This document shows, piece by piece, positions 1-64,000 of a stretch of DNA of 64,000 bases. Source of the stretch: an uncultured Alphaproteobacteria bacterium (GTDB lineage Bacteria; Pseudomonadota; Alphaproteobacteria; Rs-D84); the NCBI GenBank assembly GCA_946613195.1, contig CAMOFE010000001.1, positions 8,151 through 72,150 of the forward strand, written 5' to 3'. The position numbers and the translations under genes were made by a program. A model generated the notes under the pieces. The model worked only from the letters and a program-made list of their open reading frames with translations, did no database searches and was not told where the DNA came from. Positions within the stretch are counted from its first letter, which is position 1; the number at the start of each line of letters is the position of its first letter.

Positions 1-2
1 TA

Positions 3-143
3 ATTGCAATGGTTGATGGTAAAGATGCCAGACAAATTCGTGAAATGGATTTAGATGCCGAATTTGCCAGTCTGAATATACCGTTGGGGGCGGGGCGTAT
101 CAATGGTGTTAATTCTATGATTCGTTTTTTGCAAAATTTATGA
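3..143 (+). CDS. 5'-truncated CDS of unknown function, possibly the dcw-cluster gene upstream of ftsL
   Basis: Open frame runs in from the window edge and stops at TGA 141-143, directly upstream of the ftsL-like gene. The translation (..IAMVDGKDARQIREMDLDAEFASLNIPLGAGRINGVN..) matches no family I recognise. Confidence 0.3.
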   Translation: MAMVDGKDARQIREMDLDAEFASLNIPLGAGRINGVNSMIRFLQNL

Positions 144-184
144 TAAACTATAACAAGTTAAGAAAATAATCAGGTATTGTAGAT

Positions 185-475
185 ATGAGCGAAGACGAAA
201 AAATGTTTCATATTGGATTATGGTCGCTGGGGGCGGTTGTATTGCTGACCATTGCATTACAGGTATGCTATCGTACCCAAGATCGCGCGCGAAATCGTGT
301 GCGTGCCGATATTGTGCGTACACAACAAGAAATTGCTGTGGCGCAGGCAAATTTTGCATCTTTTGTGCGTCCCGAAGTTTTAAGAAATCTGGTCGGCAGC
401 ATCGCGCCAAAAAACGAAATTATCGGTTTTCATAAATCTGTATCCGTTGATGAATTGGAAAACAAAGAACAATAA
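185..475 (+). CDS. ftsL: FtsL-like cell-division protein (single TM, coiled-coil)
   Basis: 96 aa with one N-terminal TM segment (LWSLGAVVLLTIALQV) followed by a charged helical region. Its stop overlaps the ftsI ATG (TAATG), the classic dcw arrangement. Confidence 0.5.
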   Translation: MSEDEKMFHIGLWSLGAVVLLTIALQVCYRTQDRARNRVRADIVRTQQEIAVAQANFASFVRPEVLRNLVGSIAPKNEIIGFHKSVSVDELENKEQ

Positions 476-2100
476 TGTTTGAGATAGGGAGAGATATTTT
501 TAAGCATGGTTTTCGTGGTTGCAATACAAATATTGCTGGCCGTGGTCGCTTGCGCTTTATCTATTCTCTGTTTGTGTTGGCGTTTGTGATATTTGTTGCG
601 CGTACTTTGTTCTTGGCAATCCAGGGCACAGACAGAACGCGTCTGGCGGGTGCGGCGGGTCAATGGACGGTTCAACGCGCAGATATCGTTGATAGAAATG
701 GCGATATATTGGCAAAAAATATTATGTCAGGACACATAATGTTGCGCCCACAACAAATCAAAGACAAAGACAAAGCTGCGCGCGCAATTCACGATGCAAT
801 GCCGTATGAATATTCGTTGACGGATGCGTTGGCATTAGTAAATTCTGGTCGCAGATTTATGTATATTAAAAAGTATGCAAACCCGGCGGTGCGTGAAAAA
901 ATTGAATCTGCACGAATTCCAGGACTGGAAGTAGAAAAAATCCAAACACGTCGTTACCCAAAGCGCAGACTGTTTTCGCATGTGGTGGGTTTCGTTGGTA
1001 ATGATGGCCATGGGTTAGAAGGGGCAGAAAGAATATACGATGATTATTTGCGCGAAAATACATCGCCGTTGGTTCTATCTGTTGATTCGCGAATACAATC
1101 TGTGTTCTATGAACAATTATCAATCGCCATGCAAAAGTATCAAGCCAAAGGTGCCATGGGATTGTTAATAAATTCGCGCACAGGCGAAATGATTGCAATG
1201 GTATCTTTGCCAGATTATGATCCAGAAAATCTGGGAACTGGTTCAACGGCAAACCGTAAATTCCAACCATTACGCGGTTTGTTTGAGATGGGTTCAATAT
1301 TCAAGATATTTAACACAGCCATGGCATTTGAGAATCACATAAAAAAAGAATATTATGTTGCTGCACCATATAAAATCACAGATAAATTCGGTCGTGTGGC
1401 CGCAAAAATCAGCGATGTCAGAACTTTTAAGCCGCCGCGTCCAAATTTGTCTGTTGAAGAAATAATGTTGCATTCTTGCAATGCGGGCAGTGCACAAATT
1501 GCACTGGATTTACCAGATGGTGCACAAAAAGATTTCTTTGAGAGAATACACCTGAATAAACCGCTGGACCTGGAATTTGGCCGTACAGAACGAACATTGA
1601 TGCCGATGAAATGGGGACCGGTGGAACGTGCGACTGTGTCATTTGGACATGGTATATCTGTAACCCCAATGCATTTGTTGTTGGCGGTAAATGCGATGAC
1701 AAATGGCGGAATATATATTTACCCAACATTGCGCAAGCGCAGTATCGGTGCAGTAAATGGTGAACGCGTATTGGCACCAGAAATATCTGCAAAATTACGG
1801 GCAATTATGGTTCGTATCGCCGAAGAAACCAGTGGCAAGCAAGCGCGTGTGTCTGGAATTCAGATTGGCGGAAAAACTGCAACTGCGGAAAAACGTATAA
1901 ATGGGAAAATTGACCGCAAGAAAAATTTAACTGCGTTTGCAGGAATATTTCCTGCATCTGCCCCACAATATACAATATTAGTTATATTGGACGAACCCCA
2001 AGGTACAACAGAAACATGGGGATTGCGGACTGCGGCATGGAATGCGGTGCCGACCACTGGTAAAATATTAGATAGTATCCTGCCGTTGCTATTTGAGTAA
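475..2100 (+). CDS. ftsI: Peptidoglycan D,D-transpeptidase FtsI (PBP3)
   Basis: N-terminal TM anchor. Carries the SXXK (GSIFKIF), SXN (HSCNAG) and KT(G/A) (GGKTATAE) transpeptidase motifs. Position directly after ftsL fits. Confidence 0.85.
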   Translation: MFEIGRDIFKHGFRGCNTNIAGRGRLRFIYSLFVLAFVIFVARTLFLAIQGTDRTRLAGAAGQWTVQRADIVDRNGDILAKNIMSGHIMLRPQQIKDKDKAARAIHDAMPYEYSLTDALALVNSGRRFMYIKKYANPAVREKIESARIPGLEVEKIQTRRYPKRRLFSHVVGFVGNDGHGLEGAERIYDDYLRENTSPLVLSVDSRIQSVFYEQLSIAMQKYQAKGAMGLLINSRTGEMIAMVSLPDYDPENLGTGSTANRKFQPLRGLFEMGSIFKIFNTAMAFENHIKKEYYVAAPYKITDKFGRVAAKISDVRTFKPPRPNLSVEEIMLHSCNAGSAQIALDLPDGAQKDFFERIHLNKPLDLEFGRTERTLMPMKWGPVERATVSFGHGISVTPMHLLLAVNAMTNGGIYIYPTLRKRSIGAVNGERVLAPEISAKLRAIMVRIAEETSGKQARVSGIQIGGKTATAEKRINGKIDRKKNLTAFAGIFPASAPQYTILVILDEPQGTTETWGLRTAAWNAVPTTGKILDSILPLLFE

Positions 2101-2142
2101 ATTTCCTGTATAATAGTATTGATAATAAAAAAAGAGTAAAAG

Positions 2143-3906
2143 TTGAGAAAGATAGTGGAAAAATCCATGCTGGGTAATGCATGGGTTGTGTCGGCGCAGG
2201 GTTTGTCTGATAATCATGCCGGTGCAAATGATTTGGTTGCCAGAATATTGGAATCGCGTGGAATAACAGGTAATACGGCGGTGCAACGGTTTTTGCATCC
2301 CAGTATCAAGGAATATATGCCTGACCCGTTTGTCTTGCGTGATATGGAACGCGCTGTGAAAATAATCGCAGATTCTATACTGGCGGGTGAAAAAATAGCG
2401 ATTTATGGTGATTATGATGTTGATGGTATAACATCAACAGGTGTATTCGTAAAATATTTACGTGCATTGGGTTGTGATGTTGTTTGGCATTTGCCAACCC
2501 GCGAAGGCGAAGGTTATGGATTAAATACATCTGCAATTGATGAAATCGCAGATAGTGGCGTGCAACTGATGATAACCGTTGATTGCGGAATCAGTGGTGT
2601 AGCAGAGGTTGCACACGCACGTGCGCGTGGCATGCGTGTGGTTATAACAGACCATCATTCCCCAGACAGTGTTTTGCCAGATGCAGATGCGGTTGTTAAC
2701 CCAAAACGTGGTGATGATACATCAGAAATGTCTTACCTTGCGGGTGTCGGGGTTGCTTTTTTAACAGTTGTTGCATTAAATCGCGAATTAAAGTCGCGCA
2801 CATTGCCAGATGAGATGCGTCATACAATAGAAAATACAAATTTATTAAATTATATGGATTTTGTCGCACTGGGGACGATATGCGATACGATGCCGTTGAT
2901 TGGATTAAATCGGGCTTTTGTGGCAACAGGATTGAAAGTCTTGGATTTACGTCAGAACCTGGGGCTGCGCGTGTTGATGAATGTTGCAGGTATAAAACAC
3001 GCATCTGTTTATGCCGCAGGATTTGCAATTGGTCCGCGTCTGAATGCGGCGGGTCGCTTGTCTTCGGCGGCACCTGCATTGGAATTGTTGTTGACCGATA
3101 ATCCATTAATTGCAAATGATTTGGCGAATCGCTTGCATAATATGAACCAAGAAAGAATAGATATACAGAACGCAATAATGATACGCGCAGATGAAATTGC
3201 ACGCGAATGTTGCAGTGCAGGTCGGTGCAGTTTATTTGTTTGTGGCGAAAATTGGCATGGTGGCGTTATGGGCATTATTGCCGGACGATTAAAAGATAAA
3301 TATAATTTGCCGACATGTGTTGCGACAATATCAGATGGTGTTATAAATGGTTCTGGACGTTCTGTGCATGGCGTTGATTTGGGCAAAATAATACACCAGG
3401 CATTATCTGCGGGAATTATTACCGAAGGTGGCGGTCATGCGGCGGCGGCGGGTTTTTCATTAGATGCGACCAATCAAGATGAATTTTGCAAATTTTTGGA
3501 ACAGTCTGTATTGGAACAATTAAACGGTGTTCCGCCGTCTGACGAAATTACAGTTGATGCAGAAATAGATTCTGGGGCGGCAAATATGGAATTGGTGCGT
3601 GAATTATCTGCGCTGGCACCGTTTGGCCAGGGTAACCCAGAACCAACACTGGTTCTGCGTGGGGCGGTATTGCGATATGCGATACCTATGGGAAATGGTT
3701 CGCACTTGCGCGGTGTGGTTGCGACCAGCAATGGTTCAGATTTGTCTTTTGTTGGTTTTAATATGGTTGGAACGCCGGTTGGTGATTTTTTACTGGACGA
3801 TGCGAATACAAACACTAAAATAGCAATATTGGGTAAATTAAAAGAAAACGAATACAAAGGACATGTCAGTGCACAGTTCTTTTTAGACGACATCGCGATA
3901 ATATAA
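2143..3906 (+). CDS. recJ: Single-stranded-DNA-specific exonuclease RecJ
   Basis: DHH motifs (IYGDYDVDGITS, ITDHH), a DHHA1 region (GGGHAAAAG) and a C-terminal OB-like domain. 587 aa. Confidence 0.88.
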   Translation: MRKIVEKSMLGNAWVVSAQGLSDNHAGANDLVARILESRGITGNTAVQRFLHPSIKEYMPDPFVLRDMERAVKIIADSILAGEKIAIYGDYDVDGITSTGVFVKYLRALGCDVVWHLPTREGEGYGLNTSAIDEIADSGVQLMITVDCGISGVAEVAHARARGMRVVITDHHSPDSVLPDADAVVNPKRGDDTSEMSYLAGVGVAFLTVVALNRELKSRTLPDEMRHTIENTNLLNYMDFVALGTICDTMPLIGLNRAFVATGLKVLDLRQNLGLRVLMNVAGIKHASVYAAGFAIGPRLNAAGRLSSAAPALELLLTDNPLIANDLANRLHNMNQERIDIQNAIMIRADEIARECCSAGRCSLFVCGENWHGGVMGIIAGRLKDKYNLPTCVATISDGVINGSGRSVHGVDLGKIIHQALSAGIITEGGGHAAAAGFSLDATNQDEFCKFLEQSVLEQLNGVPPSDEITVDAEIDSGAANMELVRELSALAPFGQGNPEPTLVLRGAVLRYAIPMGNGSHLRGVVATSNGSDLSFVGFNMVGTPVGDFLLDDANTNTKIAILGKLKENEYKGHVSAQFFLDDIAII

Positions 3907-3909
3907 AAT

Positions 3910-4863
3910 ATGGAACAACAGAGTCTGAATTTATTTGTAGAAAAAATAAAGGCTGCGGAAAATATCGCAGTTATTGCACATAAAAATCCAGATGGTGATG
4001 CGTTGTGCAGTGTGTTGGCTATGGCACGATTGCTGGAAATAAATTATGACAAACAGTGTACATGTATATATGATGGAAATATTCCTGATAATTTGGATGC
4101 TGTGCCGTTGCGCAAATGGATGCATTACTATGCCAAGGTAGAAGAACCAACCAAATTTGATTTAACGATTTTGCTAGATTATGGGACGATACGTAATATT
4201 GGCGGCACGATTGATTTTATAAAAAATTCTGATTTTGTGATTGAAATTGATCATCATCAAAATGATGCGCCAATCGCACATATGTGCATGAATGATTCTG
4301 ATGCGGCGGCAACCGCGGTTCTGATTTATCGCATAATACAACAATTGGGTTGGGAATATGATTCGTCTGTTACAAATTTGTTAGCGGTTGCAATATTGAC
4401 AGATACGGGAAATTTCCGATTCACCAGAAATGGTGAAGCATTGCGGATAATGGCTGACTTGGTTGATTATGGGGTCAGTATTAGATATCTGCAAGATTTA
4501 ATGAATGATAAACCGCGCCGTGCTGTCCAGACTGAATCTGCGTGTGCCGCAAATGCAAAGTTTTATCATCATGGTCGGCTGGCGGTGGCGATAATTACAC
4601 ACAGTGATTACAAGCATCTGGATGGACGCGGTGAATTGGTGTTGTCTTTATTGCGTCAGATAAAAGGTGTTGAATATGTTGTGTTGTTAAAAGAACAACG
4701 GGAAAATCAAATTGGCGTTTCTTTCCGCGGACGTACATGTCCTGTGGATGGGGTTGCAACCGCATTTGGTGGTGGTGGTCATCGGTTCGCATCTGGGGCG
4801 GTGGTTCAGGATACGCTGGCAAATGTGGAAAAACGTGTCATAGATGCATTCAGGAGGTTATAA
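3910..4863 (+). CDS. DHH/DHHA1-family phosphoesterase (NrnA-like oligoribonuclease / pAp phosphatase)
   Basis: Motifs IAHKNPDGDALCS, DHHQND and GGGGH in a 317-aa protein, the typical NrnA size. There is a 4-nt gap to recJ. Confidence 0.7.
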   Translation: MEQQSLNLFVEKIKAAENIAVIAHKNPDGDALCSVLAMARLLEINYDKQCTCIYDGNIPDNLDAVPLRKWMHYYAKVEEPTKFDLTILLDYGTIRNIGGTIDFIKNSDFVIEIDHHQNDAPIAHMCMNDSDAAATAVLIYRIIQQLGWEYDSSVTNLLAVAILTDTGNFRFTRNGEALRIMADLVDYGVSIRYLQDLMNDKPRRAVQTESACAANAKFYHHGRLAVAIITHSDYKHLDGRGELVLSLLRQIKGVEYVVLLKEQRENQIGVSFRGRTCPVDGVATAFGGGGHRFASGAVVQDTLANVEKRVIDAFRRL

Positions 4864-5482
4864 AATGTTAAAAAAACTAATCATTGCTTGTTTATGTGCA
4901 TTGTTTGTGTATGGTGCAAATGCGGCTGTGGACAAACAGTTGGTTGTAAATGCTGAAAAATACTTGAATGCGATTACTGGTTTAACGGGGGACTTTACAC
5001 AAAAATCTGCAAAAAGAACAGATACAGGAAAGTTTTCAATGTTGCGTCCGGGACGTGTTCGTTTGGACTATAACGAAATGCCAATTCAATTAATCGCAGA
5101 CGGCAAAGATTTATATTTCTTTGATAAATCACTGGACCAGATAACGACTGTGCCATTAACCAGTACGCCTGCGGGTATTTTAATCAGAAAGAAAATAGAC
5201 TTGCGTAACGCCGATATAAATGTTGTTGATACGAATGAAAACAAAACATCTTTTTCGTTAAAGATGAATTTACGCGGTCAAGAAGGCTTGGGTAATATGA
5301 CGGTCGTGTTTGATAAATCGCCGGTTAAATTACAATCGTGGACGGTGGTTGATGCAACAGGTGCCACAACCAGCGTCGTGTTCAGTAATCTGAAAACTAA
5401 AACAAATTTTGACAAGAATTATTTCCAGATTTCCCGTCATAAAACAATCAGTGGTGGCGGTGGCGATGAATTCTATGATTAA
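4844..5482 (+). CDS. LolA-like outer-membrane lipoprotein carrier protein (periplasmic)
   Basis: Signal peptide (MLKKLIIACLCALFVYGANA) on a ~200-aa soluble domain with a LolA-like beta-sandwich pattern (GDFTQKS..). The real start is probably the internal MLKKL. Confidence 0.55.
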   Translation: MHSGGYKMLKKLIIACLCALFVYGANAAVDKQLVVNAEKYLNAITGLTGDFTQKSAKRTDTGKFSMLRPGRVRLDYNEMPIQLIADGKDLYFFDKSLDQITTVPLTSTPAGILIRKKIDLRNADINVVDTNENKTSFSLKMNLRGQEGLGNMTVVFDKSPVKLQSWTVVDATGATTSVVFSNLKTKTNFDKNYFQISRHKTISGGGGDEFYD

Positions 5483-5485
5483 AAA

Positions 5486-5758
5486 ATGTTCGGAATAAGT
5501 TTTGCAGAATTTTTAGTAATATTATTGGTTGCCATTTTGGTGATACCTGCCAAAAATTGGCCAGATGTGGCACGTTTTTTGGCGCGCATAGTTCGCGCTG
5601 TACGCACGATTTTGTGGCGTATAACAGATGCATCTGAAAAAATCAAAGAACAAATTGACTTGGAAAAACCGATTGATGATATAATTAAAACAACCACAGA
5701 CGATATGCTGGATGCGGTGTCTGTACGGCGAACACGGCGGGGCAGGGGCAAAAAATGA
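5486..5758 (+). CDS. Sec-independent translocase component, TatA/TatB family
   Basis: N-terminal MFGISFAEFLVILLVAILVI TM segment with an amphipathic helix and a charged tail. Its end overlaps the tatC start. Confidence 0.75.
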   Translation: MFGISFAEFLVILLVAILVIPAKNWPDVARFLARIVRAVRTILWRITDASEKIKEQIDLEKPIDDIIKTTTDDMLDAVSVRRTRRGRGKK

Positions 5759-6462
5759 AGAAAATGACACTAATGCAACATTTTTCTGAATTGCGACGCC
5801 GAATGATGTGTGTGTTGTTGATTTTTTTAATTTTATTTGGTGTCGGTTGGTATGTATCACCACATGTTCTAGATTTTATATCGCGCCCATTGTTTGATGT
5901 TTGGCCAAACGGTATCCTGTTGTATACAGGGCTGACAGATGGATTTATGATACGGTTATCGTTATCGGCATTGATTGGTTTGTGTGCAACTGTGCCAGCA
6001 ATATTATGGCACATTTGGGCGTTTATAACACCTGGATTAAAAATACGTGAACGTCGGTTTATATGGCCGATAATGATTGCATCGCCTGTACTGTTTGTAT
6101 TGGGTGCGGCATTTGCATTTTATTTATTGTTCCCGGTCGTATTTAGTTTCTTTATAGACATGAATAAATCAACTGCGGTTCCGGCAATGATAATGCCGGT
6201 TGTTCGTGATTATTTGTCTTTTTCATTGCGTTTATTAAAGATGTTTGGTTTGGCATTTCAGTTGCCATTGATAATGATAATGTTAAATCGTTGTGGGGTT
6301 TTGTCGCGTACGCGGGCATCTGGGATGCGGCGATATGCAATTTGTGGAATTGTAATAATTGCGGCTGTGTTAACACCACCAGATATCGTATCCCAGGTTT
6401 TATTAGCCGTGCCAATGTATTTGTTGTTTGAGGCAGGATTATTATTTATGCATCGCGATTAA
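5755..6462 (+). CDS. tatC: Sec-independent protein translocase TatC
   Basis: Six predicted TM segments and the conserved N-terminus (HFSELRRRMM.. / LTPPD..). 235 aa. Confidence 0.9.
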   Translation: MKKMTLMQHFSELRRRMMCVLLIFLILFGVGWYVSPHVLDFISRPLFDVWPNGILLYTGLTDGFMIRLSLSALIGLCATVPAILWHIWAFITPGLKIRERRFIWPIMIASPVLFVLGAAFAFYLLFPVVFSFFIDMNKSTAVPAMIMPVVRDYLSFSLRLLKMFGLAFQLPLIMIMLNRCGVLSRTRASGMRRYAICGIVIIAAVLTPPDIVSQVLLAVPMYLLFEAGLLFMHRD

Positions 6463-6473
6463 ATGTGCGTTAA

Positions 6474-7979
6474 TTGCTTTTTTGTGATATAATTGTTTTT
6501 GTGAAGAATTGGTTATTGGTTTTTGTATTTGGTTTAATGCCGATTTTATCGGCATGTGATTTACACCCAAAAATAACAAATATTCCAGATTCTGTTGGCG
6601 ATTTTATTGAAACAAGGTATCCTGCGTTGCTGGCAGATCCCGATACCCAGCCAGAAATTTATAATTCGGCGGCAACGGACTATGGCGTTTACGCATCGCC
6701 TGAATTATATGGCGGAACAACCCCAGATGATTATGTTTTGTATGCCAGTGTTGATGATTATATTTTGCCGCCTGATGATACATCAGATGATGCAGAATTA
6801 TTATCAGTACCCACAGAACGACCGCAAATTGAATATGTCCCAGACGAATCAGATACAGAAATATCAGACGATTTTTTAAGTGTGCCAAAATATACGCAAC
6901 CCACAGTACAGTCAAAAACTGAACCTGAAAAAAATTCTGGTGAAATAATTGTTGTTCGTGGTGATACATTATATGCGTTGGCGCGCGCAAACAACACAAC
7001 AGTTGATGCATTGGCGCGTGAAAATAATCTGAATCAGCCATATACACTGCGTGTGGGACAAAAACTAAAATTACCATCAGGAAAAGTTTCACAACCAAAA
7101 CCAGAATCAAAAACCGCGCCAAAAATAGAACAAAAACCGATTGTAAAACCGGAACCTAAACCTGTTGTAAAAGAAATACAAAAACCAGCGCCAAAGCCCG
7201 CACCAAAACCAAAAACGACACCCAAAACAACGACACGTGTGAATCTGACGGATATAACAGTTGGGGCAGGCGATACACTGTATTCACTGTCGCGAAAGTA
7301 TGCAGTGCCAGTCAATGATTTGGCGGTTATAAATAATTTATCTGCGCCGTTTACTTTACGCGTGGGCCAGAAAATCAAGGTTCCAAATGTTGCGGCGGCA
7401 AACGCGCGCGCCGCAAATGTATCAACCAAGACAGCATCGCCCAAACCAAAAACGGTAACCAAGCCAAAATCAGAACCTGTGAAGAAAAAAACAGAACCTA
7501 AAAAAGAAAGTGCAAAACCAAAAACGCAACCAGTCCAAACAAAAAGTCAGACCAAGATATCGTCTGACCCAACCCAGAAATTACCAAAGATTGCGGCGCG
7601 TTCGTCGTCCAAGTTTTCGTGGCCTGTGCGTGGTAAAATATTGTCTGCATATGGCACAAAGTCCACAGGTCTGTTTAATGATGGTATTAACATATCTGCA
7701 TCAATGGGCGCAAGCGTGCGTGCCGCAGAAAACGGTGTCGTTGCATATGCCGGGAACGAAGTAAAAGGTATGGGGAATTTAATAATAATTCAGCATAGTG
7801 ATGGTTGGATGACGGTATATGCGCATTTGGATACAATTGGTTTGCGCCACGGTGCGCGTGTTAATGTTGGTGATAAAATAGGAACTGTTGGAAAAACCGG
7901 CAAGGTATCAGAACCCCAGTTACATTTTGAGATTCGGCGTGGCACAAAATCATACAATCCAACAAAATACTTAAAATAA
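6474..7979 (+). CDS. LysM-domain M23 peptidase (NlpD/EnvC-like murein hydrolase activator), probably a lipoprotein
   Basis: Two LysM repeats (VVRGDTLYALA.., VGAGDTLYSLS..), a Pro/Lys-rich linker, and a C-terminal M23 domain (HSDGW..YAHL.., LHFEIRRG). The lipobox start is probably the internal MPILSAC. Confidence 0.85.
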   Translation: MLFCDIIVFVKNWLLVFVFGLMPILSACDLHPKITNIPDSVGDFIETRYPALLADPDTQPEIYNSAATDYGVYASPELYGGTTPDDYVLYASVDDYILPPDDTSDDAELLSVPTERPQIEYVPDESDTEISDDFLSVPKYTQPTVQSKTEPEKNSGEIIVVRGDTLYALARANNTTVDALARENNLNQPYTLRVGQKLKLPSGKVSQPKPESKTAPKIEQKPIVKPEPKPVVKEIQKPAPKPAPKPKTTPKTTTRVNLTDITVGAGDTLYSLSRKYAVPVNDLAVINNLSAPFTLRVGQKIKVPNVAAANARAANVSTKTASPKPKTVTKPKSEPVKKKTEPKKESAKPKTQPVQTKSQTKISSDPTQKLPKIAARSSSKFSWPVRGKILSAYGTKSTGLFNDGINISASMGASVRAAENGVVAYAGNEVKGMGNLIIIQHSDGWMTVYAHLDTIGLRHGARVNVGDKIGTVGKTGKVSEPQLHFEIRRGTKSYNPTKYLK

Positions 7980-7982
7980 CAA

Positions 7983-8007
7983 TCGCCCCATGTGGGGCGA
8001 TTTTTAA
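7983..8007 (+). terminator. Rho-independent terminator (GC hairpin CGCCCCATGTGGGGCG + T-tract)
   Basis: Perfect hairpin followed by TTTTT immediately after the M23 peptidase stop codon. Confidence 0.6.
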
Positions 8008-8060
8008 GTGAATAGTGAAAAGTGAATTAATGTATAAATACCCGCACAAACTGTGCGGGC
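8004..8060. repeat. Partial copy of dispersed palindromic repeat family A (TAAGTGAATAGTGAAAAGT.. with CCCGCAC..GTGCGGG hairpin)
   Basis: Shares the TAAGTGAATAGTGAAAAGTGAAT head and the CCCGCAC-loop-GTGCGGG hairpin with copies at 43.7 kb and 61.15 kb. Confidence 0.6.
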
Positions 8061-8073
8061 TAATAAATTTTTG

Positions 8074-8149
8074 TGGTGGACGCGCAGGGACTCGAACCCT
8101 GGACCCACTGATTAAGAGTCAGTTGCTCTACCAACTGAGCTACGCATCC
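8074..8149 (-). tRNA. tRNA-Lys (anticodon CTT)
   Basis: The reverse complement folds as a cloverleaf: acceptor GGATGCG/CGCGTCC, anticodon loop CTCTTAA, T-arm GGTTCGAGTCC, 3' CCA. 76 nt. Confidence 0.88.
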
Positions 8150-8304
8150 AAAACCGTACGCAACGCGCATTATAATCTTTTTTCTGCCAATTGCAAGTTT
8201 TTATCATATGTGGTTTGGGTATCCATACCTATATAAATCTGCGATTTCATCTGGTAAACTGATTATATGTTGATATCCAATCTTTATAACCAAAAGGAGA
8301 GAAA

Positions 8305-8919
8305 ATGAAGAAAATCTTAATATCAACTTTGGCCGTTATGATGTCTGTGCCGGCATTCGCTGGACACAGTGGTATGGCAGACAGCAGTGATTTACAGTTC
8401 ATGGGACTGGATGTATATATGGGATTGCGCGGGGGATTGGGGTATAACAACCTGAATTACCGTTTGGCAGATTCTAAAAAATCTATGACCGATACAGTAT
8501 GGCAAGGACGCGCGGCATTGGGCTTGGAAATGTGCGATACCGTACGCAGTGAAATTGAATGGTCGCTGTATGGAAAGTCAAAAGATACTGCAACATTTGG
8601 CGATGCCGGCAGAACATCTGTAAAGACAGAATTGCAGACATTGATGTGGAATTCATATTGGGAATACAGCGAATATGAAATCATTCGTCCGTTCATCGGT
8701 GTTGGTGCAGGTCTGGCATTTTCCAAAGTTAAACAAGATTCTGAATTCTATGGTTATGACAGCGATGCCAAAACACGTTTCACAGGTATGGGTTCAGTTG
8801 GTGTAACATTTGACTGGAATCGTTTTGCGGTTGATGTTGCGGCGCGTTATAATTATGTCAATATTGAATCTGGTTTACACAACTTTGGTGGCGATATCGG
8901 TGTCAGATTTATGTTCTAA
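8305..8919 (+). CDS. Small outer-membrane beta-barrel protein (OMP/opacity-porin-like surface antigen)
   Basis: Signal peptide (..SVPAFA), alternating amphipathic beta-strands, and a C-terminal aromatic residue (..RFMF) typical of OMP beta-barrels. Confidence 0.6.
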   Translation: MKKILISTLAVMMSVPAFAGHSGMADSSDLQFMGLDVYMGLRGGLGYNNLNYRLADSKKSMTDTVWQGRAALGLEMCDTVRSEIEWSLYGKSKDTATFGDAGRTSVKTELQTLMWNSYWEYSEYEIIRPFIGVGAGLAFSKVKQDSEFYGYDSDAKTRFTGMGSVGVTFDWNRFAVDVAARYNYVNIESGLHNFGGDIGVRFMF

Positions 8920-8921
8920 TA

Positions 8922-8948
8922 AAAAATCGGCGCAAGCCGATTTTTTTT
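8922..8948 (+). terminator. Rho-independent terminator
   Basis: AAAAAATCGGCGCAAGCCGATTTTTTTT after the OMP stop codon. Confidence 0.6.
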
Positions 8949-8983
8949 GGTTGCAGGTTGTATGTTGTTAGTGTTTTTTTATC

Positions 8984-9034
8984 ACAGGGCAGAGAGTAAC
9001 GAAAGGACCAGCAACCAAAAAATCATAAATCTTT
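8984..9034. repeat. Dispersed repeat family B (..CAGAGAG(T/C)AACGAAAG..ACCAGCAACCAAAAAATCATAAATC..)
   Basis: Near-identical ~50-nt element is also found at 37735-37792 and 45035-45085, each upstream of a gene start. Confidence 0.6.
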
Positions 9035-9043
9035 TTTGCCCCC

Positions 9044-11152
9044 TTGCAAATCGCTATTAAATATTTTACAATGTTACATATTATGAAATTCAAGAAGTTA
9101 GGTCGTGTTTTCCTGCATATTATATTCTGGTGCGTTGTCGCCGTGGTTGCGGCTTTAGCGGGATTGGTGCTGATATATGGAAATGATTTGCCTGATTATA
9201 AAAAATTGGCAACATATGCGCCACCGGTTGCAACACGACTGTATGCATCTGATGGGTCTTTGCTGATTGAATATGCCGAAGAACGGCGTGTGGTTATTGA
9301 TTTTAACGATATGCCGCCACAATTGGTTAATGCATTTGTTGCCGCCGAAGACCAAAATTTCTGGACACACCCGGGTATTGATGTTCAGGGAATTTTGCGC
9401 GCATCCGCCAATAATTTGATGCGTGCAGTTGGTTTTAATACAAAGTTTTCTGGCGCATCAACAATTACCCAACAGGTTGCCAAGAACTTTTTCCTGTCAT
9501 CGGACAGAACACTATCGCGCAAGGTAAAAGAAGCAATTTTGGCGTTGCGCCTGGAACGCACTTTTTCTAAGCAACATATTATGACACTGTATCTGAACCA
9601 GATATTCCTGGGGGCGCGTGCATATGGCGTTGGGTCGGCGGCATTGATGTATTTTAATAAGCCGGTTAAAGAATTGTCTTTGTCAGAATGTGCATTTTTG
9701 GCGTCCTTGCCCAAGGCACCAAATGATAGGGACAGGGCAGTAGAACGGCGAAACTATGTCTTGCATCGTATGGTTGCCGAAGGATTTATCAGTCGTGCAG
9801 ACGCAGATGCCGCCGCCGCCGAAGAATTAAATATTAACAGTGGATTTACCGCGCAAATGGCAGATGATTTTCAATACTTTGCCGAAGATGTGCGGCGGCA
9901 ACTGTTGGGAAAATTGGGACGTGATACATTATATAATGACGGTTTGTATATAAAAACAACCATTGTCCCAGAATTACAACGCGCAGCGGCGGCGGCGCTG
10001 AAAAAAGAACTGGATGCATATAATAACGGACGTGGTGATAAATTACAGGGCGCAATTATCGCAATGAATCCGCATACAGGACGCGTATTGGCAATGACGG
10101 GCGGTTATTCTTTTGCAGATAGTTCTTTTAACCGCGCAACCCAGGCATATCGTCAAATTGGCAGTACGATAAAACCTTTTATTTACTTGGCGGCACTGGA
10201 ACAAGGTATGTCGCCCCAGGCGCTGTTATTAGATGCACCGATTGTTGGTTGGCGCGAAGATGATAGTCTATGGAAACCTGAAAATTATGATAAAAAATTC
10301 TTGGGTGATGTGCCAATGCGTCTGTCGCTGGAAACATCACGCAATGTGCCAACTGTCAGATTAGTTGAACAAATTGGTGTGCGTACATCTATTGACACCG
10401 CCCAGCGATTCGGTGTGTATCCAGAAAATATGCGCAATATGAATTTGTCTTTGGCGTTGGGGTCGGGTGAAACAACACTGGAAAAATTGGTGTTGGGGTA
10501 TTCTGCGTTTGTAAATGGTGGACATAAAATTCAATCCAAACTGGTTGATTACATAGAAGACAGGTATGGTCGCGTTGTTGGTTCTGCGGTTCCTGATATG
10601 ATTGAATGGAATGATGAATTGTTACCGCCAGATATTGCAGATGCAACAGAACCATTGTCGGATGCGCAAAGTTTATATCAAATTGTATCAATTTTACAAG
10701 GGGCGGTTGAACGTGGTACTGGTCGCCAGGCCCAGGTCCCCGGTCATACAATTGCCGGGAAAACAGGTACAACGAACGATGTCAAAGATGTCTGGTTTGT
10801 AGGCTTTTCTAAAAATATTATTGCTGGGGTCTATCTGGGGTATGATACGCCACGTTCGCTGGGCAAGGGCGCAGGCAGTCATATGGCCGCCCGCGTGTTC
10901 GCAGATTTTATGAATGTTGCATTGGCAAACGAAAAGAATCAGCCGTTTTCTGTGCCAGACGGAATGAGTTTTGTGCGTGTTAATCGTCGCAGTGGTGCCG
11001 CCGCATCTGCCGACCCAGATGGCACAATTATTACCGAAGCGTTTAAGCCCGGTCAATCGCCAAATCCCGCACCTGTACAGGCATATTATAATAATGGTGA
11101 TGCTGAAAATCTTGCTCCTGCAAATGCACCTGTGGTTGGTGGCGTATTTTAA
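9044..11152 (+). CDS. mrcA: Penicillin-binding protein 1A (bifunctional transglycosylase/transpeptidase)
   Basis: GT51 motifs (EDQNFWTHPGID, ITQQVAKN), TM anchor, transpeptidase SXXK (GSTIKPF) and KTG (GKTGTT). Confidence 0.9.
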   Translation: MQIAIKYFTMLHIMKFKKLGRVFLHIIFWCVVAVVAALAGLVLIYGNDLPDYKKLATYAPPVATRLYASDGSLLIEYAEERRVVIDFNDMPPQLVNAFVAAEDQNFWTHPGIDVQGILRASANNLMRAVGFNTKFSGASTITQQVAKNFFLSSDRTLSRKVKEAILALRLERTFSKQHIMTLYLNQIFLGARAYGVGSAALMYFNKPVKELSLSECAFLASLPKAPNDRDRAVERRNYVLHRMVAEGFISRADADAAAAEELNINSGFTAQMADDFQYFAEDVRRQLLGKLGRDTLYNDGLYIKTTIVPELQRAAAAALKKELDAYNNGRGDKLQGAIIAMNPHTGRVLAMTGGYSFADSSFNRATQAYRQIGSTIKPFIYLAALEQGMSPQALLLDAPIVGWREDDSLWKPENYDKKFLGDVPMRLSLETSRNVPTVRLVEQIGVRTSIDTAQRFGVYPENMRNMNLSLALGSGETTLEKLVLGYSAFVNGGHKIQSKLVDYIEDRYGRVVGSAVPDMIEWNDELLPPDIADATEPLSDAQSLYQIVSILQGAVERGTGRQAQVPGHTIAGKTGTTNDVKDVWFVGFSKNIIAGVYLGYDTPRSLGKGAGSHMAARVFADFMNVALANEKNQPFSVPDGMSFVRVNRRSGAAASADPDGTIITEAFKPGQSPNPAPVQAYYNNGDAENLAPANAPVVGGVF

Positions 11153-11213
11153 GTGTACTTTTGCATAAAATTATGATAAAATCATAATCGTTAAATAAAT
11201 TGAAGGTGGGGCA

Positions 11214-11504
11214 ATGAAAAAAATACTTTTATGCACGTTGGCAGTATTTACTTTGGTTGCGTGTGAACGCGCGCCAAAAAGTAATATTATATGCGGTGAT
11301 TATAATATTCAGATGAATTTTTCCGAAGATGGTTCAATGTTGCATGCCATTATAAACGGCGATGATTTGGATTTAACATTGGCACCGTCTGCATCGGGCG
11401 CACGTTATGTCGGTGTGCTGAACGATACAAATGTAACCCTGTGGTCCAAGGGGGATGATTGGACAATGTTCTTGAATGACGAAGACCCGATTGAATGTAA
11501 ATAA
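11214..11504 (+). CDS. MliC-like (C-type lysozyme inhibitor) lipoprotein
   Basis: Lipobox LVAC, ~96 aa, conserved SASGARY motif and paired Cys typical of the MliC family. Confidence 0.5.
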   Translation: MKKILLCTLAVFTLVACERAPKSNIICGDYNIQMNFSEDGSMLHAIINGDDLDLTLAPSASGARYVGVLNDTNVTLWSKGDDWTMFLNDEDPIECK

Positions 11505-11574
11505 TTTCTATAATAAAATTTATTTCGTCATAGTTTTGTGATAAAATAGTCAGCATAAAGAAAAGGAGTTTTTT

Positions 11575-12666
11575 ATGCTGACTAATTTTTTTCTGTCGCG
11601 TGGCGTTGGATTTTTTGCCAGTGGTTGGACACAATTCGGTGCCGCGTTTGTGGTTGCGTTTGTAATAATGCTGCTGTGTATGCCTATGTTCATCAGATTG
11701 ATGCATCGCATCCAGGGACATGGACAGCCCATCAGTGAAAATGTGCCACAATCACATCGTAAAAAGTCTGGTACGCCGACAATGGGCGGTTTAATGGTTG
11801 TCTTGGCAATATTTATAGGCAGTATTTTATTTATGCCACTGCATAACCCAACGGGTTGGATTGCGCTGGCTGCATTGTTAATGTTTGGATTTTTAGGCTT
11901 TGTTGATGATTATAAAAAAGTTACATCGCAATCGCGCAAGGCTGCAAACGGATTGTCGCCGATGTTTCGTCTGGTGGCCGAAGCATTATTTGTAATCGTT
12001 CTGGCGTTTTTAATAAATAATACAATGCCGTTGTATGTTCCAGCACTGTCATTGTCTTTACCATTTGGAATGGTTTGGTCTTTGGGAATTTTCTATTATG
12101 TGTTTGCGTACTTTGTAATTTGCGGGTCGGCAAATGCAACAAATATTACAGATGGTTTGGATGGGATGCTGGGGAAATTATATTTGCCGGTGATGGTTGT
12201 GTTAATTGTTGCATTGTATGGTGCAACACGAATCGGTTTTATGGATACGGTATTGTTTTTACCCACAGCCAGCGGTCTGTACGCAGTACTGGGGGCAGTC
12301 GTTGGCGCAGTGTTGGGATTTATGTGGTATAATGTAAAGCCAGCTGCAATATTCATGGGGGACACCGGTTCGTTGGCATTGGGTGGACTGATGGGTACGG
12401 TTGCGATGCTGTTAAAATCAGAAATTGTGATGGCGGTTGCAGCGGGGATGATGGTTTTGATATTACTGTCTTCATTTATACAAACAACAGTTTTCAAGAT
12501 TACACGCAAAATAACAGGTACAGGTCGACGTGTGTTCTTGCGTGCACCACTGCATCATCATTTTGAGGAAAAAGGTTGGGATGAAACCAAGATTGTGGAC
12601 AGATTCTTTATAATCGGAATTTTGTTTGCGACATTGGCAATCGCATTGTTGAAATTCGCAGGATAA
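11575..12666 (+). CDS. mraY: Phospho-N-acetylmuramoyl-pentapeptide transferase MraY
   Basis: Polytopic membrane protein with NATNITDGLDGM and HHHFE motifs. 363 aa. Confidence 0.9.
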   Translation: MLTNFFLSRGVGFFASGWTQFGAAFVVAFVIMLLCMPMFIRLMHRIQGHGQPISENVPQSHRKKSGTPTMGGLMVVLAIFIGSILFMPLHNPTGWIALAALLMFGFLGFVDDYKKVTSQSRKAANGLSPMFRLVAEALFVIVLAFLINNTMPLYVPALSLSLPFGMVWSLGIFYYVFAYFVICGSANATNITDGLDGMLGKLYLPVMVVLIVALYGATRIGFMDTVLFLPTASGLYAVLGAVVGAVLGFMWYNVKPAAIFMGDTGSLALGGLMGTVAMLLKSEIVMAVAAGMMVLILLSSFIQTTVFKITRKITGTGRRVFLRAPLHHHFEEKGWDETKIVDRFFIIGILFATLAIALLKFAG

Positions 12667-12682
12667 ATAGGAAAATAAACCT

Positions 12683-13822
12683 ATGCTGAAACGCACCGAA
12701 GAAAGCAAATTAACCAGTTGGTATTTTGAGGTTGACCGGCGTCTGCTGGGGGCGATGATTGTCCTGATATTCGTGGGTATGCTGTTTATGATATCGGCGG
12801 GTTCGGTCGCTGCGGAACGTATTGGTCAACCATGGCATTTCTTTATTATCAAGGCATTACCGTTTTACTTTATCGGACTTGTTACATTGTTTGTTGCCAG
12901 TATGCTGAATAAAAAGTGGATGTTGCGTATATCGTGGCTGAATGTGGCGATTGGCTTGATGTTGTTGATGGTAACATTGGTGGCACCCCATGTGATAAAG
13001 GGTTCTGCGCGATTCGTGGCGTTGGGGCCGTTTAATGTTATGCCGTCTGATATTATGAAACCGGGCTTTGTTATATTGACCGCGTGGTTTTTGGCGCGGA
13101 TGCATGAAAAGTATGGCGCAGATATATTCAAGATTCGTGATGTATGGCGTATTCGTAATTTCGGTTGGTGGTGGTATTTGGCGGTGTTTATACCGACTGT
13201 TTGTATAATATTAAAGCACCCAGACTTTGGAACATTTATTTTGTATTTTTCTGTGTTTTCGGCGATGCTGTTTATGGCAGGATTGCCATTGATGGTGATA
13301 CCAGCACTGATTGGTACATTGGGGTTGGTTTTTGTGTTTGCGTTTTTCACAATGTCGCATGTTCACAATCGTGTTATATCGTGGGCAACAGGCATGGGTG
13401 ATACATACCAGGTTCAACAATCAATTGATTCTATTCGGCATGGGGGATTACTGGGCAGTGGGGATGATGCATTTATAAAGCAATCATTGCCTGATGCGCA
13501 TACAGACTTTATCTTTGCTGCCATTGTAGAAGACCTGGGCGCAATTTTGGGATGTGCGTTATTGTGTTTATTACTGTATGTATTAAAGCGATTAACAACT
13601 GATGCATTGGCGGCGCGTGATCCGTTTGTGTTCTATGCGACTGGTGGCGCGGCGGCGTTGTTCGGAACCCAGGTGTGTATTAATATGATGTCAACATTGC
13701 ATATCTTTGCGCCAAAAGGGATGACATTACCATTTATATCGTATGGCGGTTCATCGTTTGTCGCATTTTGTTTGTTATTCGGTATGGTAATTGCCGCAGT
13801 GCGCGAAGATAAATGGAAATAA
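12683..13822 (+). CDS. ftsW: Lipid II flippase / peptidoglycan polymerase FtsW (SEDS family)
   Basis: Ten TM helices, SEDS-family conserved C-terminal region (..DFIFAAIVEDLG..), and position between mraY and murG. Confidence 0.85.
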   Translation: MLKRTEESKLTSWYFEVDRRLLGAMIVLIFVGMLFMISAGSVAAERIGQPWHFFIIKALPFYFIGLVTLFVASMLNKKWMLRISWLNVAIGLMLLMVTLVAPHVIKGSARFVALGPFNVMPSDIMKPGFVILTAWFLARMHEKYGADIFKIRDVWRIRNFGWWWYLAVFIPTVCIILKHPDFGTFILYFSVFSAMLFMAGLPLMVIPALIGTLGLVFVFAFFTMSHVHNRVISWATGMGDTYQVQQSIDSIRHGGLLGSGDDAFIKQSLPDAHTDFIFAAIVEDLGAILGCALLCLLLYVLKRLTTDALAARDPFVFYATGGAAALFGTQVCINMMSTLHIFAPKGMTLPFISYGGSSFVAFCLLFGMVIAAVREDKWK

Positions 13823-13828
13823 TAAAAG

Positions 13829-14884
13829 GTGGAACGGATGAAAATATGGATTGCAACAGGTGGAACGGGTGGACATGTTTTTCCAGCCATGGCGGTGGCA
13901 AATGCGTTATCTGCGTGTGGTCATAAAATTACAATTTCGTGTGATGGACGTGTGCGCGATATGGTTAAAAAATCAAAACCAAAATCTGCGCGTATGGTGC
14001 ATATATGGGCATCGGGCGTTGGCGCAAAAAGCCGTATAAAACAAATATATGCTTTGTTCAAGATTGGGGTGTCCGCGATTGCATTAGTGGTGCGTTTTTT
14101 GTTTTCGCGCCCAACGCGCGTGGTGGCATTTGGTGGTTATGCATCTGTGCCAGCGGTTTTTGCGGCGCATCTGTGGCGAATTCCGACATTTTTGCATGAA
14201 CAGAATGCGGCAATCGGACGTGCGAATCGTTTTGCGATGCGCTGGGTTAAAACACTGATGACCAGTTTCCCATCTGTATCTGGAATCCCTGAAAAATCAA
14301 ATGCAAATGTTGTTTATACCGGATTGCCGGTGCGGGATGATTTCTTGCGTTTGGCGGGTGCAGCGGTTGCGGGTAAAAACAAATTGTTTATAACAGGTGG
14401 TTCATTGGGTGCACAGATTTTAGATGATGTTGTGCCGATTGCAGTTGCACAGATGAAGAACAAAAAGATTTTTGTAACGCATCAAACGCGACCAGAAAAT
14501 GTTGCGCGATTGCAACAATTTTATGCAGAAAATAAAATTCGTGCCAATGTTTTATCGTTTGTGCATGATATGGCAGGTACAATCGCAGATGCAGACTTGG
14601 TTATTTCACGTGGTGGTGCCAGCACAGTTATTGAACTGGAAACAATTGGACGTGCAGCGATAATTGTGCCATTGGGAATAAATCCAGACCAGGTTGCAAA
14701 CGCCGCCAGTTTTGCAAAGCGCGGTGGTGGCGTTGCAATAGAGCAGGCAAAATTTACCCCAAAATGGTTATCTGCACAATTAACAGATTTGTTTGATAAT
14801 CCGGCGCGACTGACCAAAATGGCAGAAAAAAGCAGGGTTGAAAATAGGGCTGTTGAATTAATTATAGACACTGTTACGAAATAA
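13829..14884 (+). CDS. murG: UDP-GlcNAc:MurNAc-pentapeptide-lipid GlcNAc transferase MurG
   Basis: G-loop GGTGGHVFPAMAVA, GT28 fold, 351 aa. Confidence 0.9.
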   Translation: MERMKIWIATGGTGGHVFPAMAVANALSACGHKITISCDGRVRDMVKKSKPKSARMVHIWASGVGAKSRIKQIYALFKIGVSAIALVVRFLFSRPTRVVAFGGYASVPAVFAAHLWRIPTFLHEQNAAIGRANRFAMRWVKTLMTSFPSVSGIPEKSNANVVYTGLPVRDDFLRLAGAAVAGKNKLFITGGSLGAQILDDVVPIAVAQMKNKKIFVTHQTRPENVARLQQFYAENKIRANVLSFVHDMAGTIADADLVISRGGASTVIELETIGRAAIIVPLGINPDQVANAASFAKRGGGVAIEQAKFTPKWLSAQLTDLFDNPARLTKMAEKSRVENRAVELIIDTVTK

Positions 14885-14912
14885 AAAAATCCCGCTGTGG
14901 CGGGATTTTTTG
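14885..14912 (+). terminator. Rho-independent terminator
   Basis: AAAAAAATCCCGCTGTGGCGGGATTTTTT directly after murG. Confidence 0.65.
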
Positions 14913-14991
14913 GGAAATCAAACCTGACGATATTTATAAATTTATGCGATAAAATGTTTTTCGTAACCATTAAACCAAAGGAAGGTAAAAA

Positions 14992-15510
14992 ATGAAAAAC
15001 TTTATTCGTGAAACATTTCTGTTTGCATCAATTATGGCTGTTGTCGCTATGTTGTCGGGTTGTATGATGTGTCCCGCCAAGAATCATCATGGTAAGCATC
15101 AGCCAAAACCAGATATGATATCATATCAATATAACCGCGCAGAAAATGATGACAATATGGTCAAGGCAACCATATACACCCGCAGTCGTCATGGTGGTGA
15201 TTGTGATATGGGATATATTAAGTTCAAGAATACTGATAATGGCATGAAAATGTACGCAAATCTGACAGATATGCGTCCGGGCGTTGATTATACAGTGCGT
15301 GTCCATATGTGCAGTCCATGTGGCGATGGTAATATGTGCTGTGATAAAACAGGTACAACAATGAATCTGCCAATGTTGCGTGCCGGCGACAGCAGAAAAC
15401 TGGAAACATCGCAAATGGTTCCAAATATGCGTGCAGAACAGTTGAAAAATGCCCAAATTTATCTGCAACGCGATGGTGGATATAATGCCGCGTGGGGCAC
15501 ATTAAAATAA
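14992..15510 (+). CDS. Cys/Met-rich putative lipoprotein, unknown function
   Basis: Lipobox (MLSGC), 172 aa, multiple CxxC/CC motifs (MCSPCGDGNMCCDKTG). Own terminator at 15531-15568. Confidence 0.5.
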   Translation: MKNFIRETFLFASIMAVVAMLSGCMMCPAKNHHGKHQPKPDMISYQYNRAENDDNMVKATIYTRSRHGGDCDMGYIKFKNTDNGMKMYANLTDMRPGVDYTVRVHMCSPCGDGNMCCDKTGTTMNLPMLRAGDSRKLETSQMVPNMRAEQLKNAQIYLQRDGGYNAAWGTLK

Positions 15511-15614
15511 TGTAAAACAGCATTTGTTAAAAATCCCAAGGTGTGTACTTGGGATTTTTTTGTTTTTTTATTTGTGAAATATTTCCTGGGGTGTTAACCT
15601 GACTTTCGTCAGGT

Positions 15615-17162
15615 ATGAAGTTTTTGCGTTTGTTTTCTTTTGGTTTGTGTCTGGTTGCGAATAGTACTCTCGCATCTGATTTTGTACATATATCATCTGA
15701 TATTTCAGATAGTAATTATAATATGTCGGAATATACTATTATTGATACAGGTGTAAATATAAACAACGTGCATATAACACAATCGTTATATTTACAAAAC
15801 TATGGAAATATAAATGGCAACATTAATGTCAATAATCCATTGCGTTTGTATATGTATAATTCCGGAACGATATCAGGACAAATAATATTAAATGGTAATG
15901 CCCAGTTTTTCCAAATGATAACAAACCCAAGTGATATAACACAATTATCGGTATCTGGGGCGCATACAATAAATGTTATAGATGCAAATATGTTGTCTTT
16001 ATCTGCAATTGCCAGTATCAAGGGTGAAACAGACACAATCATACTGGAAAATTCAACATTGATGTTGGATTGTGATTTTGCGGATTTAGGCACAGTCAGG
16101 TTGGTTGGAAATGTGTTTCTGTATGCGCCAGATGAAAACGGGATTTATAATCAAAGTGTGCCGTTGTCTGTATCGGGCGATGGGCGTGCGTATGTTTATT
16201 CTGGAACCTCAAATCCATTAATGACGTATCAAACAAGCGTGAATGATGGTCAATTATATGTGCGTGCGTTGCGCGAAACAGATTATGTTAAAATCTTGCA
16301 TAATAAAACAGGCGAATTCTTGAACAGGGTGCGCGAATCAAACCCAGATGATAAATTGTTGCGTGCACTTGATTCTGCGACCAGTATGGCAGAACTAAAC
16401 GATATAATGTCGCGCAGTGTTCGTATAAATCCGAAATTGATGATGCGGCCCATTCGCACATTTGATGATATGCTGGTGAATGAATTTGCTGCGCGTTCCG
16501 ATATGCCTGATGGGGCGGTGCGCGCAATGTATGTTATATCAGATGATTTCAGTATTTATTCTGGAAATTTCAATATAGGATTGCACACATCCCCAAATTT
16601 TTATGTTTCTGCATACGGCGCGCTTGGTGTGCTGGATTGGTCTGATGATATAAATGATTTTGGTGCAGTTATGTATGGTGGTGGTATTCGTGCAAATTAT
16701 AATATCAGTTATACAGATATTGTTCGCGCAACATTTGGTGCAACATATGCAGATTTTGATTCAGATTTTGTGTTTGATGGCGAATCGGCAAAATCAGCAA
16801 AATCTGGTACAGATATTTATGGTGCGATGGATTTTGAGCATCGTTTTTATTTTCAGAATAAATTCTTTGTTGCACCAATTATTGGTGTGGCATCACATCG
16901 CAGTGAAATTATCGGAATGTCAGAAACAGATTCCATATTGCGTGGTGGAATAAATGCAGGCTATGGATTTTTGACATATGGTTTGGGATACGGATATGGA
17001 TTTCGTGCGTATATGGACAGCAATCGCACATTAAATGCAGAAGCAAAGATGTCTATTTGGTCTGCCATGGATGCCGCGGGTGGCGATTTAACAATTGGCG
17101 TTGTGCGTGCAGATGATTATACGGCATATAAATTATCAGTTGGCGCGCATTTTATGTTCTAG
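15615..17162 (+). CDS. Autotransporter-like outer-membrane protein (Asn-rich passenger + C-terminal beta-barrel)
   Basis: Signal peptide; Asn/Ile-rich N-terminal half with a beta-helix-like periodicity; C-terminal ~250 aa of alternating aromatic strands ending ..HFMF. Confidence 0.5.
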   Translation: MKFLRLFSFGLCLVANSTLASDFVHISSDISDSNYNMSEYTIIDTGVNINNVHITQSLYLQNYGNINGNINVNNPLRLYMYNSGTISGQIILNGNAQFFQMITNPSDITQLSVSGAHTINVIDANMLSLSAIASIKGETDTIILENSTLMLDCDFADLGTVRLVGNVFLYAPDENGIYNQSVPLSVSGDGRAYVYSGTSNPLMTYQTSVNDGQLYVRALRETDYVKILHNKTGEFLNRVRESNPDDKLLRALDSATSMAELNDIMSRSVRINPKLMMRPIRTFDDMLVNEFAARSDMPDGAVRAMYVISDDFSIYSGNFNIGLHTSPNFYVSAYGALGVLDWSDDINDFGAVMYGGGIRANYNISYTDIVRATFGATYADFDSDFVFDGESAKSAKSGTDIYGAMDFEHRFYFQNKFFVAPIIGVASHRSEIIGMSETDSILRGGINAGYGFLTYGLGYGYGFRAYMDSNRTLNAEAKMSIWSAMDAAGGDLTIGVVRADDYTAYKLSVGAHFMF

Positions 17163-18451
17163 GCAAATTCCCCGCGCAGGGATGCTTTATTTGCATTGGT
17201 AATTTTTATTTTTGCCATTTGCGGTGCGGTATTTGGGTCAATGTTTACAATACATTGTTGCATATATGGCGTGCGGTATATGGTGTGTTTGCCGGTTTTA
17301 TCTGCGCCTTCGCATAAGCATTCCAGTGTTTTACCAACACACGATACATTAAATTCGCGTTGAATTTCAGACAGCATCGCATCCAATTTATACAGACGTT
17401 CCTTTTTTATGTTTTCAGGCACCTGGTCTGGCATAATTGCAGCGGCGGTGTGTGGACGTGGTGAATACTTGAATGTAAAAGAATTGATATATTTAATTCG
17501 TTGTGCGATATCCATTGTTTGCTGAAAATCATCATCCGATTCGCCTGGGAACCCAACAATAAAGTCAGATGATATTTGTATGTCTGGTCGCGCCACGCGC
17601 AGTTTGTTCACAATATCAATATATGAATCCAGTGAATATGGACGATTCATACGTTTCAGAACATCTGGCGAACCACTTTGTATCGGCATATTCAAGAACG
17701 GTAATAATTTTGGTTCAATGGCAAACATTTCAATTAAATCATCGGTCATCTCGGTTGGATAACTGGATGTGAAACGAATGCGTTTTATTTTGGGCAGGGT
17801 GGCGGCTGCACGAATTAAATCCGACAGCCGATAATTTTCATATTTATATCCATTTACATTTTGCCCCAGAAAACAAATTTCTATCGCGCCAGTTTGGGCG
17901 GCATGTTTTGTGTCGCGTACAACATCCGCATATGGACGCGATATTTCACGACCACGCGTAAATGGGACAATACAATATGTACAGACGTGATTACAACCTT
18001 CTTGGATTGGAATATATGCAACCGCCGGCGAAGAATCCATTTGTGGCATTTCGTCAAATTTTTCCAGGCCACCTAGGTCAATGTTTAATAATGGCGAATC
18101 GGGATTATCTAAAATTTGTGGTAATTTATGATAACTTTGCGGCCCCAACACAAAGTTTAATTCAGGTACACGCCGAAATGCGCCAGACCCAACTTCACGT
18201 GCAACGCAACCAACAATTCCCAACAATGCAGATGGTTTTTTGGCAAGTCTGATGCGCCCCAGTGCAGAAAAAACTTTATCCGTCGCCTTTTCGCGTACAG
18301 AACAAGTGTTTAATATGATTATGTCCGCATCACTCAGTTCAGATGTTTCAGTCATCCCGCGTGCGCGCAACATGGCAGCAATACGCATGCCATCATATAC
18401 ATTCATCTGGCAACCAAAAGTGTGAATAAAGAATTTCTGCATATGGTGCAA
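17159..18451 (-). CDS. miaB: tRNA-2-methylthio-N6-dimethylallyladenosine synthase MiaB
   Basis: UPF0004 N-terminal domain (FIHTFGCQMNVYD), radical-SAM CxxxCxxC (CNHVCTYC), TRAM C-terminus. 430 aa. Confidence 0.9.
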   Translation of the reverse strand: MHHMQKFFIHTFGCQMNVYDGMRIAAMLRARGMTETSELSDADIIILNTCSVREKATDKVFSALGRIRLAKKPSALLGIVGCVAREVGSGAFRRVPELNFVLGPQSYHKLPQILDNPDSPLLNIDLGGLEKFDEMPQMDSSPAVAYIPIQEGCNHVCTYCIVPFTRGREISRPYADVVRDTKHAAQTGAIEICFLGQNVNGYKYENYRLSDLIRAAATLPKIKRIRFTSSYPTEMTDDLIEMFAIEPKLLPFLNMPIQSGSPDVLKRMNRPYSLDSYIDIVNKLRVARPDIQISSDFIVGFPGESDDDFQQTMDIAQRIKYINSFTFKYSPRPHTAAAIMPDQVPENIKKERLYKLDAMLSEIQREFNVSCVGKTLECLCEGADKTGKHTIYRTPYMQQCIVNIDPNTAPQMAKIKITNANKASLRGEFA

Positions 18452-18452
18452 T

Positions 18453-18689
18453 TTATTTCTGTTTTGCCGACATCAATAATGCCGCGGTTGCTGCGCGTTC
18501 ACGATTTTTTGCACGATCTGATACGTACACTGTGCGTGTATGCTTTACATTTTTGCCATGCACATTTGATGTGTATTTTAATTTTTGTGTTGATATTTTA
18601 TGTGGCGCATCAAAAGACAATAATTGTACATTTTTCAATGAATATTTGCTGCCTGTGATAATATCATAATCTAATTGTATTATTTGCAT
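18453..18689 (-). CDS. Small basic protein, unknown function (translationally coupled to miaB)
   Basis: 78 aa, pI very basic, 1-nt gap to the miaB start, in-operon position between gatB and miaB. Confidence 0.35.
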   Translation of the reverse strand: MQIIQLDYDIITGSKYSLKNVQLLSFDAPHKISTQKLKYTSNVHGKNVKHTRTVYVSDRAKNRERAATAALLMSAKQK

Positions 18690-18701
18690 ATCTTTATCCT
18701 T

Positions 18702-18920
18702 TTATTTATGCATTGTTCTGTTAAATGATTTTTGTTTATTCTGAATAACTGTGCGTTTGGCATTATATGCATCACGGTATTTTTCATGTGTCGCATCTGG
18801 TTTAATATCTGTACGCAACGCAGATTTATAACCCATTTCCATACGCATTTTTTGTATTTTTTTAATTTGTTGATTTATAAATTTTTCTATAAATTTTGCA
18901 ATTGTTAACATTTTTTTCAT
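18702..18920 (-). CDS. Small Lys-rich protein, unknown function
   Basis: 72 aa. Its start overlaps the gatB stop (ATGA-type coupling). Lys-rich. Confidence 0.35.
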   Translation of the reverse strand: MKKMLTIAKFIEKFINQQIKKIQKMRMEMGYKSALRTDIKPDATHEKYRDAYNAKRTVIQNKQKSFNRTMHK

Positions 18921-20437
18921 CCTAATTTTTTCTTTAATATTTCATTTACAACCGCCGGGTTTGCCTGACCCGCCGTTGCCTTCATCACATTCCCAACAAA
19001 GAAGCCCAGCAAGCCAACTTTGCCCCCGCGATATTGTTCTACTTGTGCTGGATTTGCAGCAATAACCGCATCCACCGCTGATTCGATTGCGGATGTATCG
19101 GTGATTTGTTCCATACCGAATTTTTTCGCAATTTCATGTGGTGTGCCGGTTTCGCCGTCCAACATTTTAATAAAGATTTCTTTGGCTTGTTTACCGTTGA
19201 TTTCAGATGCTGCAATCATATCAACCAATTCTGCTAAATCAGATGGTGTTATTATGCGCATACCGTCAACTGTGCCAGACTTTTGATTTTCTATATCATA
19301 GTTTTCTGGGTGTGCAAACAATTCAGAAATCATCCAGTTTGCAATCGGTTTGGCACGTATCGGTTTATCACCAACCGCCGCATCATACCAATGTGAAACA
19401 TCTGTTGTTTCTGTCAGGCGCGTTGCGTCATATTCCGACAGACCATATTGCCCCATATACCGCGCACGTGTCGCCGCCGGCAATTCTGGTAATGTCTTGC
19501 GAATGCGTTCAATCATATCATCAGTTATAACCAGTGGTAATAAGTCTGGGTCTGGGAAATAGCGATAGTCCAACGCATCTTCTTTACTGCGCATAACGCT
19601 GGTGGTGCCATCATCTGCGTGGAAACGCATAGTATCCTGGGAAACTTCGCCACCATTTTCATATATTTCAATTTGACGGCGTGCCTCATACTCAATGGCG
19701 GTTTTAATAAACTTAAACGACACCATATTTTTGGTTTCTGTACGTGTGCGGAATGTTTTTTCACCAACGCGTCTTACCGAAACATTTACATCGGCACGCA
19801 TAGAACCTTCTTCCATATTTGCGCGTGATACGCCCAGGGCGCGCGCGATTTCGCGAATTTGTCGCAGGTATCTTTCGGCTTCATCTGGGGACGAAATGTA
19901 CGAATTATTTTCTGGATTTTTTGTGTCCAGGAATGTAACGATTTCCAACAATGCAACACCTGTACGATTATAATCGGCAAAAGATTTTGTTGGATGTACA
20001 TCGTGTTTTAATTTTCCTGCATCTTGTTCCAGGTGCGCACGTTCAATTAAAATCTTTTTTGGATTGCCATCATCGCCGATAATTTCAATATGGCCGCGAC
20101 CAACAATTGGTGCGACTTCGGGTGGTTGTGAAATCTGATATCCCTGGGGCAGGTCAGGATAGAAATATTGTTTACGGGCAAAAATGCTGCGTTTTGATAT
20201 TTCTGCATTTATCCCCAGACCAAATTTAATTGCCTGTTCAACGCAATATTTATTTAATACAGGCAACATGCCAGGCATTGCCACATCAACCATTGAAACC
20301 TGGGTATTGGGGGCAACGGTCGGATTATAGTCCGCAGATGCACCACTGAATAACTTGGAATTAGACAGCACTTCTATATGTGTTTCCAACCCAATTACCA
20401 ATTCCCAATCGCCTGTTTTGCCGTGTATAGTGAACAT
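18917..20437 (-). CDS. gatB: Asp/Glu-tRNA(Asn/Gln) amidotransferase subunit B
   Basis: Full-length GatB (506 aa) with the conserved N-terminus (WE.VIGLE.H..L) and C-terminal YqeY-like tail. Confidence 0.95.
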   Translation of the reverse strand: MFTIHGKTGDWELVIGLETHIEVLSNSKLFSGASADYNPTVAPNTQVSMVDVAMPGMLPVLNKYCVEQAIKFGLGINAEISKRSIFARKQYFYPDLPQGYQISQPPEVAPIVGRGHIEIIGDDGNPKKILIERAHLEQDAGKLKHDVHPTKSFADYNRTGVALLEIVTFLDTKNPENNSYISSPDEAERYLRQIREIARALGVSRANMEEGSMRADVNVSVRRVGEKTFRTRTETKNMVSFKFIKTAIEYEARRQIEIYENGGEVSQDTMRFHADDGTTSVMRSKEDALDYRYFPDPDLLPLVITDDMIERIRKTLPELPAATRARYMGQYGLSEYDATRLTETTDVSHWYDAAVGDKPIRAKPIANWMISELFAHPENYDIENQKSGTVDGMRIITPSDLAELVDMIAASEINGKQAKEIFIKMLDGETGTPHEIAKKFGMEQITDTSAIESAVDAVIAANPAQVEQYRGGKVGLLGFFVGNVMKATAGQANPAVVNEILKKKLG

Positions 20438-20489
20438 TTTTTATTTTTCCTTGCTTTTTTGTTTTTTGTGCCTTATTATTTGCCCCGTT

Positions 20490-20565
20490 GGCTAGGTAGC
20501 TCAGTTGGTAGAGCAAGGGACTGAAAATCCCTGTGTCAGCGGTTCGATTCCGTTCCTAGCCACCA
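20490..20565 (+). tRNA. tRNA-Phe (anticodon GAA)
   Basis: Cloverleaf: acceptor GGCTAGG/CCTAGCC, D-arm AGCTCAGTTGGTAGAGC, anticodon loop CTGAAAA, T-arm GGTTCGATTCC, CCA end. Confidence 0.9.
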
Positions 20566-20577
20566 TTTTTTTTACCT

Positions 20578-20763
20578 TTATCTTATTCTTGCTATTGAAT
20601 CATTGATTGCAGATTGTTTCATTGCTTGTTCATATTTGGTTTTGTCTTGGTTTAATCGCATTTGCGAACGTTTGCATTCATTAATCGCAATTCCGCATAA
20701 TGCAGATAATAAAACAATATATAAACATCCATCCAGTCTAAAAGTAATCTTTTTTTCTTCCAT
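20578..20763 (-). CDS. Possible small single-TM membrane protein downstream of gatA
   Basis: 61 aa; its start lies 4 nt after the gatA stop and it has one hydrophobic helix. Could be spurious. Confidence 0.25.
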   Translation of the reverse strand: MEEKKITFRLDGCLYIVLLSALCGIAINECKRSQMRLNQDKTKYEQAMKQSAINDSIARIR

Positions 20764-20766
20764 TTT

Positions 20767-22233
20767 TTATTCACCCATAATGATTGTTGGACGATTATCA
20801 ATATTTGCAAATTGTTCAATATGGCGTGCCATACGCATCATGTCCATATCATGAAACATTGGTGCAACAACCTGAACCCCCAACGGCAGACCATTTTCTG
20901 CCAATCCTGCGGGTACAGATACCGCCGGGATGCCCGCCAGATTCATTGCCACAGTAAATAAATCCAATGCATAGTATTCCAATGGTGTTAAATCTGAATC
21001 CAATGGTAATGCGGTGTTTGCCCCCGATGGACATATGATAAAATCGCAATTTTGGAATGCAGAATTAAATGCGTTTGCAATTAAACGACGCACACGTGCG
21101 GCCTGCATAAAATATACATCGTATGATTCACTGGACAACACTGCTGTACCGATAATCAATCGGCGTTGTACTTCATCACCAAAACCGGCGGCGCGCGTCT
21201 TTTTGTATGTATCAACCAAATCAGAACCTTCTACACGCAGACCATAACGCATACCGTCATATCGTGCCAGGTTTGATGAAGCCTCGGCTGGGGCGATGAT
21301 ATAATACGCCGCCAATGCATCCAATATGTTTGGAATTGAAACCTCTACTATTTCGGCACCGTTTGATTTCAAGTCGGCGATTCGCGCATCCATCACGCGT
21401 TTCATATCTGGCGAAACATCAACATTTGCAAATTCCTTTACAACACCAACGCGAATTTTTTTGCCAGTATTCAGTATCGGTTTTAATTCGCCATCAAAAT
21501 CAAAAGAATGATAAGACGATGTTGAATCTTTATCATCGTGTCCTGTCATAACAGATAACATTAACGCCGCATCATTTACTGTGCGTGCAATGGGCCCTGG
21601 GGTATCTAAACTGGATGCAAACGCAACACAACCCCAACGCGAACACAAACCGTATGTTGGCTTTACCCCAACCAACCCCGTAATAGATGCCGGAAAACGA
21701 ATTGATCCCCCGGTGTCTGTGCCGGTTGCGCCCATGGCCAGACCCGATGCCACCGCCGATGTAGAACCACCCGATGATCCGCCAGCCGTTAATTTACGTG
21801 TTCTTTGCCATGGGTTAATTGGTGCACCGAAATATGATGTTTTACTGAAAGTGCCCATCGCAAATTCGTCCAGGTTTGTTTTACCCAACAATACAGAACC
21901 CGAATCGATAAACTTTTGTGAAACAGTTGATTCATATTCCGGGACAAAATTTTCCAGCATTTTTGATGCCGCAGTTGTGCGAATACCGCGGGTCGCAAAC
22001 AAATCTTTCATTCCAATTGGTATCCCATCCAATGCGCGCGCAGTGCCGTCTGCATAGTGTTTGTCGGCATTTGCCGCATCGCTTAGTGCGCGTTCGGGTG
22101 TGGTTGTAATATAGCAATTTAATTCCGTACCATATTTTTCAATACGCGCAATATGTGCACGCGCCAATTCGGTCGCAGATATTTCGCGCGATTTTAATTT
22201 CTTTAATGCCTCTGTTATGGTCAGGTTTATCAT
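20767..22233 (-). CDS. gatA: Glutamyl-tRNA(Gln) amidotransferase subunit A
   Basis: Amidase signature (GGSSGGS), 488 aa. Confidence 0.95.
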   Translation of the reverse strand: MINLTITEALKKLKSREISATELARAHIARIEKYGTELNCYITTTPERALSDAANADKHYADGTARALDGIPIGMKDLFATRGIRTTAASKMLENFVPEYESTVSQKFIDSGSVLLGKTNLDEFAMGTFSKTSYFGAPINPWQRTRKLTAGGSSGGSTSAVASGLAMGATGTDTGGSIRFPASITGLVGVKPTYGLCSRWGCVAFASSLDTPGPIARTVNDAALMLSVMTGHDDKDSTSSYHSFDFDGELKPILNTGKKIRVGVVKEFANVDVSPDMKRVMDARIADLKSNGAEIVEVSIPNILDALAAYYIIAPAEASSNLARYDGMRYGLRVEGSDLVDTYKKTRAAGFGDEVQRRLIIGTAVLSSESYDVYFMQAARVRRLIANAFNSAFQNCDFIICPSGANTALPLDSDLTPLEYYALDLFTVAMNLAGIPAVSVPAGLAENGLPLGVQVVAPMFHDMDMMRMARHIEQFANIDNRPTIIMGE

Positions 22234-22235
22234 AT

Positions 22236-22703
22236 TTATTTACCTTTGGTGTTTTTCATAATTAAATTTGTCAAAAATTGTAATTGGGCATTGCAATTGA
22301 TTTTCTGTTTTTCCAGTTCCTGTATTGCTTGGGTATGTTCTGCAATTTTCCGTTTGTGTTCGGCGATTTTTAATTGAATATCGCGGGATTGTTGTTGCAG
22401 CGTTTGACTGGCTGTCTGCATTTCAGATACAGTTTTATATTTCATATTTTCATTAAAATACATGGCCAGTTTCATATTTATTTCACCCAAGGTGATTTTA
22501 CCCATATTGCGTATATGGTGTAAATTATCTTGATGTTTTAACAATTCACCAATGGTGCGTATATCCCCATAACCTTTTAAGGTATTAGATGCACGTGTTG
22601 ATAAATTCAACACATCAATAGAAACATCAAATTCATCGTTTTTCATATTATTCTCCATCCATAACTTTTGGTACAGCAAAGTATCCACGTGATACGCCGG
22701 CAT
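22236..22703 (-). CDS. RNA polymerase alpha-subunit C-terminal-domain (alpha-CTD)-like protein with C-terminal coiled coil
   Basis: Segment DVLNLSTRASNTLKGYGDIRTIGELL resembles the alpha-CTD helix-hairpin-helix, followed by a heptad-rich tail (IAEHKRKIAEHTQAIQELEKQK). The likely start is an internal Met just after the gatC stop. Lies between gatC and gatA. Confidence 0.45.
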   Translation of the reverse strand: MPAYHVDTLLYQKLWMENNMKNDEFDVSIDVLNLSTRASNTLKGYGDIRTIGELLKHQDNLHHIRNMGKITLGEINMKLAMYFNENMKYKTVSEMQTASQTLQQQSRDIQLKIAEHKRKIAEHTQAIQELEKQKINCNAQLQFLTNLIMKNTKGK

Positions 22704-22944
22704 TATCAGGTGCGTTTTTTAACACACTGTCGCGAATACCGCCGTCTGTTACCACATCATCGCGCCATGGTAATTCATGTTCTGCGGGGTTTAACATTGC
22801 ATCAACCCCGGTTGTATCAATTCTTTGTAATTTATCCAGCCATTCAATCACAGAATCAATATTCATTTTTTCCAGTTTGTCATCCGTGATATCAATTCGT
22901 ATCAGGTCTGCAAATTTATGTAATTGTTGCTTGCTAAATGCCAT
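22648..22944 (-). CDS. gatC: Glutamyl-tRNA(Gln) amidotransferase subunit C
   Basis: 98 aa with the typical GatC helices (..LARIDI.D..LE....L..IL.W...L). Confidence 0.85.
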   Translation of the reverse strand: MAFSKQQLHKFADLIRIDITDDKLEKMNIDSVIEWLDKLQRIDTTGVDAMLNPAEHELPWRDDVVTDGGIRDSVLKNAPDNAGVSRGYFAVPKVMDGE

Positions 22945-23434
22945 TTCTAATCCTATATTAAAAAGTAAAAGGAATTATACAATGATTTTGCCAGATTTCA
23001 AGGACTTTCCGCGCGTGGGGCGCATAATTGGAATTGATTGGGGGGCGGCGCGCGTTGGGGTTGCGGTGTCTGGTCCAGACCGTGTATTTATTTTTACGCG
23101 TCCTGCGGTGCGTGGGGGAATAGACGCCACACAGCGTATTGCTGATTTGGCAAAATCCGAAAGGTGTGTTGGTATTGTAATTGGGTTGCCTTTGCGGATG
23201 GATGGGGGTGAATCTGATACAACATTGCGCGTGCGCGAATTTGCAAATGATTTGGCGAAAATTACAGATTTACCGATATGCTTTATTGATGAAACATTGT
23301 CGTCTGCATTTGCCCAAGAATCAATGGGACGCGTGCACGTTCGTGATATCAAAGAAAAATTGGATTCAGAATCTGCCCGTGTAATTTTGGAAAATGCAAT
23401 CAGTGTTATGAACAGGTTAAACAATATTAACTAA
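22877..23434 (+). CDS. ruvX: Putative pre-16S rRNA nuclease / Holliday-junction resolvase-like RuvX (YqgF)
   Basis: RNase H-like motifs GIDWGAARVGVAVS and DETLSS. The true start is probably the internal MILPDF (~150 aa). Confidence 0.8.
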   Translation: MSSVISIRIRSANLCNCCLLNAISNPILKSKRNYTMILPDFKDFPRVGRIIGIDWGAARVGVAVSGPDRVFIFTRPAVRGGIDATQRIADLAKSERCVGIVIGLPLRMDGGESDTTLRVREFANDLAKITDLPICFIDETLSSAFAQESMGRVHVRDIKEKLDSESARVILENAISVMNRLNNIN

Positions 23435-23452
23435 TAACACAAAACAAGATTA

Positions 23453-24496
23453 TCAATCTTCTTTTTTATCTGGAATGTTTCCATCGGCCGACAACAACAC
23501 AGCAATCCAACGTGTTGAATCAAATTGTGCGGTGATAATAAATGTTGCCACCAATAATGGTACACTGAAAAACATACCTGCCACACCCCAAATCATACCC
23601 CAGAACACCAGGTTTATTAAAATTGCCAGTGTTGATAGGTTTAATGTTTTTCCTGTTAACTTTGGTTCCAAAATATTTCCAAATAAAATCTGTAATCCAA
23701 TCAAACCCGCAGCAGTTAAAATTGGTAAATGCAGTGTTGTTGATACAGTCATCGCAAACAATATCGGCATTGCGCACGCAATAATAGAACCGATTGTTGG
23801 TATGTAATTCATCATAAATATTATGAATGCCCACACGCCTGGAAATTCCAGTCCGATTGTTCGTAACCATAAATACGACATTATTCCTGTTGCCGCAGAA
23901 ATCATAGTCTTCATAAACAAGTATTTTTTCATATTGTCATCAATACTGTCCAAGATATAACGCATCTTTTTAGATTGTGTTTTGTTTGTAACCAAATGCG
24001 CAAACTTTTTATTAAATGTACTCTGTTCAACAAACATAAACAGTATGTATATCAACACCAAACCAATAGATGTTGCGAAACCAGCCGCCGCCGTTCCCAA
24101 CTTGGACGCGATTTCTGATATATTCGGCACCAACGACATATCAAACGCGATTCCGATTTCGTCAGATATATATTCCCCCATGTCTGCGATTTTATCTTGA
24201 ATCTGGGGCAGGGCATACATCAGTTCTGTAAACATTGGTTGAATTTGTGTAACAAATACATAAATTATTCCACCCAATGTCAAAATAGATAAAACAATCG
24301 CCAGCCAATTAGAAAATATACATAACCAATTACGCGAATGTACTTCACAGTAATAGGGTGGCATTACCTTGCGATAATATGCGGCAACAGCATTTATTAA
24401 ATACCATAAAAACGCCGCCACCATCAGCGGAATTATAATAGACCGCCCCAGCCACAGAAAAAATACCAGACCAGAAAATATCAGAAATCCGCGCAT
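23453..24496 (-). CDS. AI-2E family transporter (PerM/YdiK-like permease)
   Basis: 347 aa, 8 TM, AI-2E family pattern (GLEFP..W..IIF..NYIP.IGS). Confidence 0.8.
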   Translation of the reverse strand: MRGFLIFSGLVFFLWLGRSIIIPLMVAAFLWYLINAVAAYYRKVMPPYYCEVHSRNWLCIFSNWLAIVLSILTLGGIIYVFVTQIQPMFTELMYALPQIQDKIADMGEYISDEIGIAFDMSLVPNISEIASKLGTAAAGFATSIGLVLIYILFMFVEQSTFNKKFAHLVTNKTQSKKMRYILDSIDDNMKKYLFMKTMISAATGIMSYLWLRTIGLEFPGVWAFIIFMMNYIPTIGSIIACAMPILFAMTVSTTLHLPILTAAGLIGLQILFGNILEPKLTGKTLNLSTLAILINLVFWGMIWGVAGMFFSVPLLVATFIITAQFDSTRWIAVLLSADGNIPDKKED

Positions 24497-24510
24497 ATTG
24501 CTACCTTTGT

Positions 24511-25479
24511 TTATTCTGTGATTGGTTGGATGGTGTCTGTTATATCAATAACATCCATATTTGGTTGTGTTGGTTGTACTGTTGTTGCCGTTCCCAACAT
24601 ATATGCCAATATCATAATATTTATAATAACCGCGATTGTCGCGAATGTTTTGTTTATTGTTTTTTGTAAATGTTCTTTCCCAACAATTCCACGCCAGATA
24701 AAGAACAGAACAACAGGCGTTAATACAACGGTCAAATTCCACAGCACACCGCCACCCCACAGACACAATAATTCTGTGATACACAGTAATGCCAATGCAA
24801 TATATGAATTGCGTGGGTGGGCAACAATCCAATCTGTTAATGTGGTAAATGTGCGACTGCGAATTTCAACACGTGAATCTAATTTTTTTGCATCGTTCAT
24901 AATATAGCCCGGCACCCACATTACGCAAAATGGTAATGTTAATAATGCTTTGATTCGCGACATACCCAGACCAATCCCACGCAAGTAACACGCATACATA
25001 ATTACAACGCCCAGTCCCATTATATATGTTGCAATTAATGCAATCATCAACACGCCAATTAAACCAAAGATTAATTTTGTGTTTGATACAGCATAAGTAT
25101 TCCATAACACAGGTGCAACAAGCATAAATATTGCTGCAAATAATGCCATTGCAAAACACGCGGCAATCGCGGAACTGGTTAAAACTGCGACAGAACTGCG
25201 TCTGTCAAACAAATCTGTTCGTAACCATTTAACCAGTTTATATATTCCAAACAGATTTATTATTGTCGCCAATATCGCGACAGTTTTGCCGGACATTGAC
25301 CAATCTAATGCAGTTGCCAATGCGCCATAAATCAAACTGATAAATATAGATAAACACAAAACTAATGTGGCAAATTTAATTGGTGTCCGCCAAATCCATG
25401 ATGCCAAAGTGCGTGTGGCAACATTTGATTTTTTTTGTGTTGCTTGTGATGTTTTTTTTGCTGTTTTTTTCTTTAACAT
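24511..25479 (-). CDS. Polytopic inner-membrane protein, unknown function
   Basis: 322 aa, Lys-rich N-terminus then ~8 hydrophobic helices. No motif I recognise. Confidence 0.5.
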   Translation of the reverse strand: MLKKKTAKKTSQATQKKSNVATRTLASWIWRTPIKFATLVLCLSIFISLIYGALATALDWSMSGKTVAILATIINLFGIYKLVKWLRTDLFDRRSSVAVLTSSAIAACFAMALFAAIFMLVAPVLWNTYAVSNTKLIFGLIGVLMIALIATYIMGLGVVIMYACYLRGIGLGMSRIKALLTLPFCVMWVPGYIMNDAKKLDSRVEIRSRTFTTLTDWIVAHPRNSYIALALLCITELLCLWGGGVLWNLTVVLTPVVLFFIWRGIVGKEHLQKTINKTFATIAVIINIMILAYMLGTATTVQPTQPNMDVIDITDTIQPITE

Positions 25480-25508
25480 CTTTCTTTCCTTTTTTATTAA
25501 CGATGTGT

Positions 25509-26186
25509 TTATTTTATCACAATTTGCCCGTTTGACAAAGTGCTTATATCTGTGATTTTTATCATATCTGCAAATTGTTTTTGATGACTGATTATTAAAA
25601 ATGTGGTGTTGTGTTGTTGTGAAATTGTATCTGCAATTAACCCCAGTGTGTCAGCATCTGCACCAGAATCTGGTTCGTCCAGTATTGCAAATTTTGGTTC
25701 TGTCATACGTAATTGTAATAACATCAGTCTTTTGCGTTCGCCACCAGAAAAACCAACATTTACACTGCGGTTCAACCATTCGCGTGGAATGTTTAACGAT
25801 TCGCGCAACCGTTCCAATTTTTCCAAAAATTCAGCCATTGATAAATCGCGACCTGTATTAAAATGTGTGTGCGCCGCCGCAGAATGTTTTAATAAACTGA
25901 TAACTGTCAGTCCTGGAATTTCTGGTACATGTTGTGCGCCCAAAAATATTCCCATCAGTGCACGCGTGGTTGCGTTTTCATCTGTTATATCGTGTCCATC
26001 AAAAATAATTTTCCCAGAATCTATTTTATATTCTGGATTGCCTGAAATTGCGTGCGCCAATGTGGATTTACCACTGCCGTTATGTCCGCGCAAAAGCACG
26101 CGTGCCCCACGTTTTATGTTCAGGTTTATATCTTGTAATAATTGTTTGTCGCCCATTGATACGGACAAGTTTTTTATTTCTAACAT
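25509..26186 (-). CDS. sufC: Fe-S cluster assembly ATPase SufC
   Basis: ABC ATPase with Walker A GHNGSGKST, signature LSGGERKR and Walker B ILDEPDSG. 225 aa. Confidence 0.9.
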   Translation of the reverse strand: MLEIKNLSVSMGDKQLLQDINLNIKRGARVLLRGHNGSGKSTLAHAISGNPEYKIDSGKIIFDGHDITDENATTRALMGIFLGAQHVPEIPGLTVISLLKHSAAAHTHFNTGRDLSMAEFLEKLERLRESLNIPREWLNRSVNVGFSGGERKRLMLLQLRMTEPKFAILDEPDSGADADTLGLIADTISQQHNTTFLIISHQKQFADMIKITDISTLSNGQIVIK

Positions 26187-26189
26187 TTT

Positions 26190-27509
26190 TTAGTCTTTTG
26201 ATATTGCCATTTGTATTAATTGTTTTGATTCTACCAAAAATTCCATTGGCAGTCGTGATAAAATCGGTGCCGCCGTTGCGCCAATTATCAGTGCAGTGGC
26301 GGTATCTGTATCCAGACCGCATTGTTCCAGGTACAATAATTGCTTTGCATCAATTGCGCCTGTGGATGCCTCGTGGCTTTGCACGTTTTCACCATTGTTG
26401 TGAACAATTGTCGGAATTGTGTTTGCTGTGGCGGTGTTGCCAATTATGCGCGTATCGCATTTTGATGCGTTCCTGGATTCGTATCCGTTAAAAGACACTA
26501 AACTGCGAAATGTTTGGACAGATTTATCCATTGCAACGCCATACGATATAATATTAGAAACAGTGTTATTTCCAATATGAATCATTTTTGTGCCTGTATC
26601 AGATTGTTGCATATCGCGCGTAATTGTTAATGAATAAAAATCTGATTTTGCATTGTCGCCAGATAATACAGTTGATGGATATTTCCAAGTCATAGCAGAG
26701 CCAATCTCTACCTGGGTCCAATCCAGTCGTGCATTTGTATCACACCGACCGCGTTTAGTTACAAAATTTAATATCCCCCCATCACCATTTTTATCGCCAC
26801 GATACCAATTTTGCACAGTTGCATATTTTACATATGCATTATCGTGTACAACGATTTCAACAACACCACTGTGTAATTGGTGGTTTGGGCGACGTGGGGC
26901 ACTGCAACCTTCCATATAAGATAATTCAGCACCAGAATCGGCGATAATAAGCGTTCGCTCAAACTGACCGATTTTGGCGGTTTCAATTCTGAAATAACTG
27001 GCCAAATCAATGGGGCATTTGGTGTTTGGCGGAACATATACAAATGTACCATCTGAAAATACCGCTGCATTCAGTGCCGCATAAAAATTATCTGTATTTG
27101 ATACAACAGTCCCCAGGTATTTTTTTACTAAATCTGGATAGTCGCGCACAGCATCAGAAAAAGGCAAAAATATTATCCCCAGTCTTTTTAATTCATCTGT
27201 GAATGATGTGTGAACAGATTTGCTGTCAATTACCGTATCTGTTGCCATTCCCATCAACGCACGTTGTTCTGATTCTGGCAACCCCATTTTTTCATAGGTT
27301 TGTTTTAATTCGCTGTTATCAATTTGTGGATGTTCATTAAAGTAATTTAATGAATTATAATCAATCGGCGCATAATTAATTTCGCCCCAGTGTGGCTCGT
27401 GCATTTTTTTCCATGCATCCAATGCCGCCAGTCGCCATTGCAACAACCAATCTGGTTCATTGCGTATCGCGGATATTTTATGCACAAGATTTTCAGATAT
27501 TTTTGCCAT
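26190..27509 (-). CDS. sufB: Fe-S cluster assembly protein SufB (SufB/SufD family)
   Basis: 439 aa, beta-helix SufBD domain, lies directly upstream of sufC. Confidence 0.8.
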   Translation of the reverse strand: MAKISENLVHKISAIRNEPDWLLQWRLAALDAWKKMHEPHWGEINYAPIDYNSLNYFNEHPQIDNSELKQTYEKMGLPESEQRALMGMATDTVIDSKSVHTSFTDELKRLGIIFLPFSDAVRDYPDLVKKYLGTVVSNTDNFYAALNAAVFSDGTFVYVPPNTKCPIDLASYFRIETAKIGQFERTLIIADSGAELSYMEGCSAPRRPNHQLHSGVVEIVVHDNAYVKYATVQNWYRGDKNGDGGILNFVTKRGRCDTNARLDWTQVEIGSAMTWKYPSTVLSGDNAKSDFYSLTITRDMQQSDTGTKMIHIGNNTVSNIISYGVAMDKSVQTFRSLVSFNGYESRNASKCDTRIIGNTATANTIPTIVHNNGENVQSHEASTGAIDAKQLLYLEQCGLDTDTATALIIGATAAPILSRLPMEFLVESKQLIQMAISKD

Positions 27510-27559
27510 AGCAATTGTTAATATAAATCAGAAATTTGCAATCGGCAATCAGAATTATA

Positions 27560-28180
27560 TTAATTTTCTTGGGTTGCCAATGCTTTTGCCTGGGCAAACA
27601 GGGTCAGTGATTGTCCCAACAATCCATTTGTAAATGTTTGCGCCAAAATACCGTCTGGTTCTGTATTGCCCAAGTGTTGCAACAATCTGTCTGCGTGCGA
27701 CATATAATTATCCAGGTTGCGTGCAACCTCGGTATCTAATTTAATTGCGCGTCGCAACTTTTCCAATGCAAACGGATTTTTTGCATATTCATCCATAATG
27801 CCGCCAATCGCCCGCCATAACGGGTGTTCAGATGTCTGGCGGGGCATTATATCAATCGCCGCCATAATCGGAATCAAACATTGTAACAAGTCTTGATAAA
27901 TAATTTCTGCGTGTTCTGCAACCGCATTGGTGGCATATTTGCTTTTTAATACAGATTGCATTTTTACAATCAAATTATACTGATATTCCAGAGTTTTGTT
28001 TATTTGCTTGTTTTGTACAGATATACGATAAATTGACCATGCAATTATGCCACATATAACGGCAATAATGCCCAATATTATAAAAACAAAAGTGTCTTGC
28101 ATTTCTTTTCCCTGGTTTTGGACATACCCAAGTATATCATGTTTTTCCGATTCGCGCGATTTTATCTTTTGGTAAATCAC
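27560..28180 (-). CDS. Membrane-anchored hypothetical protein
   Basis: One TM (FVFIILGIIAVICGIIAWSI) then a ~150-aa helical domain. Diverges from the secretin operon. Confidence 0.45.
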   Translation of the reverse strand: MIYQKIKSRESEKHDILGYVQNQGKEMQDTFVFIILGIIAVICGIIAWSIYRISVQNKQINKTLEYQYNLIVKMQSVLKSKYATNAVAEHAEIIYQDLLQCLIPIMAAIDIMPRQTSEHPLWRAIGGIMDEYAKNPFALEKLRRAIKLDTEVARNLDNYMSHADRLLQHLGNTEPDGILAQTFTNGLLGQSLTLFAQAKALATQEN

Positions 28181-28285
28181 ACAAAATCATTTTTTAGAGT
28201 GTTTTTTAGGTCTTGCACAGATTCGGTCAAGTTGATATAATAAGCAAGAAAGAAGGTATAAAAAATATTAGGAAAGGATAATCTT

Positions 28286-29233
28286 ATGTTTCGTAAGATA
28301 TTGATAATAGCGATGTTTGCAACTGCGGCGGGTTATTGTTTCGCCGAAGATAATGTTCACCAAGTTGTAACGAGTGAGGTTTTTTATGACGAAGAATATC
28401 GTCGGATTGATGATAATGTGTATGAAGATATCGTTGAAGAAACCGAAGTGCCTGCGTGGCCATTAGTTGGTTCTGATGCAGACGTAGAAGTTACATGTGA
28501 TCGTGGTGCGTGCAGTAATGTGCGTACACCTGTGGTCGCGCAAACGCCTGTGCCACGACGCGCAGATAATATTCGTATTGTTTCCAAAATTGGTGATGAT
28601 ATGGTTGTTGAAAATAATATAAATATGAGCGGTGCCGGTAACCAATGGTCGGGTGGTGCAGATATGGTGCATGGTATGCAAATCCCGGCGGGGTTTGATA
28701 ACGAATGTTATAATGGCGCAGAAATGCCGTTGTTGCATCGTGAAATTCTGGAAGATGACGGTGGCAGTGTATTGGCTGTATCACGTGGACCATACAATCG
28801 TTGTGGTGGATATGTAAACGATTACGATACATATGTTGCGAAAAGTAAATTAAGCGAAACAGAAAAATTGCGTTGGTTGGCGATGGATGATGCAACAACA
28901 GAATCAACAAAATCTGTTCGCGGTGATATTGTTGTTGATGTAACAACAGATGCGGATGCGGCCCCAGAATTACCAGACCAGGTGCGGTCTTGGGTTGTTG
29001 CAAATGGACAAACATTACGCGAAGTTTTGCAAAGTTGGTGTGATAAAGATGGTTGGGATTTAGTATGGGCAACATCGCGCGAATACCCGATAGAGGCCAG
29101 TGCGGTGTTCAAGGGACGTTTCGTTGATGTTGCATCTGCGCTGGTGCGGAACTTTGGTCGTGCAACACCAATCCCATATGCAAAATTTTACAAGGGAAAT
29201 CGTGTTTTAGTCGTATCCACCACCGAGGAGTAA
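28286..29233 (+). CDS. Secreted TcpQ-domain protein (type IVb pilus secretin partner, TcpQ/PilM-like)
   Basis: Signal peptide (..AAGYCFA|ED). C-terminal ~90 aa (..WVVANGQTLREVLQSWCDKDGWDLVWATSREYPIEASAVFKGRFVDVASALV..FYKGNRVLVV) matches the TcpQ family pattern. Located immediately upstream of a lipoprotein secretin, as tcpQ is to tcpC. Confidence 0.5.
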   Translation: MFRKILIIAMFATAAGYCFAEDNVHQVVTSEVFYDEEYRRIDDNVYEDIVEETEVPAWPLVGSDADVEVTCDRGACSNVRTPVVAQTPVPRRADNIRIVSKIGDDMVVENNINMSGAGNQWSGGADMVHGMQIPAGFDNECYNGAEMPLLHREILEDDGGSVLAVSRGPYNRCGGYVNDYDTYVAKSKLSETEKLRWLAMDDATTESTKSVRGDIVVDVTTDADAAPELPDQVRSWVVANGQTLREVLQSWCDKDGWDLVWATSREYPIEASAVFKGRFVDVASALVRNFGRATPIPYAKFYKGNRVLVVSTTEE

Positions 29234-29274
29234 TAATCCATTAACAGGATGACACATTTGGGAGAGCATAGGAA

Positions 29275-30903
29275 ATGAAAAAAGTATTAAAACTTTTTGT
29301 GTTATGTTTGGCTGTCGGCACGATGGTGGCAGGTTGTGCAAAAAAAGAATCTGCCAAGGTTGCGGCCGCAGTTGATCAAAACTTTATCAATGCGTATGAC
29401 GCGTTTGAGATGGCAAAAAATCCACGCGCCAAGGTCGCCAGTGGCGATACTGTTTCTATGTCCGAAGGTGTTTGGTTGGGTAATAAATCAACCGTGTTGG
29501 AACACAAAAATAATCTGCCATCCCAGTTTGAGACGGATACAGGTGTAACAATTTTGTTAAACGAACCTGTTACACTGCAAGTGTTTGCAAATAATATAAA
29601 TTCCATTACAGGTATCCAGGTAAAAATAGACAGCCAAATTAATTCTGAAAAATTAAAAAGGACAATGAATATTGCCTACACTGGGAAACTGTCGGATTTG
29701 TTGTCCCAGGTCGCAACAGATTTAGATTTGCTGTGGTACTATGACAAAAGTTCTATTGTGTTTTACGAAACAGAAACAAAAACATTTACATTATATGCGC
29801 TGGGGACAGATGTGTCGTATCAATCATCTGTTCAGACAGATGAAGGAACGCAGGTGTCTTTGGAATCAACATTGCGCGAATGGGAAGAGGTTGAAAAGAC
29901 AATCGCATCTATTATTGGTAATACTGATAACGCGGAATTTACCGTTTCGCGCAGTTTAGGAACAATAACAGTTACCGCGCCACCGTCTGTGCAGACGCGT
30001 GTTGGTGAATATATTGCGCGTCAAAACCGCAGATTGTCGCAACTGGTAACGATTGATGTAAAAGTATTACAGGTATCAATTACTAATAATTCGGCATTTG
30101 GCCTGAATTTGGCGGCGGCGATTAACGCGGCATCAGGATTGAATATCGTTGCAAATCCCAAGAATAATTTAGCCGCGACCGAGGCCAGTTCAATGAATAT
30201 TGCTGTATTATCTAATACATTGTCGGCAATGACAGGTGCAACGCATTTGGTTAATGGTGTTGAAACAGCCGGCGCATATACATCTGATGATATAAACAAT
30301 GGTTCGTTGTCTGGTGTTGCAGGTTCCAGTGCGCTGATAGAGGCATTGGCCAAGCAGGGTAAAGTGTCTTTAGTTACAAATGTTGGTGTTACAACGCGTA
30401 ATAATCGTGTTGCCCCGGTAAATAATACGCGTACCACAGGTTATATTAAACGATTTGAATCGCGTACATTTACATCTGTGGAATCATCAACTGTGGATCA
30501 AGATAACTTGGAAACAGGTTTTGCTATGCAGTTGTTGCCAAATGTGCTGGAAAACGGGAAAATATTGTTGCTGTTCAGAATGTCTGTGCGTGAATTAATC
30601 AAAATGTCCAGCCAAACGATTGGCGAGGTTACCTTGCAATTACCCGAAGTTGAAGAACGCAGTTTTATGCAAGAAGTTATTATGGAATCAGGTCAAATGT
30701 TGGTCGTGTCCGGGTTTGAGAAGCAAACAAATAACGATACGCGTTATGGTTTGGGCGATCCTGATTTTATGGCGTTATCTGGTTCGCGTGAATCTGCTGC
30801 GCAACGCGATGTTTTGGTTGTTATATTAACACCACAAGTTTTGGTCAGTCCAATGGATGCCGAACGTAGTATTCAGCAACATTGGGGTGCACCATTAAAT
30901 TAA
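29275..30903 (+). CDS. Lipoprotein secretin of the type IVb pilus class (TcpC/BfpB/PilN-like)
   Basis: Lipobox (MVAGC). C-terminal secretin domain (..GQMLVVSGFEKQTNNDTRYGLGDPDFMALSGSRESAAQRDVLVVILTPQVL). 542 aa, the size of T4b secretins. Confidence 0.7.
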   Translation: MKKVLKLFVLCLAVGTMVAGCAKKESAKVAAAVDQNFINAYDAFEMAKNPRAKVASGDTVSMSEGVWLGNKSTVLEHKNNLPSQFETDTGVTILLNEPVTLQVFANNINSITGIQVKIDSQINSEKLKRTMNIAYTGKLSDLLSQVATDLDLLWYYDKSSIVFYETETKTFTLYALGTDVSYQSSVQTDEGTQVSLESTLREWEEVEKTIASIIGNTDNAEFTVSRSLGTITVTAPPSVQTRVGEYIARQNRRLSQLVTIDVKVLQVSITNNSAFGLNLAAAINAASGLNIVANPKNNLAATEASSMNIAVLSNTLSAMTGATHLVNGVETAGAYTSDDINNGSLSGVAGSSALIEALAKQGKVSLVTNVGVTTRNNRVAPVNNTRTTGYIKRFESRTFTSVESSTVDQDNLETGFAMQLLPNVLENGKILLLFRMSVRELIKMSSQTIGEVTLQLPEVEERSFMQEVIMESGQMLVVSGFEKQTNNDTRYGLGDPDFMALSGSRESAAQRDVLVVILTPQVLVSPMDAERSIQQHWGAPLN

Positions 30904-30955
30904 AAAAGTAAAAAAACATGTTGTGTTACATAGTGATTTTGTGATATAAATCATT

Positions 30956-31387
30956 ATGAAAAAAAGAGAGGGACCGCAAGCGCGGATATTAAGGGACTTA
31001 GAGATGCGTTTGTTAAAGTTATGTTTAGGATGTTCTGTGATTATTGCAACATTTAATTGTTGTATATTCAATGCGGATGCTGAAATTGCCAGTGTTGGTT
31101 ATGTTACCAGCAAGATATCAAATACTGTTTCAGATCAATCAACAAATGACCAGGCAGCCAGTGCGGCCGCAACATATACATTCAGTTCTAATGCCAATAA
31201 TTTAACATCTGGTACTGTTGCGCCTGCGCGTTTACCAGATGCAACCACATCCGCCAAAGGTGCGGTTATGATTGGCACAACGGCCAGCACGGTTGCTGTT
31301 GGAAATGATCAACGGTTTGATACGGTCGCAACAACTGCACCATCGGGCAGTCCAGATACAGGTCGTGCATTTATTTGGTTTCAATAA
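30956..31387 (+). CDS. Small secreted Ser/Thr/Ala-rich protein with phage-tail-fibre-like repeat
   Basis: Hydrophobic/Cys N-terminal segment (LLKLCLGCSVIIATFNCC), then ..NLTSGTVAPARLPDATTSAKGAVMIGTTASTVAVGNDQR.., which resembles the phage tail-fibre repeat (ATT..KG.V.LAT....AGTD..KAVTP..L). Confidence 0.4.
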   Translation: MKKREGPQARILRDLEMRLLKLCLGCSVIIATFNCCIFNADAEIASVGYVTSKISNTVSDQSTNDQAASAAATYTFSSNANNLTSGTVAPARLPDATTSAKGAVMIGTTASTVAVGNDQRFDTVATTAPSGSPDTGRAFIWFQ

Positions 31388-31413
31388 AAAATCCCGCAAA
31401 GTGGGATTTTTTA
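31386..31413. terminator. Bidirectional Rho-independent terminator
   Basis: AAAAAATCCCGCAAAGTGGGATTTTTTA between two convergent genes. Confidence 0.6.
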
Positions 31414-31899
31414 TTTTTGTTTAGTATTTATTTGATTTATAAATTTATTTCGTATTTGTATTTGATGATTCATATCTTGTCTGGATGCGTGATTCATTCG
31501 TTCCAGCGGATTAACAACGCACGCCATAACAATATTTGTTGGATACAGTTGTAATACAGGTTCGCCTGTTTCTTTGTCCAGATATTCAACAATTGTGCTG
31601 GCCAATTTTTCGCCCATAACAGGTTTCAGTGTATCAAATGCATTGACCATATTGTTTGCACCGGGATTTGGAAATTGTGTGGTGTGCAACCAATCAGAAG
31701 TATTTTGCACTGTTTCGCCGTTTAACACAATAACCGCCAAAGGCGTCATTTGACATAATTCCCATGCAGATAGATTTGCCATAACATCAGATATTTTTAC
31801 AATATATGTATTTTTTTTCTTGCGTGTTGGACCAAAAGTTTTATTTTTTTCGCTTTGTACTGGTGTTTTATTATTATCGCGTTTGCCGAAAAGTTTCAT
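31411..31899 (-). CDS. Hypothetical protein with Lys-rich N-terminus
   Basis: 162-aa ORF with good coding periodicity. No motif recognised. Confidence 0.45.
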   Translation of the reverse strand: MKLFGKRDNNKTPVQSEKNKTFGPTRKKKNTYIVKISDVMANLSAWELCQMTPLAVIVLNGETVQNTSDWLHTTQFPNPGANNMVNAFDTLKPVMGEKLASTIVEYLDKETGEPVLQLYPTNIVMACVVNPLERMNHASRQDMNHQIQIRNKFINQINTKQK

Positions 31900-32010
31900 G
31901 GTAATATCCTTTGGTTATATTGAATATATAACACAGTTGCACAATTTGTCAATATTGGTTCATAAAAAAATACCCCATTTTGGGGTACAAAAATATTAAA
32001 TTATAAAAAT

Positions 32011-32271
32011 CTATGCCATTTTGGACAATTTTTGCGCCAAACGTGAAACCTTGCGTTGTGCACGACCGCGTGGGGTAACCTTGCCAACGGATTTCATAAT
32101 TTTGCTTTCTGCGTTACGTACCGCAGCCGTTGCCGCAGCCTTGTCCCCAGATTCAATGGCGACCAATGCTTTCTTGGTTGCTGTCTTAACAGCACTGCGA
32201 CGTGCGTTGTTAATTGCGTTCTTTTTGGCCGAAACCAAAATTCTTTTATCAGATGACTTGTGATTTGCCAC
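32011..32271 (-). CDS. rpsT: 30S ribosomal protein S20
   Basis: 86 aa (MANHKSSDKRILVSAKKNAINNARRSAVKTATKK..), a canonical S20. Confidence 0.92.
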   Translation of the reverse strand: MANHKSSDKRILVSAKKNAINNARRSAVKTATKKALVAIESGDKAAATAAVRNAESKIMKSVGKVTPRGRAQRKVSRLAQKLSKMA

Positions 32272-32344
32272 TTTATTTTCCTTTTATTTTTAACAAGTTT
32301 TTGATATTTTATAAAAAACAAACAGAAAATCAAGGAAAAATAAT

Positions 32345-32932
32345 ATGGTATATGTTTTATGTGTTTTATTATCTTATTTATTGGGCAGTATTCCCATGGG
32401 ATTGTTACTGACGCGTATCACAGGGCGGGGCGATTTGCGCCGCGTCGGCAGCGGGAATATCGGCGCAACAAATGTTATGCGTGTTGGCGGATTGCGATTG
32501 GCGGGCTTGACATGGATTTTAGATATGGCCAAGGCGGCAATCGCAGTTATTCTGGGTGGCGCATTTGGGGATATTACATTTGCTGCGATTTGTGGACTGG
32601 GGGCTATTATTGGGCATTGTTATCCTGTTTGGTTGCGTTTTCGTGGTGGCAAGGGTATTTCCGCAATGTTTGGTGTGATTTTGGCAATCAATCCAGTGTT
32701 GTTTATTATATGTGGCATTGAATGGTTGATTGTTGCATTGTCCAGTGGTTTTTCATCACTGGGGGCAATTATTGTATTATGTTTACTGCCATTTTTAGGT
32801 TTTGCGATTGGTTGTGGTGTTGGTTTTGTGTTTTTAGCAATATCTATATTATGCCTGTGGCGACACCGTGAAAATATTGGGCGTTTGGTCGGTGGAACAG
32901 AATCCAAAGTTCAATGGAAATGGAAAAAATAA
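32345..32932 (+). CDS. plsY: Glycerol-3-phosphate acyltransferase PlsY
   Basis: GSIPMG..R..GSGNIGATNV and GGKG motifs, 195 aa. Confidence 0.9.
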   Translation: MVYVLCVLLSYLLGSIPMGLLLTRITGRGDLRRVGSGNIGATNVMRVGGLRLAGLTWILDMAKAAIAVILGGAFGDITFAAICGLGAIIGHCYPVWLRFRGGKGISAMFGVILAINPVLFIICGIEWLIVALSSGFSSLGAIIVLCLLPFLGFAIGCGVGFVFLAISILCLWRHRENIGRLVGGTESKVQWKWKK

Positions 32933-32938
32933 TTTTTT

Positions 32939-32965
32939 ATCCGCGAAAATTCGCGGATTTTTTAT
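32939..32965 (+). terminator. Rho-independent terminator
   Basis: TTATCCGCGAAAATTCGCGGATTTTTTAT after plsY. Confidence 0.6.
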
Positions 32966-33026
32966 TTGTATATTGTTTTTTATGTAAATTTGTGATATAA
33001 TATGGTCGTTATTATGGGGAAAGAGA

Positions 33027-33836
33027 ATGAAAAAAACAGTTATCTTTTTAATATCTGCTTTGCTTTTAATGCCGGCATTTGCGGCGCCTGGGGATTCTGC
33101 ACGGCGCAGTATGTCTGATCAAATGGTTGCCGCACCACGTGCAACGGCATCGGTGGGTCAGTTAAATGCGACATCGGCGGCCAAAAAGTCCAGTATCAAG
33201 GTTGAAACAGATATGATTGCGGCACCGGTTGCAGATGAACAAAATCGCCGTGATAAAGAAAAAGAAGCGTGCCAGGGTAATAATATCGGTATTGGAAATA
33301 CTTTTGTTTGGGCGTCGCGTTACAGTAATTCATCCAGTTATGCATCTATGGTAGAAGATGTCAACAACCCTGAAAATAACGTTTGTTTTGTCAAGGTTGA
33401 TATGAAATCCAGCGATTCGCGTATAAATTTATCTGATATCCCCAGTAAATATTTTGTTATGGGTAATACAATTAATTGTGGTTCTTGGGTTGACGAAGAC
33501 GCATTACAAAAACGTATCTTGGATGCCAAGAAAACAGGACGCGCGTTGGCAACCGTTGGCGGTGTTGTTGGTGGTGCGGGCTTGGGCGTTGGCGCAATGG
33601 AATTGTTTGGTAACAAATTAATTGGTGGCAAGGTTATGGGTCAAAAAGATGAAAAACTGACAGAAACCGAAGTGTTTGTATCCCAGATGTTGGTTCTGAA
33701 ACAAGAAAATCGCGCAGAATATGATAAAATAATTAAAGAGTTGGAAAGCATACAATCGGAATGCAAGAATAATAACATTAAAGAATGTGCTGAATTGGAT
33801 TATGCCGCTTTGCTGAAAACACAGGATAACCAATAA
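33027..33836 (+). CDS. Secreted hypothetical protein with Gly-zipper segment
   Basis: Signal peptide (..LLMPAFA). 269 aa. Gly-zipper GGVVGGAGLGVGAMELFG near the C-terminal third, then a charged helical tail with 2 Cys. Confidence 0.5.
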   Translation: MKKTVIFLISALLLMPAFAAPGDSARRSMSDQMVAAPRATASVGQLNATSAAKKSSIKVETDMIAAPVADEQNRRDKEKEACQGNNIGIGNTFVWASRYSNSSSYASMVEDVNNPENNVCFVKVDMKSSDSRINLSDIPSKYFVMGNTINCGSWVDEDALQKRILDAKKTGRALATVGGVVGGAGLGVGAMELFGNKLIGGKVMGQKDEKLTETEVFVSQMLVLKQENRAEYDKIIKELESIQSECKNNNIKECAELDYAALLKTQDNQ

Positions 33837-33843
33837 TTTAATA

Positions 33844-33868
33844 AAATCCCGCATTGCGGGATTTTTTG
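33844..33868 (+). terminator. Rho-independent terminator
   Basis: AAAATCCCGCATTGCGGGATTTTTTG. Confidence 0.6.
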
Positions 33869-33899
33869 TTGTACTTTTTTTATATAAATTCCGTATAGT

Positions 33900-34928
33900 A
33901 TGCATATGTCTGAATTATTTGCGCGTTTGTTGATTTTGCGTACACCTGGAATTGGCCCGGCGAAATATAGTGCACTGATTCGTAAATTTGGCGATGTTCG
34001 TACCGCCGCAGATAGTTTACAATCAAACACCGCGCATTGTGATATGGTGCGCCGTGAAATGGATTTGGCGGCACAATTAAATATACATTATATATGTGAT
34101 GACGATTCGGTATATCCTGCAAATTTGCGGATGGTTAAAAATCATCCACCTGTAATCAGTGTGCGCGGAAATATTGAAACATTATCGCGACCGATTGTGT
34201 CAATTGTTGGTACACGTCATGCAACAGGTGTTGGTATGCGATTCGTTGCAGATTTATCACGTGAATTTGCATCGCGTGGTTTTGCTGTTGCATCTGGGAT
34301 GGCGATTGGATGTGATACCGCCGCGCATCGTGGTGCATTAAATGTGGTTGGCACGAATCAGACTATTGCAGTTTTGGCGGGTGGTGTGGATTATATCTGG
34401 CCGGCTGAAAACGAATCGCTGTATTGGGAAATTGTCGCGCGCGGTGCGGTTATCAGTGAAATGCCTGTGGGTTTTGTCCCCATCGCAACTAATTTTATTC
34501 AACGTAATCGTTGGGTTGCAGGATTGTGTGATAAATTAATACTGGGCGAGGCGGATATAAATTCAGGCAGTATGGCAACAGCCCGATTCGCAATAGAATA
34601 CGGTCGCGAAATTTGGGCGATACCGTCGCATCCCGCAGATTCGCGCAGCACGGGCCCAAATTCGTTGATTGCGTCCCACGCGGCGAAATTATGTTCGGGG
34701 GTATCGGACTTTTTTGGCGATGACAAAACATCTGCCAAATCAGAAAAAAATGAAAAAAATTTAGATTCGGAAAATTCTGTTTTAGATGCGTTGGGAACAA
34801 TTCCTGTGTCTGAATCTGTATTGGCACAAATTGTCAAAAAATCTGTTTCGGAAATAAAACGCGAATTGGTCGTGTTAGAATTACAAGGTTTGGCGCGCAA
34901 AACAGATACAGGTTATGTCCGTATATGA
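33900..34928 (+). CDS. dprA: DNA-processing protein A (DprA/Smf)
   Basis: Rossmann-like DprA core (IVGTRHAT..G......LA..G..VASGMA.G.D..AH.GAL) and a C-terminal winged-helix tail. 342 aa. Confidence 0.85.
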   Translation: MHMSELFARLLILRTPGIGPAKYSALIRKFGDVRTAADSLQSNTAHCDMVRREMDLAAQLNIHYICDDDSVYPANLRMVKNHPPVISVRGNIETLSRPIVSIVGTRHATGVGMRFVADLSREFASRGFAVASGMAIGCDTAAHRGALNVVGTNQTIAVLAGGVDYIWPAENESLYWEIVARGAVISEMPVGFVPIATNFIQRNRWVAGLCDKLILGEADINSGSMATARFAIEYGREIWAIPSHPADSRSTGPNSLIASHAAKLCSGVSDFFGDDKTSAKSEKNEKNLDSENSVLDALGTIPVSESVLAQIVKKSVSEIKRELVVLELQGLARKTDTGYVRI

Positions 34929-35195
34929 AAGATTTCTTGTATATACAGTGTATATACAAAGCGCAGAAATCAGGCATAAAACCGAATCGTTGTCAAAAAA
35001 TAAATCGTAAAAAAACATTTAACATTTGGTTGCAAACGAATATTTATATTCTACATTATCAAACGTAATCAGAACGATAAAAAATCTTTTTTGTGATTAC
35101 ACAACAAACTTACGCGGAGAGGGATGAAACACAGTAGGGGCACAAACATAAATACTAAATTTTTTTCGTAAATTACGGATAAATTTGGCGTTTAT

Positions 35196-36539
35196 GTGCG
35201 GGTGGTTTTTACACTCTTGCGCGGGCAGGAAACTCTTTTAAGGAAGGAAAGGAGAAACGGCATGCAGGCAGCGGCAACAAAACAAATAATAAACTTGGAA
35301 AACATCCGGGGTGCGATTGCCGCCAAAATTGATTCTGCCGCGTTTACTTCTTGGATTGAACCACTGAAATTTAGTATTTGTGATGGCGTGCTGGTATTGG
35401 GTGCACAAAATCAATTCTCGGCTGATTATATAGCCAGTGTTTATAATGGTGTGTTATCTGCTGTTGCGGCTGAATTTGGTTTGACATTGTCAATATATGT
35501 TGCGTCTGTGCCTGTTGCGACAACAAAAATCGCGAACGACAACAACACACAAAATTATGCGCCGGCGACACCAGATGTTACGGCGCATATTGCATTTGAT
35601 GATTTTGTATCGTCTGATGAAAATGCATTTGTATTATCTGCGGCGCGCAGGGTCGCGACAGGCGCAGTATCTTTTTCACCACTGTTTATATATGGGCCGG
35701 CGGGTTGTGGTAAAACATTATTGGCAAATTGTATAAATTCATCTGCCACGGGTCGTGTTGTTATGATGTCTGGGGCACAATTTGTTGCAGAATTTACACG
35801 CAGTTTGGCGACACACACAATTTTCGCATTCAAGGATTTTTGTCGCAATTGTGATACATTTATTCTGGACGATATTCAGGTCTTGGCGGGCAAGCGCGCA
35901 ACAATGGACGAATTTATGCAACTGGTTATTGATTTACGCGAAGCGGGCAAAAACGTTGTGTTAACATCTGCGCAATCCCCAAACAATTTATCTGGGTTTG
36001 ACAGACGCGCACAATCATTATTGGCATCGGGCTTGGTTGCGGATATGGTGGCACCTGATAAAAACGCGCGTCGTACAATTTTGATTCGTTCTGGCGTTGC
36101 AAATGATGTTGCAGAATATATTGCCGCGCATACAACTGCAAATGGTCATACAATTGCCGGCGTTGCAAATAAAATCAAAACATACAGTGAATTAATGGGT
36201 CAATCGGTTGATATTGATACTGCATCGCGCCTGTTGGCAGATACACTGGAAAAATCCAAGACACCGATTGCGATGGTACGCGATATGTGTGAAAAACTGG
36301 GCGTGTCGTATGATTCTGTGTGCGGGGCAGGGCGTGGTCGTCGTTTGGTCTTGGCACGCCAGATAATGATGGTTGTATTAAAAGATGTTACAAATTTATC
36401 ATTGGCGGAAATTGGGAATATGGTTGGTGGTCGCGATCATGCAACGGTTTTGTATGCGATTCGCCAGATAGAAAAATTAAAACAGTCAGACTTGGTTTTG
36501 TCTGCGCAAATTAATCAGTTTATTTCAGATTGCAGATAG
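35196..36539 (+). CDS. dnaA: Chromosomal replication initiator DnaA (divergent)
   Basis: AAA+ P-loop (GPAGCGKTLL), sensor motifs, and C-terminal domain IV with HTH (..GGRDHATVLYAIRQIEKL..). The likely true start is the internal MQAAATK, preceded by a GGAAAGGAGA RBS. Confidence 0.8.
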   Translation: MRVVFTLLRGQETLLRKERRNGMQAAATKQIINLENIRGAIAAKIDSAAFTSWIEPLKFSICDGVLVLGAQNQFSADYIASVYNGVLSAVAAEFGLTLSIYVASVPVATTKIANDNNTQNYAPATPDVTAHIAFDDFVSSDENAFVLSAARRVATGAVSFSPLFIYGPAGCGKTLLANCINSSATGRVVMMSGAQFVAEFTRSLATHTIFAFKDFCRNCDTFILDDIQVLAGKRATMDEFMQLVIDLREAGKNVVLTSAQSPNNLSGFDRRAQSLLASGLVADMVAPDKNARRTILIRSGVANDVAEYIAAHTTANGHTIAGVANKIKTYSELMGQSVDIDTASRLLADTLEKSKTPIAMVRDMCEKLGVSYDSVCGAGRGRRLVLARQIMMVVLKDVTNLSLAEIGNMVGGRDHATVLYAIRQIEKLKQSDLVLSAQINQFISDCR

Positions 36540-36592
36540 GTTGGATTTAGTGCTGAATAACTTTTTGTTAAATTGTTTTTGTTTGTTGTTGT

Positions 36593-36620
36593 AAAAAATC
36601 CGGCGATGCCGGATTTTTTA
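36593..36620 (+). terminator. Rho-independent terminator
   Basis: AAAAAATCCGGCGATGCCGGATTTTTTAT after dnaA. Confidence 0.65.
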
Positions 36621-36651
36621 TTATGAATAATGTGAATTTTGTGATAAAATA

Positions 36652-37701
36652 ATGCGTGAATGTAATGCGATGGGGGAAATTCCAATGTTATTAAAACGTT
36701 TTGCAATATTTACAATTCTGGCGGGTGTGTTTGCAACATATGCTGCCACCGCCGCGGTTGACCCAAGAACAGAGTGTGTAAGAGAGGGTTGGTATACTAC
36801 TTATTATTATAATACTTCTGAAATAATTCAGGCAGATTATGCCATTTATTTTGATAATAATGTATCAACTATACCTGAAGATTGTAAAACAGAAGTGCAA
36901 AGTGTAATTAATGAATTGAAAAAGAAAAACAACGATATTGAAACAATATTATTGTTTGGTTCGGCAGATGCAACAGCGGGTGCAAATAGGGATGCAGAAT
37001 TAGGTATGAAACGTGCAAATACTGTTGCTAATTTATTAAAATATGCTGGTTTGGATTTTTGTTATTCTGAAAAATGTGATAATAGAACAGCAAAAGTATC
37101 CATGGGTGACGCAATGAATCGGGCGCAAGGATATATGGATTCTGATTTTTTTGCACGTGCTGTTTATATGTTCGTGATTTACAAGGGTGATGTTTGCAAT
37201 AAATCTACTATGGGCAGTATAGATGGTTTGTTAAGTCGCGTTAATAAACTATTAACAGAAAAACCAAATGATACGACATTAACAAAGGTAAAATCACAGT
37301 TAGAAACGGCAAAACAAACTTGTGGCGAAGTGAATAAAGTATTATTCCGTTCAGAACGTGAAAGTATTATGACGGCAATCAAATATGCAATTGATAATTT
37401 CCCTGAATTAAAATCTGTGGTAACTGTTGATGTCAGTTTATCTGCGCGAATAATGGCAATCAGGGCACGGTTGTCGGGAATGAAACGTTCTGCATGGAAA
37501 ACGACAGACGGTAAATTTAACACTGCGCGTCTGGCATCGGATTCAGTTGCGGGTGTTGTGCTGGGAACCGCCGGCGGTTTAATCACCAGTCATCTGGTTA
37601 AAAAGAGCCAATTAAAGAAAGGTATGGAAGATATTAAATGTGCAATCGGTGGACAAGAGGTTGCATCATACGGTGATGACTTTACTGTTGGGGTACGCTA
37701 A
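36652..37701 (+). CDS. Secreted protein with OmpA/MotB-like peptidoglycan-binding domain in its N-terminal half
   Basis: Signal peptide. ..ILLFGSADATAGANRDAELGMKRANTVANLL..FFARAVYMFVI resembles the OmpA_C-like core (G.TD..G....N..LS..RA..V...L, NRRVE.). The C-terminal 170 aa are unknown. Confidence 0.5.
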   Translation: MRECNAMGEIPMLLKRFAIFTILAGVFATYAATAAVDPRTECVREGWYTTYYYNTSEIIQADYAIYFDNNVSTIPEDCKTEVQSVINELKKKNNDIETILLFGSADATAGANRDAELGMKRANTVANLLKYAGLDFCYSEKCDNRTAKVSMGDAMNRAQGYMDSDFFARAVYMFVIYKGDVCNKSTMGSIDGLLSRVNKLLTEKPNDTTLTKVKSQLETAKQTCGEVNKVLFRSERESIMTAIKYAIDNFPELKSVVTVDVSLSARIMAIRARLSGMKRSAWKTTDGKFNTARLASDSVAGVVLGTAGGLITSHLVKKSQLKKGMEDIKCAIGGQEVASYGDDFTVGVR

Positions 37702-37728
37702 AAAAATCCGGCAACGCCGGATTTTTTA
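37702..37728 (+). terminator. Rho-independent terminator
   Basis: AAAAAATCCGGCAACGCCGGATTTTTTAT. Confidence 0.65.
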
Positions 37729-37734
37729 TTAAAA

Positions 37735-37792
37735 CGCAGAGAGCAAAGAGCAACGAAAGTACCAGCAACCAAAAAATCATAAATCATAAATC
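37735..37792. repeat. Dispersed repeat family B copy
   Basis: CAGAGAGCAAAGAGCAACGAAAGTACCAGCAACCAAAAAATCATAAATCATAAATC, matching 8984-9034 and 45035-45085. Confidence 0.6.
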
Positions 37793-39715
37793 TTGAACAG
37801 TGTCTTGTTTTATGATAAAATTGCATTCAGAGAGAATATGAAATCAATTACGCGTTTTTTTGCGTTTGTTTTATGCGCGGTGCCACTGTGCGCGGCGGCT
37901 GCGCCTGTTGCAACCACCGCCGGCAGTAATTTAACCGCATATAATCCAACCACAGGTGCAACAAATAATAATATGTGGAATACACTGATGAATGGACGCG
38001 GTGCGGCGGGCGGAAATAACGCGGCACCGGCAGATTTTGGAAACTGTAATGCACTGATAATTCGTTGCGCATCACCAAAGTGTGCTAATGGTGGATGCAC
38101 AGATATGGATGTCGCATCATCTATTGTGCGCGGATGTGTTAATTCCAATGAAAATTGTAAAAAATATGGCGATGATTTGGTTGAATACATATCTGCACAG
38201 TTGGTCGCATCTTCTAATGCAAAAATAAATGCTGCCAATGTTGCGGCGCAAAATGCCACTGCTGCGGCTGTGGCACAACAAAATGCCCAGCAAATGGCAG
38301 AAATGCAACAACAGATGCAACAGATGCAGGCAGAAATGGCGCAACAAAATGCGGCAACTGTTCAGGCAATGCAGGCGGCACTGGATGAACAGAAACAATT
38401 AACCGCAGATGCAATCGCAAATGCAAACGCAACACAACAAAGTGCGCCGTCTTATACTGCGCCGGTGCCAACAAATTCAGAATATGATAATGGGTTAACC
38501 AACGCCCAGATTATTGCGGCGCAAAATGGTGTGTCTGCGGATGTTTTGGCGCGTGAACAAATTGTTGGTGAAATAATGTCAAAACTGGAAAATGCAGAAA
38601 CCGCATTAAAGACATTAAAGACCACAATGCAAGATGCATTTGATTATGCGGGTTGTGATTCATTTGGTAATAATTGCAGTGGGCCAAAACGCGTGTCTGC
38701 GTTCAAGTCGCGTGCGATAAAATTCTTTGATCCATATAATACGGTGTTGGACGAATTATATGATGCGTTAATCACTGCCCAGGCCGCCGGTGTTGATATA
38801 ACAGATATCTATATGATGCTGGAAGGGTCATGTAATGTCTGGGGACAATATTTGTGTTCACAGACAGAACTTGGTGCGTATGCCGATGGGAGTAGTTTGC
38901 CAAAAAGTTGTGATAAGAATACTGGTAAAAGTATAAAATCTGGCAGTACCAAAGGGGGGCGTGATTGTGTAATTGGGCAACCAATTCCCCCCGAAGACAG
39001 TCCATTGTGCACACTGCAAAAAACATACGCCGATGGCGAAAGTGTGCGTCGCGCATGGTTGTACCCCGAAGAAGGTGATGATGAAACCCAGGGTGGTGCA
39101 ATACGCGTTGGGTGTGCGTCGTCTGCGCTGGATAATTCTAAATTCTTTCGCAGTCGCAAAAAACAGGCACAAATTGATATTGAAATACTGGAACGTATAA
39201 TTGAACAAGATGCATCTGCGTCCAGTGGTTTTACCATGTTTGGTGCGCGCCGGGACGATGGCGCACGTCGTGAACAAACATACGGTGCATGTGCGATTGG
39301 CGAAACAATGTATGCAGATTTGCAGAAAATAACCGCAACAAAAAAATTGCCAGACAAAATATGTATGAAACAACGCGATGCGATTGAAAAAGTCCGCAAT
39401 GATGCCCCATTGGCACTTGCAACAGGTGGCATGTCCAAGACAATCTTGAAATATCACGAACAATGTGAAAAAGAAGATAGAGAGAGTGTTACGGATTATT
39501 GGGAATGTTTGTGTCCAAAAATAGGTAATGGTTACACAAAATCTAGTGAAGGTGAATATTGTTCTTGCGGAACGGATTCTAATAAATATTGGGGCAAGGA
39601 TAATTATTACGAATGTTTGACCGATGACCAAATATGCACACGTAAACAGTTTTGTACAGGTACACAAAAATCACAATGGAATCAGACTGAAAAAACATGT
39701 GGTGATTGCAAATAA
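37793..39715 (+). CDS. Large secreted Cys-rich protein with Ala/Gln-rich coiled-coil segment, unknown function
   Basis: Signal peptide at the internal MKSITRFFAFVLCAVPLCAAAAP. ~30 Cys in CxxC/CxnC patterns in the N- and C-terminal regions. Central region QQNAQQMAEMQQQMQQMQAEMAQQNAATVQAMQAAL. 640 aa. Confidence 0.5.
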   Translation: MNSVLFYDKIAFRENMKSITRFFAFVLCAVPLCAAAAPVATTAGSNLTAYNPTTGATNNNMWNTLMNGRGAAGGNNAAPADFGNCNALIIRCASPKCANGGCTDMDVASSIVRGCVNSNENCKKYGDDLVEYISAQLVASSNAKINAANVAAQNATAAAVAQQNAQQMAEMQQQMQQMQAEMAQQNAATVQAMQAALDEQKQLTADAIANANATQQSAPSYTAPVPTNSEYDNGLTNAQIIAAQNGVSADVLAREQIVGEIMSKLENAETALKTLKTTMQDAFDYAGCDSFGNNCSGPKRVSAFKSRAIKFFDPYNTVLDELYDALITAQAAGVDITDIYMMLEGSCNVWGQYLCSQTELGAYADGSSLPKSCDKNTGKSIKSGSTKGGRDCVIGQPIPPEDSPLCTLQKTYADGESVRRAWLYPEEGDDETQGGAIRVGCASSALDNSKFFRSRKKQAQIDIEILERIIEQDASASSGFTMFGARRDDGARREQTYGACAIGETMYADLQKITATKKLPDKICMKQRDAIEKVRNDAPLALATGGMSKTILKYHEQCEKEDRESVTDYWECLCPKIGNGYTKSSEGEYCSCGTDSNKYWGKDNYYECLTDDQICTRKQFCTGTQKSQWNQTEKTCGDCK

Positions 39716-40437
39716 TGAATAATAGACAGAATATCTTTTATAGGTTTTTATATGGCGCGGTGGCGTGTGTGTTTGCGTGCGTTGTTTCGTCTGGCGCGTT
39801 TGCCGCGGGTGATGGCGGGTGCGATAATGAAGAAAATGATTACATAAATCCTGAACTGGCGCTGTGTTCGGTGCATGCATATAATATGGGACTGGATGAA
39901 AACCCCAGCAGTGATATGCGCCCGGTTATGCGTGGAGTGGTGGGACTGAAAACCACGGTTATCACGCAACAGATGAAAAAACAGTATGATTATATGGACG
40001 CGATGATTCGTCGTTTTCGTGTACAATTACAAAAGGCGACATTACAAACAAAATTACAGGCTGCCGGTGCTGCTGCATCTGATTCATCGGGTGGTTCTGA
40101 ACGATTCGTTTCCAACGACCGTAATATATTTATCGCCGGCGTTAATAATTGTAACAATGAAATAACATCATTAAAAAAATATGAATGTTTATATAATAAT
40201 CTGAATACTATTACTAATTCGTCGGCAAACGGGTCAAATGTTACAGTTGAGTTAAAGAAACAATTGGCAAATGATTATAGCCTTACCAAAGGCAGCAAGT
40301 CTGAATGCAGGAAATACACAGATATAAAAACTAGAAAAATATTTCAGACTTGTTTAGATGATTTAAGGGACGTAGTTCGCACAGAGTATGAAAAAGAACA
40401 ACGCGAAGATATGAAAGCTCGAAATAGCAGATATTAA
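39706..40437 (+). CDS. Secreted hypothetical protein, co-transcribed with the preceding gene
   Basis: 10-nt overlap with the upstream gene. Signal peptide (..SSGAFAAGDGGC). 243 aa with a helical, charged C-terminus. Confidence 0.45.
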   Translation: MQIMNNRQNIFYRFLYGAVACVFACVVSSGAFAAGDGGCDNEENDYINPELALCSVHAYNMGLDENPSSDMRPVMRGVVGLKTTVITQQMKKQYDYMDAMIRRFRVQLQKATLQTKLQAAGAAASDSSGGSERFVSNDRNIFIAGVNNCNNEITSLKKYECLYNNLNTITNSSANGSNVTVELKKQLANDYSLTKGSKSECRKYTDIKTRKIFQTCLDDLRDVVRTEYEKEQREDMKARNSRY

Positions 40438-40463
40438 AATCCGCGCAATGCGCGGATTTTTTA
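40436..40463. terminator. Bidirectional Rho-independent terminator
   Basis: AAAATCCGCGCAATGCGCGGATTTTTTAT between convergent genes. Confidence 0.65.
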
Positions 40464-42440
40464 TACAAACAAATCTTTAACAAACTGGGCGTGTTCAGTG
40501 ATGAACTTGAAACGAAACTCTGGTTTCTTGCCCATCAATTCCGATACAATCGTGCGTGTTTTTTCTGTATCTTCGGCACCGTCATCTGTACGTGGGGGTA
40601 ATTCAACGCGTATCAATCGGCGTGTTTTCGGCGACATAGTAGTTTCTTTTAATTGATTCGGCATCATTTCACCCAACCCCTTGAATCGCGATATTTCAAC
40701 CTTTTTACCACGATACTTGCCGTTCTTTAATTCTTCCAGTTCTTCATCTGTATCAATATAAATTGATTCTGTTCCGTGTGTTAATTTATACAACGGCGGA
40801 CAAGACAAGTATAAATGTCCACCATAAATTAATTGGGGCATCATCTGATAAAAGAACGCCATCAACAACGATGCAATATGCGAACCATCAACATCCGCAT
40901 CAGTCATCACAATAATTTTTTCATATCGCAGTTTTGATTCGTCCCAATCTTTGACAGTTCCTGCACCGATAATATCAATTAATTCGTTCAGTTCTTTGTT
41001 ATTACCGAATCGTTCATCAGAATTAGATACAACATTTAACACCTTGCCACGCAATGGCATAATCGCCTGGGTCGCGCGGTCGCGCGCCTGTTTGGCGGTG
41101 CCACCGGCGGATTCCCCCTCTACTATAAACAATTCTGTGCCGTCAATTCCGTGTTTAGAACAATCAGCCAATTTCGCCGGCATACGTGCGCGTTTAGTCG
41201 GGGTCTTGCGCGCAATTTCTTTGACTTGTTTTGTTTTAATTCGTGCATTTGCCAGATTGATTACAAAATCCAAAACCGCGTTCGCTGTTTTTGGATCAGA
41301 TGCCAAGAACATATCCCACGGATCACGCAGTGCATTTTCTGTATATCGTGCAATTTCCGGATTTGATAATTTTTCTTTGGTTTGACCCAAGAATTGTGGC
41401 GTTTTGTAAAATACAGATACAATTGCCGCAACCGAATCAAAAACATCTTCGCCGATAATTGTTTGTGCGGCCTTGTTATTAATTTTTTCACCGTACGCCT
41501 TTAATCCACGGGTTATCGCAGACTTGAACCCGGTTTCATGTGTGCCGCCGTCCACGGTTGCAATTGTATTACAGTATGATGCAAAGAACCCATCGTCGGA
41601 CGCCGCGCCATTTTCATCTGTTAAAAATGTCAACGCCCATTCCACACGCCCCATGTCATCTGGAAAATCAACCGTGCCACTGAAAATTCGGGGCAATATG
41701 CGTGGTTTAGAATCAGTCTTTTCTGCCAAGAAATCAGCAACACCATTTGGGTAATAGAATGTTGTGGTGTTTGGAATATTCATATCTTCGGTAAGTAACG
41801 CCGGATTACAATTCCAATCAATTTTTACCCCACGCGACAGAAATGCCTTGGCACGCGCCATACGAAAGATTTTAACAGACTTGAACACAGCGTTCGCGCC
41901 AAATATTTCATCATCAATAGTAAAACGGATTTTTGTTCCATGTGCGCGCGTTGCATCCCCGCGTGTAATTGGCGATGTTGTAACCCCGCGTGAAAAAGTC
42001 TGGTGCCAGACATATCCATCGCGCGATATATCAACAATCATTTCTTTTGATAATGCATTTACGACCGCCGACCCCACACCATGCAGACCGCCACTGGTTT
42101 TATAAACATTGTTATTAAATTTGCCCCCTGAATGCAGGGTTGTCAAAATAACTTCTAATGCAGATTTACCCGGATATTTTGGATGTTCATCAACTGGGAT
42201 TCCGCGTCCGTCATCCGCAATTTCAATTGTTTTGGCATCAATCAGGTTTACAGTAATTTTCTTGGCGAATCCGGCGACCGCTTCATCAATAGAATTATCC
42301 ATAATTTCCACAGGCAAATGGTGCCACGCCTTTTCATCTGTGCCACCAATGTACATCCCCGGGCGCAAACGCACAGGTTCCAAGCCTTCCAGTACCTGGA
42401 TATCAGATGCATCATATGAATGTGTATTATTTTCAGCCAT
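40461..42440 (-). CDS. parE: DNA topoisomerase IV subunit B (ParE)
   Basis: GHKL ATPase (..GLHHLV.EI.DNS.DE), Toprim (EGDSA), 659 aa and no GyrB-specific insert, so ParE rather than GyrB. Confidence 0.85.
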   Translation of the reverse strand: MAENNTHSYDASDIQVLEGLEPVRLRPGMYIGGTDEKAWHHLPVEIMDNSIDEAVAGFAKKITVNLIDAKTIEIADDGRGIPVDEHPKYPGKSALEVILTTLHSGGKFNNNVYKTSGGLHGVGSAVVNALSKEMIVDISRDGYVWHQTFSRGVTTSPITRGDATRAHGTKIRFTIDDEIFGANAVFKSVKIFRMARAKAFLSRGVKIDWNCNPALLTEDMNIPNTTTFYYPNGVADFLAEKTDSKPRILPRIFSGTVDFPDDMGRVEWALTFLTDENGAASDDGFFASYCNTIATVDGGTHETGFKSAITRGLKAYGEKINNKAAQTIIGEDVFDSVAAIVSVFYKTPQFLGQTKEKLSNPEIARYTENALRDPWDMFLASDPKTANAVLDFVINLANARIKTKQVKEIARKTPTKRARMPAKLADCSKHGIDGTELFIVEGESAGGTAKQARDRATQAIMPLRGKVLNVVSNSDERFGNNKELNELIDIIGAGTVKDWDESKLRYEKIIVMTDADVDGSHIASLLMAFFYQMMPQLIYGGHLYLSCPPLYKLTHGTESIYIDTDEELEELKNGKYRGKKVEISRFKGLGEMMPNQLKETTMSPKTRRLIRVELPPRTDDGAEDTEKTRTIVSELMGKKPEFRFKFITEHAQFVKDLFV

Positions 42441-42564
42441 AGCAGGTCTATTATTATAACAAATTTACAATTTTCGCAAGTGAAACAATTTGCATTGCTG
42501 GTACTTGATTTTTTGTTTTTGGGGTCTATATATTTATGGACATAAATTTATGGAATGATAAAAA

Positions 42565-43689
42565 ATGAATAAAAATCCGTATGAAGTGTTAGGTGTGGCG
42601 CGTGATGCGTCAGATACTGATATTAAAAAGGCGTATCATAAACTGGTTATGAAATACCACCCTGATAAAAATCCAGGGGACAAGGGTGCCGAAGAAAAAT
42701 TCAAGGAAGTAAATAACGCGTTTGATATTCTAAAAGACCCACAAAAACGTGCAGCGTATGACCGATTCGGTGATGCGGCGTTTGCCGGTGGTAACGGCGC
42801 ATCTGCGGGTGCGGGTGGTTTTGGCGGTAATCCATTTGGTGGTGGTTTTCACTTTGATATGGGTGGCGCAGGCATGGATGATATTTTACGCCAGGCGATG
42901 CGTGGCTTCGGTTTTGATATGGGCGATGGTCCGCGTGGTGCGTCCGTGGCGCGTTCGGGTCGCGATTTATTGGACGAAGTACAAATATCACTGCGTGATG
43001 CGTATTTTGGCAAAACGCATACTGTTAAATTTTCAACAAATGTTGCGTGTGATAAATGTAATGGTTATGGCACGGCGGATGGTAAACCGGCGCTGGTATG
43101 TCCGCGTTGTAATGGACGTGGAACAGTTGCGGCACGCCAAGGATTCTTTGCGGTTGAAATGCCATGTCCAGAATGTAATGGTTTGGGACACAAAATTGAC
43201 AAGAAATGCACAAAATGCGGTGGGGATGGCACGGTAAATAAACAACGCACATTGGATGTTAAAATCCCAGCCGGCATTATGGATGGTGCGCGATTGCGCC
43301 TGGCAGGCCAGGGCGAGGCGGGACAAAACGGTGCGCCAGCGGGGGATTTTTACCTGGATGTGCGTGTGATGCCAGATGACAAGTTTACGCGTGATGGCGA
43401 TGATTTGATTCAACGGGTTGAAGTGCCATTTACAACATTGGCGTTGGGTGGCGATATAGATGTTGAAACAATTGATGATAAAAAATTGTCTGTATCTATT
43501 TCATCTGGTACCCAGGTTGGCGCAAAATTGCGTGTACGTGGGCATGGTATGCCGCGTGCGCGTGGTGGCGGTATGGGTGATATGTATATTGATGTTGCGA
43601 TTCGGATTCCAACAAAATTAAATGATAAGCAAAAGAAAGCATTATCTGAATTTGCCGGAATCAAAAATGATAAAAAAGGTTGGTTCTGA
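42565..43689 (+). CDS. dnaJ: Chaperone DnaJ
   Basis: J-domain with HPD, Gly/Phe region, four CxxCxGxG zinc-finger repeats. 374 aa. Confidence 0.92.
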   Translation: MNKNPYEVLGVARDASDTDIKKAYHKLVMKYHPDKNPGDKGAEEKFKEVNNAFDILKDPQKRAAYDRFGDAAFAGGNGASAGAGGFGGNPFGGGFHFDMGGAGMDDILRQAMRGFGFDMGDGPRGASVARSGRDLLDEVQISLRDAYFGKTHTVKFSTNVACDKCNGYGTADGKPALVCPRCNGRGTVAARQGFFAVEMPCPECNGLGHKIDKKCTKCGGDGTVNKQRTLDVKIPAGIMDGARLRLAGQGEAGQNGAPAGDFYLDVRVMPDDKFTRDGDDLIQRVEVPFTTLALGGDIDVETIDDKKLSVSISSGTQVGAKLRVRGHGMPRARGGGMGDMYIDVAIRIPTKLNDKQKKALSEFAGIKNDKKGWF

Positions 43690-43715
43690 TAAACAATCGC
43701 GCCATGTGCACAATT

Positions 43716-43848
43716 GTTTAAGTGAATAGTGAAAAGTTAATAGTGAATAATGTATGAACGCCCGCACGATTTATCGTGCGGGTGCATTAATTAATGTTGA
43801 GCCGACAAAATGTCGGCGCACAAACACTGTTCACTTAAAAAAACTATT
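43716..43848. repeat. Full copy of dispersed palindromic repeat family A (MITE-like, ~130 bp)
   Basis: TAAGTGAATAGTGAAAAGTTAATAGTGAATAATG..CCCGCACGATTTATCGTGCGGG..GCCGACAAAATGTCGGCG..CACTGTTCACTTA. Inverted termini and two internal hairpins. Nearly identical to 61153-61272. Confidence 0.7.
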
Positions 43849-44018
43849 GCATGTTTTTTTTTCTTGCGTTTGTTCTGATAGTTTTTATACACTGGCAAAT
43901 GAAAAATGCGGGGGAACAGAAATGAGCAAGGCATATGGCATAGGGCATAAAGCATATATAAGCAATAGAACAAAGCAATTAAATCATAAATCAGCAATCC
44001 GAAATCATAAATTAATGA

Positions 44019-44759
44019 TTGTTTTTTGCATTATGCACTATGCCCGTTGCCATTTGCATTAGTCCAGTCAATGCAGAAGAATACTGTGTTCCGACAAATT
44101 ATACAATAACATATCAATTGGGCGGTGGTTGTAATGGTACCGCGCCATCATCTGTAACGGTTGCCCGTGGTGCGAATTTTACGACACCAAATGCCGCAAC
44201 GGCGTGTGGCGACAATACCGTTACAAAATGGAAAATAGACGGCACAAATGATTACATAACATCAAACACAACATTGCCATACGTGTGGACGAATGATATA
44301 ACATTGGTTGCAGGCGCCACCGTTGTCAGCCTATCTGCGCCGTATTCTGTAAATACCAGCATACACGGTTATCAGAACGACAGTCGTAGTGCATACGGTG
44401 CAGAGTCATTCAATTGCACCGGATGCAACGATAATGAATGGCATGCGGACTTCAGTTATGGCACGGTAACTGGCATTGCCAGTTGTAACAGCACCCCTGG
44501 CGATAATCAGGATATGAAATGGACAAATCCGACAACAGCCAGTTCAGACAGTATGAGCAGCAGCAGTACCGGTCAATATTGCTGGTGTAAAATGACAGGC
44601 TTTGCCGGGCAGTCATTGTCGGTTGCGCCGTGGGGGTTCTTCTACGACTACGACAGTGCGGACAGTTGCGCGGCCGGCTGTGCGTCCCACGTTGCCGCTC
44701 ATCCCGGATTCCGCGGGGCGGTGTATAACGCATCGGGCGTGATTAATTCCGAAGAATAA
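44019..44759 (+). CDS. Secreted Cys-rich hypothetical protein
   Basis: Probable signal peptide (..ICISPVNA|EEYC). 246 aa with ~14 Cys and Thr/Asn-rich beta-like segments. Start is uncertain (TTG/ATG). Confidence 0.45.
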   Translation: MFFALCTMPVAICISPVNAEEYCVPTNYTITYQLGGGCNGTAPSSVTVARGANFTTPNAATACGDNTVTKWKIDGTNDYITSNTTLPYVWTNDITLVAGATVVSLSAPYSVNTSIHGYQNDSRSAYGAESFNCTGCNDNEWHADFSYGTVTGIASCNSTPGDNQDMKWTNPTTASSDSMSSSSTGQYCWCKMTGFAGQSLSVAPWGFFYDYDSADSCAAGCASHVAAHPGFRGAVYNASGVINSEE

Positions 44760-45120
44760 AGTTAAATATCCATCTGTGCATCGGTATAGCAGCGATTAAG
44801 GCACAGGGCAAAAGTTCCCCTCTGGCTAGAGGGGTGCCGCGAAAGCGGCGGGGTGTCGTGAAAAAAAAAGAGCACAGAGCAGAGAGTACAGAGCACAGTG
44901 TTCTACCGCCACTGTCATACTCGGGCTTGACCCGAGTACCCAGGTAAATAATGCAGCGCGCAATGCGCGCACAAATAAACCTGGATTCCACGGTCAAGCC
45001 GTGGAATGACAGGAAAAGAGAGTAATGACAAAAATAGAGCACAGAGAGCAACCAACAACCAGCAACCTAAAAATCATAAATTCAGTAATTGCTGGATTTT
45101 ATTCTTGCTTTTTAATCATT
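44760..45120. repeat. Composite intergenic repeat region (multiple perfect palindromes plus family B repeat)
   Basis: Palindromes CCCCTCTGGCTAGAGGGG, ACTCGGGCTTGACCCGAGT, TTCCACGGTCAAGCCGTGGAA and CAGCGCGCAATGCGCGC; AGAGCACAGAGCAGAGAGTACAGAGCACAG reiterations; family B copy at 45035-45085. Confidence 0.65.
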
Positions 45121-45170
45121 AAAAAGTATAATAATTGCCAGTCTTAATGAAATAAACCAAGGTTTCTGAT

Positions 45171-45623
45171 ATGAAACGCAAAGAATATGTTCGTTTGATG
45201 GGACGTGCGCTGATTATGTTTGACAGATTGGCGGATGGATTAAAGTTACGTCCAGAAAAACTGGACGGTTTTACGCGCCAACAAATGACTGTGCTGGTAC
45301 GATTGCTGTTGGATGGCCGTGCCAAGTTAAAAGATATTGCGCGTCGCGAAATGGTATCTGCGCCGAATCTGTGCGCAACATTTCGGAAACTGGAACACGA
45401 TGGTTTGGTGTTGCGTACGGTTGATGAATCAGACAGACGAAACACGTGGTATTCTGTTACGCGTTCTGGGGAACGGGTTGCGCGTCGCGCCATTGAACAA
45501 TTTTATGATATGATGGAAAAAATGTTCGCAGATTTGGATTCAGATGATGAACAAGAATTAACAGGCGCATTGGAATCAATGAACGAAATTTTAACAAAGG
45601 TGGTAAAAAATCATGTTGGGTAA
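45171..45623 (+). CDS. MarR-family transcriptional regulator
   Basis: Winged HTH (..QMTVLVRLLLDGRAKLKDIARREMVSAPNLCATFRKLEHDGLVLRTVDESDRRNTWYSVTRSGE). 150 aa, first gene of the efflux operon. Confidence 0.8.
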   Translation: MKRKEYVRLMGRALIMFDRLADGLKLRPEKLDGFTRQQMTVLVRLLLDGRAKLKDIARREMVSAPNLCATFRKLEHDGLVLRTVDESDRRNTWYSVTRSGERVARRAIEQFYDMMEKMFADLDSDDEQELTGALESMNEILTKVVKNHVG

Positions 45624-46950
45624 AAAGTATTATTTGATTGGTGGTATTATTTGTGCGCTGGTTTCGGCGCCGTCTTTTGGTATGGATTTATCACTGGAAT
45701 CGGCGGTGGAAAAAATTATCGCAGAATCCCAAGATATTAAGAAAGCAGATGCAAATGTTAAACAGGCCCAAGCGCAATTGGATGCGGTAAACGCGAATCG
45801 TTGGTTTAATATTTCTGCAAATGCATCGTATATGAATCTGATAAATGTTAAAAAGCCATTTGATTCCACGGGAATGGAATTGCCTGATAATCTGAACATG
45901 GTAAAACATTTCTTGAATAATGCCGAAGATTTGGATTTGTCTAATCTTGCAATCCCAGATAATATATTTATGGCAGGTGTGAAAATAACCCAACCGATAT
46001 ATACATTTGGTAAAATCGGTCATGCCGTGGACAGTGTGCGTGACGCAATTTCTATGTCCGAATCGGGACGTGAATTGACTATGCGCGAAGTTCGGTACAG
46101 TGCCACTGATTTATATTGGACCGCCAAAATGACAGATGAAATTGTGAAACTGGCGGAAAAAGATTTGCAATCTGCGCGCCAGGCTAAAAATAATGTGGCG
46201 GCGGTTGGTCGTGCGAATCGCAGTAACTTGGTTAAAATTGAATCTGATATTGCAGCAAAACAAATAAACCTGTCGGATGCAGAATTTAATCGTGATACCG
46301 CGTACAGAATGTTGAAAATTTTGGCGGGCATTGATATAAATGAAGATATTGTTTTAACAGATGAATTTCCATCTGAATTTGCAGACCTGGATGCAGGCGA
46401 ATTTACCACCACACCAAAATTGGATATGTTAAGCAAGCAGGCAAAAATGTATGAATCCCAGGCAAAATCAAAACGCGCAGATGCGTACCCAACACTGGCG
46501 GCAATGGGGTCATACAGTTATATGACAATGGACGAATCGTTCCGTGATATGTTTAATCGCAATAATTCGCAATCTGCGTATTGGGGATTGGCGCTGGAAG
46601 TGCCGATATTTACAGGTGGCTTGAACCGTGCAAATGCAACAGTCAGCGCAATGAATGCCGAAGCCGCCCGTCAAGACCTGGACAAGGCAAAGAAATTAAC
46701 CGCCGAAGAATATAATCGTGCAATTGCACAATATAATCATTTGCGTGGTAATTTGGAAAACTTGCAAAACGCACGCGATTTGGCAGCCAAGGCATATCAA
46801 TTTTCCGAAGAAAGATTTGCCGCCGGCCAAACATCTGCGGTGGAATTATCTGATGTCGCCGCAGGGTTGTATCAACTGGATATGGCACTGTTAAATTCTA
46901 AATATAAAATTTTAATGTCAGCAGAATCTGTTAAAAAATTGGGGAATTAA
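45613..46950 (+). CDS. TolC-like outer-membrane efflux protein (OMF family)
   Basis: Signal peptide. Two OEP repeats with coiled-coil and beta-strand pattern. 445 aa. Confidence 0.8.
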   Translation: MLGKKYYLIGGIICALVSAPSFGMDLSLESAVEKIIAESQDIKKADANVKQAQAQLDAVNANRWFNISANASYMNLINVKKPFDSTGMELPDNLNMVKHFLNNAEDLDLSNLAIPDNIFMAGVKITQPIYTFGKIGHAVDSVRDAISMSESGRELTMREVRYSATDLYWTAKMTDEIVKLAEKDLQSARQAKNNVAAVGRANRSNLVKIESDIAAKQINLSDAEFNRDTAYRMLKILAGIDINEDIVLTDEFPSEFADLDAGEFTTTPKLDMLSKQAKMYESQAKSKRADAYPTLAAMGSYSYMTMDESFRDMFNRNNSQSAYWGLALEVPIFTGGLNRANATVSAMNAEAARQDLDKAKKLTAEEYNRAIAQYNHLRGNLENLQNARDLAAKAYQFSEERFAAGQTSAVELSDVAAGLYQLDMALLNSKYKILMSAESVKKLGN

Positions 46951-46954
46951 AAAG

Positions 46955-47581
46955 ATGAAAACACTAGATAAAATTCGCAAGTGGTTTGCGGGGCTGAATA
47001 TTGCGCGCATAAAAAAAGTTTTTTATATCGCGTGTATGGCGATAATGGTGCTGTGGGTTATATACAGATTTGTGTCTGTCGCACTGGAAAGTCGGCGTGA
47101 TGTGTTTAATACTGCGCGTGATGCGGCGGTAAATGGTGTGCCAGTGCATGTTATTGAAATGCATAAAACAAATGGCGTATTGCGTGAACCTGTGTTTGTA
47201 ACACATAATCGTATTTATGTATCTGGGGCGCGTATAAACTTGTTCCGTACTGGTATGCGTGTGGGCGAAGGTGAAGTTGTATCTGTATCGCATAATATTG
47301 ATTATGATACAGGTATGCATATTGTAACAACACGTGGTGTGGGGGACGGTGCGAACTTTGCCGAATATTCTGCAAACGGATTTTTTGTGCCAGTTTATGC
47401 AATATCAGATGGTGCTGTGTTTGTTGTTAGTGGTGAACACGCATCGCGTCGTGATATATCTGTATCGCGTATGGATTCTGAAAACGCACTGGTATCCCAG
47501 GGGTTGTCGGATGGCGATATGGTGATTTTATCACATATCACAGACGGCGAAAAAGTCAGTATTAAAATTACAGAAAAATAA
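46955..47581 (+). CDS. Short membrane-anchored periplasmic adaptor-like protein (truncated MFP/HlyD-like?)
   Basis: 208 aa with an N-terminal TM then beta-rich domains, in the adaptor position between OMF and RND genes. About 150 aa shorter than canonical MFPs. Confidence 0.4.
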   Translation: MKTLDKIRKWFAGLNIARIKKVFYIACMAIMVLWVIYRFVSVALESRRDVFNTARDAAVNGVPVHVIEMHKTNGVLREPVFVTHNRIYVSGARINLFRTGMRVGEGEVVSVSHNIDYDTGMHIVTTRGVGDGANFAEYSANGFFVPVYAISDGAVFVVSGEHASRRDISVSRMDSENALVSQGLSDGDMVILSHITDGEKVSIKITEK

Positions 47582-47582
47582 T

Positions 47583-50500
47583 TTGTGGGGGGATTTTGTT
47601 ATGTTAAAGTTTTTTGTTCGCAGACCTGTTACAACAATAATGTTTGTTTTGGTATGGGTTGTGTTGGGCTTGGTGTCCATTCCAAAAATGAATATTGAAC
47701 GCACACCGTCCTTGGATTTTCCAATGGTAACTGTTCGGTTTATATATCCCGGCGCATCCAGTGAAGAAATAGAATCCCAGGTTATTAAAAAAGCCGAAGA
47801 TGCCGTATCCGAAGTCCCAGAATTAAAACACATAACATCCCGTATTTTTGAGAATGGCGGATATATTATGACTGAATTCAACCTGGGGGTTGATGCAAAT
47901 GATAAAGCATCCGAAGTCAAATCAAAAATAGATGCATTAGCATCTGAATTCCCAGATGAATTAAAGCAGCCTGTGGTTGAAAAATTAAACCCATTGCAAG
48001 AATCTGTGGTAGATATTGTTTTGCGCGGTGCAGATGCACGCGATTTGGAAAAATATGTTGATGATGTATTGTCTAATAAAATTACTGCAATTCCAGGTGT
48101 AGCCAAGGTATCAACATTTGGTGGACGCAATCGTGCAATTCGTGTTGCGATGAATCCTGACTTAATGGCGGCACGTGGTGTTACGATAATGGATGTTGTA
48201 TCGGCATTGGGTAATAAAAATCTGAATGTGCCAGGTGGTAAATTGGAATATGGAACAACATCTGAAAACGTGCGATTTATTGGTGAATTTGCATCTGTGG
48301 ACGAAATAAGTCAATTACGAATCACAACAGCCGAAGGGCAAAATTTTAGATTGTCAGATATCGCATCTGTATCTGATGGTGCGCGTGATATTGAAACAGG
48401 CGCATTGTACAGTGGCGAATCGGTTGTTATCGCATCTGTGGAAAAAGCATCAGATGGCAACGCAATTAAAATTTCGCGTGAATTGCGTAAACACCTGGGG
48501 GAATATCAATCAGATATGCAATCGCGATTCCCAGATGCAACAATGACAATCGCAACAGATTCATCGGTTACCGTTATGGACGAAACACTGGATACCATGT
48601 GGGGTATTATACTGGGGATTGTGTTCACAGTATTGGTCTTGTTGGCGTTTACGCGTAATTGGCGTTCAACAATTATCGCAGGTGTTGTGATTCCTGCATC
48701 ATTATTGGCTGGATTTACATTTATGTCCGCCAGTGGATTTACCATAAATGTTATGACACTGTTGGCATATTCATCTGCATTGGGGACATTGGTTGCGAAT
48801 GCTATTATTTTGATAGAGGCCGCCCTGCAAGAATTGCGTGCAGGTAAATCACCCGAAGATGCTGCAATTGATGGAACTAAAAAAGTCGCTGTATCTGTAT
48901 TGGCGGGCGTTGGAACAAATGTTGTGGTGTTCTTGCCACTGGCGTTTATGGGCGGAATCGTCGGTATGTTTATGGTGCAATTTGGTCTGACGGTTGTGTA
49001 TTTAACATTGTTATCATTGGTATTCTCGTTCACTTTAACGCCAATGATGATTGCAAAAATATTGCGTTTGACCCCAGGTGATAAAAAAGCCGCAAAACCG
49101 TCTGTTCAGAAAAAACGCAGTACAGGTTGGATGCGAAAAATATTCGTATCCCAGGTGCGACATCCAGGTCGCTTTGCGATTACGGCGGTGGTTGCGCTGG
49201 TTGCATCAACAATGTTGATGCGGTTTGTTGGAAATGAATTCTCGCCATCAACAGATGCAAATGAAATAAATATTACTGCGCGTGCACCAGTTGGCGCAAC
49301 ATATGAAAAATCTGAATCTATTGCGCGACAAATAGAAAAAAATATTTCTGATATACCCGAAGTTTTGGCAACCACAGTCAAAATCGGCGACCAAGGATTA
49401 CAGAATATATCGGTCAAAGTAACATTGGTTGATAATTCTGAACGCGGTAAATCTGATAAACGTTTGGCCCAGGAAATGTTGCCACGTCTGGCGGTGATTC
49501 CAGATGCAGAAATTCAGATTCGTGCAGGTCAAGCAATGGGTTCTGTATCATCTGATATGGTTCTGAATATATATGGTCCAGATGATGCAGTGCGTGAAAA
49601 GTACGCAAATGATATTATCGCAATGGCAAATCAAATAACCGCAGTGCAAAGTGCTGTTCTGGCGCAACAGGTGGCTGGTAATGAAATTAAATTTATCCCA
49701 GATGCGGAAAAAATGAATTTCTGGGGTATAAAAAATTCGTATGCTGGGGCAACTTTGCGTGCAGCGTTGTACGGGAACGATGATTACAAATATAAAGAAA
49801 ATGGCGATGAATATCCGATTATATTGGAATATGACAGCGCATTCCAAAACCATGCAATGTTTGATATGGTTTATGTAAATTCACCAAAAGGGATGGTGCC
49901 ACTGTCCAGCCTGGGTGAAATACAGACTGCGCGTGCAACCCCTGATATTCGCCGTTTGGACAAAAGTCGTATTACAGAAATTGATATCAATATTGGTAAG
50001 TCAACATTGGGACCGGTGCAAGCAAAAATAGAATCTGGTCTGAAAAAAATGGATTGGCAACCTGGGTATCATTATGAATTTGGTGGAATGTCAGAAACAC
50101 AATCAGAATCCACAGGCGAAATCGGCAGCGCATTCTTGTTGGCGACAATATTGACATTTATGTTGTTGGCGGCAATTCTGAATTCGTTTACCCATCCATT
50201 AACAATCGCAACATCAATTATAACCAGTTTCTTTGGTGTGTTTATAATGCTGTTCTTGTCAGGTGCATCAATGAATGTTGGTGCGATGGTGGCGTTTGTT
50301 ATGTTGGTGGGCTTGGTTGTGAATAACAGTATTCTGGTACTGGAACCTGCGTTGGCGCGTGTTCGCCGTGGCGAAGATAAAACAGACGCGATATGGGCAG
50401 AATTAACATCGCGTCGTTCAATGGTAATGATGACATCTATCGCCATTGTAACAGGTATGTTGCCCCAGTTGTGGAGTACCAATGGTATGAAAGCCGCCAT

Positions 50501-50612
50501 GGCGGCGGTAATGATTGGCGGTATGTTGGCCAGTATGCTGTTCACATTTATGTTGACCCCGGCTTTGTTCTTTTTGATGGAAAGTTTGCGGGGCAGGGTA
50601 AAGAAAAAGTGA
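47583..50612 (+). CDS. RND-family efflux transporter (AcrB/HAE1-like)
   Basis: ~1000 aa, 12 TM in a 1+5/1+5 topology with two large periplasmic loops. Typical AcrB N-terminus (MLKFFVRRPVTT..). The true start is probably the internal MLKFF. Confidence 0.9.
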   Translation: MWGDFVMLKFFVRRPVTTIMFVLVWVVLGLVSIPKMNIERTPSLDFPMVTVRFIYPGASSEEIESQVIKKAEDAVSEVPELKHITSRIFENGGYIMTEFNLGVDANDKASEVKSKIDALASEFPDELKQPVVEKLNPLQESVVDIVLRGADARDLEKYVDDVLSNKITAIPGVAKVSTFGGRNRAIRVAMNPDLMAARGVTIMDVVSALGNKNLNVPGGKLEYGTTSENVRFIGEFASVDEISQLRITTAEGQNFRLSDIASVSDGARDIETGALYSGESVVIASVEKASDGNAIKISRELRKHLGEYQSDMQSRFPDATMTIATDSSVTVMDETLDTMWGIILGIVFTVLVLLAFTRNWRSTIIAGVVIPASLLAGFTFMSASGFTINVMTLLAYSSALGTLVANAIILIEAALQELRAGKSPEDAAIDGTKKVAVSVLAGVGTNVVVFLPLAFMGGIVGMFMVQFGLTVVYLTLLSLVFSFTLTPMMIAKILRLTPGDKKAAKPSVQKKRSTGWMRKIFVSQVRHPGRFAITAVVALVASTMLMRFVGNEFSPSTDANEINITARAPVGATYEKSESIARQIEKNISDIPEVLATTVKIGDQGLQNISVKVTLVDNSERGKSDKRLAQEMLPRLAVIPDAEIQIRAGQAMGSVSSDMVLNIYGPDDAVREKYANDIIAMANQITAVQSAVLAQQVAGNEIKFIPDAEKMNFWGIKNSYAGATLRAALYGNDDYKYKENGDEYPIILEYDSAFQNHAMFDMVYVNSPKGMVPLSSLGEIQTARATPDIRRLDKSRITEIDINIGKSTLGPVQAKIESGLKKMDWQPGYHYEFGGMSETQSESTGEIGSAFLLATILTFMLLAAILNSFTHPLTIATSIITSFFGVFIMLFLSGASMNVGAMVAFVMLVGLVVNNSILVLEPALARVRRGEDKTDAIWAELTSRRSMVMMTSIAIVTGMLPQLWSTNGMKAAMAAVMIGGMLASMLFTFMLTPALFFLMESLRGRVKKK

Positions 50613-50701
50613 ATAGTGAACAGTGAATAGTGTTTGTGCGCCGACATTTTATCGGCGCAACATTCATTTATTATTCACTATTAACTGTTCACTATTCACT
50701 A
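50608..50701. repeat. Family A repeat variant with perfect terminal inverted repeats
   Basis: GTGAATAGTGAACAGTGAATAGTG..GCGCCGACATTTTATCGGCGC..CACTATTAACTGTTCACTATTCAC. The element begins inside/at the RND stop codon (AAGTGAATAG). Confidence 0.65.
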
Positions 50702-50703
50702 AA

Positions 50704-50732
50704 TAAAAATCGCCCAAATGGGCGATTTTTTA
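50704..50732. terminator. Bidirectional Rho-independent terminator
   Basis: AAAAATCGCCCAAATGGGCGATTTTTTAT between the RND gene and convergent pgsA. Confidence 0.6.
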
Positions 50733-51329
50733 TTTTATCTTTTTTATTTTTTCTGCAAATGTTCGTGTGTATTGGGTGGCAGACCATAAACTGAATACCA
50801 ATGATGCCCAGATACCAATAATTCCAATTTGGGATAATGAATTCATTATCAACAAATATGTACGCGAAATATTTGCAGGTGTGATAAATGTGCTGAATGC
50901 AAATAATCCCAGGAATGCGACTATTGTTAACATTTGACACGCGGTCTTAATCTTGCCCAGTGAAAAACGTGCATGTGGTACGGGCATCTCAATCTTTTGT
51001 GTGCCCAAGAATTCACGCAGACCGCTGACATACAATTCGCGTGAAATCATAATTATTGTTGGGACAATAATAAACCATGTCGGCATCATAATGCACAACA
51101 TAATCAATGTATTCGCGACCAAGAATTTATCGCCAATATGATCAATCACACCACCGATTTTTGTGCATACATTATATTTGCGTGCCAAGAATCCATCCAG
51201 CCAATCAGAAATTGCCGCCAATATAAATACAATAAACGCACACCAATACCAACGATACATCAATAATGGTATAATCGCAAACGATGCGAAAATGCGAAAA
51301 GCAGATAAAAAGTTTACAAAAAATTTCAT
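50730..51329 (-). CDS. pgsA: CDP-diacylglycerol--glycerol-3-phosphate 3-phosphatidyltransferase
   Basis: CDP-alcohol phosphatidyltransferase motif D(W)LDG..AR......G...D...DK. 199 aa. Adjacent to uvrC as in many proteobacteria. Confidence 0.85.
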   Translation of the reverse strand: MKFFVNFLSAFRIFASFAIIPLLMYRWYWCAFIVFILAAISDWLDGFLARKYNVCTKIGGVIDHIGDKFLVANTLIMLCIMMPTWFIIVPTIIMISRELYVSGLREFLGTQKIEMPVPHARFSLGKIKTACQMLTIVAFLGLFAFSTFITPANISRTYLLIMNSLSQIGIIGIWASLVFSLWSATQYTRTFAEKIKKIK

Positions 51330-51365
51330 AGTTAATACTCCTTTTTATATTATTTTTACGCCTAA

Positions 51366-52811
51366 TTATACCACGTCTGAATGGAAATATGCATATATTT
51401 TTTCTGCGGCGGCTTTACCCAGATTTGGAACCTGAATCAAACTGGCCAGGGGCGCATCCATAATTGCACGGACACTGCCATAATGATTTAACAGGGCGCG
51501 TTTGCGAACAGCACCGATGCCGTCAATTTCGTCCAATACAGATGCAGTCATTTGTTTTGCGCGCACTGTTCTGTGATATGTAATGACGAAACGGTGTGCT
51601 TCGTCACGGACGGCGCGCAACATTAAAAACAAAGGTGAATCTTTTGGCATATCGCGATATTCAGAACCATCTGGCATAATAAAGTGTTCATCGCCATTTC
51701 TGACTTCGCCCTTGGTAACACCAAATATTGGAATATGGGGTGCGGTTTCATGTGCGATATTCCATTGTGCCGGACCACCATCAACAATTATTAAATCCAG
51801 TTTTGGACCGCGTGAAATTGCACGTGATACAAATTCATTCATCATCGCAATATCATTCCCAGCGCGCGCCGAATCATTTAACTTGAAATGTCGGTACCCT
51901 GATTTATCAAATCCATTATGACCAAATGTTATCATGGCACCCACAGGACTGCGACCGAACAGGTGAGAATTATCAAACACGCCTGCTAAATTTATTTTAA
52001 TGCCTAATAATTTTTCTAAATCTGATACATTTTTATCCCAATCAAAATTCGTGCTATACAGCGGTTTTGCCTGTATACCGCGATTTGATGTGTGTGTTAA
52101 TGCCGCAATTTTATCACGGTAAATTGCAGCCATCTCAAAATCCATTTTGTCGGATGCGCGTTTCATTGCATCAGATAAATCTGTAATAATTGGTTCGCTG
52201 TCGCCACGCAATATACGTCGTGCCAAATGTACATTTTCAGAATAGTGTTTCTGGGGCAGTGTACATGGCGCACTGCATCGGCCGATTTGATATAATAAAC
52301 ACGGGCGCGTACGATTGTTCATAAATGTGTCTGTACAGGTCCGAATCTGGCATACCTTTTGTATTGTTTTAATTGTTTCATTTAATGCGGTAACAGATGG
52401 ATATGGACCGAATACATCGCGTCGTTGGGAAATCTTTCCGCGAAATTTTAATAATCGTGGAAATTCATGATTAGTCAGTGCAATCATCGGATACATTTTC
52501 CCATCGGTCAGCATTATGTTGTATTTTGGCTTTAATGTTTTTATCAGTTCTTGTTCGCGAACCAATGCATCCGATTCGGTTGGGGTAACTTCCCATTCAA
52601 CGCGGGTAACCAGCGTGCGCATAACCTGTTTATGTGTTTCCAGTTTTGACACATCTGTATATTGTTTCAGACGATTAAACAGATTCTTGGCCTTGCCCAC
52701 GTACAGCAACGCACCACCCGCATCATACATCTTGTAAATGCCGGGTGCTTTGGGACTATTTTCAATCAAATCAGAAAATTGAATATTCATAACCTTTATG
52801 ATAGAATACAA
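51366..52811 (-). CDS. uvrC: Excinuclease ABC subunit C (compact form)
   Basis: N-terminal GIY-YIG (PGIYKMYDAGGALLYVGKAKNL..R), C-terminal RNase H-like domain and (HhH)2 (GIGAVRKRALLNHYGS). Only 481 aa. Confidence 0.8.
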   Translation of the reverse strand: MYSIIKVMNIQFSDLIENSPKAPGIYKMYDAGGALLYVGKAKNLFNRLKQYTDVSKLETHKQVMRTLVTRVEWEVTPTESDALVREQELIKTLKPKYNIMLTDGKMYPMIALTNHEFPRLLKFRGKISQRRDVFGPYPSVTALNETIKTIQKVCQIRTCTDTFMNNRTRPCLLYQIGRCSAPCTLPQKHYSENVHLARRILRGDSEPIITDLSDAMKRASDKMDFEMAAIYRDKIAALTHTSNRGIQAKPLYSTNFDWDKNVSDLEKLLGIKINLAGVFDNSHLFGRSPVGAMITFGHNGFDKSGYRHFKLNDSARAGNDIAMMNEFVSRAISRGPKLDLIIVDGGPAQWNIAHETAPHIPIFGVTKGEVRNGDEHFIMPDGSEYRDMPKDSPLFLMLRAVRDEAHRFVITYHRTVRAKQMTASVLDEIDGIGAVRKRALLNHYGSVRAIMDAPLASLIQVPNLGKAAAEKIYAYFHSDVV

Positions 52812-52832
52812 TTATGTAAATAGCAAATAAAG

Positions 52833-53306
52833 GTGTGTGCAATGAAACAAGAATCTGGACGCTCTATGATTGAAATGATGGGCGTGTTGGCAATTATGGG
52901 GGTTATCACGGTTGGGGCGACATTGTTGATATCAACAGCAATGCGCACACAAAAACGCAGCCAAGTTAACGATGAAATTATTCAACTGGTTGTCGGTGTG
53001 CGCCAATTATTGGGCGAATATGACGATTATTCGCATATTAACAACAGCACTATATTTGGTGCGATTGGTATGTCGGATAAAAACCCATATGGCGGAACGT
53101 ATGAAATTTCTGTAAATCCGTCAAATACGCGCCAGTTCGTGATTTCTATCAATGGTTTGCCAAAATCTGATTGCGAATATTTAATCACACGCGCATGGTC
53201 TGATTCTGTGGGATATACTGTGTCTGGCGGACGTGAAGGCGGTGCAACCGGCAATTGTGGTGATACAGACGCACGAAATTCTGTTCAGATAATATATGGT
53301 GAATAA
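52833..53306 (+). CDS. Type IV pilin (class III signal peptide; prepilin)
   Basis: ..KQESG|RSMIEMMGVLAIMGVITVGATLLI. Gly at -1, Glu at +5, ~20-residue hydrophobic helix, and a C-terminal Cys pair (SDCEYL...GNCGD) for the D-region disulfide. 157 aa. Confidence 0.65.
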   Translation: MCAMKQESGRSMIEMMGVLAIMGVITVGATLLISTAMRTQKRSQVNDEIIQLVVGVRQLLGEYDDYSHINNSTIFGAIGMSDKNPYGGTYEISVNPSNTRQFVISINGLPKSDCEYLITRAWSDSVGYTVSGGREGGATGNCGDTDARNSVQIIYGE

Positions 53307-53324
53307 TGCTATGGGTGGTGCAAT

Positions 53325-54296
53325 ATGGCCGCACAAATAATAGAAGTTCCAAAAACCGAAGACGGAACACGATTGTTGCGTTGGTTCTTGCGACGTTTTC
53401 CATCAATGCCCCAGCGTGAATTTTATAAACTGTGTCGTGGTGGACAAATTCGCGTAAATTCGTCGCGTTGCGCAGGAATGGAAATTTTACGTGCTGGCGA
53501 TCATGTACGCATTCCACCAACAATTGCCAGTTATGCAGTACCAGCCGTAAAAAAAACAGAATCTGGGGATGCATATTCACTGACGGATTTAGAAATATTG
53601 CGTAAATGTATTATTCATAATGATGATGACATTGTTGTATTTAATAAACCTGCTGGTATGGCGGTCCAAGGTGGCAGCGGAATTCGTAAATCAATTGATA
53701 AAATGGCATCTGCATTGTTCCCGTATGCCAAGGTGTCGTTGGTTCATCGTCTGGACAAGGATACCAGTGGTATATTGGTTGTTGCTAAAACACAACATTC
53801 TGCCCAGGTTTTATCATCTGCATTTCAGACCAAATCTGCACATAAAGAATATTTAGCGTTGTTAAAAGGTAATGTTCAATCGGCCAGTGGCACTATTGAT
53901 AATTATATGGTCAAGGGTATGATAACAGACAGTCCGATGCGTGCAAATGGTGGCGTTGGACAACGACCACAACGCGCAATTACAGATTATCGTGTTTTGG
54001 CGCATGCGGGTGGTTTAAGTTGGGTTTTGTTTTCGCCAAAAACTGGTCGTACGCACCAGTTACGCCTGCATAGCGCGTTTTCATTGAATGCGCCAATTGT
54101 TGGTGATACATTATATGGTGGTGAAATAAAAATGGATCCGATGATGGGGTCAATGCTGTCAACAAATAACTTGTATTTATTTGCATACAAGATAACATTT
54201 CGGCATCCGACAAGTGGAAAGTTGGTAACTTTTCGTGCAGATTTGCCAGATTTTATGCAGTCTGTGATAAAGTTTTTAGAATTTCCATTGCCATAA
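53325..54296 (+). CDS. 23S rRNA pseudouridine synthase, RluA/RluC-RluD family
   Basis: S4-like N-terminus, catalytic HRLDKDTSG motif. 323 aa. Confidence 0.85.
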   Translation: MAAQIIEVPKTEDGTRLLRWFLRRFPSMPQREFYKLCRGGQIRVNSSRCAGMEILRAGDHVRIPPTIASYAVPAVKKTESGDAYSLTDLEILRKCIIHNDDDIVVFNKPAGMAVQGGSGIRKSIDKMASALFPYAKVSLVHRLDKDTSGILVVAKTQHSAQVLSSAFQTKSAHKEYLALLKGNVQSASGTIDNYMVKGMITDSPMRANGGVGQRPQRAITDYRVLAHAGGLSWVLFSPKTGRTHQLRLHSAFSLNAPIVGDTLYGGEIKMDPMMGSMLSTNNLYLFAYKITFRHPTSGKLVTFRADLPDFMQSVIKFLEFPLP

Positions 54297-54305
54297 AGTT
54301 ATTAA

Positions 54306-56393
54306 ATGAAAAAACAAAAGAAAAAGTTTTTTACAGTATTTCGCATCGCCAGCATATTTTTGTTGGGGTTGTTGGTTGCAATAATTATTGCGTTTTGTCG
54401 GGTAAATCTTGAAACATTGCGTGGCAATGTTATAAAAATGATTCAGGATGCAACGAACACCCCAGTAGAAGTTGCAGGCGCTGTATCGTGGAAATTTTCA
54501 TTGCGTCCACAAATAGAGTTAAATGATGTGCGTGTGCCAAATTATGATTGGGCAAAATGCAAATATGCATTAACCGCAAAAAAAATAGATGTCAGATTAA
54601 ATTTAATTTCATTATTTCACAGCAGTCCGACAATACAAAATATTCGTGTATACGGCGCAAATGCCTGTATAGAACGAAATTCAGATGGCGTGTTGTCTGT
54701 AAAAAGAATATCACAAAACGATTCGGAAACGAATCAAGAATCGCGTTCTGAAACCCCGGATAAATATCTGTTTTCTGACCCTGGATTTGGCGGGTTAGAA
54801 ATTAAAAAGTTAACCGCAAAAATTTTCGGCGAATCGTATAGTCTGGCAGGTTTCCAAATACGTCATGCATCGCATACAGATGCGAATGAATATTCTGGGT
54901 GGATTAAGTTTAATACGGATGTTTTCCCGTTCATATTTTCTTATTCAGAATATGATGCAGAACGCAATGTGTATCCGATTCGTTTGGCGGTGTCTATGGG
55001 TGGGGATGCGTTAATTGCTGATTTGTTTGTTCATAATACAGATACACCGATTGTTGATTTTAATGCATCTGGTGATGTTTCTGATATAACAACATTGGGG
55101 CGCGTATTTGGTGTTGATATGCCGACAATGCAAAAAATAAGTATTAATCTGAATGGTACATTAAGTCGTGATAGGGTTGTGTTTAATAAATCTGTTATAA
55201 ATGCACGTGGAACAGAATTAAACTTTTCTTGTAATTATAATTGGGCAAAAAACAAAATTAAATTACAATTAAACGCCCAAAAAATTACATTATACGAATT
55301 GTTGCCAGAATTATTTGTGCCGTCTGGGCCTGTACAAAATCGTGAATTAAATGTGTTTCATGATATGCCATTGTATGGTGATGTGTTGCGCAATATGAAT
55401 GTGGATGTTGATGCACAAATAAAACGACTGGTTATGTATCGCAATTTGCGGTTAGATAATACAAATCTGAAATTAAAGTTATCAGATGCACACGGGCGTT
55501 TAGATTTGCGTTCTGGAATTGCAGATGGTGATATTCGTATTGCTGCCGATATTGATATTGATGCAGATGGTGTTTTACATATAGTCGCAGGTGGTGTAGG
55601 GCAAAGAATAACGGTTGGTACAATTTTAAGTCAAATAAACATTCGTGATTTTATATCTGGGTTACCTGTGAATTTGGAATTTTATTTACGCGGTTCAGGA
55701 CGTGATATACGCGAATTGATGCATACGGTAAATGGTCCTGTACAGATGTTTTCGGTTGATTCGGGTTATGCACATTCGCAACTGGTTGCAAATATATATG
55801 GCACAGATTTTTTAACATCACTGCGACATGGAATCCAAGATTTGTTCCGTTCAGAAAAGAAACATAATCAAATGAAGATATCTTGTGTGGCTGTAAACAC
55901 TAAATTGCGTGATGGATTTTTAGATACAGACAACGGTATTGCCGCAGAAACAGCAGCGATAAATGTTGGTCTGTCCGGCGATTTAGATTTAGGCGCAGAA
56001 AAAATTAACATGGCATTAAATACAGTGCCTGTACGCGGAATAAAATTGTCTTTGACAGGTAATGTTGTAAATTCTATCAGTATCAGTGGCAATCTGGCAG
56101 AACCAGATGTTAAAATCAGTGGTGCTGCCGTTGCGGGCAAGGTTGCATCGGCCACAGGGTTTGGTTTATTATTGGCACCATTAACTGGTGGACTGGGGTT
56201 GGTTGCGGGCGCAGGTGTCGGTTTGTTGGCGGGGGATTTGCTGGAAAATTGGTTGGCGGATGGCAAACCGTGTGAAACAGCTATGCGTCGTGGTGCGCCA
56301 CATCGCCGGCACGATCCAGAATGGTTTGATACGCCAATAGAAGAATTAATAGGCGCGATTTTTAATCCCGAAACAAATGAAGTAAAGGAGTAA
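54306..56393 (+). CDS. AsmA-family envelope protein
   Basis: N-terminal TM anchor, ~700-aa periplasmic beta-rich body, AsmA-like C-terminal region. Annotation by architecture only. Confidence 0.55.
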   Translation: MKKQKKKFFTVFRIASIFLLGLLVAIIIAFCRVNLETLRGNVIKMIQDATNTPVEVAGAVSWKFSLRPQIELNDVRVPNYDWAKCKYALTAKKIDVRLNLISLFHSSPTIQNIRVYGANACIERNSDGVLSVKRISQNDSETNQESRSETPDKYLFSDPGFGGLEIKKLTAKIFGESYSLAGFQIRHASHTDANEYSGWIKFNTDVFPFIFSYSEYDAERNVYPIRLAVSMGGDALIADLFVHNTDTPIVDFNASGDVSDITTLGRVFGVDMPTMQKISINLNGTLSRDRVVFNKSVINARGTELNFSCNYNWAKNKIKLQLNAQKITLYELLPELFVPSGPVQNRELNVFHDMPLYGDVLRNMNVDVDAQIKRLVMYRNLRLDNTNLKLKLSDAHGRLDLRSGIADGDIRIAADIDIDADGVLHIVAGGVGQRITVGTILSQINIRDFISGLPVNLEFYLRGSGRDIRELMHTVNGPVQMFSVDSGYAHSQLVANIYGTDFLTSLRHGIQDLFRSEKKHNQMKISCVAVNTKLRDGFLDTDNGIAAETAAINVGLSGDLDLGAEKINMALNTVPVRGIKLSLTGNVVNSISISGNLAEPDVKISGAAVAGKVASATGFGLLLAPLTGGLGLVAGAGVGLLAGDLLENWLADGKPCETAMRRGAPHRRHDPEWFDTPIEELIGAIFNPETNEVKE

Positions 56394-56396
56394 AAA

Positions 56397-57155
56397 ATGT
56401 TTAGTTGGTTGGTTTTAATCCAAGTTATTATTATTGCCGCGATAATACTGTTTGTGTATCGCACATTTGTAGAGAATACATCATCTGAAAAAATGGTGCG
56501 TGGATTATTTGGATTGGCATTACTGTGGATTCTCAGTTTTGCACTGTATTGGGCGCATTTGGATTTGTTGGGGCGGTTCTTTCATTGGACAGCATTATTT
56601 TTATCGTTATCACTGGTTGTTGTGTTTCAACCAGAATTGCGTAAATTTATGGCACTGTTGGGAAATGTCCAAGGTTGGCGGCGCATTTTTATGCGCGGTG
56701 GCGTATCAACCAAGAACACATCCGCGCTGGATGCGATTTGTACTGCAACTGAATATATGTCATCAAAACATACGGGTGCATTAATTGTGTTCCCCAGTAC
56801 ATTGGATGAAAGTGCAATTGAAAAAAAAGGTGTTAAAATTGATGCCGAAATTACCAGTGAATTATTGCTGACGATATTCTTTAATAAAACGCCATTACAT
56901 GATGGTGCAGTTATTATTGAAAACAATCGTATAGCGTATGCAGGTGGTATTTTGCCACTGTCGCAAAATAATCTGAATTGGAAATATGGTACGCGTCATC
57001 GTGCGGCACTGGGGTTGTCCGAGGTTTCCAGTGCAACAATCTTGGTTGTATCCGAAGAAAGCGGTGATATATCAATCGCAGAAAAGGGCAAGTTTACTAA
57101 ATATGACGATATGAAAAAATTACGCGCAAAATTAGAAAAAGTATTGAATAAGTAA
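56397..57155 (+). CDS. cdaA: Membrane-anchored diadenylate cyclase CdaA (DacA; c-di-AMP synthase)
   Basis: Three N-terminal TM helices plus a DAC (DisA_N) domain with catalytic signatures ..TPLHDGAVII.. and ..GTRHRAALG.SE..DA.ILVVSEESGDIS. 252 aa. Confidence 0.8.
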   Translation: MFSWLVLIQVIIIAAIILFVYRTFVENTSSEKMVRGLFGLALLWILSFALYWAHLDLLGRFFHWTALFLSLSLVVVFQPELRKFMALLGNVQGWRRIFMRGGVSTKNTSALDAICTATEYMSSKHTGALIVFPSTLDESAIEKKGVKIDAEITSELLLTIFFNKTPLHDGAVIIENNRIAYAGGILPLSQNNLNWKYGTRHRAALGLSEVSSATILVVSEESGDISIAEKGKFTKYDDMKKLRAKLEKVLNK

Positions 57156-57181
57156 AAAAAAACGGCATACGCCGTTTTTTT
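57154..57181 (+). terminator. Rho-independent terminator
   Basis: AAAAAAAAACGGCATACGCCGTTTTTTT after cdaA. Confidence 0.6.
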
Positions 57182-57321
57182 ACGGACAGGAAATTTTAGA
57201 AAATTGGTTAACTGTTTACTTTATTATTTACCCCTTGCGCCGAATCGGCATTTTTTGCTAAAATCGGTATAGCGAAAAACAGAATGTAGGCGCATAATTA
57301 AATTAAACAGGAGCAAACATT

Positions 57322-58440
57322 ATGGAATTTTCAGTTTATCGTCAGGTACTGATTCGTGCGCTGGGGCACATGCAATCAATCGTTGAAAAACGTGCAACTT
57401 TGCCGATTCTAATGAATGTAAAGTTAGAAGTGTCGGATACATTGATATTATCTGCAACAAATGTTGACTTGGAATTGGTTGAACATGTGGCGGCTGATAT
57501 CACACTGGGGGGCAAGACGACTGTGCCGGTTCAGATGTTATATGACATTGTGCGTAAGTTGCCAGATGATGCAGAAATTAGTTTCAAGCAATCGGGGGAT
57601 CAACTGGTTGTGTCGGCGGCACGTGCAGTATTCCATTTGCCAACATTGCCGGCGGAAAATTTCCCAGCCATGGCGGGCAGTAATCTGACCACTAAATTCC
57701 AGATGACGACTGGGGATTTGGCGCATTTGATTAACCAGACAAAATTTGCAATTCCAACAGATGATGTGCGTTATCATCTGGGGGGGATTTATTTCCATAT
57801 TGCAGACGAGGGCAAAGATAAAAAATTAACTGCGGTTGCCACCGATGCCCAGCGTTTGGCGTTGTGTGCAATGACCGCCCCAGATGGCGCAACAGAAATG
57901 CCATCGGTTATTTTACCACGTCGCGTGATTGGTGAATTGTCTAAATTATTAGAAGATGCAAATGTTGATGATGTAACGGTTGAATTATCTGATACCAAGG
58001 CGCGCTTTACGGTTGGTGCCGCCACATTGACCAGTAAACTGGTTGATGCGCAATATCCAAATTATCGCGTTGTTATACCAAAAGGGAACGACAAAATTGC
58101 GATTCTGGACAGGAAACAGTTTATAAACGCAGTGGACTTGGTGTCTGTTGCGTCCCAAGACAAGACAAAATCTGTTCAGTTGACATTTACAATGAATAAA
58201 TTGGTTGTAAACGCATCCAGTCCAGATGCTGGTACTGCAACCCAGGAACTAGATGTTGAATACAATGGCGACAGTTCGTTTACAGTTGTATTTAATGTAA
58301 AATTCTTGTTGGATGTTGCCGGTCAAGTAGAAGGGGAAAAATTCCAGATGGAAATGCAAGACCCGTTATCGCCAACCAAGATAAATTCTACAGATAAAAA
58401 TACAGATGCATTGTTTGTATTAATGCCAATGCGGATGTAA
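57322..58440 (+). CDS. dnaN: DNA polymerase III beta sliding clamp
   Basis: Three-domain clamp, 372 aa, conserved N-terminus (..L...L..V...V.KR.T.PIL.NV.LE). Confidence 0.9.
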   Translation: MEFSVYRQVLIRALGHMQSIVEKRATLPILMNVKLEVSDTLILSATNVDLELVEHVAADITLGGKTTVPVQMLYDIVRKLPDDAEISFKQSGDQLVVSAARAVFHLPTLPAENFPAMAGSNLTTKFQMTTGDLAHLINQTKFAIPTDDVRYHLGGIYFHIADEGKDKKLTAVATDAQRLALCAMTAPDGATEMPSVILPRRVIGELSKLLEDANVDDVTVELSDTKARFTVGAATLTSKLVDAQYPNYRVVIPKGNDKIAILDRKQFINAVDLVSVASQDKTKSVQLTFTMNKLVVNASSPDAGTATQELDVEYNGDSSFTVVFNVKFLLDVAGQVEGEKFQMEMQDPLSPTKINSTDKNTDALFVLMPMRM

Positions 58441-58468
58441 AAAAACGCGCCATTGGCGCGTTTTTTTT
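58441..58468. terminator. Bidirectional Rho-independent terminator
   Basis: AAAAAACGCGCCATTGGCGCGTTTTTTTT. Confidence 0.6.
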
Positions 58469-58703
58469 AGTGAATCAACGCTTTTAATGGACGATGTGTA
58501 AAGTCAATAAAGCAAATTAATTGAAACACCGTTGGTGTAATTTTTCCATTAATTAATTTATAATAATCAGGTTCATCTATGCCCAACGTGTTGCACATAA
58601 TATATACCGGAATATTCAATTCTTGGCGAATTAGTTCTATTTCGCGTCCGATTGCGTGGCGGTGGCGAAATAAATCATATGTTTCATTTTTGTTAGACAT
58701 CAT
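58467..58703 (-). CDS. Small XRE-type HTH protein (putative)
   Basis: 78 aa. ..IRQELNIPVYIMCNTLGIDEPDYYKLINGKITPTVFQL.. fits the XRE HTH pattern. Confidence 0.35.
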   Translation of the reverse strand: MMSNKNETYDLFRHRHAIGREIELIRQELNIPVYIMCNTLGIDEPDYYKLINGKITPTVFQLICFIDFTHRPLKALIH

Positions 58704-59008
58704 TAACCCCCGACTGTTTTAACAAACAAAAAACCATCGGAATAAATTCAGATGGTTGGAGTCACACAGCAATCTTATAGAAAATTGCGCGCCTTATTCA
58801 ATATACTCGGCGCACTCCAACCAAGTGGTTGGAGGATTTAACGCAATCCTTTGCGTCTACAAGATGGACTGTGTGGTCCAACAACGACAACTGTCGCTGC
58901 AAATACATTATATAACAGGTGTGTTATGAAATACAATAAAAAAAACTTGCGAAAATATAACAAGATATTTATAATCTGTCCGGTATTTTCAATAAAAGAG
59001 GTATTAAA

Positions 59009-59578
59009 ATGGCATCATACATTGCAAATGATATGCGTGTTGGTTGGGTTATTTCCCACAATGGTAAACGTTATTCTGTCACATCTATTACCAAGGTTAA
59101 ACCAGGCAAGGGCGGCGCATTCGTCCAGGCAGACCTGCGCGATATTGATTCTGGTAACAAAGGTGGCGATCGTTGGCGCGCCGAAGACAAGGTTGAAAAG
59201 TTAATGGTAGAAGATGTTGAATGTCAATATCTGTATTCAGACGGCACAGATGCGTATTTTATGAATTTGTCTGATTATGAACAATTTACGATGCCAAATG
59301 ATTCTTTGGGTGAACAAATGAAATTCTTGGCACCAGAAATGAATGTAAAGGCAAATATGGTAGAAGGCAATCCTGTATCAATTACATTGCCAAAAACAGT
59401 TATCGCAACTGTGGAAGAAACAGAACCTGCATTAAAGGGTCAAACCGCAACCAGCAGTGGTGGCAAACCGGCGATATTGGACAACGGTGTTCGGGTTCAG
59501 GTGCCTGTATTTATTGAACAAGGCGAACGCATTGTGGTAAATACAGAAACACTGGAATATGTAGAACGCGCCAAATAA
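59009..59578 (+). CDS. efp: Elongation factor P
   Basis: 189 aa with KOW-like N-domain (..KPGKGGAFVQADLRD..) and two OB domains. Confidence 0.95.
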   Translation: MASYIANDMRVGWVISHNGKRYSVTSITKVKPGKGGAFVQADLRDIDSGNKGGDRWRAEDKVEKLMVEDVECQYLYSDGTDAYFMNLSDYEQFTMPNDSLGEQMKFLAPEMNVKANMVEGNPVSITLPKTVIATVEETEPALKGQTATSSGGKPAILDNGVRVQVPVFIEQGERIVVNTETLEYVERAK

Positions 59579-59616
59579 ATTATAACGGCGCATCTGCACC
59601 ATTCTAATTCATTTAC

Positions 59617-59645
59617 AAAAATCCGCAATTTGCGGATTTTTTTTA
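59617..59645. terminator. Bidirectional Rho-independent terminator
   Basis: AAAAATCCGCAATTTGCGGATTTTTTTT between efp and convergent fba. Confidence 0.6.
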
Positions 59646-59652
59646 CCAACAA

Positions 59653-60702
59653 TTAACAACCAACAACCTTATCATTGCTGGCCATAATATTTTTTATCTC
59701 GTCCATGCAGTTTTCGGTTATGTTTTGCATCGCCAACCCCATCCAATCGCGCGGATTAAAGTTTTCAGGGTGTGCGGTCAAAAATTCACGCACACCCGCG
59801 GTGAACGCCAGACGTGAATCACTGTCCACATTTATTTTGCAGATGTTCATTTGTGTGGCGCGCCTTAGTTGTGCGGTGTCAATTCCGCGGGCATCACCCA
59901 GTTTCCCACCGTGCGCATTTATTGATTTAACCAAGTGTGCTGGCACAGATGATGCACCATGCAGCACCAGTGGAAATTTTGGTAATTTTTTTGCTATTTT
60001 TTCCAAGATATCAAATCGTAACGATTCATCATCGGATTTTCGCTTATATGCGCCATGACTGGTGCCGATGGCGATTGCCAATGAATCAACATTTGTGTCT
60101 TTTACAAATTTCACAACATCGTCTGGGTTTGTGTATTGTGAATATTCTGATTTTGTGTTTTCGTCTTCTATGCCAGACAGTGTGCCCAGTTCTGCCTCTA
60201 CACAAACATCGTATTTATGTGCGTATTCGGCAACGCGTCGCGACAGTTTTGTATTTTCATCATATGGCATTGCAGATGCATCAATCATAACAGATGAAAA
60301 GCCCAAGTCTATCGCGTGCTGGCATAAATCATACGAATGACCATGATCCAGGTGCAGTGCCACACATTCTGAATCTGATAATTTTAATCCGCCAATCATT
60401 GACATCAGCATATCGTCCCCCATATATTTTAGCGCACTTTCTGATACCGCCAATATAACAGGACTGTGTGTTTTGCGTGCCGCCGCCATAATCGCGGTCA
60501 GTGTTTCCATATTATAAAAATTAAATGCCGGTACTGCATAATTGCGCGTAATTGCATCACTGAACATATCACGGGTGTTAACCAGACCGAATTTGGAATA
60601 TTTTCTCATTTGTGTTCCTTTGTTTTTGTTTATTATATCACAGTGCAAGGGGCTGTGTAAGTGGTTAGTTAGTCCTTGACAACAGGCTGATTTGTGCAAC
60701 AA
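59653..60702 (-). CDS. fba: Class II fructose-bisphosphate aldolase
   Basis: ..AVPAFNFYNMETLTAIM..PVIL.., HLDHG zinc-binding motif and ..HGASS... The likely start is the internal MRKYSK. Confidence 0.9.
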   Translation of the reverse strand: MLHKSACCQGLTNHLHSPLHCDIINKNKGTQMRKYSKFGLVNTRDMFSDAITRNYAVPAFNFYNMETLTAIMAAARKTHSPVILAVSESALKYMGDDMLMSMIGGLKLSDSECVALHLDHGHSYDLCQHAIDLGFSSVMIDASAMPYDENTKLSRRVAEYAHKYDVCVEAELGTLSGIEDENTKSEYSQYTNPDDVVKFVKDTNVDSLAIAIGTSHGAYKRKSDDESLRFDILEKIAKKLPKFPLVLHGASSVPAHLVKSINAHGGKLGDARGIDTAQLRRATQMNICKINVDSDSRLAFTAGVREFLTAHPENFNPRDWMGLAMQNITENCMDEIKNIMASNDKVVGC

Positions 60703-61125
60703 TTATCTACGAATCGGGGGAGATGCAAGAGACCAACCATACAAAAGGAAAAACATATGAAGAATTTAATTGCTTGTTTGTTTGCGGTTGCCACATTGGC
60801 AGGTTGCACATATTACGATTATTACAAAGGCGGCGTTCGCTATACCCAGGATGGCGATGATTGTATTTATTATGCAGACGAAGCAGGTCGTCGTTTTTCT
60901 GACAATGTAAATTCAATGAATCAAGATAAAAAGATTGTTTATCGCAACACACGTTGTGCAGACTTGTTTAATCGCGATACAGAAAAATTGGACAAGCCAG
61001 CAATCACACGTTCTGTAATTGCGCCGGCATATGTTGCGCCATCGGCACCTGTTATGCCAACATGCGGTTGCAACACATGTGGTCAACCACAGCCGATTGT
61101 TCGTCGTACATATGTGATGTATTAA
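60694..61125 (+). CDS. Small lipoprotein, unknown function
   Basis: The internal start MKNLIACLFAVATLAGC gives a lipobox. ~120-aa mature protein with 6 Cys. Confidence 0.5.
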   Translation: MQQLSTNRGRCKRPTIQKEKHMKNLIACLFAVATLAGCTYYDYYKGGVRYTQDGDDCIYYADEAGRRFSDNVNSMNQDKKIVYRNTRCADLFNRDTEKLDKPAITRSVIAPAYVAPSAPVMPTCGCNTCGQPQPIVRRTYVMY

Positions 61126-61152
61126 AAAAAACGCCCCACGGGGCGTTTTTTT

Positions 61153-61272
61153 TTAAGTGAATAGTGAAAAGTTAAAAGTGAATAATGGACGAATGCCCAC
61201 ACGATGAATCATGTGGGCGCATCAATTAATGTTGCACCAACAAAATGTCGGCGCACAAACACTATTCACTAT
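61153..61272. repeat. Full copy of dispersed palindromic repeat family A
   Basis: TAAGTGAATAGTGAAAAGTTAAAAGTGAATAATG..GCCCACACGATGAATCATGTGGGC..ATGTCGGCGCACAAACACTATTCACTA, ~85% identical to 43716-43848. Confidence 0.7.
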
Positions 61273-61333
61273 AATTAGTTTGTATTCCCTTAAAAAATGT
61301 GATAAAATATTATAAAACAAAAGGGGATTTATT

Positions 61334-61687
61334 ATGAGAAAATTGAAAAAAATACAAACAAAATTAAGTTTCGCGATTTTGGCGATAATGACATCTGTGC
61401 CTGCATTTGCAGATCCGTTATGTGATTTAATTAAAGAAATGTCGGGTGTTTTTAAGATTTTGCGTACGCTTGCATTTGTTGGTGCTGCGTTTATTATCGC
61501 TGGTTGGGCATGGGGCTTTATAAAAGATGCCAAGGTAGATATGGATGATTTACGCAAAAAGGGTACGGGTATGTTGGTTGGTTTTATTCTGTTATTTACC
61601 ATTGGTATAGTATTAAGTTTCTTTTTATCTCAGGCTGGTGGTGATTTGCTTGGATGTAAAGATGAAATATTAAATTGGGGTAAATAG
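61334..61687 (+). CDS. VirB2/TrbC-like type IV secretion pilin-like small membrane protein (putative)
   Basis: 26-residue signal peptide (..SVPAFA), then two hydrophobic helices separated by a charged loop (..LRTLAFVGAAFIIAGWAWGFI..KDAKVD..GMLVGFILLFTIGIVLSFFL..) with flanking Cys. 117 aa. The topology and size are those of T-pilin. Confidence 0.45.
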   Translation: MRKLKKIQTKLSFAILAIMTSVPAFADPLCDLIKEMSGVFKILRTLAFVGAAFIIAGWAWGFIKDAKVDMDDLRKKGTGMLVGFILLFTIGIVLSFFLSQAGGDLLGCKDEILNWGK

Positions 61688-61697
61688 ACCCAAGTAT

Positions 61698-61726
61698 AAA
61701 AATCGCCCCATTGGGGCGATTTTTAT
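61698..61726. terminator. Bidirectional Rho-independent terminator
   Basis: AAAAATCGCCCCATTGGGGCGATTTTTAT. Confidence 0.6.
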
Positions 61727-61962
61727 TTGTCTTCTATATTTGCCAGGGAAAATAGAACTGATGATATCAATGATTGATAGGGGACATGTTGCTGTTCCGC
61801 CAGTTCTTTTATCTTGTCTAAAATGGGGCGCGGAATACGCATATTTATAACACAGTCTGATTTATTAAATGTACGATACGCCGCATATTCCCGCAGCAGC
61901 GTTTCAATATTCATTATAAACAATTGTTGCATAACATTTGGCATGGGCAATCTCCTATACAC
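61723..61962 (-). CDS. Ribbon-helix-helix (CopG/BrnA-like) antitoxin-like protein
   Basis: 79 aa. C-terminal ..MRIPRPILDKIKELAEQQHVPYQSLISSVLF.. fits an RHH DNA-binding fold. No cognate toxin ORF is adjacent. Confidence 0.4.
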   Translation of the reverse strand: MYRRLPMPNVMQQLFIMNIETLLREYAAYRTFNKSDCVINMRIPRPILDKIKELAEQQHVPYQSLISSVLFSLANIEDK

Positions 61963-62154
61963 TGGACAATACCAGCGTGATTACAATTGACTATATCATC
62001 GTATATACGATTGTCAATACAAATATGTTTACAACTGTAATTACTGTTGTAATCACGGTTGTGATGGCAGGTGTGTTGGGGTTGTGCAAGCCGTGCGGGG
62101 TTTTGTCCTGTGTTTTCACTTTTCATTATTCTTTATTTCCCCTTGGCTTGATTT

Positions 62155-63522
62155 TTGTTTTGTGTATGTATAAAATTTGTTCATCGTATTAATAAAAAGG
62201 AAAGGGATATGTTGAAAAAAATATTGTACGCGTTTGCTGCGTTATTGTTTATATTGCCGGCACGCGCCGAATTACGCGTTGATATTGTTGCGGGTGGCGC
62301 AGATCCGATTTCAATCGCGGTGCAAAAAATAGAAACCGCCGATGGTGTATCCAGCAAAGATGCCGCAACTGTACGCGCAGTGGTTGAAAATGACCTGAAA
62401 TCCACAGGCTTGTTTCGGATTGTGTCGCATGACGCGTTCCCAGAATATGTTAAAATGAACGATATGCCAAAATTCAAGTCGTGGGCGGCAATAAAAACGC
62501 AAGTCCTGGTCCAGGGTAAAATGACGGTAGAAAAAGGTAAATATAAACTGGAATTCTATGTTTGGGATGTTAATGGTTCTGAACAGATAGAGGCGCAATC
62601 ATTGGTTGCATCAAAAAAGTCAGTTCGCCGTCTGGGACATATTATGGCGGATGCAATATATGAACGATTGACTGGGGAAACAGGCTATTTTGATACACAA
62701 ATTGTCTTTATCGCCGAATCAGGTCCGGTTGGCAACCGTACAAAACGTATGGCGATTATGGACCAAGACGGATTTGGAATGCGTTATTTGTCTGATAAAA
62801 ATACTTTTGTAATGTCGCCACATTTTTCGCCAAATATGCAAACTATTGTATTCTTGTCTTATTATAATAATGACCCGATGGTTTGGTCGTTGGACTTAAA
62901 TACCGGGGAACAGCGCAGGCTGGGACAATTCGGTGGAATGAATTTTGCACCACGATTTTCACCTGATGGTCGGCGCATCGCGTTATCTTTGGTCAAAGAC
63001 GGTATTACACATATATATGAATACGATATTGAATCCAAAGCATTACGCCAGTTAACATTTGGTAATTCTATTAATACCAGTCCGTCTTATTCCCCAGATG
63101 GTAAAAAAATGGCGTTTAATTCTGACCGTTCGGGACGTCAACAGATTCATGTGCTGGATTTACAGAGTCTGGATGAAGAACGTATCACATATGGTGATGG
63201 TCGCTATGCGACACCGGCATGGTCGCCAGATGGGCAATTTATCGCGTTTACAAAAATTGCAGATGATACTTTTTATATTGGCATAATGTCCCCAAATGGT
63301 CGGAACGAGAAAATATTAGCAGGTGGCTGGTTTATGGAGGCACCATCCTGGGCACCAGGTTCACGCCGCTTGGTTTATTATGAAACAGAACGTGCGCTGG
63401 ACGATATAGAACGCATCAGTCATATTCGCAGTGTTGATATAACTGGGCAAAATCTGTACGATATTGAATTGCCTGATGATATAAATGGAACGGAACCAAC
63501 ATGGTCGCCACGCTTGCCATAG
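62155..63522 (+). CDS. tolB: Tol-Pal system periplasmic protein TolB
   Basis: Signal peptide at the internal MLKKILYAFAALLFILPARA; N-terminal alpha/beta domain plus six-bladed beta-propeller with repeated ..SP(D/N)G.. blades. Confidence 0.9.
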   Translation: MFCVCIKFVHRINKKERDMLKKILYAFAALLFILPARAELRVDIVAGGADPISIAVQKIETADGVSSKDAATVRAVVENDLKSTGLFRIVSHDAFPEYVKMNDMPKFKSWAAIKTQVLVQGKMTVEKGKYKLEFYVWDVNGSEQIEAQSLVASKKSVRRLGHIMADAIYERLTGETGYFDTQIVFIAESGPVGNRTKRMAIMDQDGFGMRYLSDKNTFVMSPHFSPNMQTIVFLSYYNNDPMVWSLDLNTGEQRRLGQFGGMNFAPRFSPDGRRIALSLVKDGITHIYEYDIESKALRQLTFGNSINTSPSYSPDGKKMAFNSDRSGRQQIHVLDLQSLDEERITYGDGRYATPAWSPDGQFIAFTKIADDTFYIGIMSPNGRNEKILAGGWFMEAPSWAPGSRRLVYYETERALDDIERISHIRSVDITGQNLYDIELPDDINGTEPTWSPRLP

Positions 63523-63543
63523 TTAGTTGTTAGTTGTTGGTGG

Positions 63544-63972
63544 TTGGTGTTTAGGATTATATCATTTTTTATAATGTTAATATGCGGTGTTGGTGTGGCA
63601 AATGCCACACCCGCCACGGTTAGTTATATTATAGATGGTGATACTTTTGCGGCATATGTAAAATTAGAAGATGGTATTAAAATATCTGTGCGTGTGCGTA
63701 TTCGCAATGTTGATACACCTGAAATTCATGGGGAATGCGAATCGGAAATAAGACGGGCATACCTGGCCAAGGAACATTTATCAAAACTGATTCCGGTGGG
63801 GACGGATGTTGAATTAACAAATATCAAAGATGATAAATATTTAGGGCGAATTGATGCAAATGTTCTGGATGGTGCGGGACGCGATGTGGGTGCTGTTATG
63901 ATTAAATCTGGGTTTGGGCGACCGTATAATGGTGGGCGGCGTGTTGGTTGGTGTGAAAATTCCCAAAAATAA
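63544..63972 (+). CDS. Secreted thermonuclease (staphylococcal-nuclease-like, SNase fold)
   Basis: Signal peptide; ..VSYIIDGDTFAAYVKLEDG..VRVRIRNVDTPE.., ..YLGRIDANVLDG...DVGAVMIKSG. matches SNase catalytic Arg/Glu and Ca-binding Asp positions. Confidence 0.75.
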   Translation: MVFRIISFFIMLICGVGVANATPATVSYIIDGDTFAAYVKLEDGIKISVRVRIRNVDTPEIHGECESEIRRAYLAKEHLSKLIPVGTDVELTNIKDDKYLGRIDANVLDGAGRDVGAVMIKSGFGRPYNGGRRVGWCENSQK

Positions 63973-64000
63973 TTGTTGCAAATCATATTTTTATAAATAC

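What the first reader, a model, noticed from the sequence alone, without database searches (positions are those of the whole stretch)
37793..39715. 640-aa secreted protein: Cys-rich terminal domains flanking an Ala/Gln-rich coiled coil
About 30 cysteines sit in regular spacings (CxxxC, CPKC, CxCG...) in both terminal regions, typical of extracellular disulfide-rich or EGF/Kazal-like folds and unusual for bacterial cytoplasm. The central QQNAQQMAEMQQQMQQMQAEMAQQNAA.. segment is a polar coiled coil. The architecture resembles eukaryote-facing adhesins or effectors rather than any standard bacterial envelope protein.
Basis: seen in the sequence. Interest (0 to 1): 0.65.

Follow-up and report, generated by a model that had tools for sequence, protein, structure and literature searches.

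The report
Disulfide-rich exported protein with swappable tip
This is a real, intact gene for an exported, cysteine-rich protein that belongs to an uncharacterised family found only in tiny-genome gut Alphaproteobacteria (Candidatus Enterousia and relatives); it always works with the next gene, and its small cysteine-knot end is exchanged between strains like a cassette, which points to a surface recognition or immune-evasion structure.

Summary
The gene is real. It most likely starts at ATG 37838, giving 625 aa rather than 640. It has a Sec-type signal peptide and 26 cysteines in the mature chain. Ten of these lie in the central domain, not only at the termini.

It belongs to a closed orphan family: 180 hits among 1.84 billion representative proteins, from at least 211 species genomes. 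These are mostly gut or rumen Alphaproteobacteria, many labelled Candidatus Enterousia. No match was found in Pfam, NCBIfam, PDB sequences or PDB/BFVD folds.

Sixteen core cysteines are invariant. The mature cysteine count is even in 119 of 120 homologs, which is a signature of disulfide bonding.

The gene overlaps the downstream 240-aa exported-protein gene (TAATG). The two are adjacent in 80 of 82 loci and naturally fused in several lineages, so they form one unit.

The last ~115 residues are a hypervariable cysteine-knot cassette. Strains 97% identical in flanking DNA carry unalignable tails, and identical tails sit on diverged cores.

Best reading (about 0.45): a disulfide-stapled, two-part surface stalk with an exchangeable recognition or antigenic tip. 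EGF/Kazal homology and a eukaryote-facing role are not demonstrated.

The parts
37702..37730 (+). Intrinsic terminator of the upstream OmpA-like gene (AAAAAATCCGGC-AACG-GCCGGATTTTTT). It separates that gene from the operon.
   Evidence: Read directly from the sequence. The OmpA-like gene is not a conserved neighbour: a full match only in L001, which is the window's own contig, plus a C-terminal-tail match in L039.
37793..37821 (+). Promoter-like element TTGAAC-17 nt-TAAAAT with TG extension.
   Evidence: This is a consensus match only, not proof of function.
37830..37835 (+). Ribosome-binding-site-like GAGAGA, 2 nt upstream of ATG 37838.
   Evidence: Sequence.
37838..39715 (+). Coding sequence of the 625-aa Cys-rich exported protein (stop codon 39713-39715).
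   Evidence: P0001 is an identical 625-aa protein called in public assemblies.
37838..37900 (+). Sec-type signal peptide (aa 1-21, MKSITRFFAFVLCAVPLCAAA). It is not a lipobox.
   Evidence: Sequence and family consensus MKxxxRFLLxALCLxPxxAxxAPV. The cleavage site is inferred.
37901..38035 (+). Conserved but predicted-disordered N-terminal segment (aa 22-66). The motif GSNLTAYN...NNNxWNxLMNxR has invariant G29, N31, L32, G40, N44, W47, N48, N52 and R54.
   Evidence: pLDDT below 50 over residues 16-66. The motif is recognisable even in the most divergent fused homologs. A docking or export-signal role is inferred.
38036..38212 (+). Six-Cys helical domain (aa 67-125): C70-x6-C77-x4-C82-x4-C87-x12-C100-x6-C107, all invariant.
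   Evidence: (pLDDT 80-88, helices 68-82 and 90-103).
38213..38431 (+). Ala/Gln/Met-rich long helix (aa 126-198). It is conserved in sequence, not merely in composition.
   Evidence: column conservation 0.71-0.79. Heptad periodicity is weak. This segment is the source of all weak TFIIA, portal, ZorA and T7 gp14 hits.
38432..38500 (+). Variable, low-confidence linker (aa 199-221).
   Evidence: conservation 0.38; insertions after residue 210.
38501..39370 (+). Conserved helical plus alpha/beta core (aa 222-511). It has 10 invariant Cys (273, 280, 332, 340, 358, 377, 391, 426, 485, 509) and near-invariant blocks (VLDELYDALIxAQxxGVDITDIYMML; RVGCAS...FRNRKKQ). A variable loop lies at aa 344-375.
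39371..39712 (+). Hypervariable C-terminal cysteine-knot tail (aa 512-625, 10 Cys, CxC...C modules). It is the cassette that is exchanged between strains and is absent in most fused forms.
39713..39717 (+). TAATG stop/start overlap, which couples translation of the two genes.
   Evidence: The same 1-nt overlap is seen in L001, L002 and L088.
39715..40437 (+). Partner gene, encoding a 240-aa exported protein. It has a signal peptide, an invariant C36-x14-C51 loop (NPELALCSxHxYN), a conserved 53-residue Q/M-rich helix, a Gly/Ser linker and a variable C-terminal helical domain with 4 Cys.
   Evidence: pLDDT above 90 for residues 140-240. It is fused to the target in several lineages.

Best explanation
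The gene and its downstream neighbour encode the two halves of one exported, disulfide-stabilised, elongated envelope or surface structure. It is specific to the reduced-genome gut Alphaproteobacteria around Candidatus Enterousia.

**Proposed working.**
1. Both proteins cross the inner membrane by Sec and are oxidised. All cysteines pair within the chain.
2. The conserved N-terminal parts form the invariant base and stalk. These are the short linear motif, the six-Cys helical cap, the long A/Q/M-rich helix of the large protein and the similarly Q/M-rich helix of the small one.
3. The variable C-terminal parts form the exposed distal end. These are the large protein's Cys-knot tail and the small protein's C-terminal helical domain.
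4. The tail is a recognition or antigenic module that strains exchange by recombination. This changes what the cell binds (partner cell, host surface or mucus), or what antibodies and phages can recognise.

**Shown:** export signal, disulfide signature, two-gene unit and fusions, cassette exchange, orphan status.

**Inferred:** surface location, the route across the outer membrane, pairing of the two helices, and the binding function.
For: - **Real, intact, coupled genes.**
- **Family range.** More than 1,340 homologous protein clusters were found. At least 211 species-representative genomes carry it, mostly gut or rumen Alphaproteobacteria and many labelled Candidatus Enterousia. That lineage has genomes under 1 Mb and is predicted to depend on a partner (PMC12306168).
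- **One unit.**
  - The partner gene is adjacent in 80/82 loci.
  - Natural fusions join target residues 1-511 to partner residues 36/42-end, without the second signal peptide.
  - All five of the most divergent members I read are fused.
- **Disulfides.** All 16 core Cys are invariant in 42/42 sequences. The mature Cys count is even in 119/120 homologs while ranging from 16 to 38.
- **Exposed, diversifying tip.**
  - Pairs with cores at least 95% identical have tails averaging 64% identity, with a minimum of 20%.
  - Two strain pairs are 97-98% identical in DNA up to codon ~505-517, have no detectable similarity across the tail, and are again 93-99% identical in the partner gene.
  - Identical tails occur on cores only 75-80% identical.
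  - The Cys framework is kept: 214 CxC...C modules against 28.6 +/- 5 in shuffles.
- **Retained under genome reduction.** The gene is present in a 716-kb chromosome (L069).
Against: - Nothing shows how a soluble Sec substrate would cross the outer membrane. There is no autotransporter, beta-barrel or lipobox. The type IVb-pilus-like secretin in the window is 7 kb away and unlinked in other genomes.
- No Dsb-type oxidase was seen in the window or in about 1 Mb of related loci. The lineage is anaerobic and lacks respiratory chains, so the source of oxidising power is unknown.
- The AlphaFold model is mediocre (pLDDT 60.8, pTM 0.27). I could not inspect coordinates to confirm Cys-Cys proximity.
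- Most fused forms lack the tail, so the tail is not essential to the core function.
- No binding partner, expression or localisation data exist.
Confidence: 0.45

Rival explanations
1. It is a periplasmic structural scaffold. The two proteins stay in the periplasm and form a disulfide-cross-linked helical spacer or tether between the outer membrane and peptidoglycan. This would be functionally like Braun's lipoprotein or TolA, or like the chlamydial cysteine-rich envelope proteins OmcB/OmcA. It would compensate for envelope components lost during genome reduction.
For: - The default destination of a Sec/SPase I substrate without outer-membrane targeting features is the periplasm (established knowledge).
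- The core is strongly and uniformly conserved and the gene is retained in the smallest genomes.
- Long helices are predicted.
- The operon sits next to lpxD-fabZ or skp in about 12 related loci and in L083/L084.
- Other Cys-rich exported proteins are encoded nearby in many genomes. This suggests a lineage-wide Cys-rich envelope.
Against: - Sharply delimited cassette replacement of the tail between near-identical strains, and tail sharing between diverged cores, is hard to explain for a shielded periplasmic protein.
- There is no peptidoglycan-binding or lipid anchor.
- The even Cys parity argues for pairing within the chain rather than a cross-linked network between chains.
- Peptidoglycan synthesis genes are intact in the window (PBPs), so no replacement for the wall is needed.
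Confidence: 0.25
2. It is a polymorphic secreted toxin or effector. A conserved delivery region carries an exchangeable C-terminal toxic or effector module, and the downstream gene product is its immunity protein or chaperone.
For: The layout resembles CDI/Rhs-type polymorphic toxins: a conserved N-terminal region, a sharply delimited hypervariable C-terminus and a small downstream gene.
Against: - The downstream gene does not change when the tail changes. It stays 98.7% and 93.5% identical in DNA across two tail swaps, and covariation is weak (partial r 0.2).
- The downstream protein is conserved, with invariant motifs.
- It is naturally fused to the core, usually replacing the tail.
- The tails are 45-220 aa of small Cys-knot modules without any toxin-domain hit.
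- No orphan or silent cassettes lie nearby.
Confidence: 0.07
3. It is a metal- or cofactor-binding or redox protein. The conserved cysteines coordinate metals or Fe-S clusters, or act in thiol-disulfide exchange, rather than forming structural disulfides. This would fit an anaerobe without an obvious Dsb system.
For: - No Dsb-like protein was found in the sampled DNA.
- The habitat is anaerobic and reducing.
- Some homologs shorten C82-x4-C87 to a CxxC.
Against: - There are no conserved CxxC or CxxCH motifs and essentially no histidine (1 in 640 residues).
- Spacings are C-x6-C and C-x4-C on predicted helices and CxC in beta hairpins.
- Strict even parity across counts of 16-38, including Cys added in pairs in variable loops and tails, is what disulfide pairing predicts. 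Metal sites would not give it.
Confidence: 0.05

Closest known systems
TraN, the mating-pair-stabilisation adhesin of F-type conjugation systems (Pfam PF06986). Its properties are recalled from established knowledge.
   Same: It is an exported protein of about 600 aa with about 20 conserved cysteines. A conserved disulfide-rich scaffold carries a variable 'tip' that sets partner specificity.
   Different: - No sequence similarity was found: no Pfam hit at E up to 1 for the window protein, or up to 0.1 for 42 family members.
- TraN's variable region is internal, whereas here it is a C-terminal cassette.
- There are no conjugation genes around the operon.
- The target has a long A/Q/M helix and an obligatory second subunit.
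Chlamydial cysteine-rich envelope proteins OmcB (60 kDa) and OmcA, encoded by a two-gene operon. Properties are recalled from established knowledge.
   Same: A large and a small Cys-rich exported protein are encoded in one operon, in an obligately host- or partner-dependent bacterium with a reduced genome. Both proteins have a Sec signal and about 4-5% Cys.
   Different: - There is no homology: no Pfam hit of any kind reaches threshold.
- The target is mainly alpha-helical.
- The even Cys parity points to disulfides within the chain rather than a cross-linked network.
- Peptidoglycan synthesis is intact here.
- OmcB has no cassette-type variable tail.
Type IV pilins and other antigenically variable surface proteins, with a conserved N-terminal assembly region and a disulfide-bounded hypervariable C-terminal region.
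   Same: A conserved N-terminal part is joined to a C-terminal, disulfide-framed hypervariable module that is reshuffled by recombination between strains.
   Different: - There is no prepilin leader and no pilin fold.
- The protein is about four times larger.
- No silent cassettes were found in the 64-kb window or within +/-6 kb of the related loci.
- The exchange appears to be between strains.
EGF-like domains (Pfam EGF clan; PROSITE EGF_2 pattern, quoted from memory).
   Same: The tail modules have CxC-x(6-16)-C spacing and predicted short beta hairpins. Eleven of 113 tails match C-x-C-x2-[GP]-[FYW]-x(4,8)-C, against 0.1 expected.
   Different: - No Pfam EGF model passes its threshold. The best is cEGF at 19 bits against a cut-off of 26.6, in one homolog.
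- The window's own tail gives no hit.
- The full six-Cys EGF framework is not present.
Helicobacter cysteine-rich proteins (Hcp, Sel1-like repeats). Properties are recalled from established knowledge.
   Same: They are secreted alpha-helical proteins whose helix pairs are stapled by regularly spaced disulfides.
   Different: There is no Sel1 (PF08238) hit. The target has no tandem repeat architecture, and it has an additional alpha/beta core and a tail.

Membership tests
   - The window protein gives no hit at E up to 1.
- Among 42 family members, one cEGF hit at E=0.011.
- Among 10 isolated tails, one cEGF hit at 19 bits against a cut-off of 26.6, and the window's own tail gives nothing.
- No Kazal hit anywhere.
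   The pattern occurs in 11/113 tails, against 0.1 expected from shuffles. It is absent from the window's tail and from about 90% of tails. This is a resemblance in half of the framework only.
F-type TraN (PF06986) | Sequence match to the TraN model. | tested here: not met
   No hit.
F-type TraN (PF06986) | Location within a tra/trb conjugation gene cluster. | tested here: not met
   The neighbours are dnaA, an OmpA-like gene and a gyrB/parE-type gene here. In 82 related loci they are housekeeping genes.
Chlamydial OmcB/OmcA cysteine-rich envelope proteins | Sequence match to the chlamydial Cys-rich OMP models. | tested here: not met
   No Pfam hit of any kind above threshold.
Chlamydial OmcB/OmcA cysteine-rich envelope proteins | Disulfide cross-linking between chains into an envelope network. 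| not testable with these tools
   The even Cys parity (119/120) favours pairing within the chain. Only biochemistry can decide.
Polymorphic toxin with cognate immunity gene (CDI/Rhs-like logic) | The downstream gene co-varies with the variable C-terminal module. | tested here: not met
   The downstream gene stays 98.7% and 93.5% identical in DNA across two tail replacements. Partial r is 0.2.
Polymorphic toxin with cognate immunity gene (CDI/Rhs-like logic) | The C-terminal module matches a known toxin domain. | tested here: not met
   No toxin family matched among 10 tails at E up to 10.
Disulfide-bonded exported proteins (general class) | An N-terminal export signal. | tested here: met
   An n-region, h-region and AxA-type N-terminus is conserved across the family. 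This is read by eye; no predictor was available.
Disulfide-bonded exported proteins (general class) | A bias to even cysteine numbers in the mature chain (the genomic criterion of Dutton et al. 2008, from memory). | tested here: met
   - 119/120 clustered homologs have even counts; the odd one is annotated partial.
- 75/81 ORFs from species genomes have even counts.
- Counts range from 16 to 38.
Disulfide-bonded exported proteins (general class) | Presence of a disulfide-forming system (DsbA/DsbB or VKOR) in the genome. | tested here: inconclusive
   No thioredoxin-type CxxC exported protein was found in the 64-kb window or in 82 loci (about 1 Mb from many genomes). No whole genome could be scanned.
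Coiled-coil proteins | Heptad (3.5-residue) hydrophobic periodicity over the long helix. | tested here: inconclusive
   The helix is predicted over residues 107-198. Spectral peaks are weak and lie at 3.65-3.75 or 4.35, not 3.5. Residues 286-316 do show a 3.55 period.

The most novel reading that the evidence does not exclude
The two proteins may form a previously undescribed, lineage-specific attachment organelle of an obligate epibiotic or parasitic gut alphaproteobacterium. It would be a disulfide-stapled stalk whose exchangeable Cys-knot tip selects the partner cell or host surface from which the bacterium draws metabolites. The conserved disordered N-terminal motif would be a new export or docking signal that takes the stalk through the outer membrane, possibly via the type IVb-pilus-like secretin.
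Probability: 0.15. Interest if true: 0.8.

Novelty: new variant of a known kind. Interest (0 to 1): 0.5.

Why it matters
Candidatus Enterousia and its relatives (GTDB order Rs-D84) are widespread in human, livestock, bird and termite guts. Their genomes are under 1 Mb, they lack most biosynthesis and standard transporters, and they are thought to live off other cells. Nothing is known about how they attach to or recognise a partner (PMC12306168).

- A single-copy gene pair kept in every sampled lineage, even in a 716-kb chromosome, is one of the few concrete molecular handles on that lifestyle. Its invariant disulfide scaffold and strain-exchanged tip add to that.
- The tail cassette is a ready-made strain marker and a candidate determinant of host or partner range, or a target of host IgA.
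- The conserved core is a candidate antigen for visualising or enriching these uncultured cells.
- The family also adds an apparently new disulfide-rich fold to bacterial envelope biology.
- It raises the question of how an anaerobe without respiratory quinones oxidises 13 or more disulfides per chain.

Tried and rejected
- **Combined alignment for a fusion protein.** I tried to model a natural fusion (A2). MAFFT laid the short partner proteins over the N-terminus of the large one, so it was abandoned. The second structure job went to the partner protein alone.
- **Target versus partner protein.** hhalign gave probability 1.7%, so the two are not paralogs.
- **Target versus the ~1,040-aa neighbour family.** This family of Cys-rich exported proteins has a similar-looking six-Cys spacing and a 'TAY' motif near the N-terminus. 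hhalign gave E=0.19 and probability 0.3%. The motif recurs in only a few other proteins. It is treated as unproven.
- **Weak database hits.** TFIIA, T7 gp14, a PHROG portal family, a PHROG tail-fibre family and PADLOC ZorA all map to the A/Q-rich helix and are below thresholds. I rejected them as compositional.
- **Dsb-like proteins.** A CxxC motif search in the window and loci found nothing convincing. This is inconclusive.
- **Silent tail cassettes.** None in the window or around 88 loci.
- **Paralogs of the target in the window.** None.
- **Upstream OmpA-like gene as part of the system.** Rejected. It has its own terminator and is absent upstream in the related loci; L039 alone shares only its C-terminal tail.
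- **Lipoprotein anchoring.** Rejected for both proteins. The Cys in the signal region is not conserved, and the partner's first Cys is retained inside the fusions.
- **Literature.** Searches for Enterousia and Rs-D84 found no description of this family.
Full report
**1. What is in the sequence**

An uninterrupted ORF runs from 37793 to 39715 on the + strand. The upstream OmpA-like gene ends with a textbook hairpin-plus-T-run terminator at 37702-37730. An ATG at 37838 is preceded by GAGAGA, and public gene calls use this ATG (P0001, identical 625 aa). I therefore treat the protein as 625 aa.

Its N-terminus (MKSITR, hydrophobic stretch, AAA|AP) reads as a Sec/SPase I signal. The Cys residues inside it are not conserved, so it is not a lipobox. 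The mature chain has 26 Cys in 604 residues, against a background of 1.1% in the window (binomial P about 9e-9).

The cysteines are not only terminal. Six lie in an N-terminal helical domain, ten in the central domain and ten in the C-terminal tail. The real spacings are C-x6-C, C-x4-C, CxC and one terminal CxxC.

**2. The family**

The word-indexed search found more than 1,340 homologous clusters, about 50-59% identical, all unnamed or 'hypothetical'. An exhaustive HMMER profile scan covered 1.84 billion 50%-identity representatives. It found only 180 proteins at E up to 1e-3, of which 147 were at E up to 1e-30. This is a closed family without distant relatives.

In GTDB species representatives, 211 genomes carry it. 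The 80 best are mostly gut or rumen MAGs labelled Alphaproteobacteria, Candidatus Enterousia or 'uncultured Rickettsiales'. A few obvious mislabels, some termite samples and two Zodletone (Zod_Metabat) MAGs are also present. Candidatus Enterousia belongs to GTDB order Rs-D84. That lineage has genomes mostly under 1 Mb, no respiration, little biosynthesis and a presumed partner-dependent lifestyle (PMC12306168; NCBI lineage).

No match was found in any of the following:
- Pfam, for the single protein and for all 42 aligned members;
- NCBIfam;
- PDB sequences searched with a profile;
- PHROGs and PADLOC, beyond compositional matches to the A/Q-rich helix;
- Foldseek against PDB or BFVD.

**3. 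Anatomy**

| Residues | Feature |
|---|---|
| 1-21 | Signal peptide |
| 22-66 | Predicted disordered, yet with nine invariant residues (GSNLTAYN...NNNxWNxLMNxR). The motif is recognisable even in the most divergent homologs. |
| 67-125 | Helical domain with six invariant Cys (C70-x6-C77-x4-C82-x4-C87-x12-C100-x6-C107) |
| 126-198 | A/Q/M-rich part of one long predicted helix. It is conserved in sequence, not only in composition, and its heptad periodicity is weak. |
| 199-221 | Variable linker |
| 222-511 | Conserved helical plus alpha/beta core with ten invariant Cys. Column conservation reaches 0.90 in VLDELYDALIxAQxxGVDITDIYMML, and a variable loop lies at 344-375. |
| 512-625 | Tail of small CxC...C modules in which only the Cys framework is kept |

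**4. Disulfides**

All 16 core Cys are invariant in 42/42 sequences. Across homologs the mature Cys count ranges from 16 to 38. It is even in 119/120 clustered homologs, and the one odd case is annotated as partial. It is even in 75/81 ORFs from species genomes.

Extra cysteines in tails and loops therefore always arrive in pairs. This is the signature expected if every Cys is disulfide-bonded within the chain. The partner protein mostly has 6 or 8.

I also found no Dsb-like oxidase in the window or in about 1 Mb of related loci. That gap remains open.

**5. The downstream gene is part of the same unit**

- Its ATG overlaps the stop codon (TAATG).
- A homolog follows the target in 80/82 loci, and the two exceptions are contig ends.
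- The other neighbours vary and are mostly housekeeping genes.
- In several species, and in P0040, P0105 and P0110, the two are one ORF. Target residues 1-511 run directly into partner residues 36/42-end, without the partner's signal peptide and usually without the tail.
- The five most divergent members I read are all fused.
- The two proteins are not homologous to each other (hhalign probability 1.7%).

The partner has an invariant C-x14-C loop and a conserved 53-residue Q/M-rich helix. It also has a Gly/Ser linker and a confidently modelled but variable C-terminal helical domain with four Cys. That domain has no PDB fold match. That the two Q/M-rich helices pair with each other is my inference.

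**6. The tail is an exchanged cassette**

Among clustered homologs, 67 pairs have cores at least 95% identical (mean 97.3%). Their tails average only 64% identity, with a minimum of 20%.

At the DNA level two strain pairs show the pattern directly:
- L087 and L088 are 97.7% identical over 2,473 bp, up to codon ~517. They have no BLASTN similarity across the tail. They are 98.7% identical again from 17 nt before the stop codon into the partner gene.
- L089 and L090 are 96.9% identical to codon ~505, have no match across the tail, and are then 93.5% identical.

The converse also occurs: identical or nearly identical tails sit on cores only 75-80% identical. The Cys framework is maintained throughout, with 214 CxC...C modules against 28.6 +/- 5 in shuffles. 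No silent cassettes were found nearby.

This is mosaic, recombination-driven diversification of a structurally constrained module. Such behaviour is typical of exposed recognition or antigenic tips. The partner gene does not change with the tail, which rules out a toxin-immunity pairing.

**7. Interpretation**

The best-supported reading is an exported, disulfide-stapled, two-part stalk, either split or fused. Its base is conserved and its distal end is variable and strain-exchangeable. It probably sits on or beyond the outer membrane and mediates recognition of a partner or host surface, or antigenic variation (confidence about 0.45).

The weak point is export across the outer membrane, for which no known signal is present. 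The window does encode a TcpQ protein plus a lipoprotein secretin and a pilin-like protein, but these are unlinked to the operon.

The rivals are:
- a purely periplasmic scaffold (0.25), which fits the default localisation and the conservation but not the cassette behaviour;
- a polymorphic toxin (0.07), largely refuted;
- a metal- or redox-binding protein (0.05), disfavoured by the parity, the absence of His and the absence of conserved CxxC motifs.

**8. Comparison with known systems**

In how it might work, the closest analogues are:
- TraN of F-type conjugation, a Cys-rich scaffold with a specificity-determining variable tip;
- chlamydial OmcB/OmcA, a large plus small Cys-rich envelope-protein operon in an obligate parasite;
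- pilin-type conserved-N/variable-C surface proteins.

Membership in each was tested by profile search and context, and it fails (see the membership table).

**9. Verdict**

This is a real, intact and conserved gene. It is not an artefact and not a member of any described family. The general strategy, a disulfide-rich exported protein with a variable tip, is known. This implementation, its split/fused two-gene form and its restriction to an enigmatic reduced-genome gut lineage are new. Interest is moderate (0.5). It would be high if surface localisation and partner binding were shown.

Noticed in passing
window 36652-37701 (+): The upstream gene encodes an unusual OmpA-like protein. It has a signal peptide, an OmpA-type peptidoglycan-binding domain (Pfam E=2.6e-9), a helical region, a Gly-rich transmembrane-like segment and a C-terminal tail 'IKCAIGGQEVASYGDDF'. 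The same tail ends a 670-aa protein in L039. It also resembles the end of a ~1,040-aa Cys-rich exported family that often sits just upstream of the operon in related genomes. This may be a shared C-terminal anchor module.
   Followed up: partly
L060:934-4056 and 33 other loci; window 33027-33836 (+): A second lineage-specific family of large (~1,040 aa) Cys-rich exported proteins has repeated C-x6-C-x6-C-x6-C-x13-C-x6-C modules. It is the immediate upstream neighbour of the operon in about 30 of the 34 loci that carry it. The window's 269-aa secreted protein matches its 690-900 region (E about 1e-10). A third Cys-rich exported family (~450 aa) often lies just downstream. The lineage seems to encode a whole set of disulfide-rich envelope proteins.
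   Followed up: partly
window 44019-44759 (+): Another small Cys-rich ORF (246 aa, 12 Cys, 4.9%) has a signal-like N-terminus and no Pfam match.
   Followed up: no
window 28286-30903 (+) and 52833-53306 (+): A TcpQ-like protein and a lipoprotein-type secretin (type IVb-pilus-like) are encoded here. A separate ORF has a prepilin-like N-terminus (GRSMIEMMGVLAIMGVI). This is a possible outer-membrane export route, although PMC12306168 reports type IV pili only for the other lineage it studied.
   Followed up: partly
window 59653-60702 (-): A class-II fructose-bisphosphate aldolase domain is present (Pfam E=4.5e-92). The published metabolic reconstruction of Rs-D84 states that these genomes lack fructose-bisphosphate aldolase. 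Either this genome is an exception, or the enzyme is a related aldolase such as tagatose-bisphosphate aldolase.
   Followed up: no
window 11214-11504 (+): An MliC-type inhibitor of c-type (animal) lysozyme sits next to the mraY-ftsW-murG cell-wall genes, and the same arrangement is seen in L002. This is a hint that the cell envelope meets host lysozyme.
   Followed up: no
P0156, P0160, P0172; L089:5128-6803: A few members of the partner-protein family carry extra carboxypeptidase-regulatory-like domains (PF13620/PF13715). A 1,059-aa protein with the same domains lies next to the operon in L089.
   Followed up: no
L055, L061, L066, L069, L031, L042, L041, L050, L032, L083, L084: In about a dozen related genomes the operon lies directly beside lpxD-fabZ, and beside skp in L083. 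These belong to the outer-membrane biogenesis cluster. The association is not universal.
   Followed up: partly
family alignment A1, residues 344-375 of the 625-aa protein: A second variable site lies inside the conserved core. It is a loop that accepts insertions of up to about 30 residues. In some homologs (for example P0105 and P0109) the insertions bring additional cysteines.
   Followed up: no

Follow-up and report, generated by a model that had tools for sequence, protein, structure and literature searches.

A Modular, Gene-Less Palindrome With Tandem-Heptamer Arms, Dispersed Behind Genes of an Uncultured Alphaproteobacterium

Introduction

Just behind dnaJ in the DNA of this uncultured alphaproteobacterium lies a short palindromic sequence that recurs at three other places in the window, the name used here for the whole 64,000-nt stretch analyzed (GC content 41%). 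What kind of element is it, how did its copies arise, and does it have a role at the 3' ends of the genes that it follows? A first-pass annotation had described four loci, starting at 8004, 43716, 50608, and 61153, as family A, a MITE-like family of palindromic repeats at gene 3' ends that might also act as a terminator or as an RNA element. All four are found at these positions when the sequence is read and, with a fifth copy on another contig (L155), the description as a structured palindrome, repeated at scattered sites behind genes, holds.

Architecture of Family A

Family A is a modular, gene-less palindrome of about 95-150 bp with homologous and dispersed copies. Its modules follow one another in the order terminator-like hairpin with T-run, three to four AGTGAAW heptamers, one or two GC stem-loops, and two to four inverse heptamers. 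The heptamers form arms of 13-31 nt that are mutual inverse complements, so that terminal inverted repeats are present, and the hairpins form a core of 40-80 nt. The head reads AAGTGAATAGTGAA[A/C]AGT at all four window loci. It had been taken for a plain motif shared by the copies; shared it is, but as an array of tandem heptamers (AGTGAAT AGTGAAA AGTTAAT AGTGAAT), of which the tail is the inverse. In the same way, the inverted-repeat termini noticed earlier are real as inverse arms, but they consist of heptamer arrays of variable number and of a type found across phyla. The modules of the window copies, with the stop codons before or within them, are as follows.

7977-79: stop codon of the M23/LysM peptidase gene, preceding copy 1
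7978..8005, plus strand: copy 1, terminator-like flanking hairpin ATCGCCCC ATGT GGGGCGAT with T-run, directly 3' of the M23 peptidase stop codon (sequence reading)
8006..8027, plus strand: copy 1, left arm, three heptamers AGTGAAT AGTGAAA AGTGAAT
8041..8059, plus strand: copy 1, hairpin 1 variant CCCGCAC AAACT GTGCGGG
43687-89: stop codon of dnaJ, preceding copy 2
43692..43719, plus strand: copy 2, flanking hairpin module, decayed; together with the head, 82% identical over 50 nt to 7978-8027
43720..43749, plus strand: copy 2, left arm AGTGAAT AGTGAAA AGTTAAT AGTGAAT
43761..43782, plus strand: copy 2, hairpin 1, CCCGCACGAT TT ATCGTGCGGG
43801..43817, plus strand: copy 2, hairpin 2, GCCGACA AAA TGTCGGC
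43825..43837, plus strand: copy 2, right arm CACTGTTCACTTA, shortened to about two inverse heptamers; the element ends here
50608..50632, minus strand: copy 3 (inverted), right arm of the element, in plus-strand reading AGTGAAT AGTGAAC AGTGAAT AGTG
50610-12: stop codon (TGA) of the RND pump gene, within the first heptamer of copy 3
50638..50658, minus strand: copy 3, hairpin 2 (GCGCCGA..TCGGCGC); the hairpin-1 module is missing
50670..50700, minus strand: copy 3, left arm (head) of the element, four inverse heptamers in plus-strand reading
50704..50731, minus strand: copy 3, two-way flanking terminator AAAAATCGCCC AAAT GGGCGATTTTTT, adjoining the head
61123-25: stop codon of the gene for a small protein (60694-61125; no Pfam match), preceding copy 4
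61126..61154, plus strand: copy 4, flanking terminator AACGCCCC AC GGGGCGTT with a run of nine T
61155..61184, plus strand: copy 4, left arm AGTGAAT AGTGAAA AGTTAAA AGTGAAT
61195..61218, plus strand: copy 4, hairpin 1, with a compensated G-C to A-T change relative to copy 2
61236..61253, plus strand: copy 4, hairpin 2, with two transitions, read as A.C mismatches on the plus strand but as G.U pairs on the minus strand
61260..61272, plus strand: copy 4, right arm CACTATTCACTAT, shortened

The complete layout is seen in the fifth copy, which starts with a terminator hairpin and T-run and continues with four heptamers, hairpin 1 (CCCGCACGAT..ATCGCGCGGG), the linker GCATTAATTTAATGTTG, hairpin 2, CACAAACACT, four inverse heptamers, and a second terminator-like hairpin. 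This copy is flanked by two convergent genes that each have a terminator of their own. The window copies differ from this layout by deletions or shortening. Copy 1 is the left half of the element; hairpin 2 and the right arm are absent, and the copy ends at a tRNA-Lys gene. The right arms are cut down in the copies at 43716 and 61153. The copy at 50608, previously listed as a sequence variant, turns out to be the same element in inverted orientation without the hairpin-1 module. Finally, the open reading frame 43754-44062 is not wholly inside copy 2, as had been claimed. It starts there and runs 225 nt past the end of the copy at 43837; its product has no Pfam match.

Common Descent and Spread Within One Lineage

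Several measures of similarity tie the copies together. The 12-mer GTGAATAGTGAA, with at most one mismatch, occurs 10 times in the window where 0.35 occurrences are expected, a count reached in none of 100 shuffles, so that the motif recorded earlier is not due to chance. Similarity also extends well beyond this motif: a gapless alignment of 122 nt between positions 43714-43835 and 61149-61270 has 87% identity, and pairwise identities in a five-way alignment of the window copies and L155 are 75-91%. With a profile of the core, nhmmer finds 43749-43827 (E=9e-26), 61184-61262 (E=4e-23), and, on the minus strand, 50630-50670 (E=5e-8), together with a weak match at 8029-8076 (E=0.09). The copy at 8004 shares 50 nt at 82% identity with the 43716 locus, the hairpin just before the head included. 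Even the non-palindromic linkers GCATTAATTAATGTTG and CACAAACACT are conserved between unrelated loci, which shows that the copies share one ancestor. The hairpins at 7978-8005 and 43692-43719 and the tail-side hairpin of L155 have in common the frame AACAAT..CATG..ATTGTT; therefore, at least some of the flanking hairpins belong to the repeated unit.

The fifth copy was obtained from a metagenome scan with a 23-nt head pattern. It is full-length and stands on a different contig of the same organism; the assembly that holds it also encodes a protein identical to one from the window. Its hairpin-2 loop is inverted (GCCGACTTTTTGTCGGC vs. GCCGACAAAATGTCGGC): the loop ACTTTTTGT of L155 is, except for one base, the inverse of the ACAAAATGT of the window copies. 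Such a flipped loop points to recombination at the DNA level inside the palindrome.

The core, made up of hairpin 1, linker, and hairpin 2, is confined to sequences of this organism among about 1.1 Mb of loci. The hairpin-2 20-mer AAATGTCGGCGCACAAACAC has no match in a metagenome scan and the core is therefore rare outside this organism. A further 13.8 kb of host DNA holds no additional copy. Five copies are thus known, at a density of about one per 16-20 kb in the host DNA examined, and any figure for genome-wide abundance is an extrapolation. Contigs break in or beside copies in two assemblies: the 790-nt contig L126 begins inside the copy at 61153, and ENA scaffold_839 terminates in tRNA-Lys, just past the copy at 8004. 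This is what multi-copy repeats do to assemblies.

The window DnaJ has an identical counterpart on an NCBI/ENA contig. Matches to the motif had at first suggested a Bacteroidota genome, a placement that was rejected since the best named relatives of this DnaJ carry the label Alphaproteobacteria. The closest available relatives lack the element. In L122, where DnaJ is 84% identical and the order gyrB, dnaJ, hypothetical gene, MarR, OEP, MFP, RND is kept, it is absent after both dnaJ and the RND pump gene, and it is likewise absent after dnaJ in L206/L207 (DnaJ 78% identical). All three have a plain terminator in place after dnaJ. At one common threshold, the window holds seven arrays of period 7, one of period 12, and two of period 14, and none of period 13 or of the other periods from 3 to 11; no period-7 array is found in 21 kb of each relative. 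Other heptamer arrays of the window also sit directly upstream of start codons. Arms made of GGCATAN, ATCATAA, or AGAGCAN are seen here as well. The element core is specific to this lineage and absent from its two closest available relatives. Together, the dispersed copies, the fifth copy, the contig breaks, and the absence in relatives show spread within this lineage.

Heptamer Arms of the Same Type Across Phyla

The arms have a much wider distribution than the core. A scan with the 18-nt head, at one genome per species, gave at least 120 loci; Prevotellaceae and other Bacteroidota, Clostridia, Acidobacteriota, Chloroflexota, Gemmatimonadales, candidate-phyla bacteria, cyanobacteria, and an archaeon are among the matches listed. 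At least 243 AGTGAAN arrays are present in 173 listed loci, four units being the commonest length (107/243). Among the loci listed, GTGAA..TTCAC polarity is found in 70 forward-then-reverse pairs, with the inverse array at most 250 nt downstream, against a single reversed pair; a stricter test gives 12 against 0, again among the loci listed. Since the AGTGAAN loci were retrieved with an arm-derived pattern, the likeness of the arms is partly by design, which is not true of the polarity, the four-unit mode, and the palindromic arrangement. The centres of these elements differ between lineages and often comprise one or two GC hairpins. AGTGAAN arms are a cross-phylum type and not lineage-specific. 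A literature search returned no mention of an AGTGAAW motif in bacteria.

Viral contigs contain 22 matches to the head 18-mer, nearly all inside longer arrays. Three control 18-mers of the same composition gave 4, 2, and 19 matches, the 19 being nearly all isolated coding words; the raw counts are mixed relative to the controls and become informative once the array context is inspected. Sequences just upstream of AGTGAAN arrays in other genomes are modestly enriched in T-rich stretches (8% vs. 2.5%). Targeting to terminators is therefore clear for family A and not general.

Heptamer Arrays Around Four-Helix-Bundle Genes

At some loci the arms enclose a gene. In three Prevotellaceae loci (L037, L063, and L120) and in a Clostridia-like contig (L134/L138; L134 is so termed from its LytTR regulator and sensor-kinase neighbors), AGTGAAN/AGTTAAT arms 0.4-0.5 kb apart surround a gene encoding about 100-125 aa, whose product matches PF05635 (23S rRNA intervening-sequence protein) and TIGR02436 (four helix bundle protein). 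A gene-less version with the same inner arms as the gene-carrying loci is also found (L038). When arm pairs 0.4-0.6 kb apart are considered, four out of six contain a PF05635 gene and none contains a transposase.

The arms of these loci had served for their selection. To remove this bias, 24 PF05635 loci were picked by protein similarity alone, 12 from viral contigs and 12 from annotated plasmids. Inverted heptamer arrays flank the gene in 19 of them. In viral contigs, period-7 arrays occur at 9/12 loci, on both sides in seven; on plasmids, at 10/12. Arrays of period 5, 6, 8, or 9 were found at none of the 24. A query with a single protein detected no PF05635 relative in viral contigs, and a query with a six-sequence alignment succeeded. 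The plasmid loci are from Dolichospermum, Nostoc (two loci), Anabaena, Treponema, Planktothrix, Gloeocapsa, Bernardetia, Chondrinema, Chlorohelix, Euhalothece, and Monoglobus. Their arrays usually have four units, are inverse on opposite sides, and use a locus-specific heptamer, such as TAATTCG, CAATTCG, AATTCAA, TTTTAGA, or CTGGTCA (13 units). The heptamer tracks protein identity: TAATTCG is kept at 84-100% identity and CAATTCG is found at 79%, with unrelated heptamers below 60%. The PF05635 genes are found as small inserts between cas2 and cas1, between hsdS and hsdR, between the MFP and RND pump genes, and between helicase and methylase genes. Plasmid matches come mainly from Nostoc and other cyanobacteria, with Bernardetia also among them; heptamer repeats were described in these same groups (PMC4679880).

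Neither the scanned ORFs of the window nor the gene calls of two host scaffolds (with the additional 13.8 kb) include a PF05635 gene. The link between family A and these cassettes therefore rests on architecture and arm sequence, and by these two features family A would be a member of the same class. The gene-carrying members of the class appear to be PF05635/TIGR02436 (S23p) cassettes, the intervening sequences of 23S rRNA included. With slightly better than even confidence, we consider family A to be a lineage-specific, gene-less palindrome belonging to a class of "heptamer-armed hairpin elements" and to be mostly selfish or neutral. The other readings of the locus, as a MITE, a REP/RAYT system, a pure terminator, or an RNA gene, are each less well supported than membership in this class.

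Mode of Spread

Mobility of the classical MITE kind would mean that the copies derive from an insertion sequence by deletion and are mobilized in trans by a DDE transposase (e.g., IS630-like, with TA duplication) that recognizes terminal inverted repeats. Family A is indeed small and non-coding, with inverted termini and several copies that are 75-91% identical, it is missing in L122 and L206/L207, and the polarity of the arms is strictly forward-then-reverse, as terminal repeats should show. TA also bounds copy 2 on both sides, and in other genomes a T precedes AAGTGAAT at 16/19 clean array starts. However, TA fits copy 2 only and no consistent target duplication is seen over the five copies, and the arms are tandem heptamers in variable number, with no fixed terminal sequence. 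No transposase was found among the scanned window ORFs or the gene calls of the two host scaffolds, and no transposase-encoding element with the same ends was seen in the window, the additional 13.8 kb, or about 200 loci. In addition, arms of this one type surround cores that are unrelated from phylum to phylum, and of the six more distant arm pairs described above four hold a PF05635 gene and none a transposase. Hence, the label "MITE-like" is apt for the inverted repeats and for the absence in relatives, but not for target duplication or, in the host sequence examined, a transposase, and we regard a DDE-mobilized origin as unlikely.

The GC hairpins could also be the mobile part, as REP-like units of the REP/BIME or REPIN type spread by a RAYT (an IS200/IS605-type tyrosine transposase), with the arms being incidental. 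This is distinctly improbable. Hairpins of about 17-22 nt are indeed located at 3' ends, outside genes; the flanking hairpin and hairpins 1 and 2 occur in varied combinations and in either orientation, like Escherichia coli BIMEs; and insertion is orientation-specific, always 3' of a T-run. Yet REPs are numerous as single units, whereas hairpins 1 and 2 are never found outside the four copies in the window, where the other GC hairpins are ordinary terminators. Moreover, the host sequence examined contains no RAYT gene, and the most conserved and widespread part of the element is the heptamer arm, not the hairpins.

Stop Codons and Terminators

The family A copies occupy unrelated loci and always lie beside a terminator T-run. 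As stated earlier for this family, all four window copies begin within about 30 nt of a stop codon; the measured distance is 0-29 nt on the 3' side. The M23 peptidase, dnaJ, and RND pump genes were correctly named as neighbors, but the label "lipoprotein" for 60694-61125 finds no support in Pfam. The 25 nt or so from stop codon to head consist of a terminator-like hairpin followed by a T-run, and in every copy the head adjoins the T-run of a GC hairpin. At copy 3, a minus-strand CDP-alcohol phosphatidyltransferase gene precedes the two-way terminator. The orientation of the element relative to adjacent genes varies among copies.

By direct reading, an intrinsic terminator, that is, a GC hairpin with a U-tract, is found at 7982-8005, 50705-50731, and 61130-61154, and is lacking at 43692-43719 and at most internal hairpins, which have no U-tract. 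A simple terminator scan is erratic on family A hairpins, and these calls rely on the sequence as read. A T-rich stretch follows hairpin 2 in copy 3, and another follows hairpin 1 in copy 1. In the latter case, the T-rich stretch follows in minus-strand reading and the hairpin stands just 3' of the tRNA-Lys gene (8074-8149, minus strand); its position suggests that it probably serves as the tRNA-Lys terminator. The terminator role proposed earlier thus suits the flanking hairpin, which looks canonical, but not most of the internal hairpins, which are devoid of a U-tract. The arms themselves carry stop codons: read inward from either side, they contain TGA and TAG in all three frames, and read outward they contain none. 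The TGA of the first heptamer of copy 3 is the stop codon of the RND pump gene.

These features raise the question of whether the structures could have evolved locally as functional 3' ends, for instance as backup or two-way terminators or as mRNA-stabilizing hairpins, and be alike through shared constraint rather than mobility. Their constant place behind genes and beside canonical terminators, the two T-rich stretches just mentioned, and the purine-rich-then-pyrimidine-rich polarity, which fits a two-way terminator, would agree with this. However, the linkers conserved at unrelated loci indicate common descent and not convergence, the U-tract is missing from most internal hairpins, and a simple terminator suffices at the same loci in relatives. 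We find this explanation improbable, to the same degree as REP-type spread.

RNA Folding

The folding and covariance check suggested by the first-pass annotation gave a divided answer. All copies fold very stably on both strands, with z-scores of -4 to -11, but covariation of the hairpins is weak: five sequences yield two double changes, a score also reached by 26 of 500 shuffles. This is too weak to argue for selection at the RNA level. G.U-compatible changes favor opposite strands in different copies. Rfam recognizes two tRNAs in the window and nothing for the element or the related loci, the best score being that of a eukaryotic snoRNA model (E=0.18). A structured non-coding RNA gene or cis-regulatory RNA repeated in the genome is very improbable: stable folds and one or two compensatory changes in hairpin 1 would fit it, but both strands fold equally well and show strand-opposed G.U changes, modules come and go, a loop is flipped, orientation to neighbors varies, and the element lies downstream of terminators, where no promoter-like site was found. 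The suggestion of an RNA element was not borne out, given the empty Rfam search, the varying orientation, the variable modules, and the weak covariation; no RNA gene is supported at family A, and one is unlikely.

Proposed Course of Events

Returning to family A as a gene-less member of the heptamer-armed class, the following course can be proposed. The element would have spread as DNA, probably by a non-DDE route. The length of its arms would change through slippage, and its hairpin loops would flip via recombination within the palindrome. It would be mostly selfish or neutral DNA, tolerated just behind terminators. If transcription reads through the element, the arms are expected to pair into a stem of at least 28 bp, a plausible substrate for RNase III by analogy with known elements, and the predicted cleavage would uncouple the neighboring transcripts. 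Parts of it have been co-opted: one heptamer supplies the RND pump gene with its stop codon, and hairpin 1 of copy 1 probably provides the tRNA-Lys terminator. Elements behind terminators may rarely be transcribed.

Relationships With Known Repeats

The Correia/NEMIS elements of Neisseria and the ERIC sequences of enterobacteria are MITEs that family A resembles, being intergenic palindromes of about 100-150 bp whose transcripts form long hairpins. Correia transcripts are cleaved by RNase III. Unlike family A, Correia elements have fixed terminal repeats with TA duplication, and neither group is known to show a heptamer periodicity.

With the E. coli REP/BIME and Pseudomonas REPIN sequences (Bertels and Rainey, 2011, PMC3116915), family A shares extragenic palindromes at 3' ends, a mosaic of modules, and the capacity to form a long hairpin. 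In contrast, REPs are numerous single units, linked to RAYT, and without tandem-heptamer arms.

Tandem heptamers offer closer parallels. According to Mrazek (2007), as cited in PMC4679880 and PMC4692102, heptamers are the over-represented class of long simple repeats in bacteria, an excess first noted in that study. In Xanthomonas, GGGAATC arrays have mostly four units, and 70-75 of about 185 (about 40%) form convergent pairs (PMC4692102); the arrays follow the upstream ORF at a mean distance of 28 nt and are not conserved from one species to another (Rehm et al., 2015, PMC4692102). Like the convergent pairs of Xanthomonas (GGGAATC) and Nostoc (GGGGAYT), the arms of family A have about four heptamers, are able to form a stem, and are intergenic, lineage-specific, and located just 3' of ORFs (PMC4692102). 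However, the AGTGAAW heptamer of family A is A/T-rich and has no G-quadruplex potential, and family A adds conserved GC hairpins and linkers, so that whole units are homologous. The TAACTGA repeats of Beggiatoaceae, cyanobacteria, and Bacteroidetes (MacGregor, 2015, PMC4679880) and the cyanobacterial STRR are also intergenic tandem heptamers with a patchy cross-phylum distribution. TAACTGA repeats and family A arms both give stop codons in all frames in one orientation only (PMC4679880). Unlike family A, TAACTGA repeats mostly form direct arrays upstream of start codons and have no conserved hairpin core (PMC4679880).

The intervening sequence (IVS) of the Coxiella burnetii 23S rRNA gene is a selfish element of 428 nt whose terminal repeats form a 28-bp stem (PMC4990558). 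Its 5' part carries three to four tandem GACAGAT heptamers just before the start codon of S23p (PMC4990558). Strains differ in the number of these heptamers, and the first repeat is where RNase III cuts (PMC4990558). The full arms of family A (L155 and copy 3) likewise consist of four heptamers and would form a stem of about 28 bp; the core, unlike that of the IVS, is made of about 75 nt of hairpins, has no ORF, and is not in an rRNA gene. Non-rRNA PF05635 cassettes, found on cyanobacterial, Bacteroidota, Spirochaetota, Chloroflexota, and Bacillota plasmids and in viral contigs, resemble family A in that inverted arrays of about four heptamers bound a unit located in a short intergenic spacer. 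Even the arms (AGTGAAN/AGTTAAT) are of the same type in Prevotellaceae and on one Clostridia-like contig. Unlike family A, the cassettes have their loop taken up by a gene of about 120 aa, and the heptamer differs per cassette.

A literature search found no paper tying four-helix-bundle proteins to heptamer repeats in general. We tentatively propose, as a possibility that we hold at less than even strength, that bacterial intergenic heptamer arrays, the cyanobacterial STRR and the general heptamer excess included, are the arms of one widespread class of hairpin cassettes. Its autonomous form would carry a PF05635/S23p/Avd-like gene, family A would be a gene-less miniature, and the pentameric four-helix-bundle protein would recognize, maintain, or mobilize its own arms. 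This proposal is in line with the heptamer sequence tracking protein similarity.

Significance

Taken alone, family A is just another small palindromic repeat between the genes of an uncultured bacterium. It is of use in annotation, where it accounts for the spurious ORF 43754-44062, for the assembly breaks, and for the stop codon that the RND pump gene borrows. The wider value lies with the S23p genes, which have no assigned function, occur in rRNA intervening sequences, and abound in cyanobacteria and Bacteroidota. Almost everywhere examined, these genes are flanked by inverted arrays of about four heptamers, and the wider class to which they point is little described. If the link is general, it would connect the heptamer excess of bacterial genomes, the nature of STRR, and the spread of intervening sequences and S23p genes, all of which is testable.

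A second heptamer-armed palindrome and an almost certainly spurious gene

Family A, a gene-less palindromic repeat with AGTGAAW heptamer arms and GC hairpins, is not the only heptamer-based element in the window. Another heptamer-armed palindrome directly adjoins the family A copy located after dnaJ (copy 2, 43692-43837). Its architecture is that of family A with another heptamer sequence in the arms, and ATCATAA-type heptamers are abundant in its centre:

43928-44065, heptamer-armed palindrome
43930-43957, its left arm, GGCATAT GGCATAG GGCATAA AGCATAT
about 44033-44062, its inverse arm, overlapping the predicted start of gene 44040-44759
43754-44062, ORF of 102 aa, no Pfam match

This last ORF is an annotated gene according to the ENA gene caller. 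It is made up of the family A element core and of the adjacent heptamer arrays, and its dismissal as spurious in the first-pass annotation is almost certainly right.

Surroundings of the efflux cassette

The MarR-OEP-MFP-RND cassette (45171-50612) is preceded by a 410-nt intergenic region (44760-45170) that carries AGAGCAC heptamer arrays along with five GC hairpins, each distinct from the others. In two relatives with 78% identical DnaJ (L206 and L207), the cassette is missing at the corresponding position, where a hypothetical gene is directly followed by the CDP-alcohol phosphatidyltransferase gene. In the window, the cassette therefore lies between repeat-rich DNA and the inverted family A copy at the 3' end of the RND pump gene (copy 3, 50608-50731).

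In a closer relative (L122, DnaJ 84% identical), a structured leader some 230 nt long (..GGTCATTCTT..TATGATTT..) is common to two intergenic regions, one 3' of dnaJ (11190-11440) and the other 3' of the RND pump gene (17820-18050), each upstream of a hypothetical gene without Pfam match. This leader could represent a cis-regulatory RNA that has so far escaped recognition, or a further family of repeats.

Repeats upstream of start codons and in other spacers

A third repeat family, CAGAGAGCAAAGAGCAACGAAAG..ACCAGCAACCAAAAAATCATAAATC, also with heptamer periodicity, is found in three copies in the window, each 3' of a terminator, with a start codon within about 10-90 nt downstream:

8983-9037, downstream gene starting at 9044
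37737-37792, downstream gene starting at 37793
45035-45081, downstream gene starting at 45171

The first two copies are 90% identical. The family resembles the TAACTGA arrays reported upstream of start codons (MacGregor, 2015, PMC4679880).

The TolB gene and the ORF that follows it are separated by 21 nt, a spacer filled by a GTTAGTT/GTTGGTG heptamer array (63519-63554) that extends a few bases into both. Adjoining gatC, a 155-aa ORF (22236-22703, minus strand) has the C-terminal domain of the RNA polymerase alpha subunit as its sole Pfam match, and looks like a stand-alone alpha-CTD protein. In a Faecousia MAG (L029, 1430-2020), AGTGAAT arms separated by about 520 nt flank not a gene but several copies of a GC-rich repeat, which translates as ..MSLRGAQRRGNPV...

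Four-helix-bundle genes as operon inserts

Downstream of a four-helix-bundle protein gene, the Euhalothece natronophila plasmid (L230) carries 13 tandem CTGGTCA units, one base apart from TTGGTCA, reportedly the classical cyanobacterial STRR2 heptamer of Mazel et al. (1990). Elsewhere, genes of this protein family form small inserts within operons, in an Anabaena cylindrica plasmid (L223), Monoglobus (L231), Chondrinema (L228), Chlorohelix (L229) and Dolichospermum (L220). The insertion sites are cas2/cas1, hsdS/hsdR, MFP/RND pump genes and helicase/DNA methylase. This pattern fits a small selfish insert to which intergenic spacers are permissive, frequently those inside defence systems.

Follow-up and report, generated by a model that had tools for sequence, protein, structure and literature searches.

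The DNA between a Cys-rich secreted-protein gene and marR raises the question of whether an island crowded with palindromes and reiterated motifs serves the control of the marR-efflux operon or has a different origin. The locus belongs to a 64-kb window, by which we mean the whole stretch of DNA analysed here. The gap in question spans 411 bp (44760-45170) and lies between a Cys-rich ORF of 246 amino acids (44019-44759, + strand) and marR (45171-45623, + strand), 3' of which genes for an outer-membrane factor (OEP), a membrane-fusion protein (MFP) and an RND pump are located. The nearest protein homologues of the host are found in MAGs named Alphaproteobacteria bacterium. Our main reading, to which we assign a probability of about 0.7, is that the island represents a non-coding mosaic of four unrelated repeat modules, which accumulated between a horizontally variable accessory gene and a conserved marR promoter. 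The features of the locus are as follows.

44019-44759, + strand: accessory Cys-rich secreted-protein gene; the ORF has 246 amino acids from the first start codon, the called product 239 amino acids.
44817-44854, + strand: double-hairpin module, CCCCTCT-ggct-AGAGGGG, T, GCCGC-gaaa-GCGGC, GGGG.
44859-44879, + strand: direct repeat of 21 nt, left copy, TGAAAAAAAAAGAGCACAGAG; its right counterpart (45026-45046) is identical at 19 of 21 positions.
44869-44898, + strand: heptamer tandem array (AGAGCAC) x 4.3, detected by TRF; it resembles the 5' part of family B.
44913-44942, + strand: REP unit 1 of the CGTC type, from a pattern scan; TGTC head, stem ATACTCGGG/CCCGAGTAC with 8 of 9 positions paired, loop CTTGA, tail CCA.
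44946-44978, no strand assigned: spacer of the REP dimer, 33 nt, with its own small stem-loop GCGCGC-aat-GCGCGC (44956-44970).
44982-45011, - strand: REP unit 2 of the CGTC type, inverted; TGTC head, stem ATTCCACGG/CCGTGGAAT with 9 of 9 positions paired, loop CTTGA, tail CCA.
45036-45081, + strand: family B copy by marR, AGAGCACAGAGAGCAACCAACAACCAGCAACCTAAAAATCATAAAT, A/C-rich and unstructured; it contains a (CAACCAA) x 2.7 array (45049-45067).
45105-45132, + strand: conserved marR promoter with a -35-like TTGCTT (45105-45110), a 16-nt spacer and TATAAT (45127-45132).

Five stem-loops were observed in the island: 44817-44834 (CCCCTCT, loop ggct, 7 bp), 44836-44849 (GCCGC, loop gaaa, 5 bp), 44918-44938 (TACTCGGG, loop cttga, 8 bp), 44956-44970 (GCGCGC, loop aat, 6 bp) and 44985-45007 (ATTCCACGG, loop tcaag, 9 bp). 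A sixth, AT-rich hairpin (45108-45126) sits in the marR promoter, and every hairpin sequence is single-copy in the window. The initial annotation had counted four perfect palindromes of 17-21 bp. Their stems are indeed perfect, but the centres of 3-5 nt are non-palindromic, and the island holds five such structures, two of which are not independent. Together, the two hairpins of 21-23 nt make up the arms of a single inverted repeat of 100 nt (44912-45012). Elsewhere in the window, a perfect palindrome with a 10-bp stem, TTGTATATAC-agt-GTATATACAA (34937-34959), opens the 267-bp gap before dnaA (35196-36539; Pfam Bac_DnaA, DnaA_N and Bac_DnaA_C). A replication origin may be located near dnaA.

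Whether the island belongs to the marR promoter can be judged from orthologous loci. The motif CTTG-N3-TTTAAT-N-ATTAAAA-N2-TATAAT is invariant in four of them (MarR identity 58-100%), while the island is absent at L003, L005 and L035. In L003 (81% MarR identity), an 80-bp gap follows a Cys-rich gene that is unrelated; in L005 (78%), dnaJ is followed by a terminator and the promoter; and in L035 (58%), two apparent tRNA genes, as read from the sequence, precede the promoter. Because of the four-locus invariance, we assign positions 45105-45132 to the marR promoter with its probable operator, a location 3' of everything that had been highlighted before. At the sequence level, the comparison shows the island to be dispensable for the conserved architecture of the marR promoter. 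As it was inserted beside this promoter and is not part of it, the island is largely ordinary; its modules would be unnecessary for marR control. It should not be taken for marR regulatory DNA.

The central 100 nt provide the clearest link to a known group of elements. The arms (44912-44945 and 44979-45012) constitute one 34-nt imperfect inverted repeat, and the two units in them form a head-outward (HH) heterodimer with tags at 44913 and 45011 and a spacer of 33 nt. Both units have a 9-bp stem starting with AT, in which the first pair is unmatched in unit 1 (8/9) and none is unmatched in unit 2 (9/9), together with a loop CTTGA and a tail CCA(GG). Four positions distinguish the stems of the two arms, each with a compensating change in its pairing partner; this, with the identical loop on opposite strands, fits REP units at the DNA level.

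CGTC-tagged REPs comprise the families CGTC-1 to CGTC-4 and take in Neisseria dRS3 as well as Rickettsia RPE-4 and RPE-6, according to the survey by Di Nocera, De Gregorio and Rocco (2013, PMC3733652). The survey gives the head as CGTC with the documented variants TGTC or CCTC, a stem of 8-9 bp with complementary A-T at positions 1 and 2, a loop of 4-5 nt and an unpaired tail of three nucleotides that conforms to CCA. It further describes these REPs as extragenic and mostly found in Alphaproteobacteria, with a predominance of HH dimers (tags outside), common heterodimers and spacers of 20-100 bp that sometimes contain small stem-loops (PMC3733652). The pair in the window agrees in head, stem, loop and tail, in the HH dimer with its spacer and in the extragenic position in an alphaproteobacterial host. 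The 9-bp stem and 5-nt loop would fit family 3 or 4.

When the whole island was compared with plasmids by blastn, the sole match was a 31-nt stretch of REP arm 1 in Shinella; a search against phages with the whole island yielded no match. Arm 1 used by itself was found at 275 places in 86 plasmid or megaplasmid records, nearly all from Rhizobiaceae, and among the 40 listed records, those with a gene table show no annotation at the match sites. With arm 2, the plasmid matches were short and weak throughout. The commonest form in the Shinella, Sinorhizobium and Rhizobium copies is CGTC-ATCCTCGGG-cttga-CCCGAGGAT-CCA, and these copies carry the CCA tail and a loop that is identical or close to that of the window units (cttga, cttgaa, cttgc). 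Two elements, from Shinella and Rhizobium (R. hidalgonense), are HH dimers with spacers of approximately 27-29 nt and are collinear with the window element. The proposal of 'REP-like elements' is thus borne out for the central 100 nt, which fit the published definition and the Shinella/Rhizobium dimers, and we classify this segment as a CGTC-type REP HH dimer of a known superfamily typical of Alphaproteobacteria. The two units (one dimer) are the only ones in the 64-kb window, and the pattern scan found no REP dimer in about 120 kb of related contigs or in L029, a contig of the same metagenome assembly that may or may not belong to the same genome as the window. CGTC-type REPs are hereby recorded in an uncultured, low-GC alphaproteobacterium, for which the record names suggest an origin from a rumen metagenome.

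An antisense ORF of 102 amino acids (44743-45051, - strand) crosses the island and overlaps the REP dimer. Since it overlaps the REP and has no Pfam match, it is very likely spurious. REPs are known to create spurious ORFs, and the dimer accounts for this one. In L031 (Shinella sp. HZN7 pShin-01, 931-1531), CGTC REP pairs are located on both sides of a gene for a GIY-YIG nuclease of 94 amino acids. CGTC REPs have been reported without a dedicated transposase. The nuclease was considered as a REP partner and dropped as an anecdotal single case; a Rhizobium REP dimer that was checked has no such neighbour, and no homologue was found in the window or the related loci.

The 3' module of the island is a copy of family B, of which the window contains two further copies.

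8983-9031, + strand: family B copy in front of mrcA, 13 nt upstream of the promoter-like TTGCAA-17-TACAAT (9044-9072).
37737-37792, + strand: family B copy that has an additional AAATCAT unit and lies directly against the promoter-like TTGAAC-17-TAAAAT (37793-37821) of a gene for a secreted protein of 640 amino acids.

A search with the 24-mer ACCAGCAACC(A/T)AAAAATCATAAAT located family B at 9007-9030, 37761-37784 and 45058-45081, all on the + strand and exactly at the three sites where the initial annotation had placed it; 100 shuffled sequences contained no match. Conservation of the 24-nt core amounts to 96-100%, and over 49 nt the copies at 8983-9031 and 37737-37785 share 90% identity. The family is built of 7-nt units (AGAGCAx, CAACCAx, AAATCAT) and folds no better than shuffled sequences (z = -1.45). 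Terminal inverted repeats were not found in the copies, the flanks of the three copies have no target-site duplication in common and the boundaries of the element are diffuse. The -35 hexamer starts 0, 13 or 23 nt downstream of family B, and both hexamers, -35 and -10, are external to the repeat and vary from copy to copy.

The idea of a promoter-carrying MITE is not supported for family B, given the missing terminal inverted repeats and fold and the hexamers outside the repeat. In addition, family B is absent from the closest relatives, in which the marR and mrcA promoters are retained, so that the repeat itself carries no promoter. For mrcA, the closest relative (L041, 84% identity) shows a terminator, 20 nt and TTGCAA-17-TAAAAT, with family B missing. 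The -35 and the spacing in the window are as in this relative, but the distance from terminator to -35 is 97 nt with family B included. GTDB representative genomes (1 match) and JGI metagenomes (23 matches) contain no true match to family B, since none of these matches has family B flanks, and they are regarded as chance matches. Judged by these comparisons, family B is a recent, lineage-specific addition upstream of pre-existing promoters.

The position of family B also allows for a function, namely that of a promoter-upstream module, either an UP-element-like A/T tract or an array of transcription-factor sites, that co-regulates envelope genes (mrcA, the 640-aa secreted protein, the Cys-rich protein and marR-efflux) and perhaps includes other 7-nt-periodic tracts. 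We regard this as the main alternative, though a tentative and rather unlikely one. All three copies are found in sense orientation; each is preceded by a gene or terminator and followed by a promoter-like site, the -35 of which is 0-23 nt away, although this distance varies from copy to copy. The three downstream genes are all envelope-related, which could mean function over insertion preference, but three copies are known and the + strand holds most genes of the window anyway. The conservation of the core over its 24 nt and the related AAATCAT arrays upstream of the Cys-rich gene are in line with such a module, as is the lack of structure, which is expected of a site in duplex DNA. However, the orthologous promoters in the closest relatives do without family B, and upon inspection the match to the E. 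coli UP consensus was moderate.

The mrcA locus showed a further characteristic. Only 10 nt separate the promoter-like -10 (TACAAT, 9067-9072) from a downstream ATG at 9083, and the hexamer overlaps another ATG (9071), which is the start that matches the recorded product length of 693 amino acids. The same layout (TAAAAT, 11 nt, ATG) was observed in L041 (9968-10003). This suggests that the mrcA mRNA may be leaderless or nearly so.

The reiterated motifs of the island were likewise confirmed, as AGAGCAC forms the 7-nt tandem array of 4.3 copies and occurs again at 45036. The 21-nt direct repeat brackets this array and the REP dimer, which suggests that the 5' end of family B may have been duplicated when the bracketed segment arose. 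Heptamer periodicity extends beyond the island. With TRF, 13 period-7 arrays of at least 2.5 copies were found in the window; 30 local shuffles contained 0.37 on average and never more than 2, so that the excess is approximately 35-fold. Other periods showed a small excess, with three arrays each for periods 6 and 12 (0.33 and 0.07 in shuffles). A comparison with the ORF map located all period-7 arrays in intergenic DNA or at its edge. Examples are located at 20391, 43930, 43980, 59645 and 63522. An 83-nt tract upstream of the Cys-rich gene (43930-44012) retains the 7-nt period while its unit shifts gradually from GGCATAT to AAATCAT. In the closest relative, 22 kb contained no array of period 7, and a further 20 kb contained one that is weak and AT-rich.

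Another repeat family of the window, family A, is MITE-like with AGTGAAT arrays as its inverted ends (43714-43842, ~61149-61270, 8006-8060 and 50607-50701). The ends enclose GC-rich hairpins, the stems of which vary between copies with compensation; in one example the ends, TTGTTTAAGTGAATAGTG and CACTGTTCACTTAAAAAA, are 89% complementary. The copies at 43714 and 61149 are 87% identical over 122 nt. Each family A copy comes after a terminator or stop codon. The stop codon TGA of the RND pump (50610-50612) lies inside the first AGTGAAT unit of the family A-like element at 50607-50701, so that the insertion abuts or supplies the end of this ORF.

The 7-nt-periodic elements might belong together as an undescribed modular system, recent and confined to one rumen alphaproteobacterial lineage, that supplies or tunes promoter-upstream and terminator-downstream functions and spreads by an unknown mechanism. 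Its parts would be family B upstream of promoters, the AGTGAAT-ended family A after terminators and the other arrays. We consider this proposal speculative and its correctness unlikely. The heptamer arrays are the sole mildly unusual feature of the island mosaic, and the lineage-specific excess of 7-nt arrays, with the repeat families derived from them, is the only part that could lead to something new.

The 5' module has a different association. The double hairpin was found again at 9888-9927 of L029, where its 24-nt core is 96% identical, hairpin 1 has the stem CCCTTCG/CGAAGGG and the module lies just upstream of a Cys-rich paralogue of 69% identity. L029 contains neither family A, family B nor heptamer arrays. 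In L032, long inverted repeats with interruptions (48 nt, 92%; 26 nt, 96%; 16 nt, 94%) enclose a more distant Cys-rich homologue and contain a similarly designed module (CTCCCCC/GGGGGAG, then GCCGCG... and GGGG). Since the three stems are different and yet fully paired, the hairpin itself appears to be maintained. Comparison with plasmids yielded scattered chance matches only. From these three occurrences, the double hairpin can be said to accompany the Cys-rich gene family. In both close copies, the GAAA tetraloop lies on the sense strand, a hint of a possible role of the double hairpin at the RNA level.

Homologues of the Cys-rich gene were found solely in related uncultured Alphaproteobacteria, and the gene is absent from this position in the relatives L005, L003 and L035. 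The coordinates of the variable spot are 43690-45094 in the window, 8785-9920 in L003, 2654-2766 in L005, 9669-10968 in L034 and 9784-11409 in L032. The dnaJ-marR gap can be seen as a hot spot for accessory surface-protein genes that bring their own hairpin modules. The hairpin modules could also be recombination sites that bound a mobile or invertible cassette with the Cys-rich gene. The contents of the dnaJ-marR gap vary accordingly (empty in L005, an unrelated Cys-rich gene in L003, the present Cys-rich gene in the window), and in L034, which represents one MAG, a homologue is located between rpsK and rpoA. The inverted-repeat frame with its similar double hairpin in L032, together with a resolvase gene 8 kb away from the homologue, indicates that this one could be an invertible or mobile cassette. 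The module in the window, however, is one-sided without an inverted partner around the gene, no recombinase was identified alongside, and integron attC core sites (RYYYAAC ... GTTRRRY) in the right arrangement were not seen upon inspection. A cassette bounded by the hairpins is decidedly improbable. A single GTTRRRY match, at 44761, corresponds to the chance expectation and has no RYYYAAC partner, and an attC site was rejected.

Returning to the mosaic, its hairpins may be transcribed. The canonical terminators of the window consist of an A-run, a GC-hairpin and a T-run. In the terminator scan, the island yielded nothing on the + strand and just one weak site on the - strand (44972-44956), and no T-run is found behind any island hairpin on the + strand. 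The possibility that the palindromes are simply terminator hairpins of a longer upstream transcript can be discarded, as no + strand T-runs follow them. Because no + strand terminator follows the Cys-rich gene, the hairpins probably belong to its 3' untranslated region. In E. coli, REPs act as barriers to 3' exonucleases and as partial transcription stops. By analogy, transcribed hairpins of the island would slow 3' exonucleases and partly stop transcription, and would buffer marR from read-through.

That the island encodes a structured RNA (an sRNA or a leader that controls marR in cis) is very improbable. The predicted fold of the whole gap is strong (-128 kcal/mol, z = -5.7 compared to shuffles), a cloverleaf-like four-way junction is predicted for 44908-45016 (z = -7.4) and the double hairpin has a GNRA loop. 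The opposite strand folds equally well, however, as expected of palindromes in DNA: the second strand of the gap reached z = -5.2, and the REP dimer, for which the predicted junction is possible on either strand, gave -53 kcal/mol on the + strand and -57.6 kcal/mol on the - strand (z = -7.4 and -7.6). The loops of the two REPs are mutually reverse-complementary, so they differ in any one RNA. The island is also located upstream of the conserved marR promoter and is missing from the orthologous loci. Covariance models of Rfam (Rfam 15) gave no match for the island at the gathering score and two tRNAs only for the window. All matches up to E = 10 in the region 43650-45250 were far under the gathering score, and ARAGORN found neither a tRNA nor a tmRNA.

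MarR-family proteins bind palindromes and the island hairpins lie near marR, but that they are sites for MarR or another efflux-operon regulator is extremely improbable, because none of them is conserved in the three orthologous loci that share the invariant promoter palindrome, because they are GC-rich with loops of 3-5 nt and all unlike one another, and because two of them belong to a repeat present at unrelated intergenic sites of Rhizobiaceae. The palindrome that is conserved, CTTTTTAA-tca-TTAAAAAG (45108-45126), is found at the 3' edge of the island between the -35 and -10 of the marR promoter. This TTTAAT-N-ATTAAA palindrome is the candidate and likely MarR operator, from which MarR would repress.

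Taken together, the mosaic would have arisen by insertion or duplication of its modules, which are, from 5' to 3', the double hairpin that travels with the Cys-rich gene family, the heptamer array as a partial look-alike of family B, the head-outward CGTC-type REP heterodimer and a full family B copy of about 50 nt. We conclude that the island is an ordinary intergenic repeat mosaic, which holds a new member of the known REP superfamily. The initial annotation is confirmed in part: the sequence features that it described are real, with the corrections given above, and of its three interpretations the REP-like one stands for the central 100 nt, whereas the promoter-carrying MITE and the regulator sites are not supported.

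Compared to known systems, the REP dimer resembles CGTC-tagged REPs in the TGTC head variant, the 9-bp stem from AT, the 5-nt loop, the CCA tail and the extragenic position. It also shares with them the HH heterodimer, a structured spacer of about 30 nt, an alphaproteobacterial host and sequence likeness to the Rhizobiaceae copies. It differs in that a single dimer was seen in this organism (41% GC) and in stems that are unlike the Rhizobiaceae consensus. A REP pair among other short repeats between same-strand genes is also typical of the BIMEs of E. coli and the NIMEs of Neisseria, but family B, the heptamer arrays and the double hairpin are unrelated to their components, and tandem reiteration of the REP is absent. 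As in autoregulatory operators of the MarR family, a conserved AT-rich palindrome (45108-45126) is located between the gene's own -35 and -10; unlike what was first proposed, this candidate is not among the palindromes of the initial annotation and lies at the edge of the span that it reported.

The closest counterparts of the 7-nt arrays are other heptamer repeats. The STRR heptamers of cyanobacteria are intergenic heptamer direct repeats. TAACTGA heptamer repeats occur in Beggiatoaceae, Cyanobacteria and Bacteroidetes (MacGregor 2015, PMC4679880); those of Beggiatoaceae, the nearest parallel in print, consist of a single unit placed beside start codons. The arrays of the window agree with both in having tandem 2-5 copies of 7-nt units and in their strong enrichment in intergenic DNA. 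In contrast to both, the window features several units (AGTGAAT, AGAGCAC, AAATCAT, CAACCAA and GGCATAT), and some of its arrays are the inverted ends of MITE-like elements. The arrays of the window are further distinguished from the TAACTGA repeats by their placement after terminators or upstream of the -35 instead of beside start codons.
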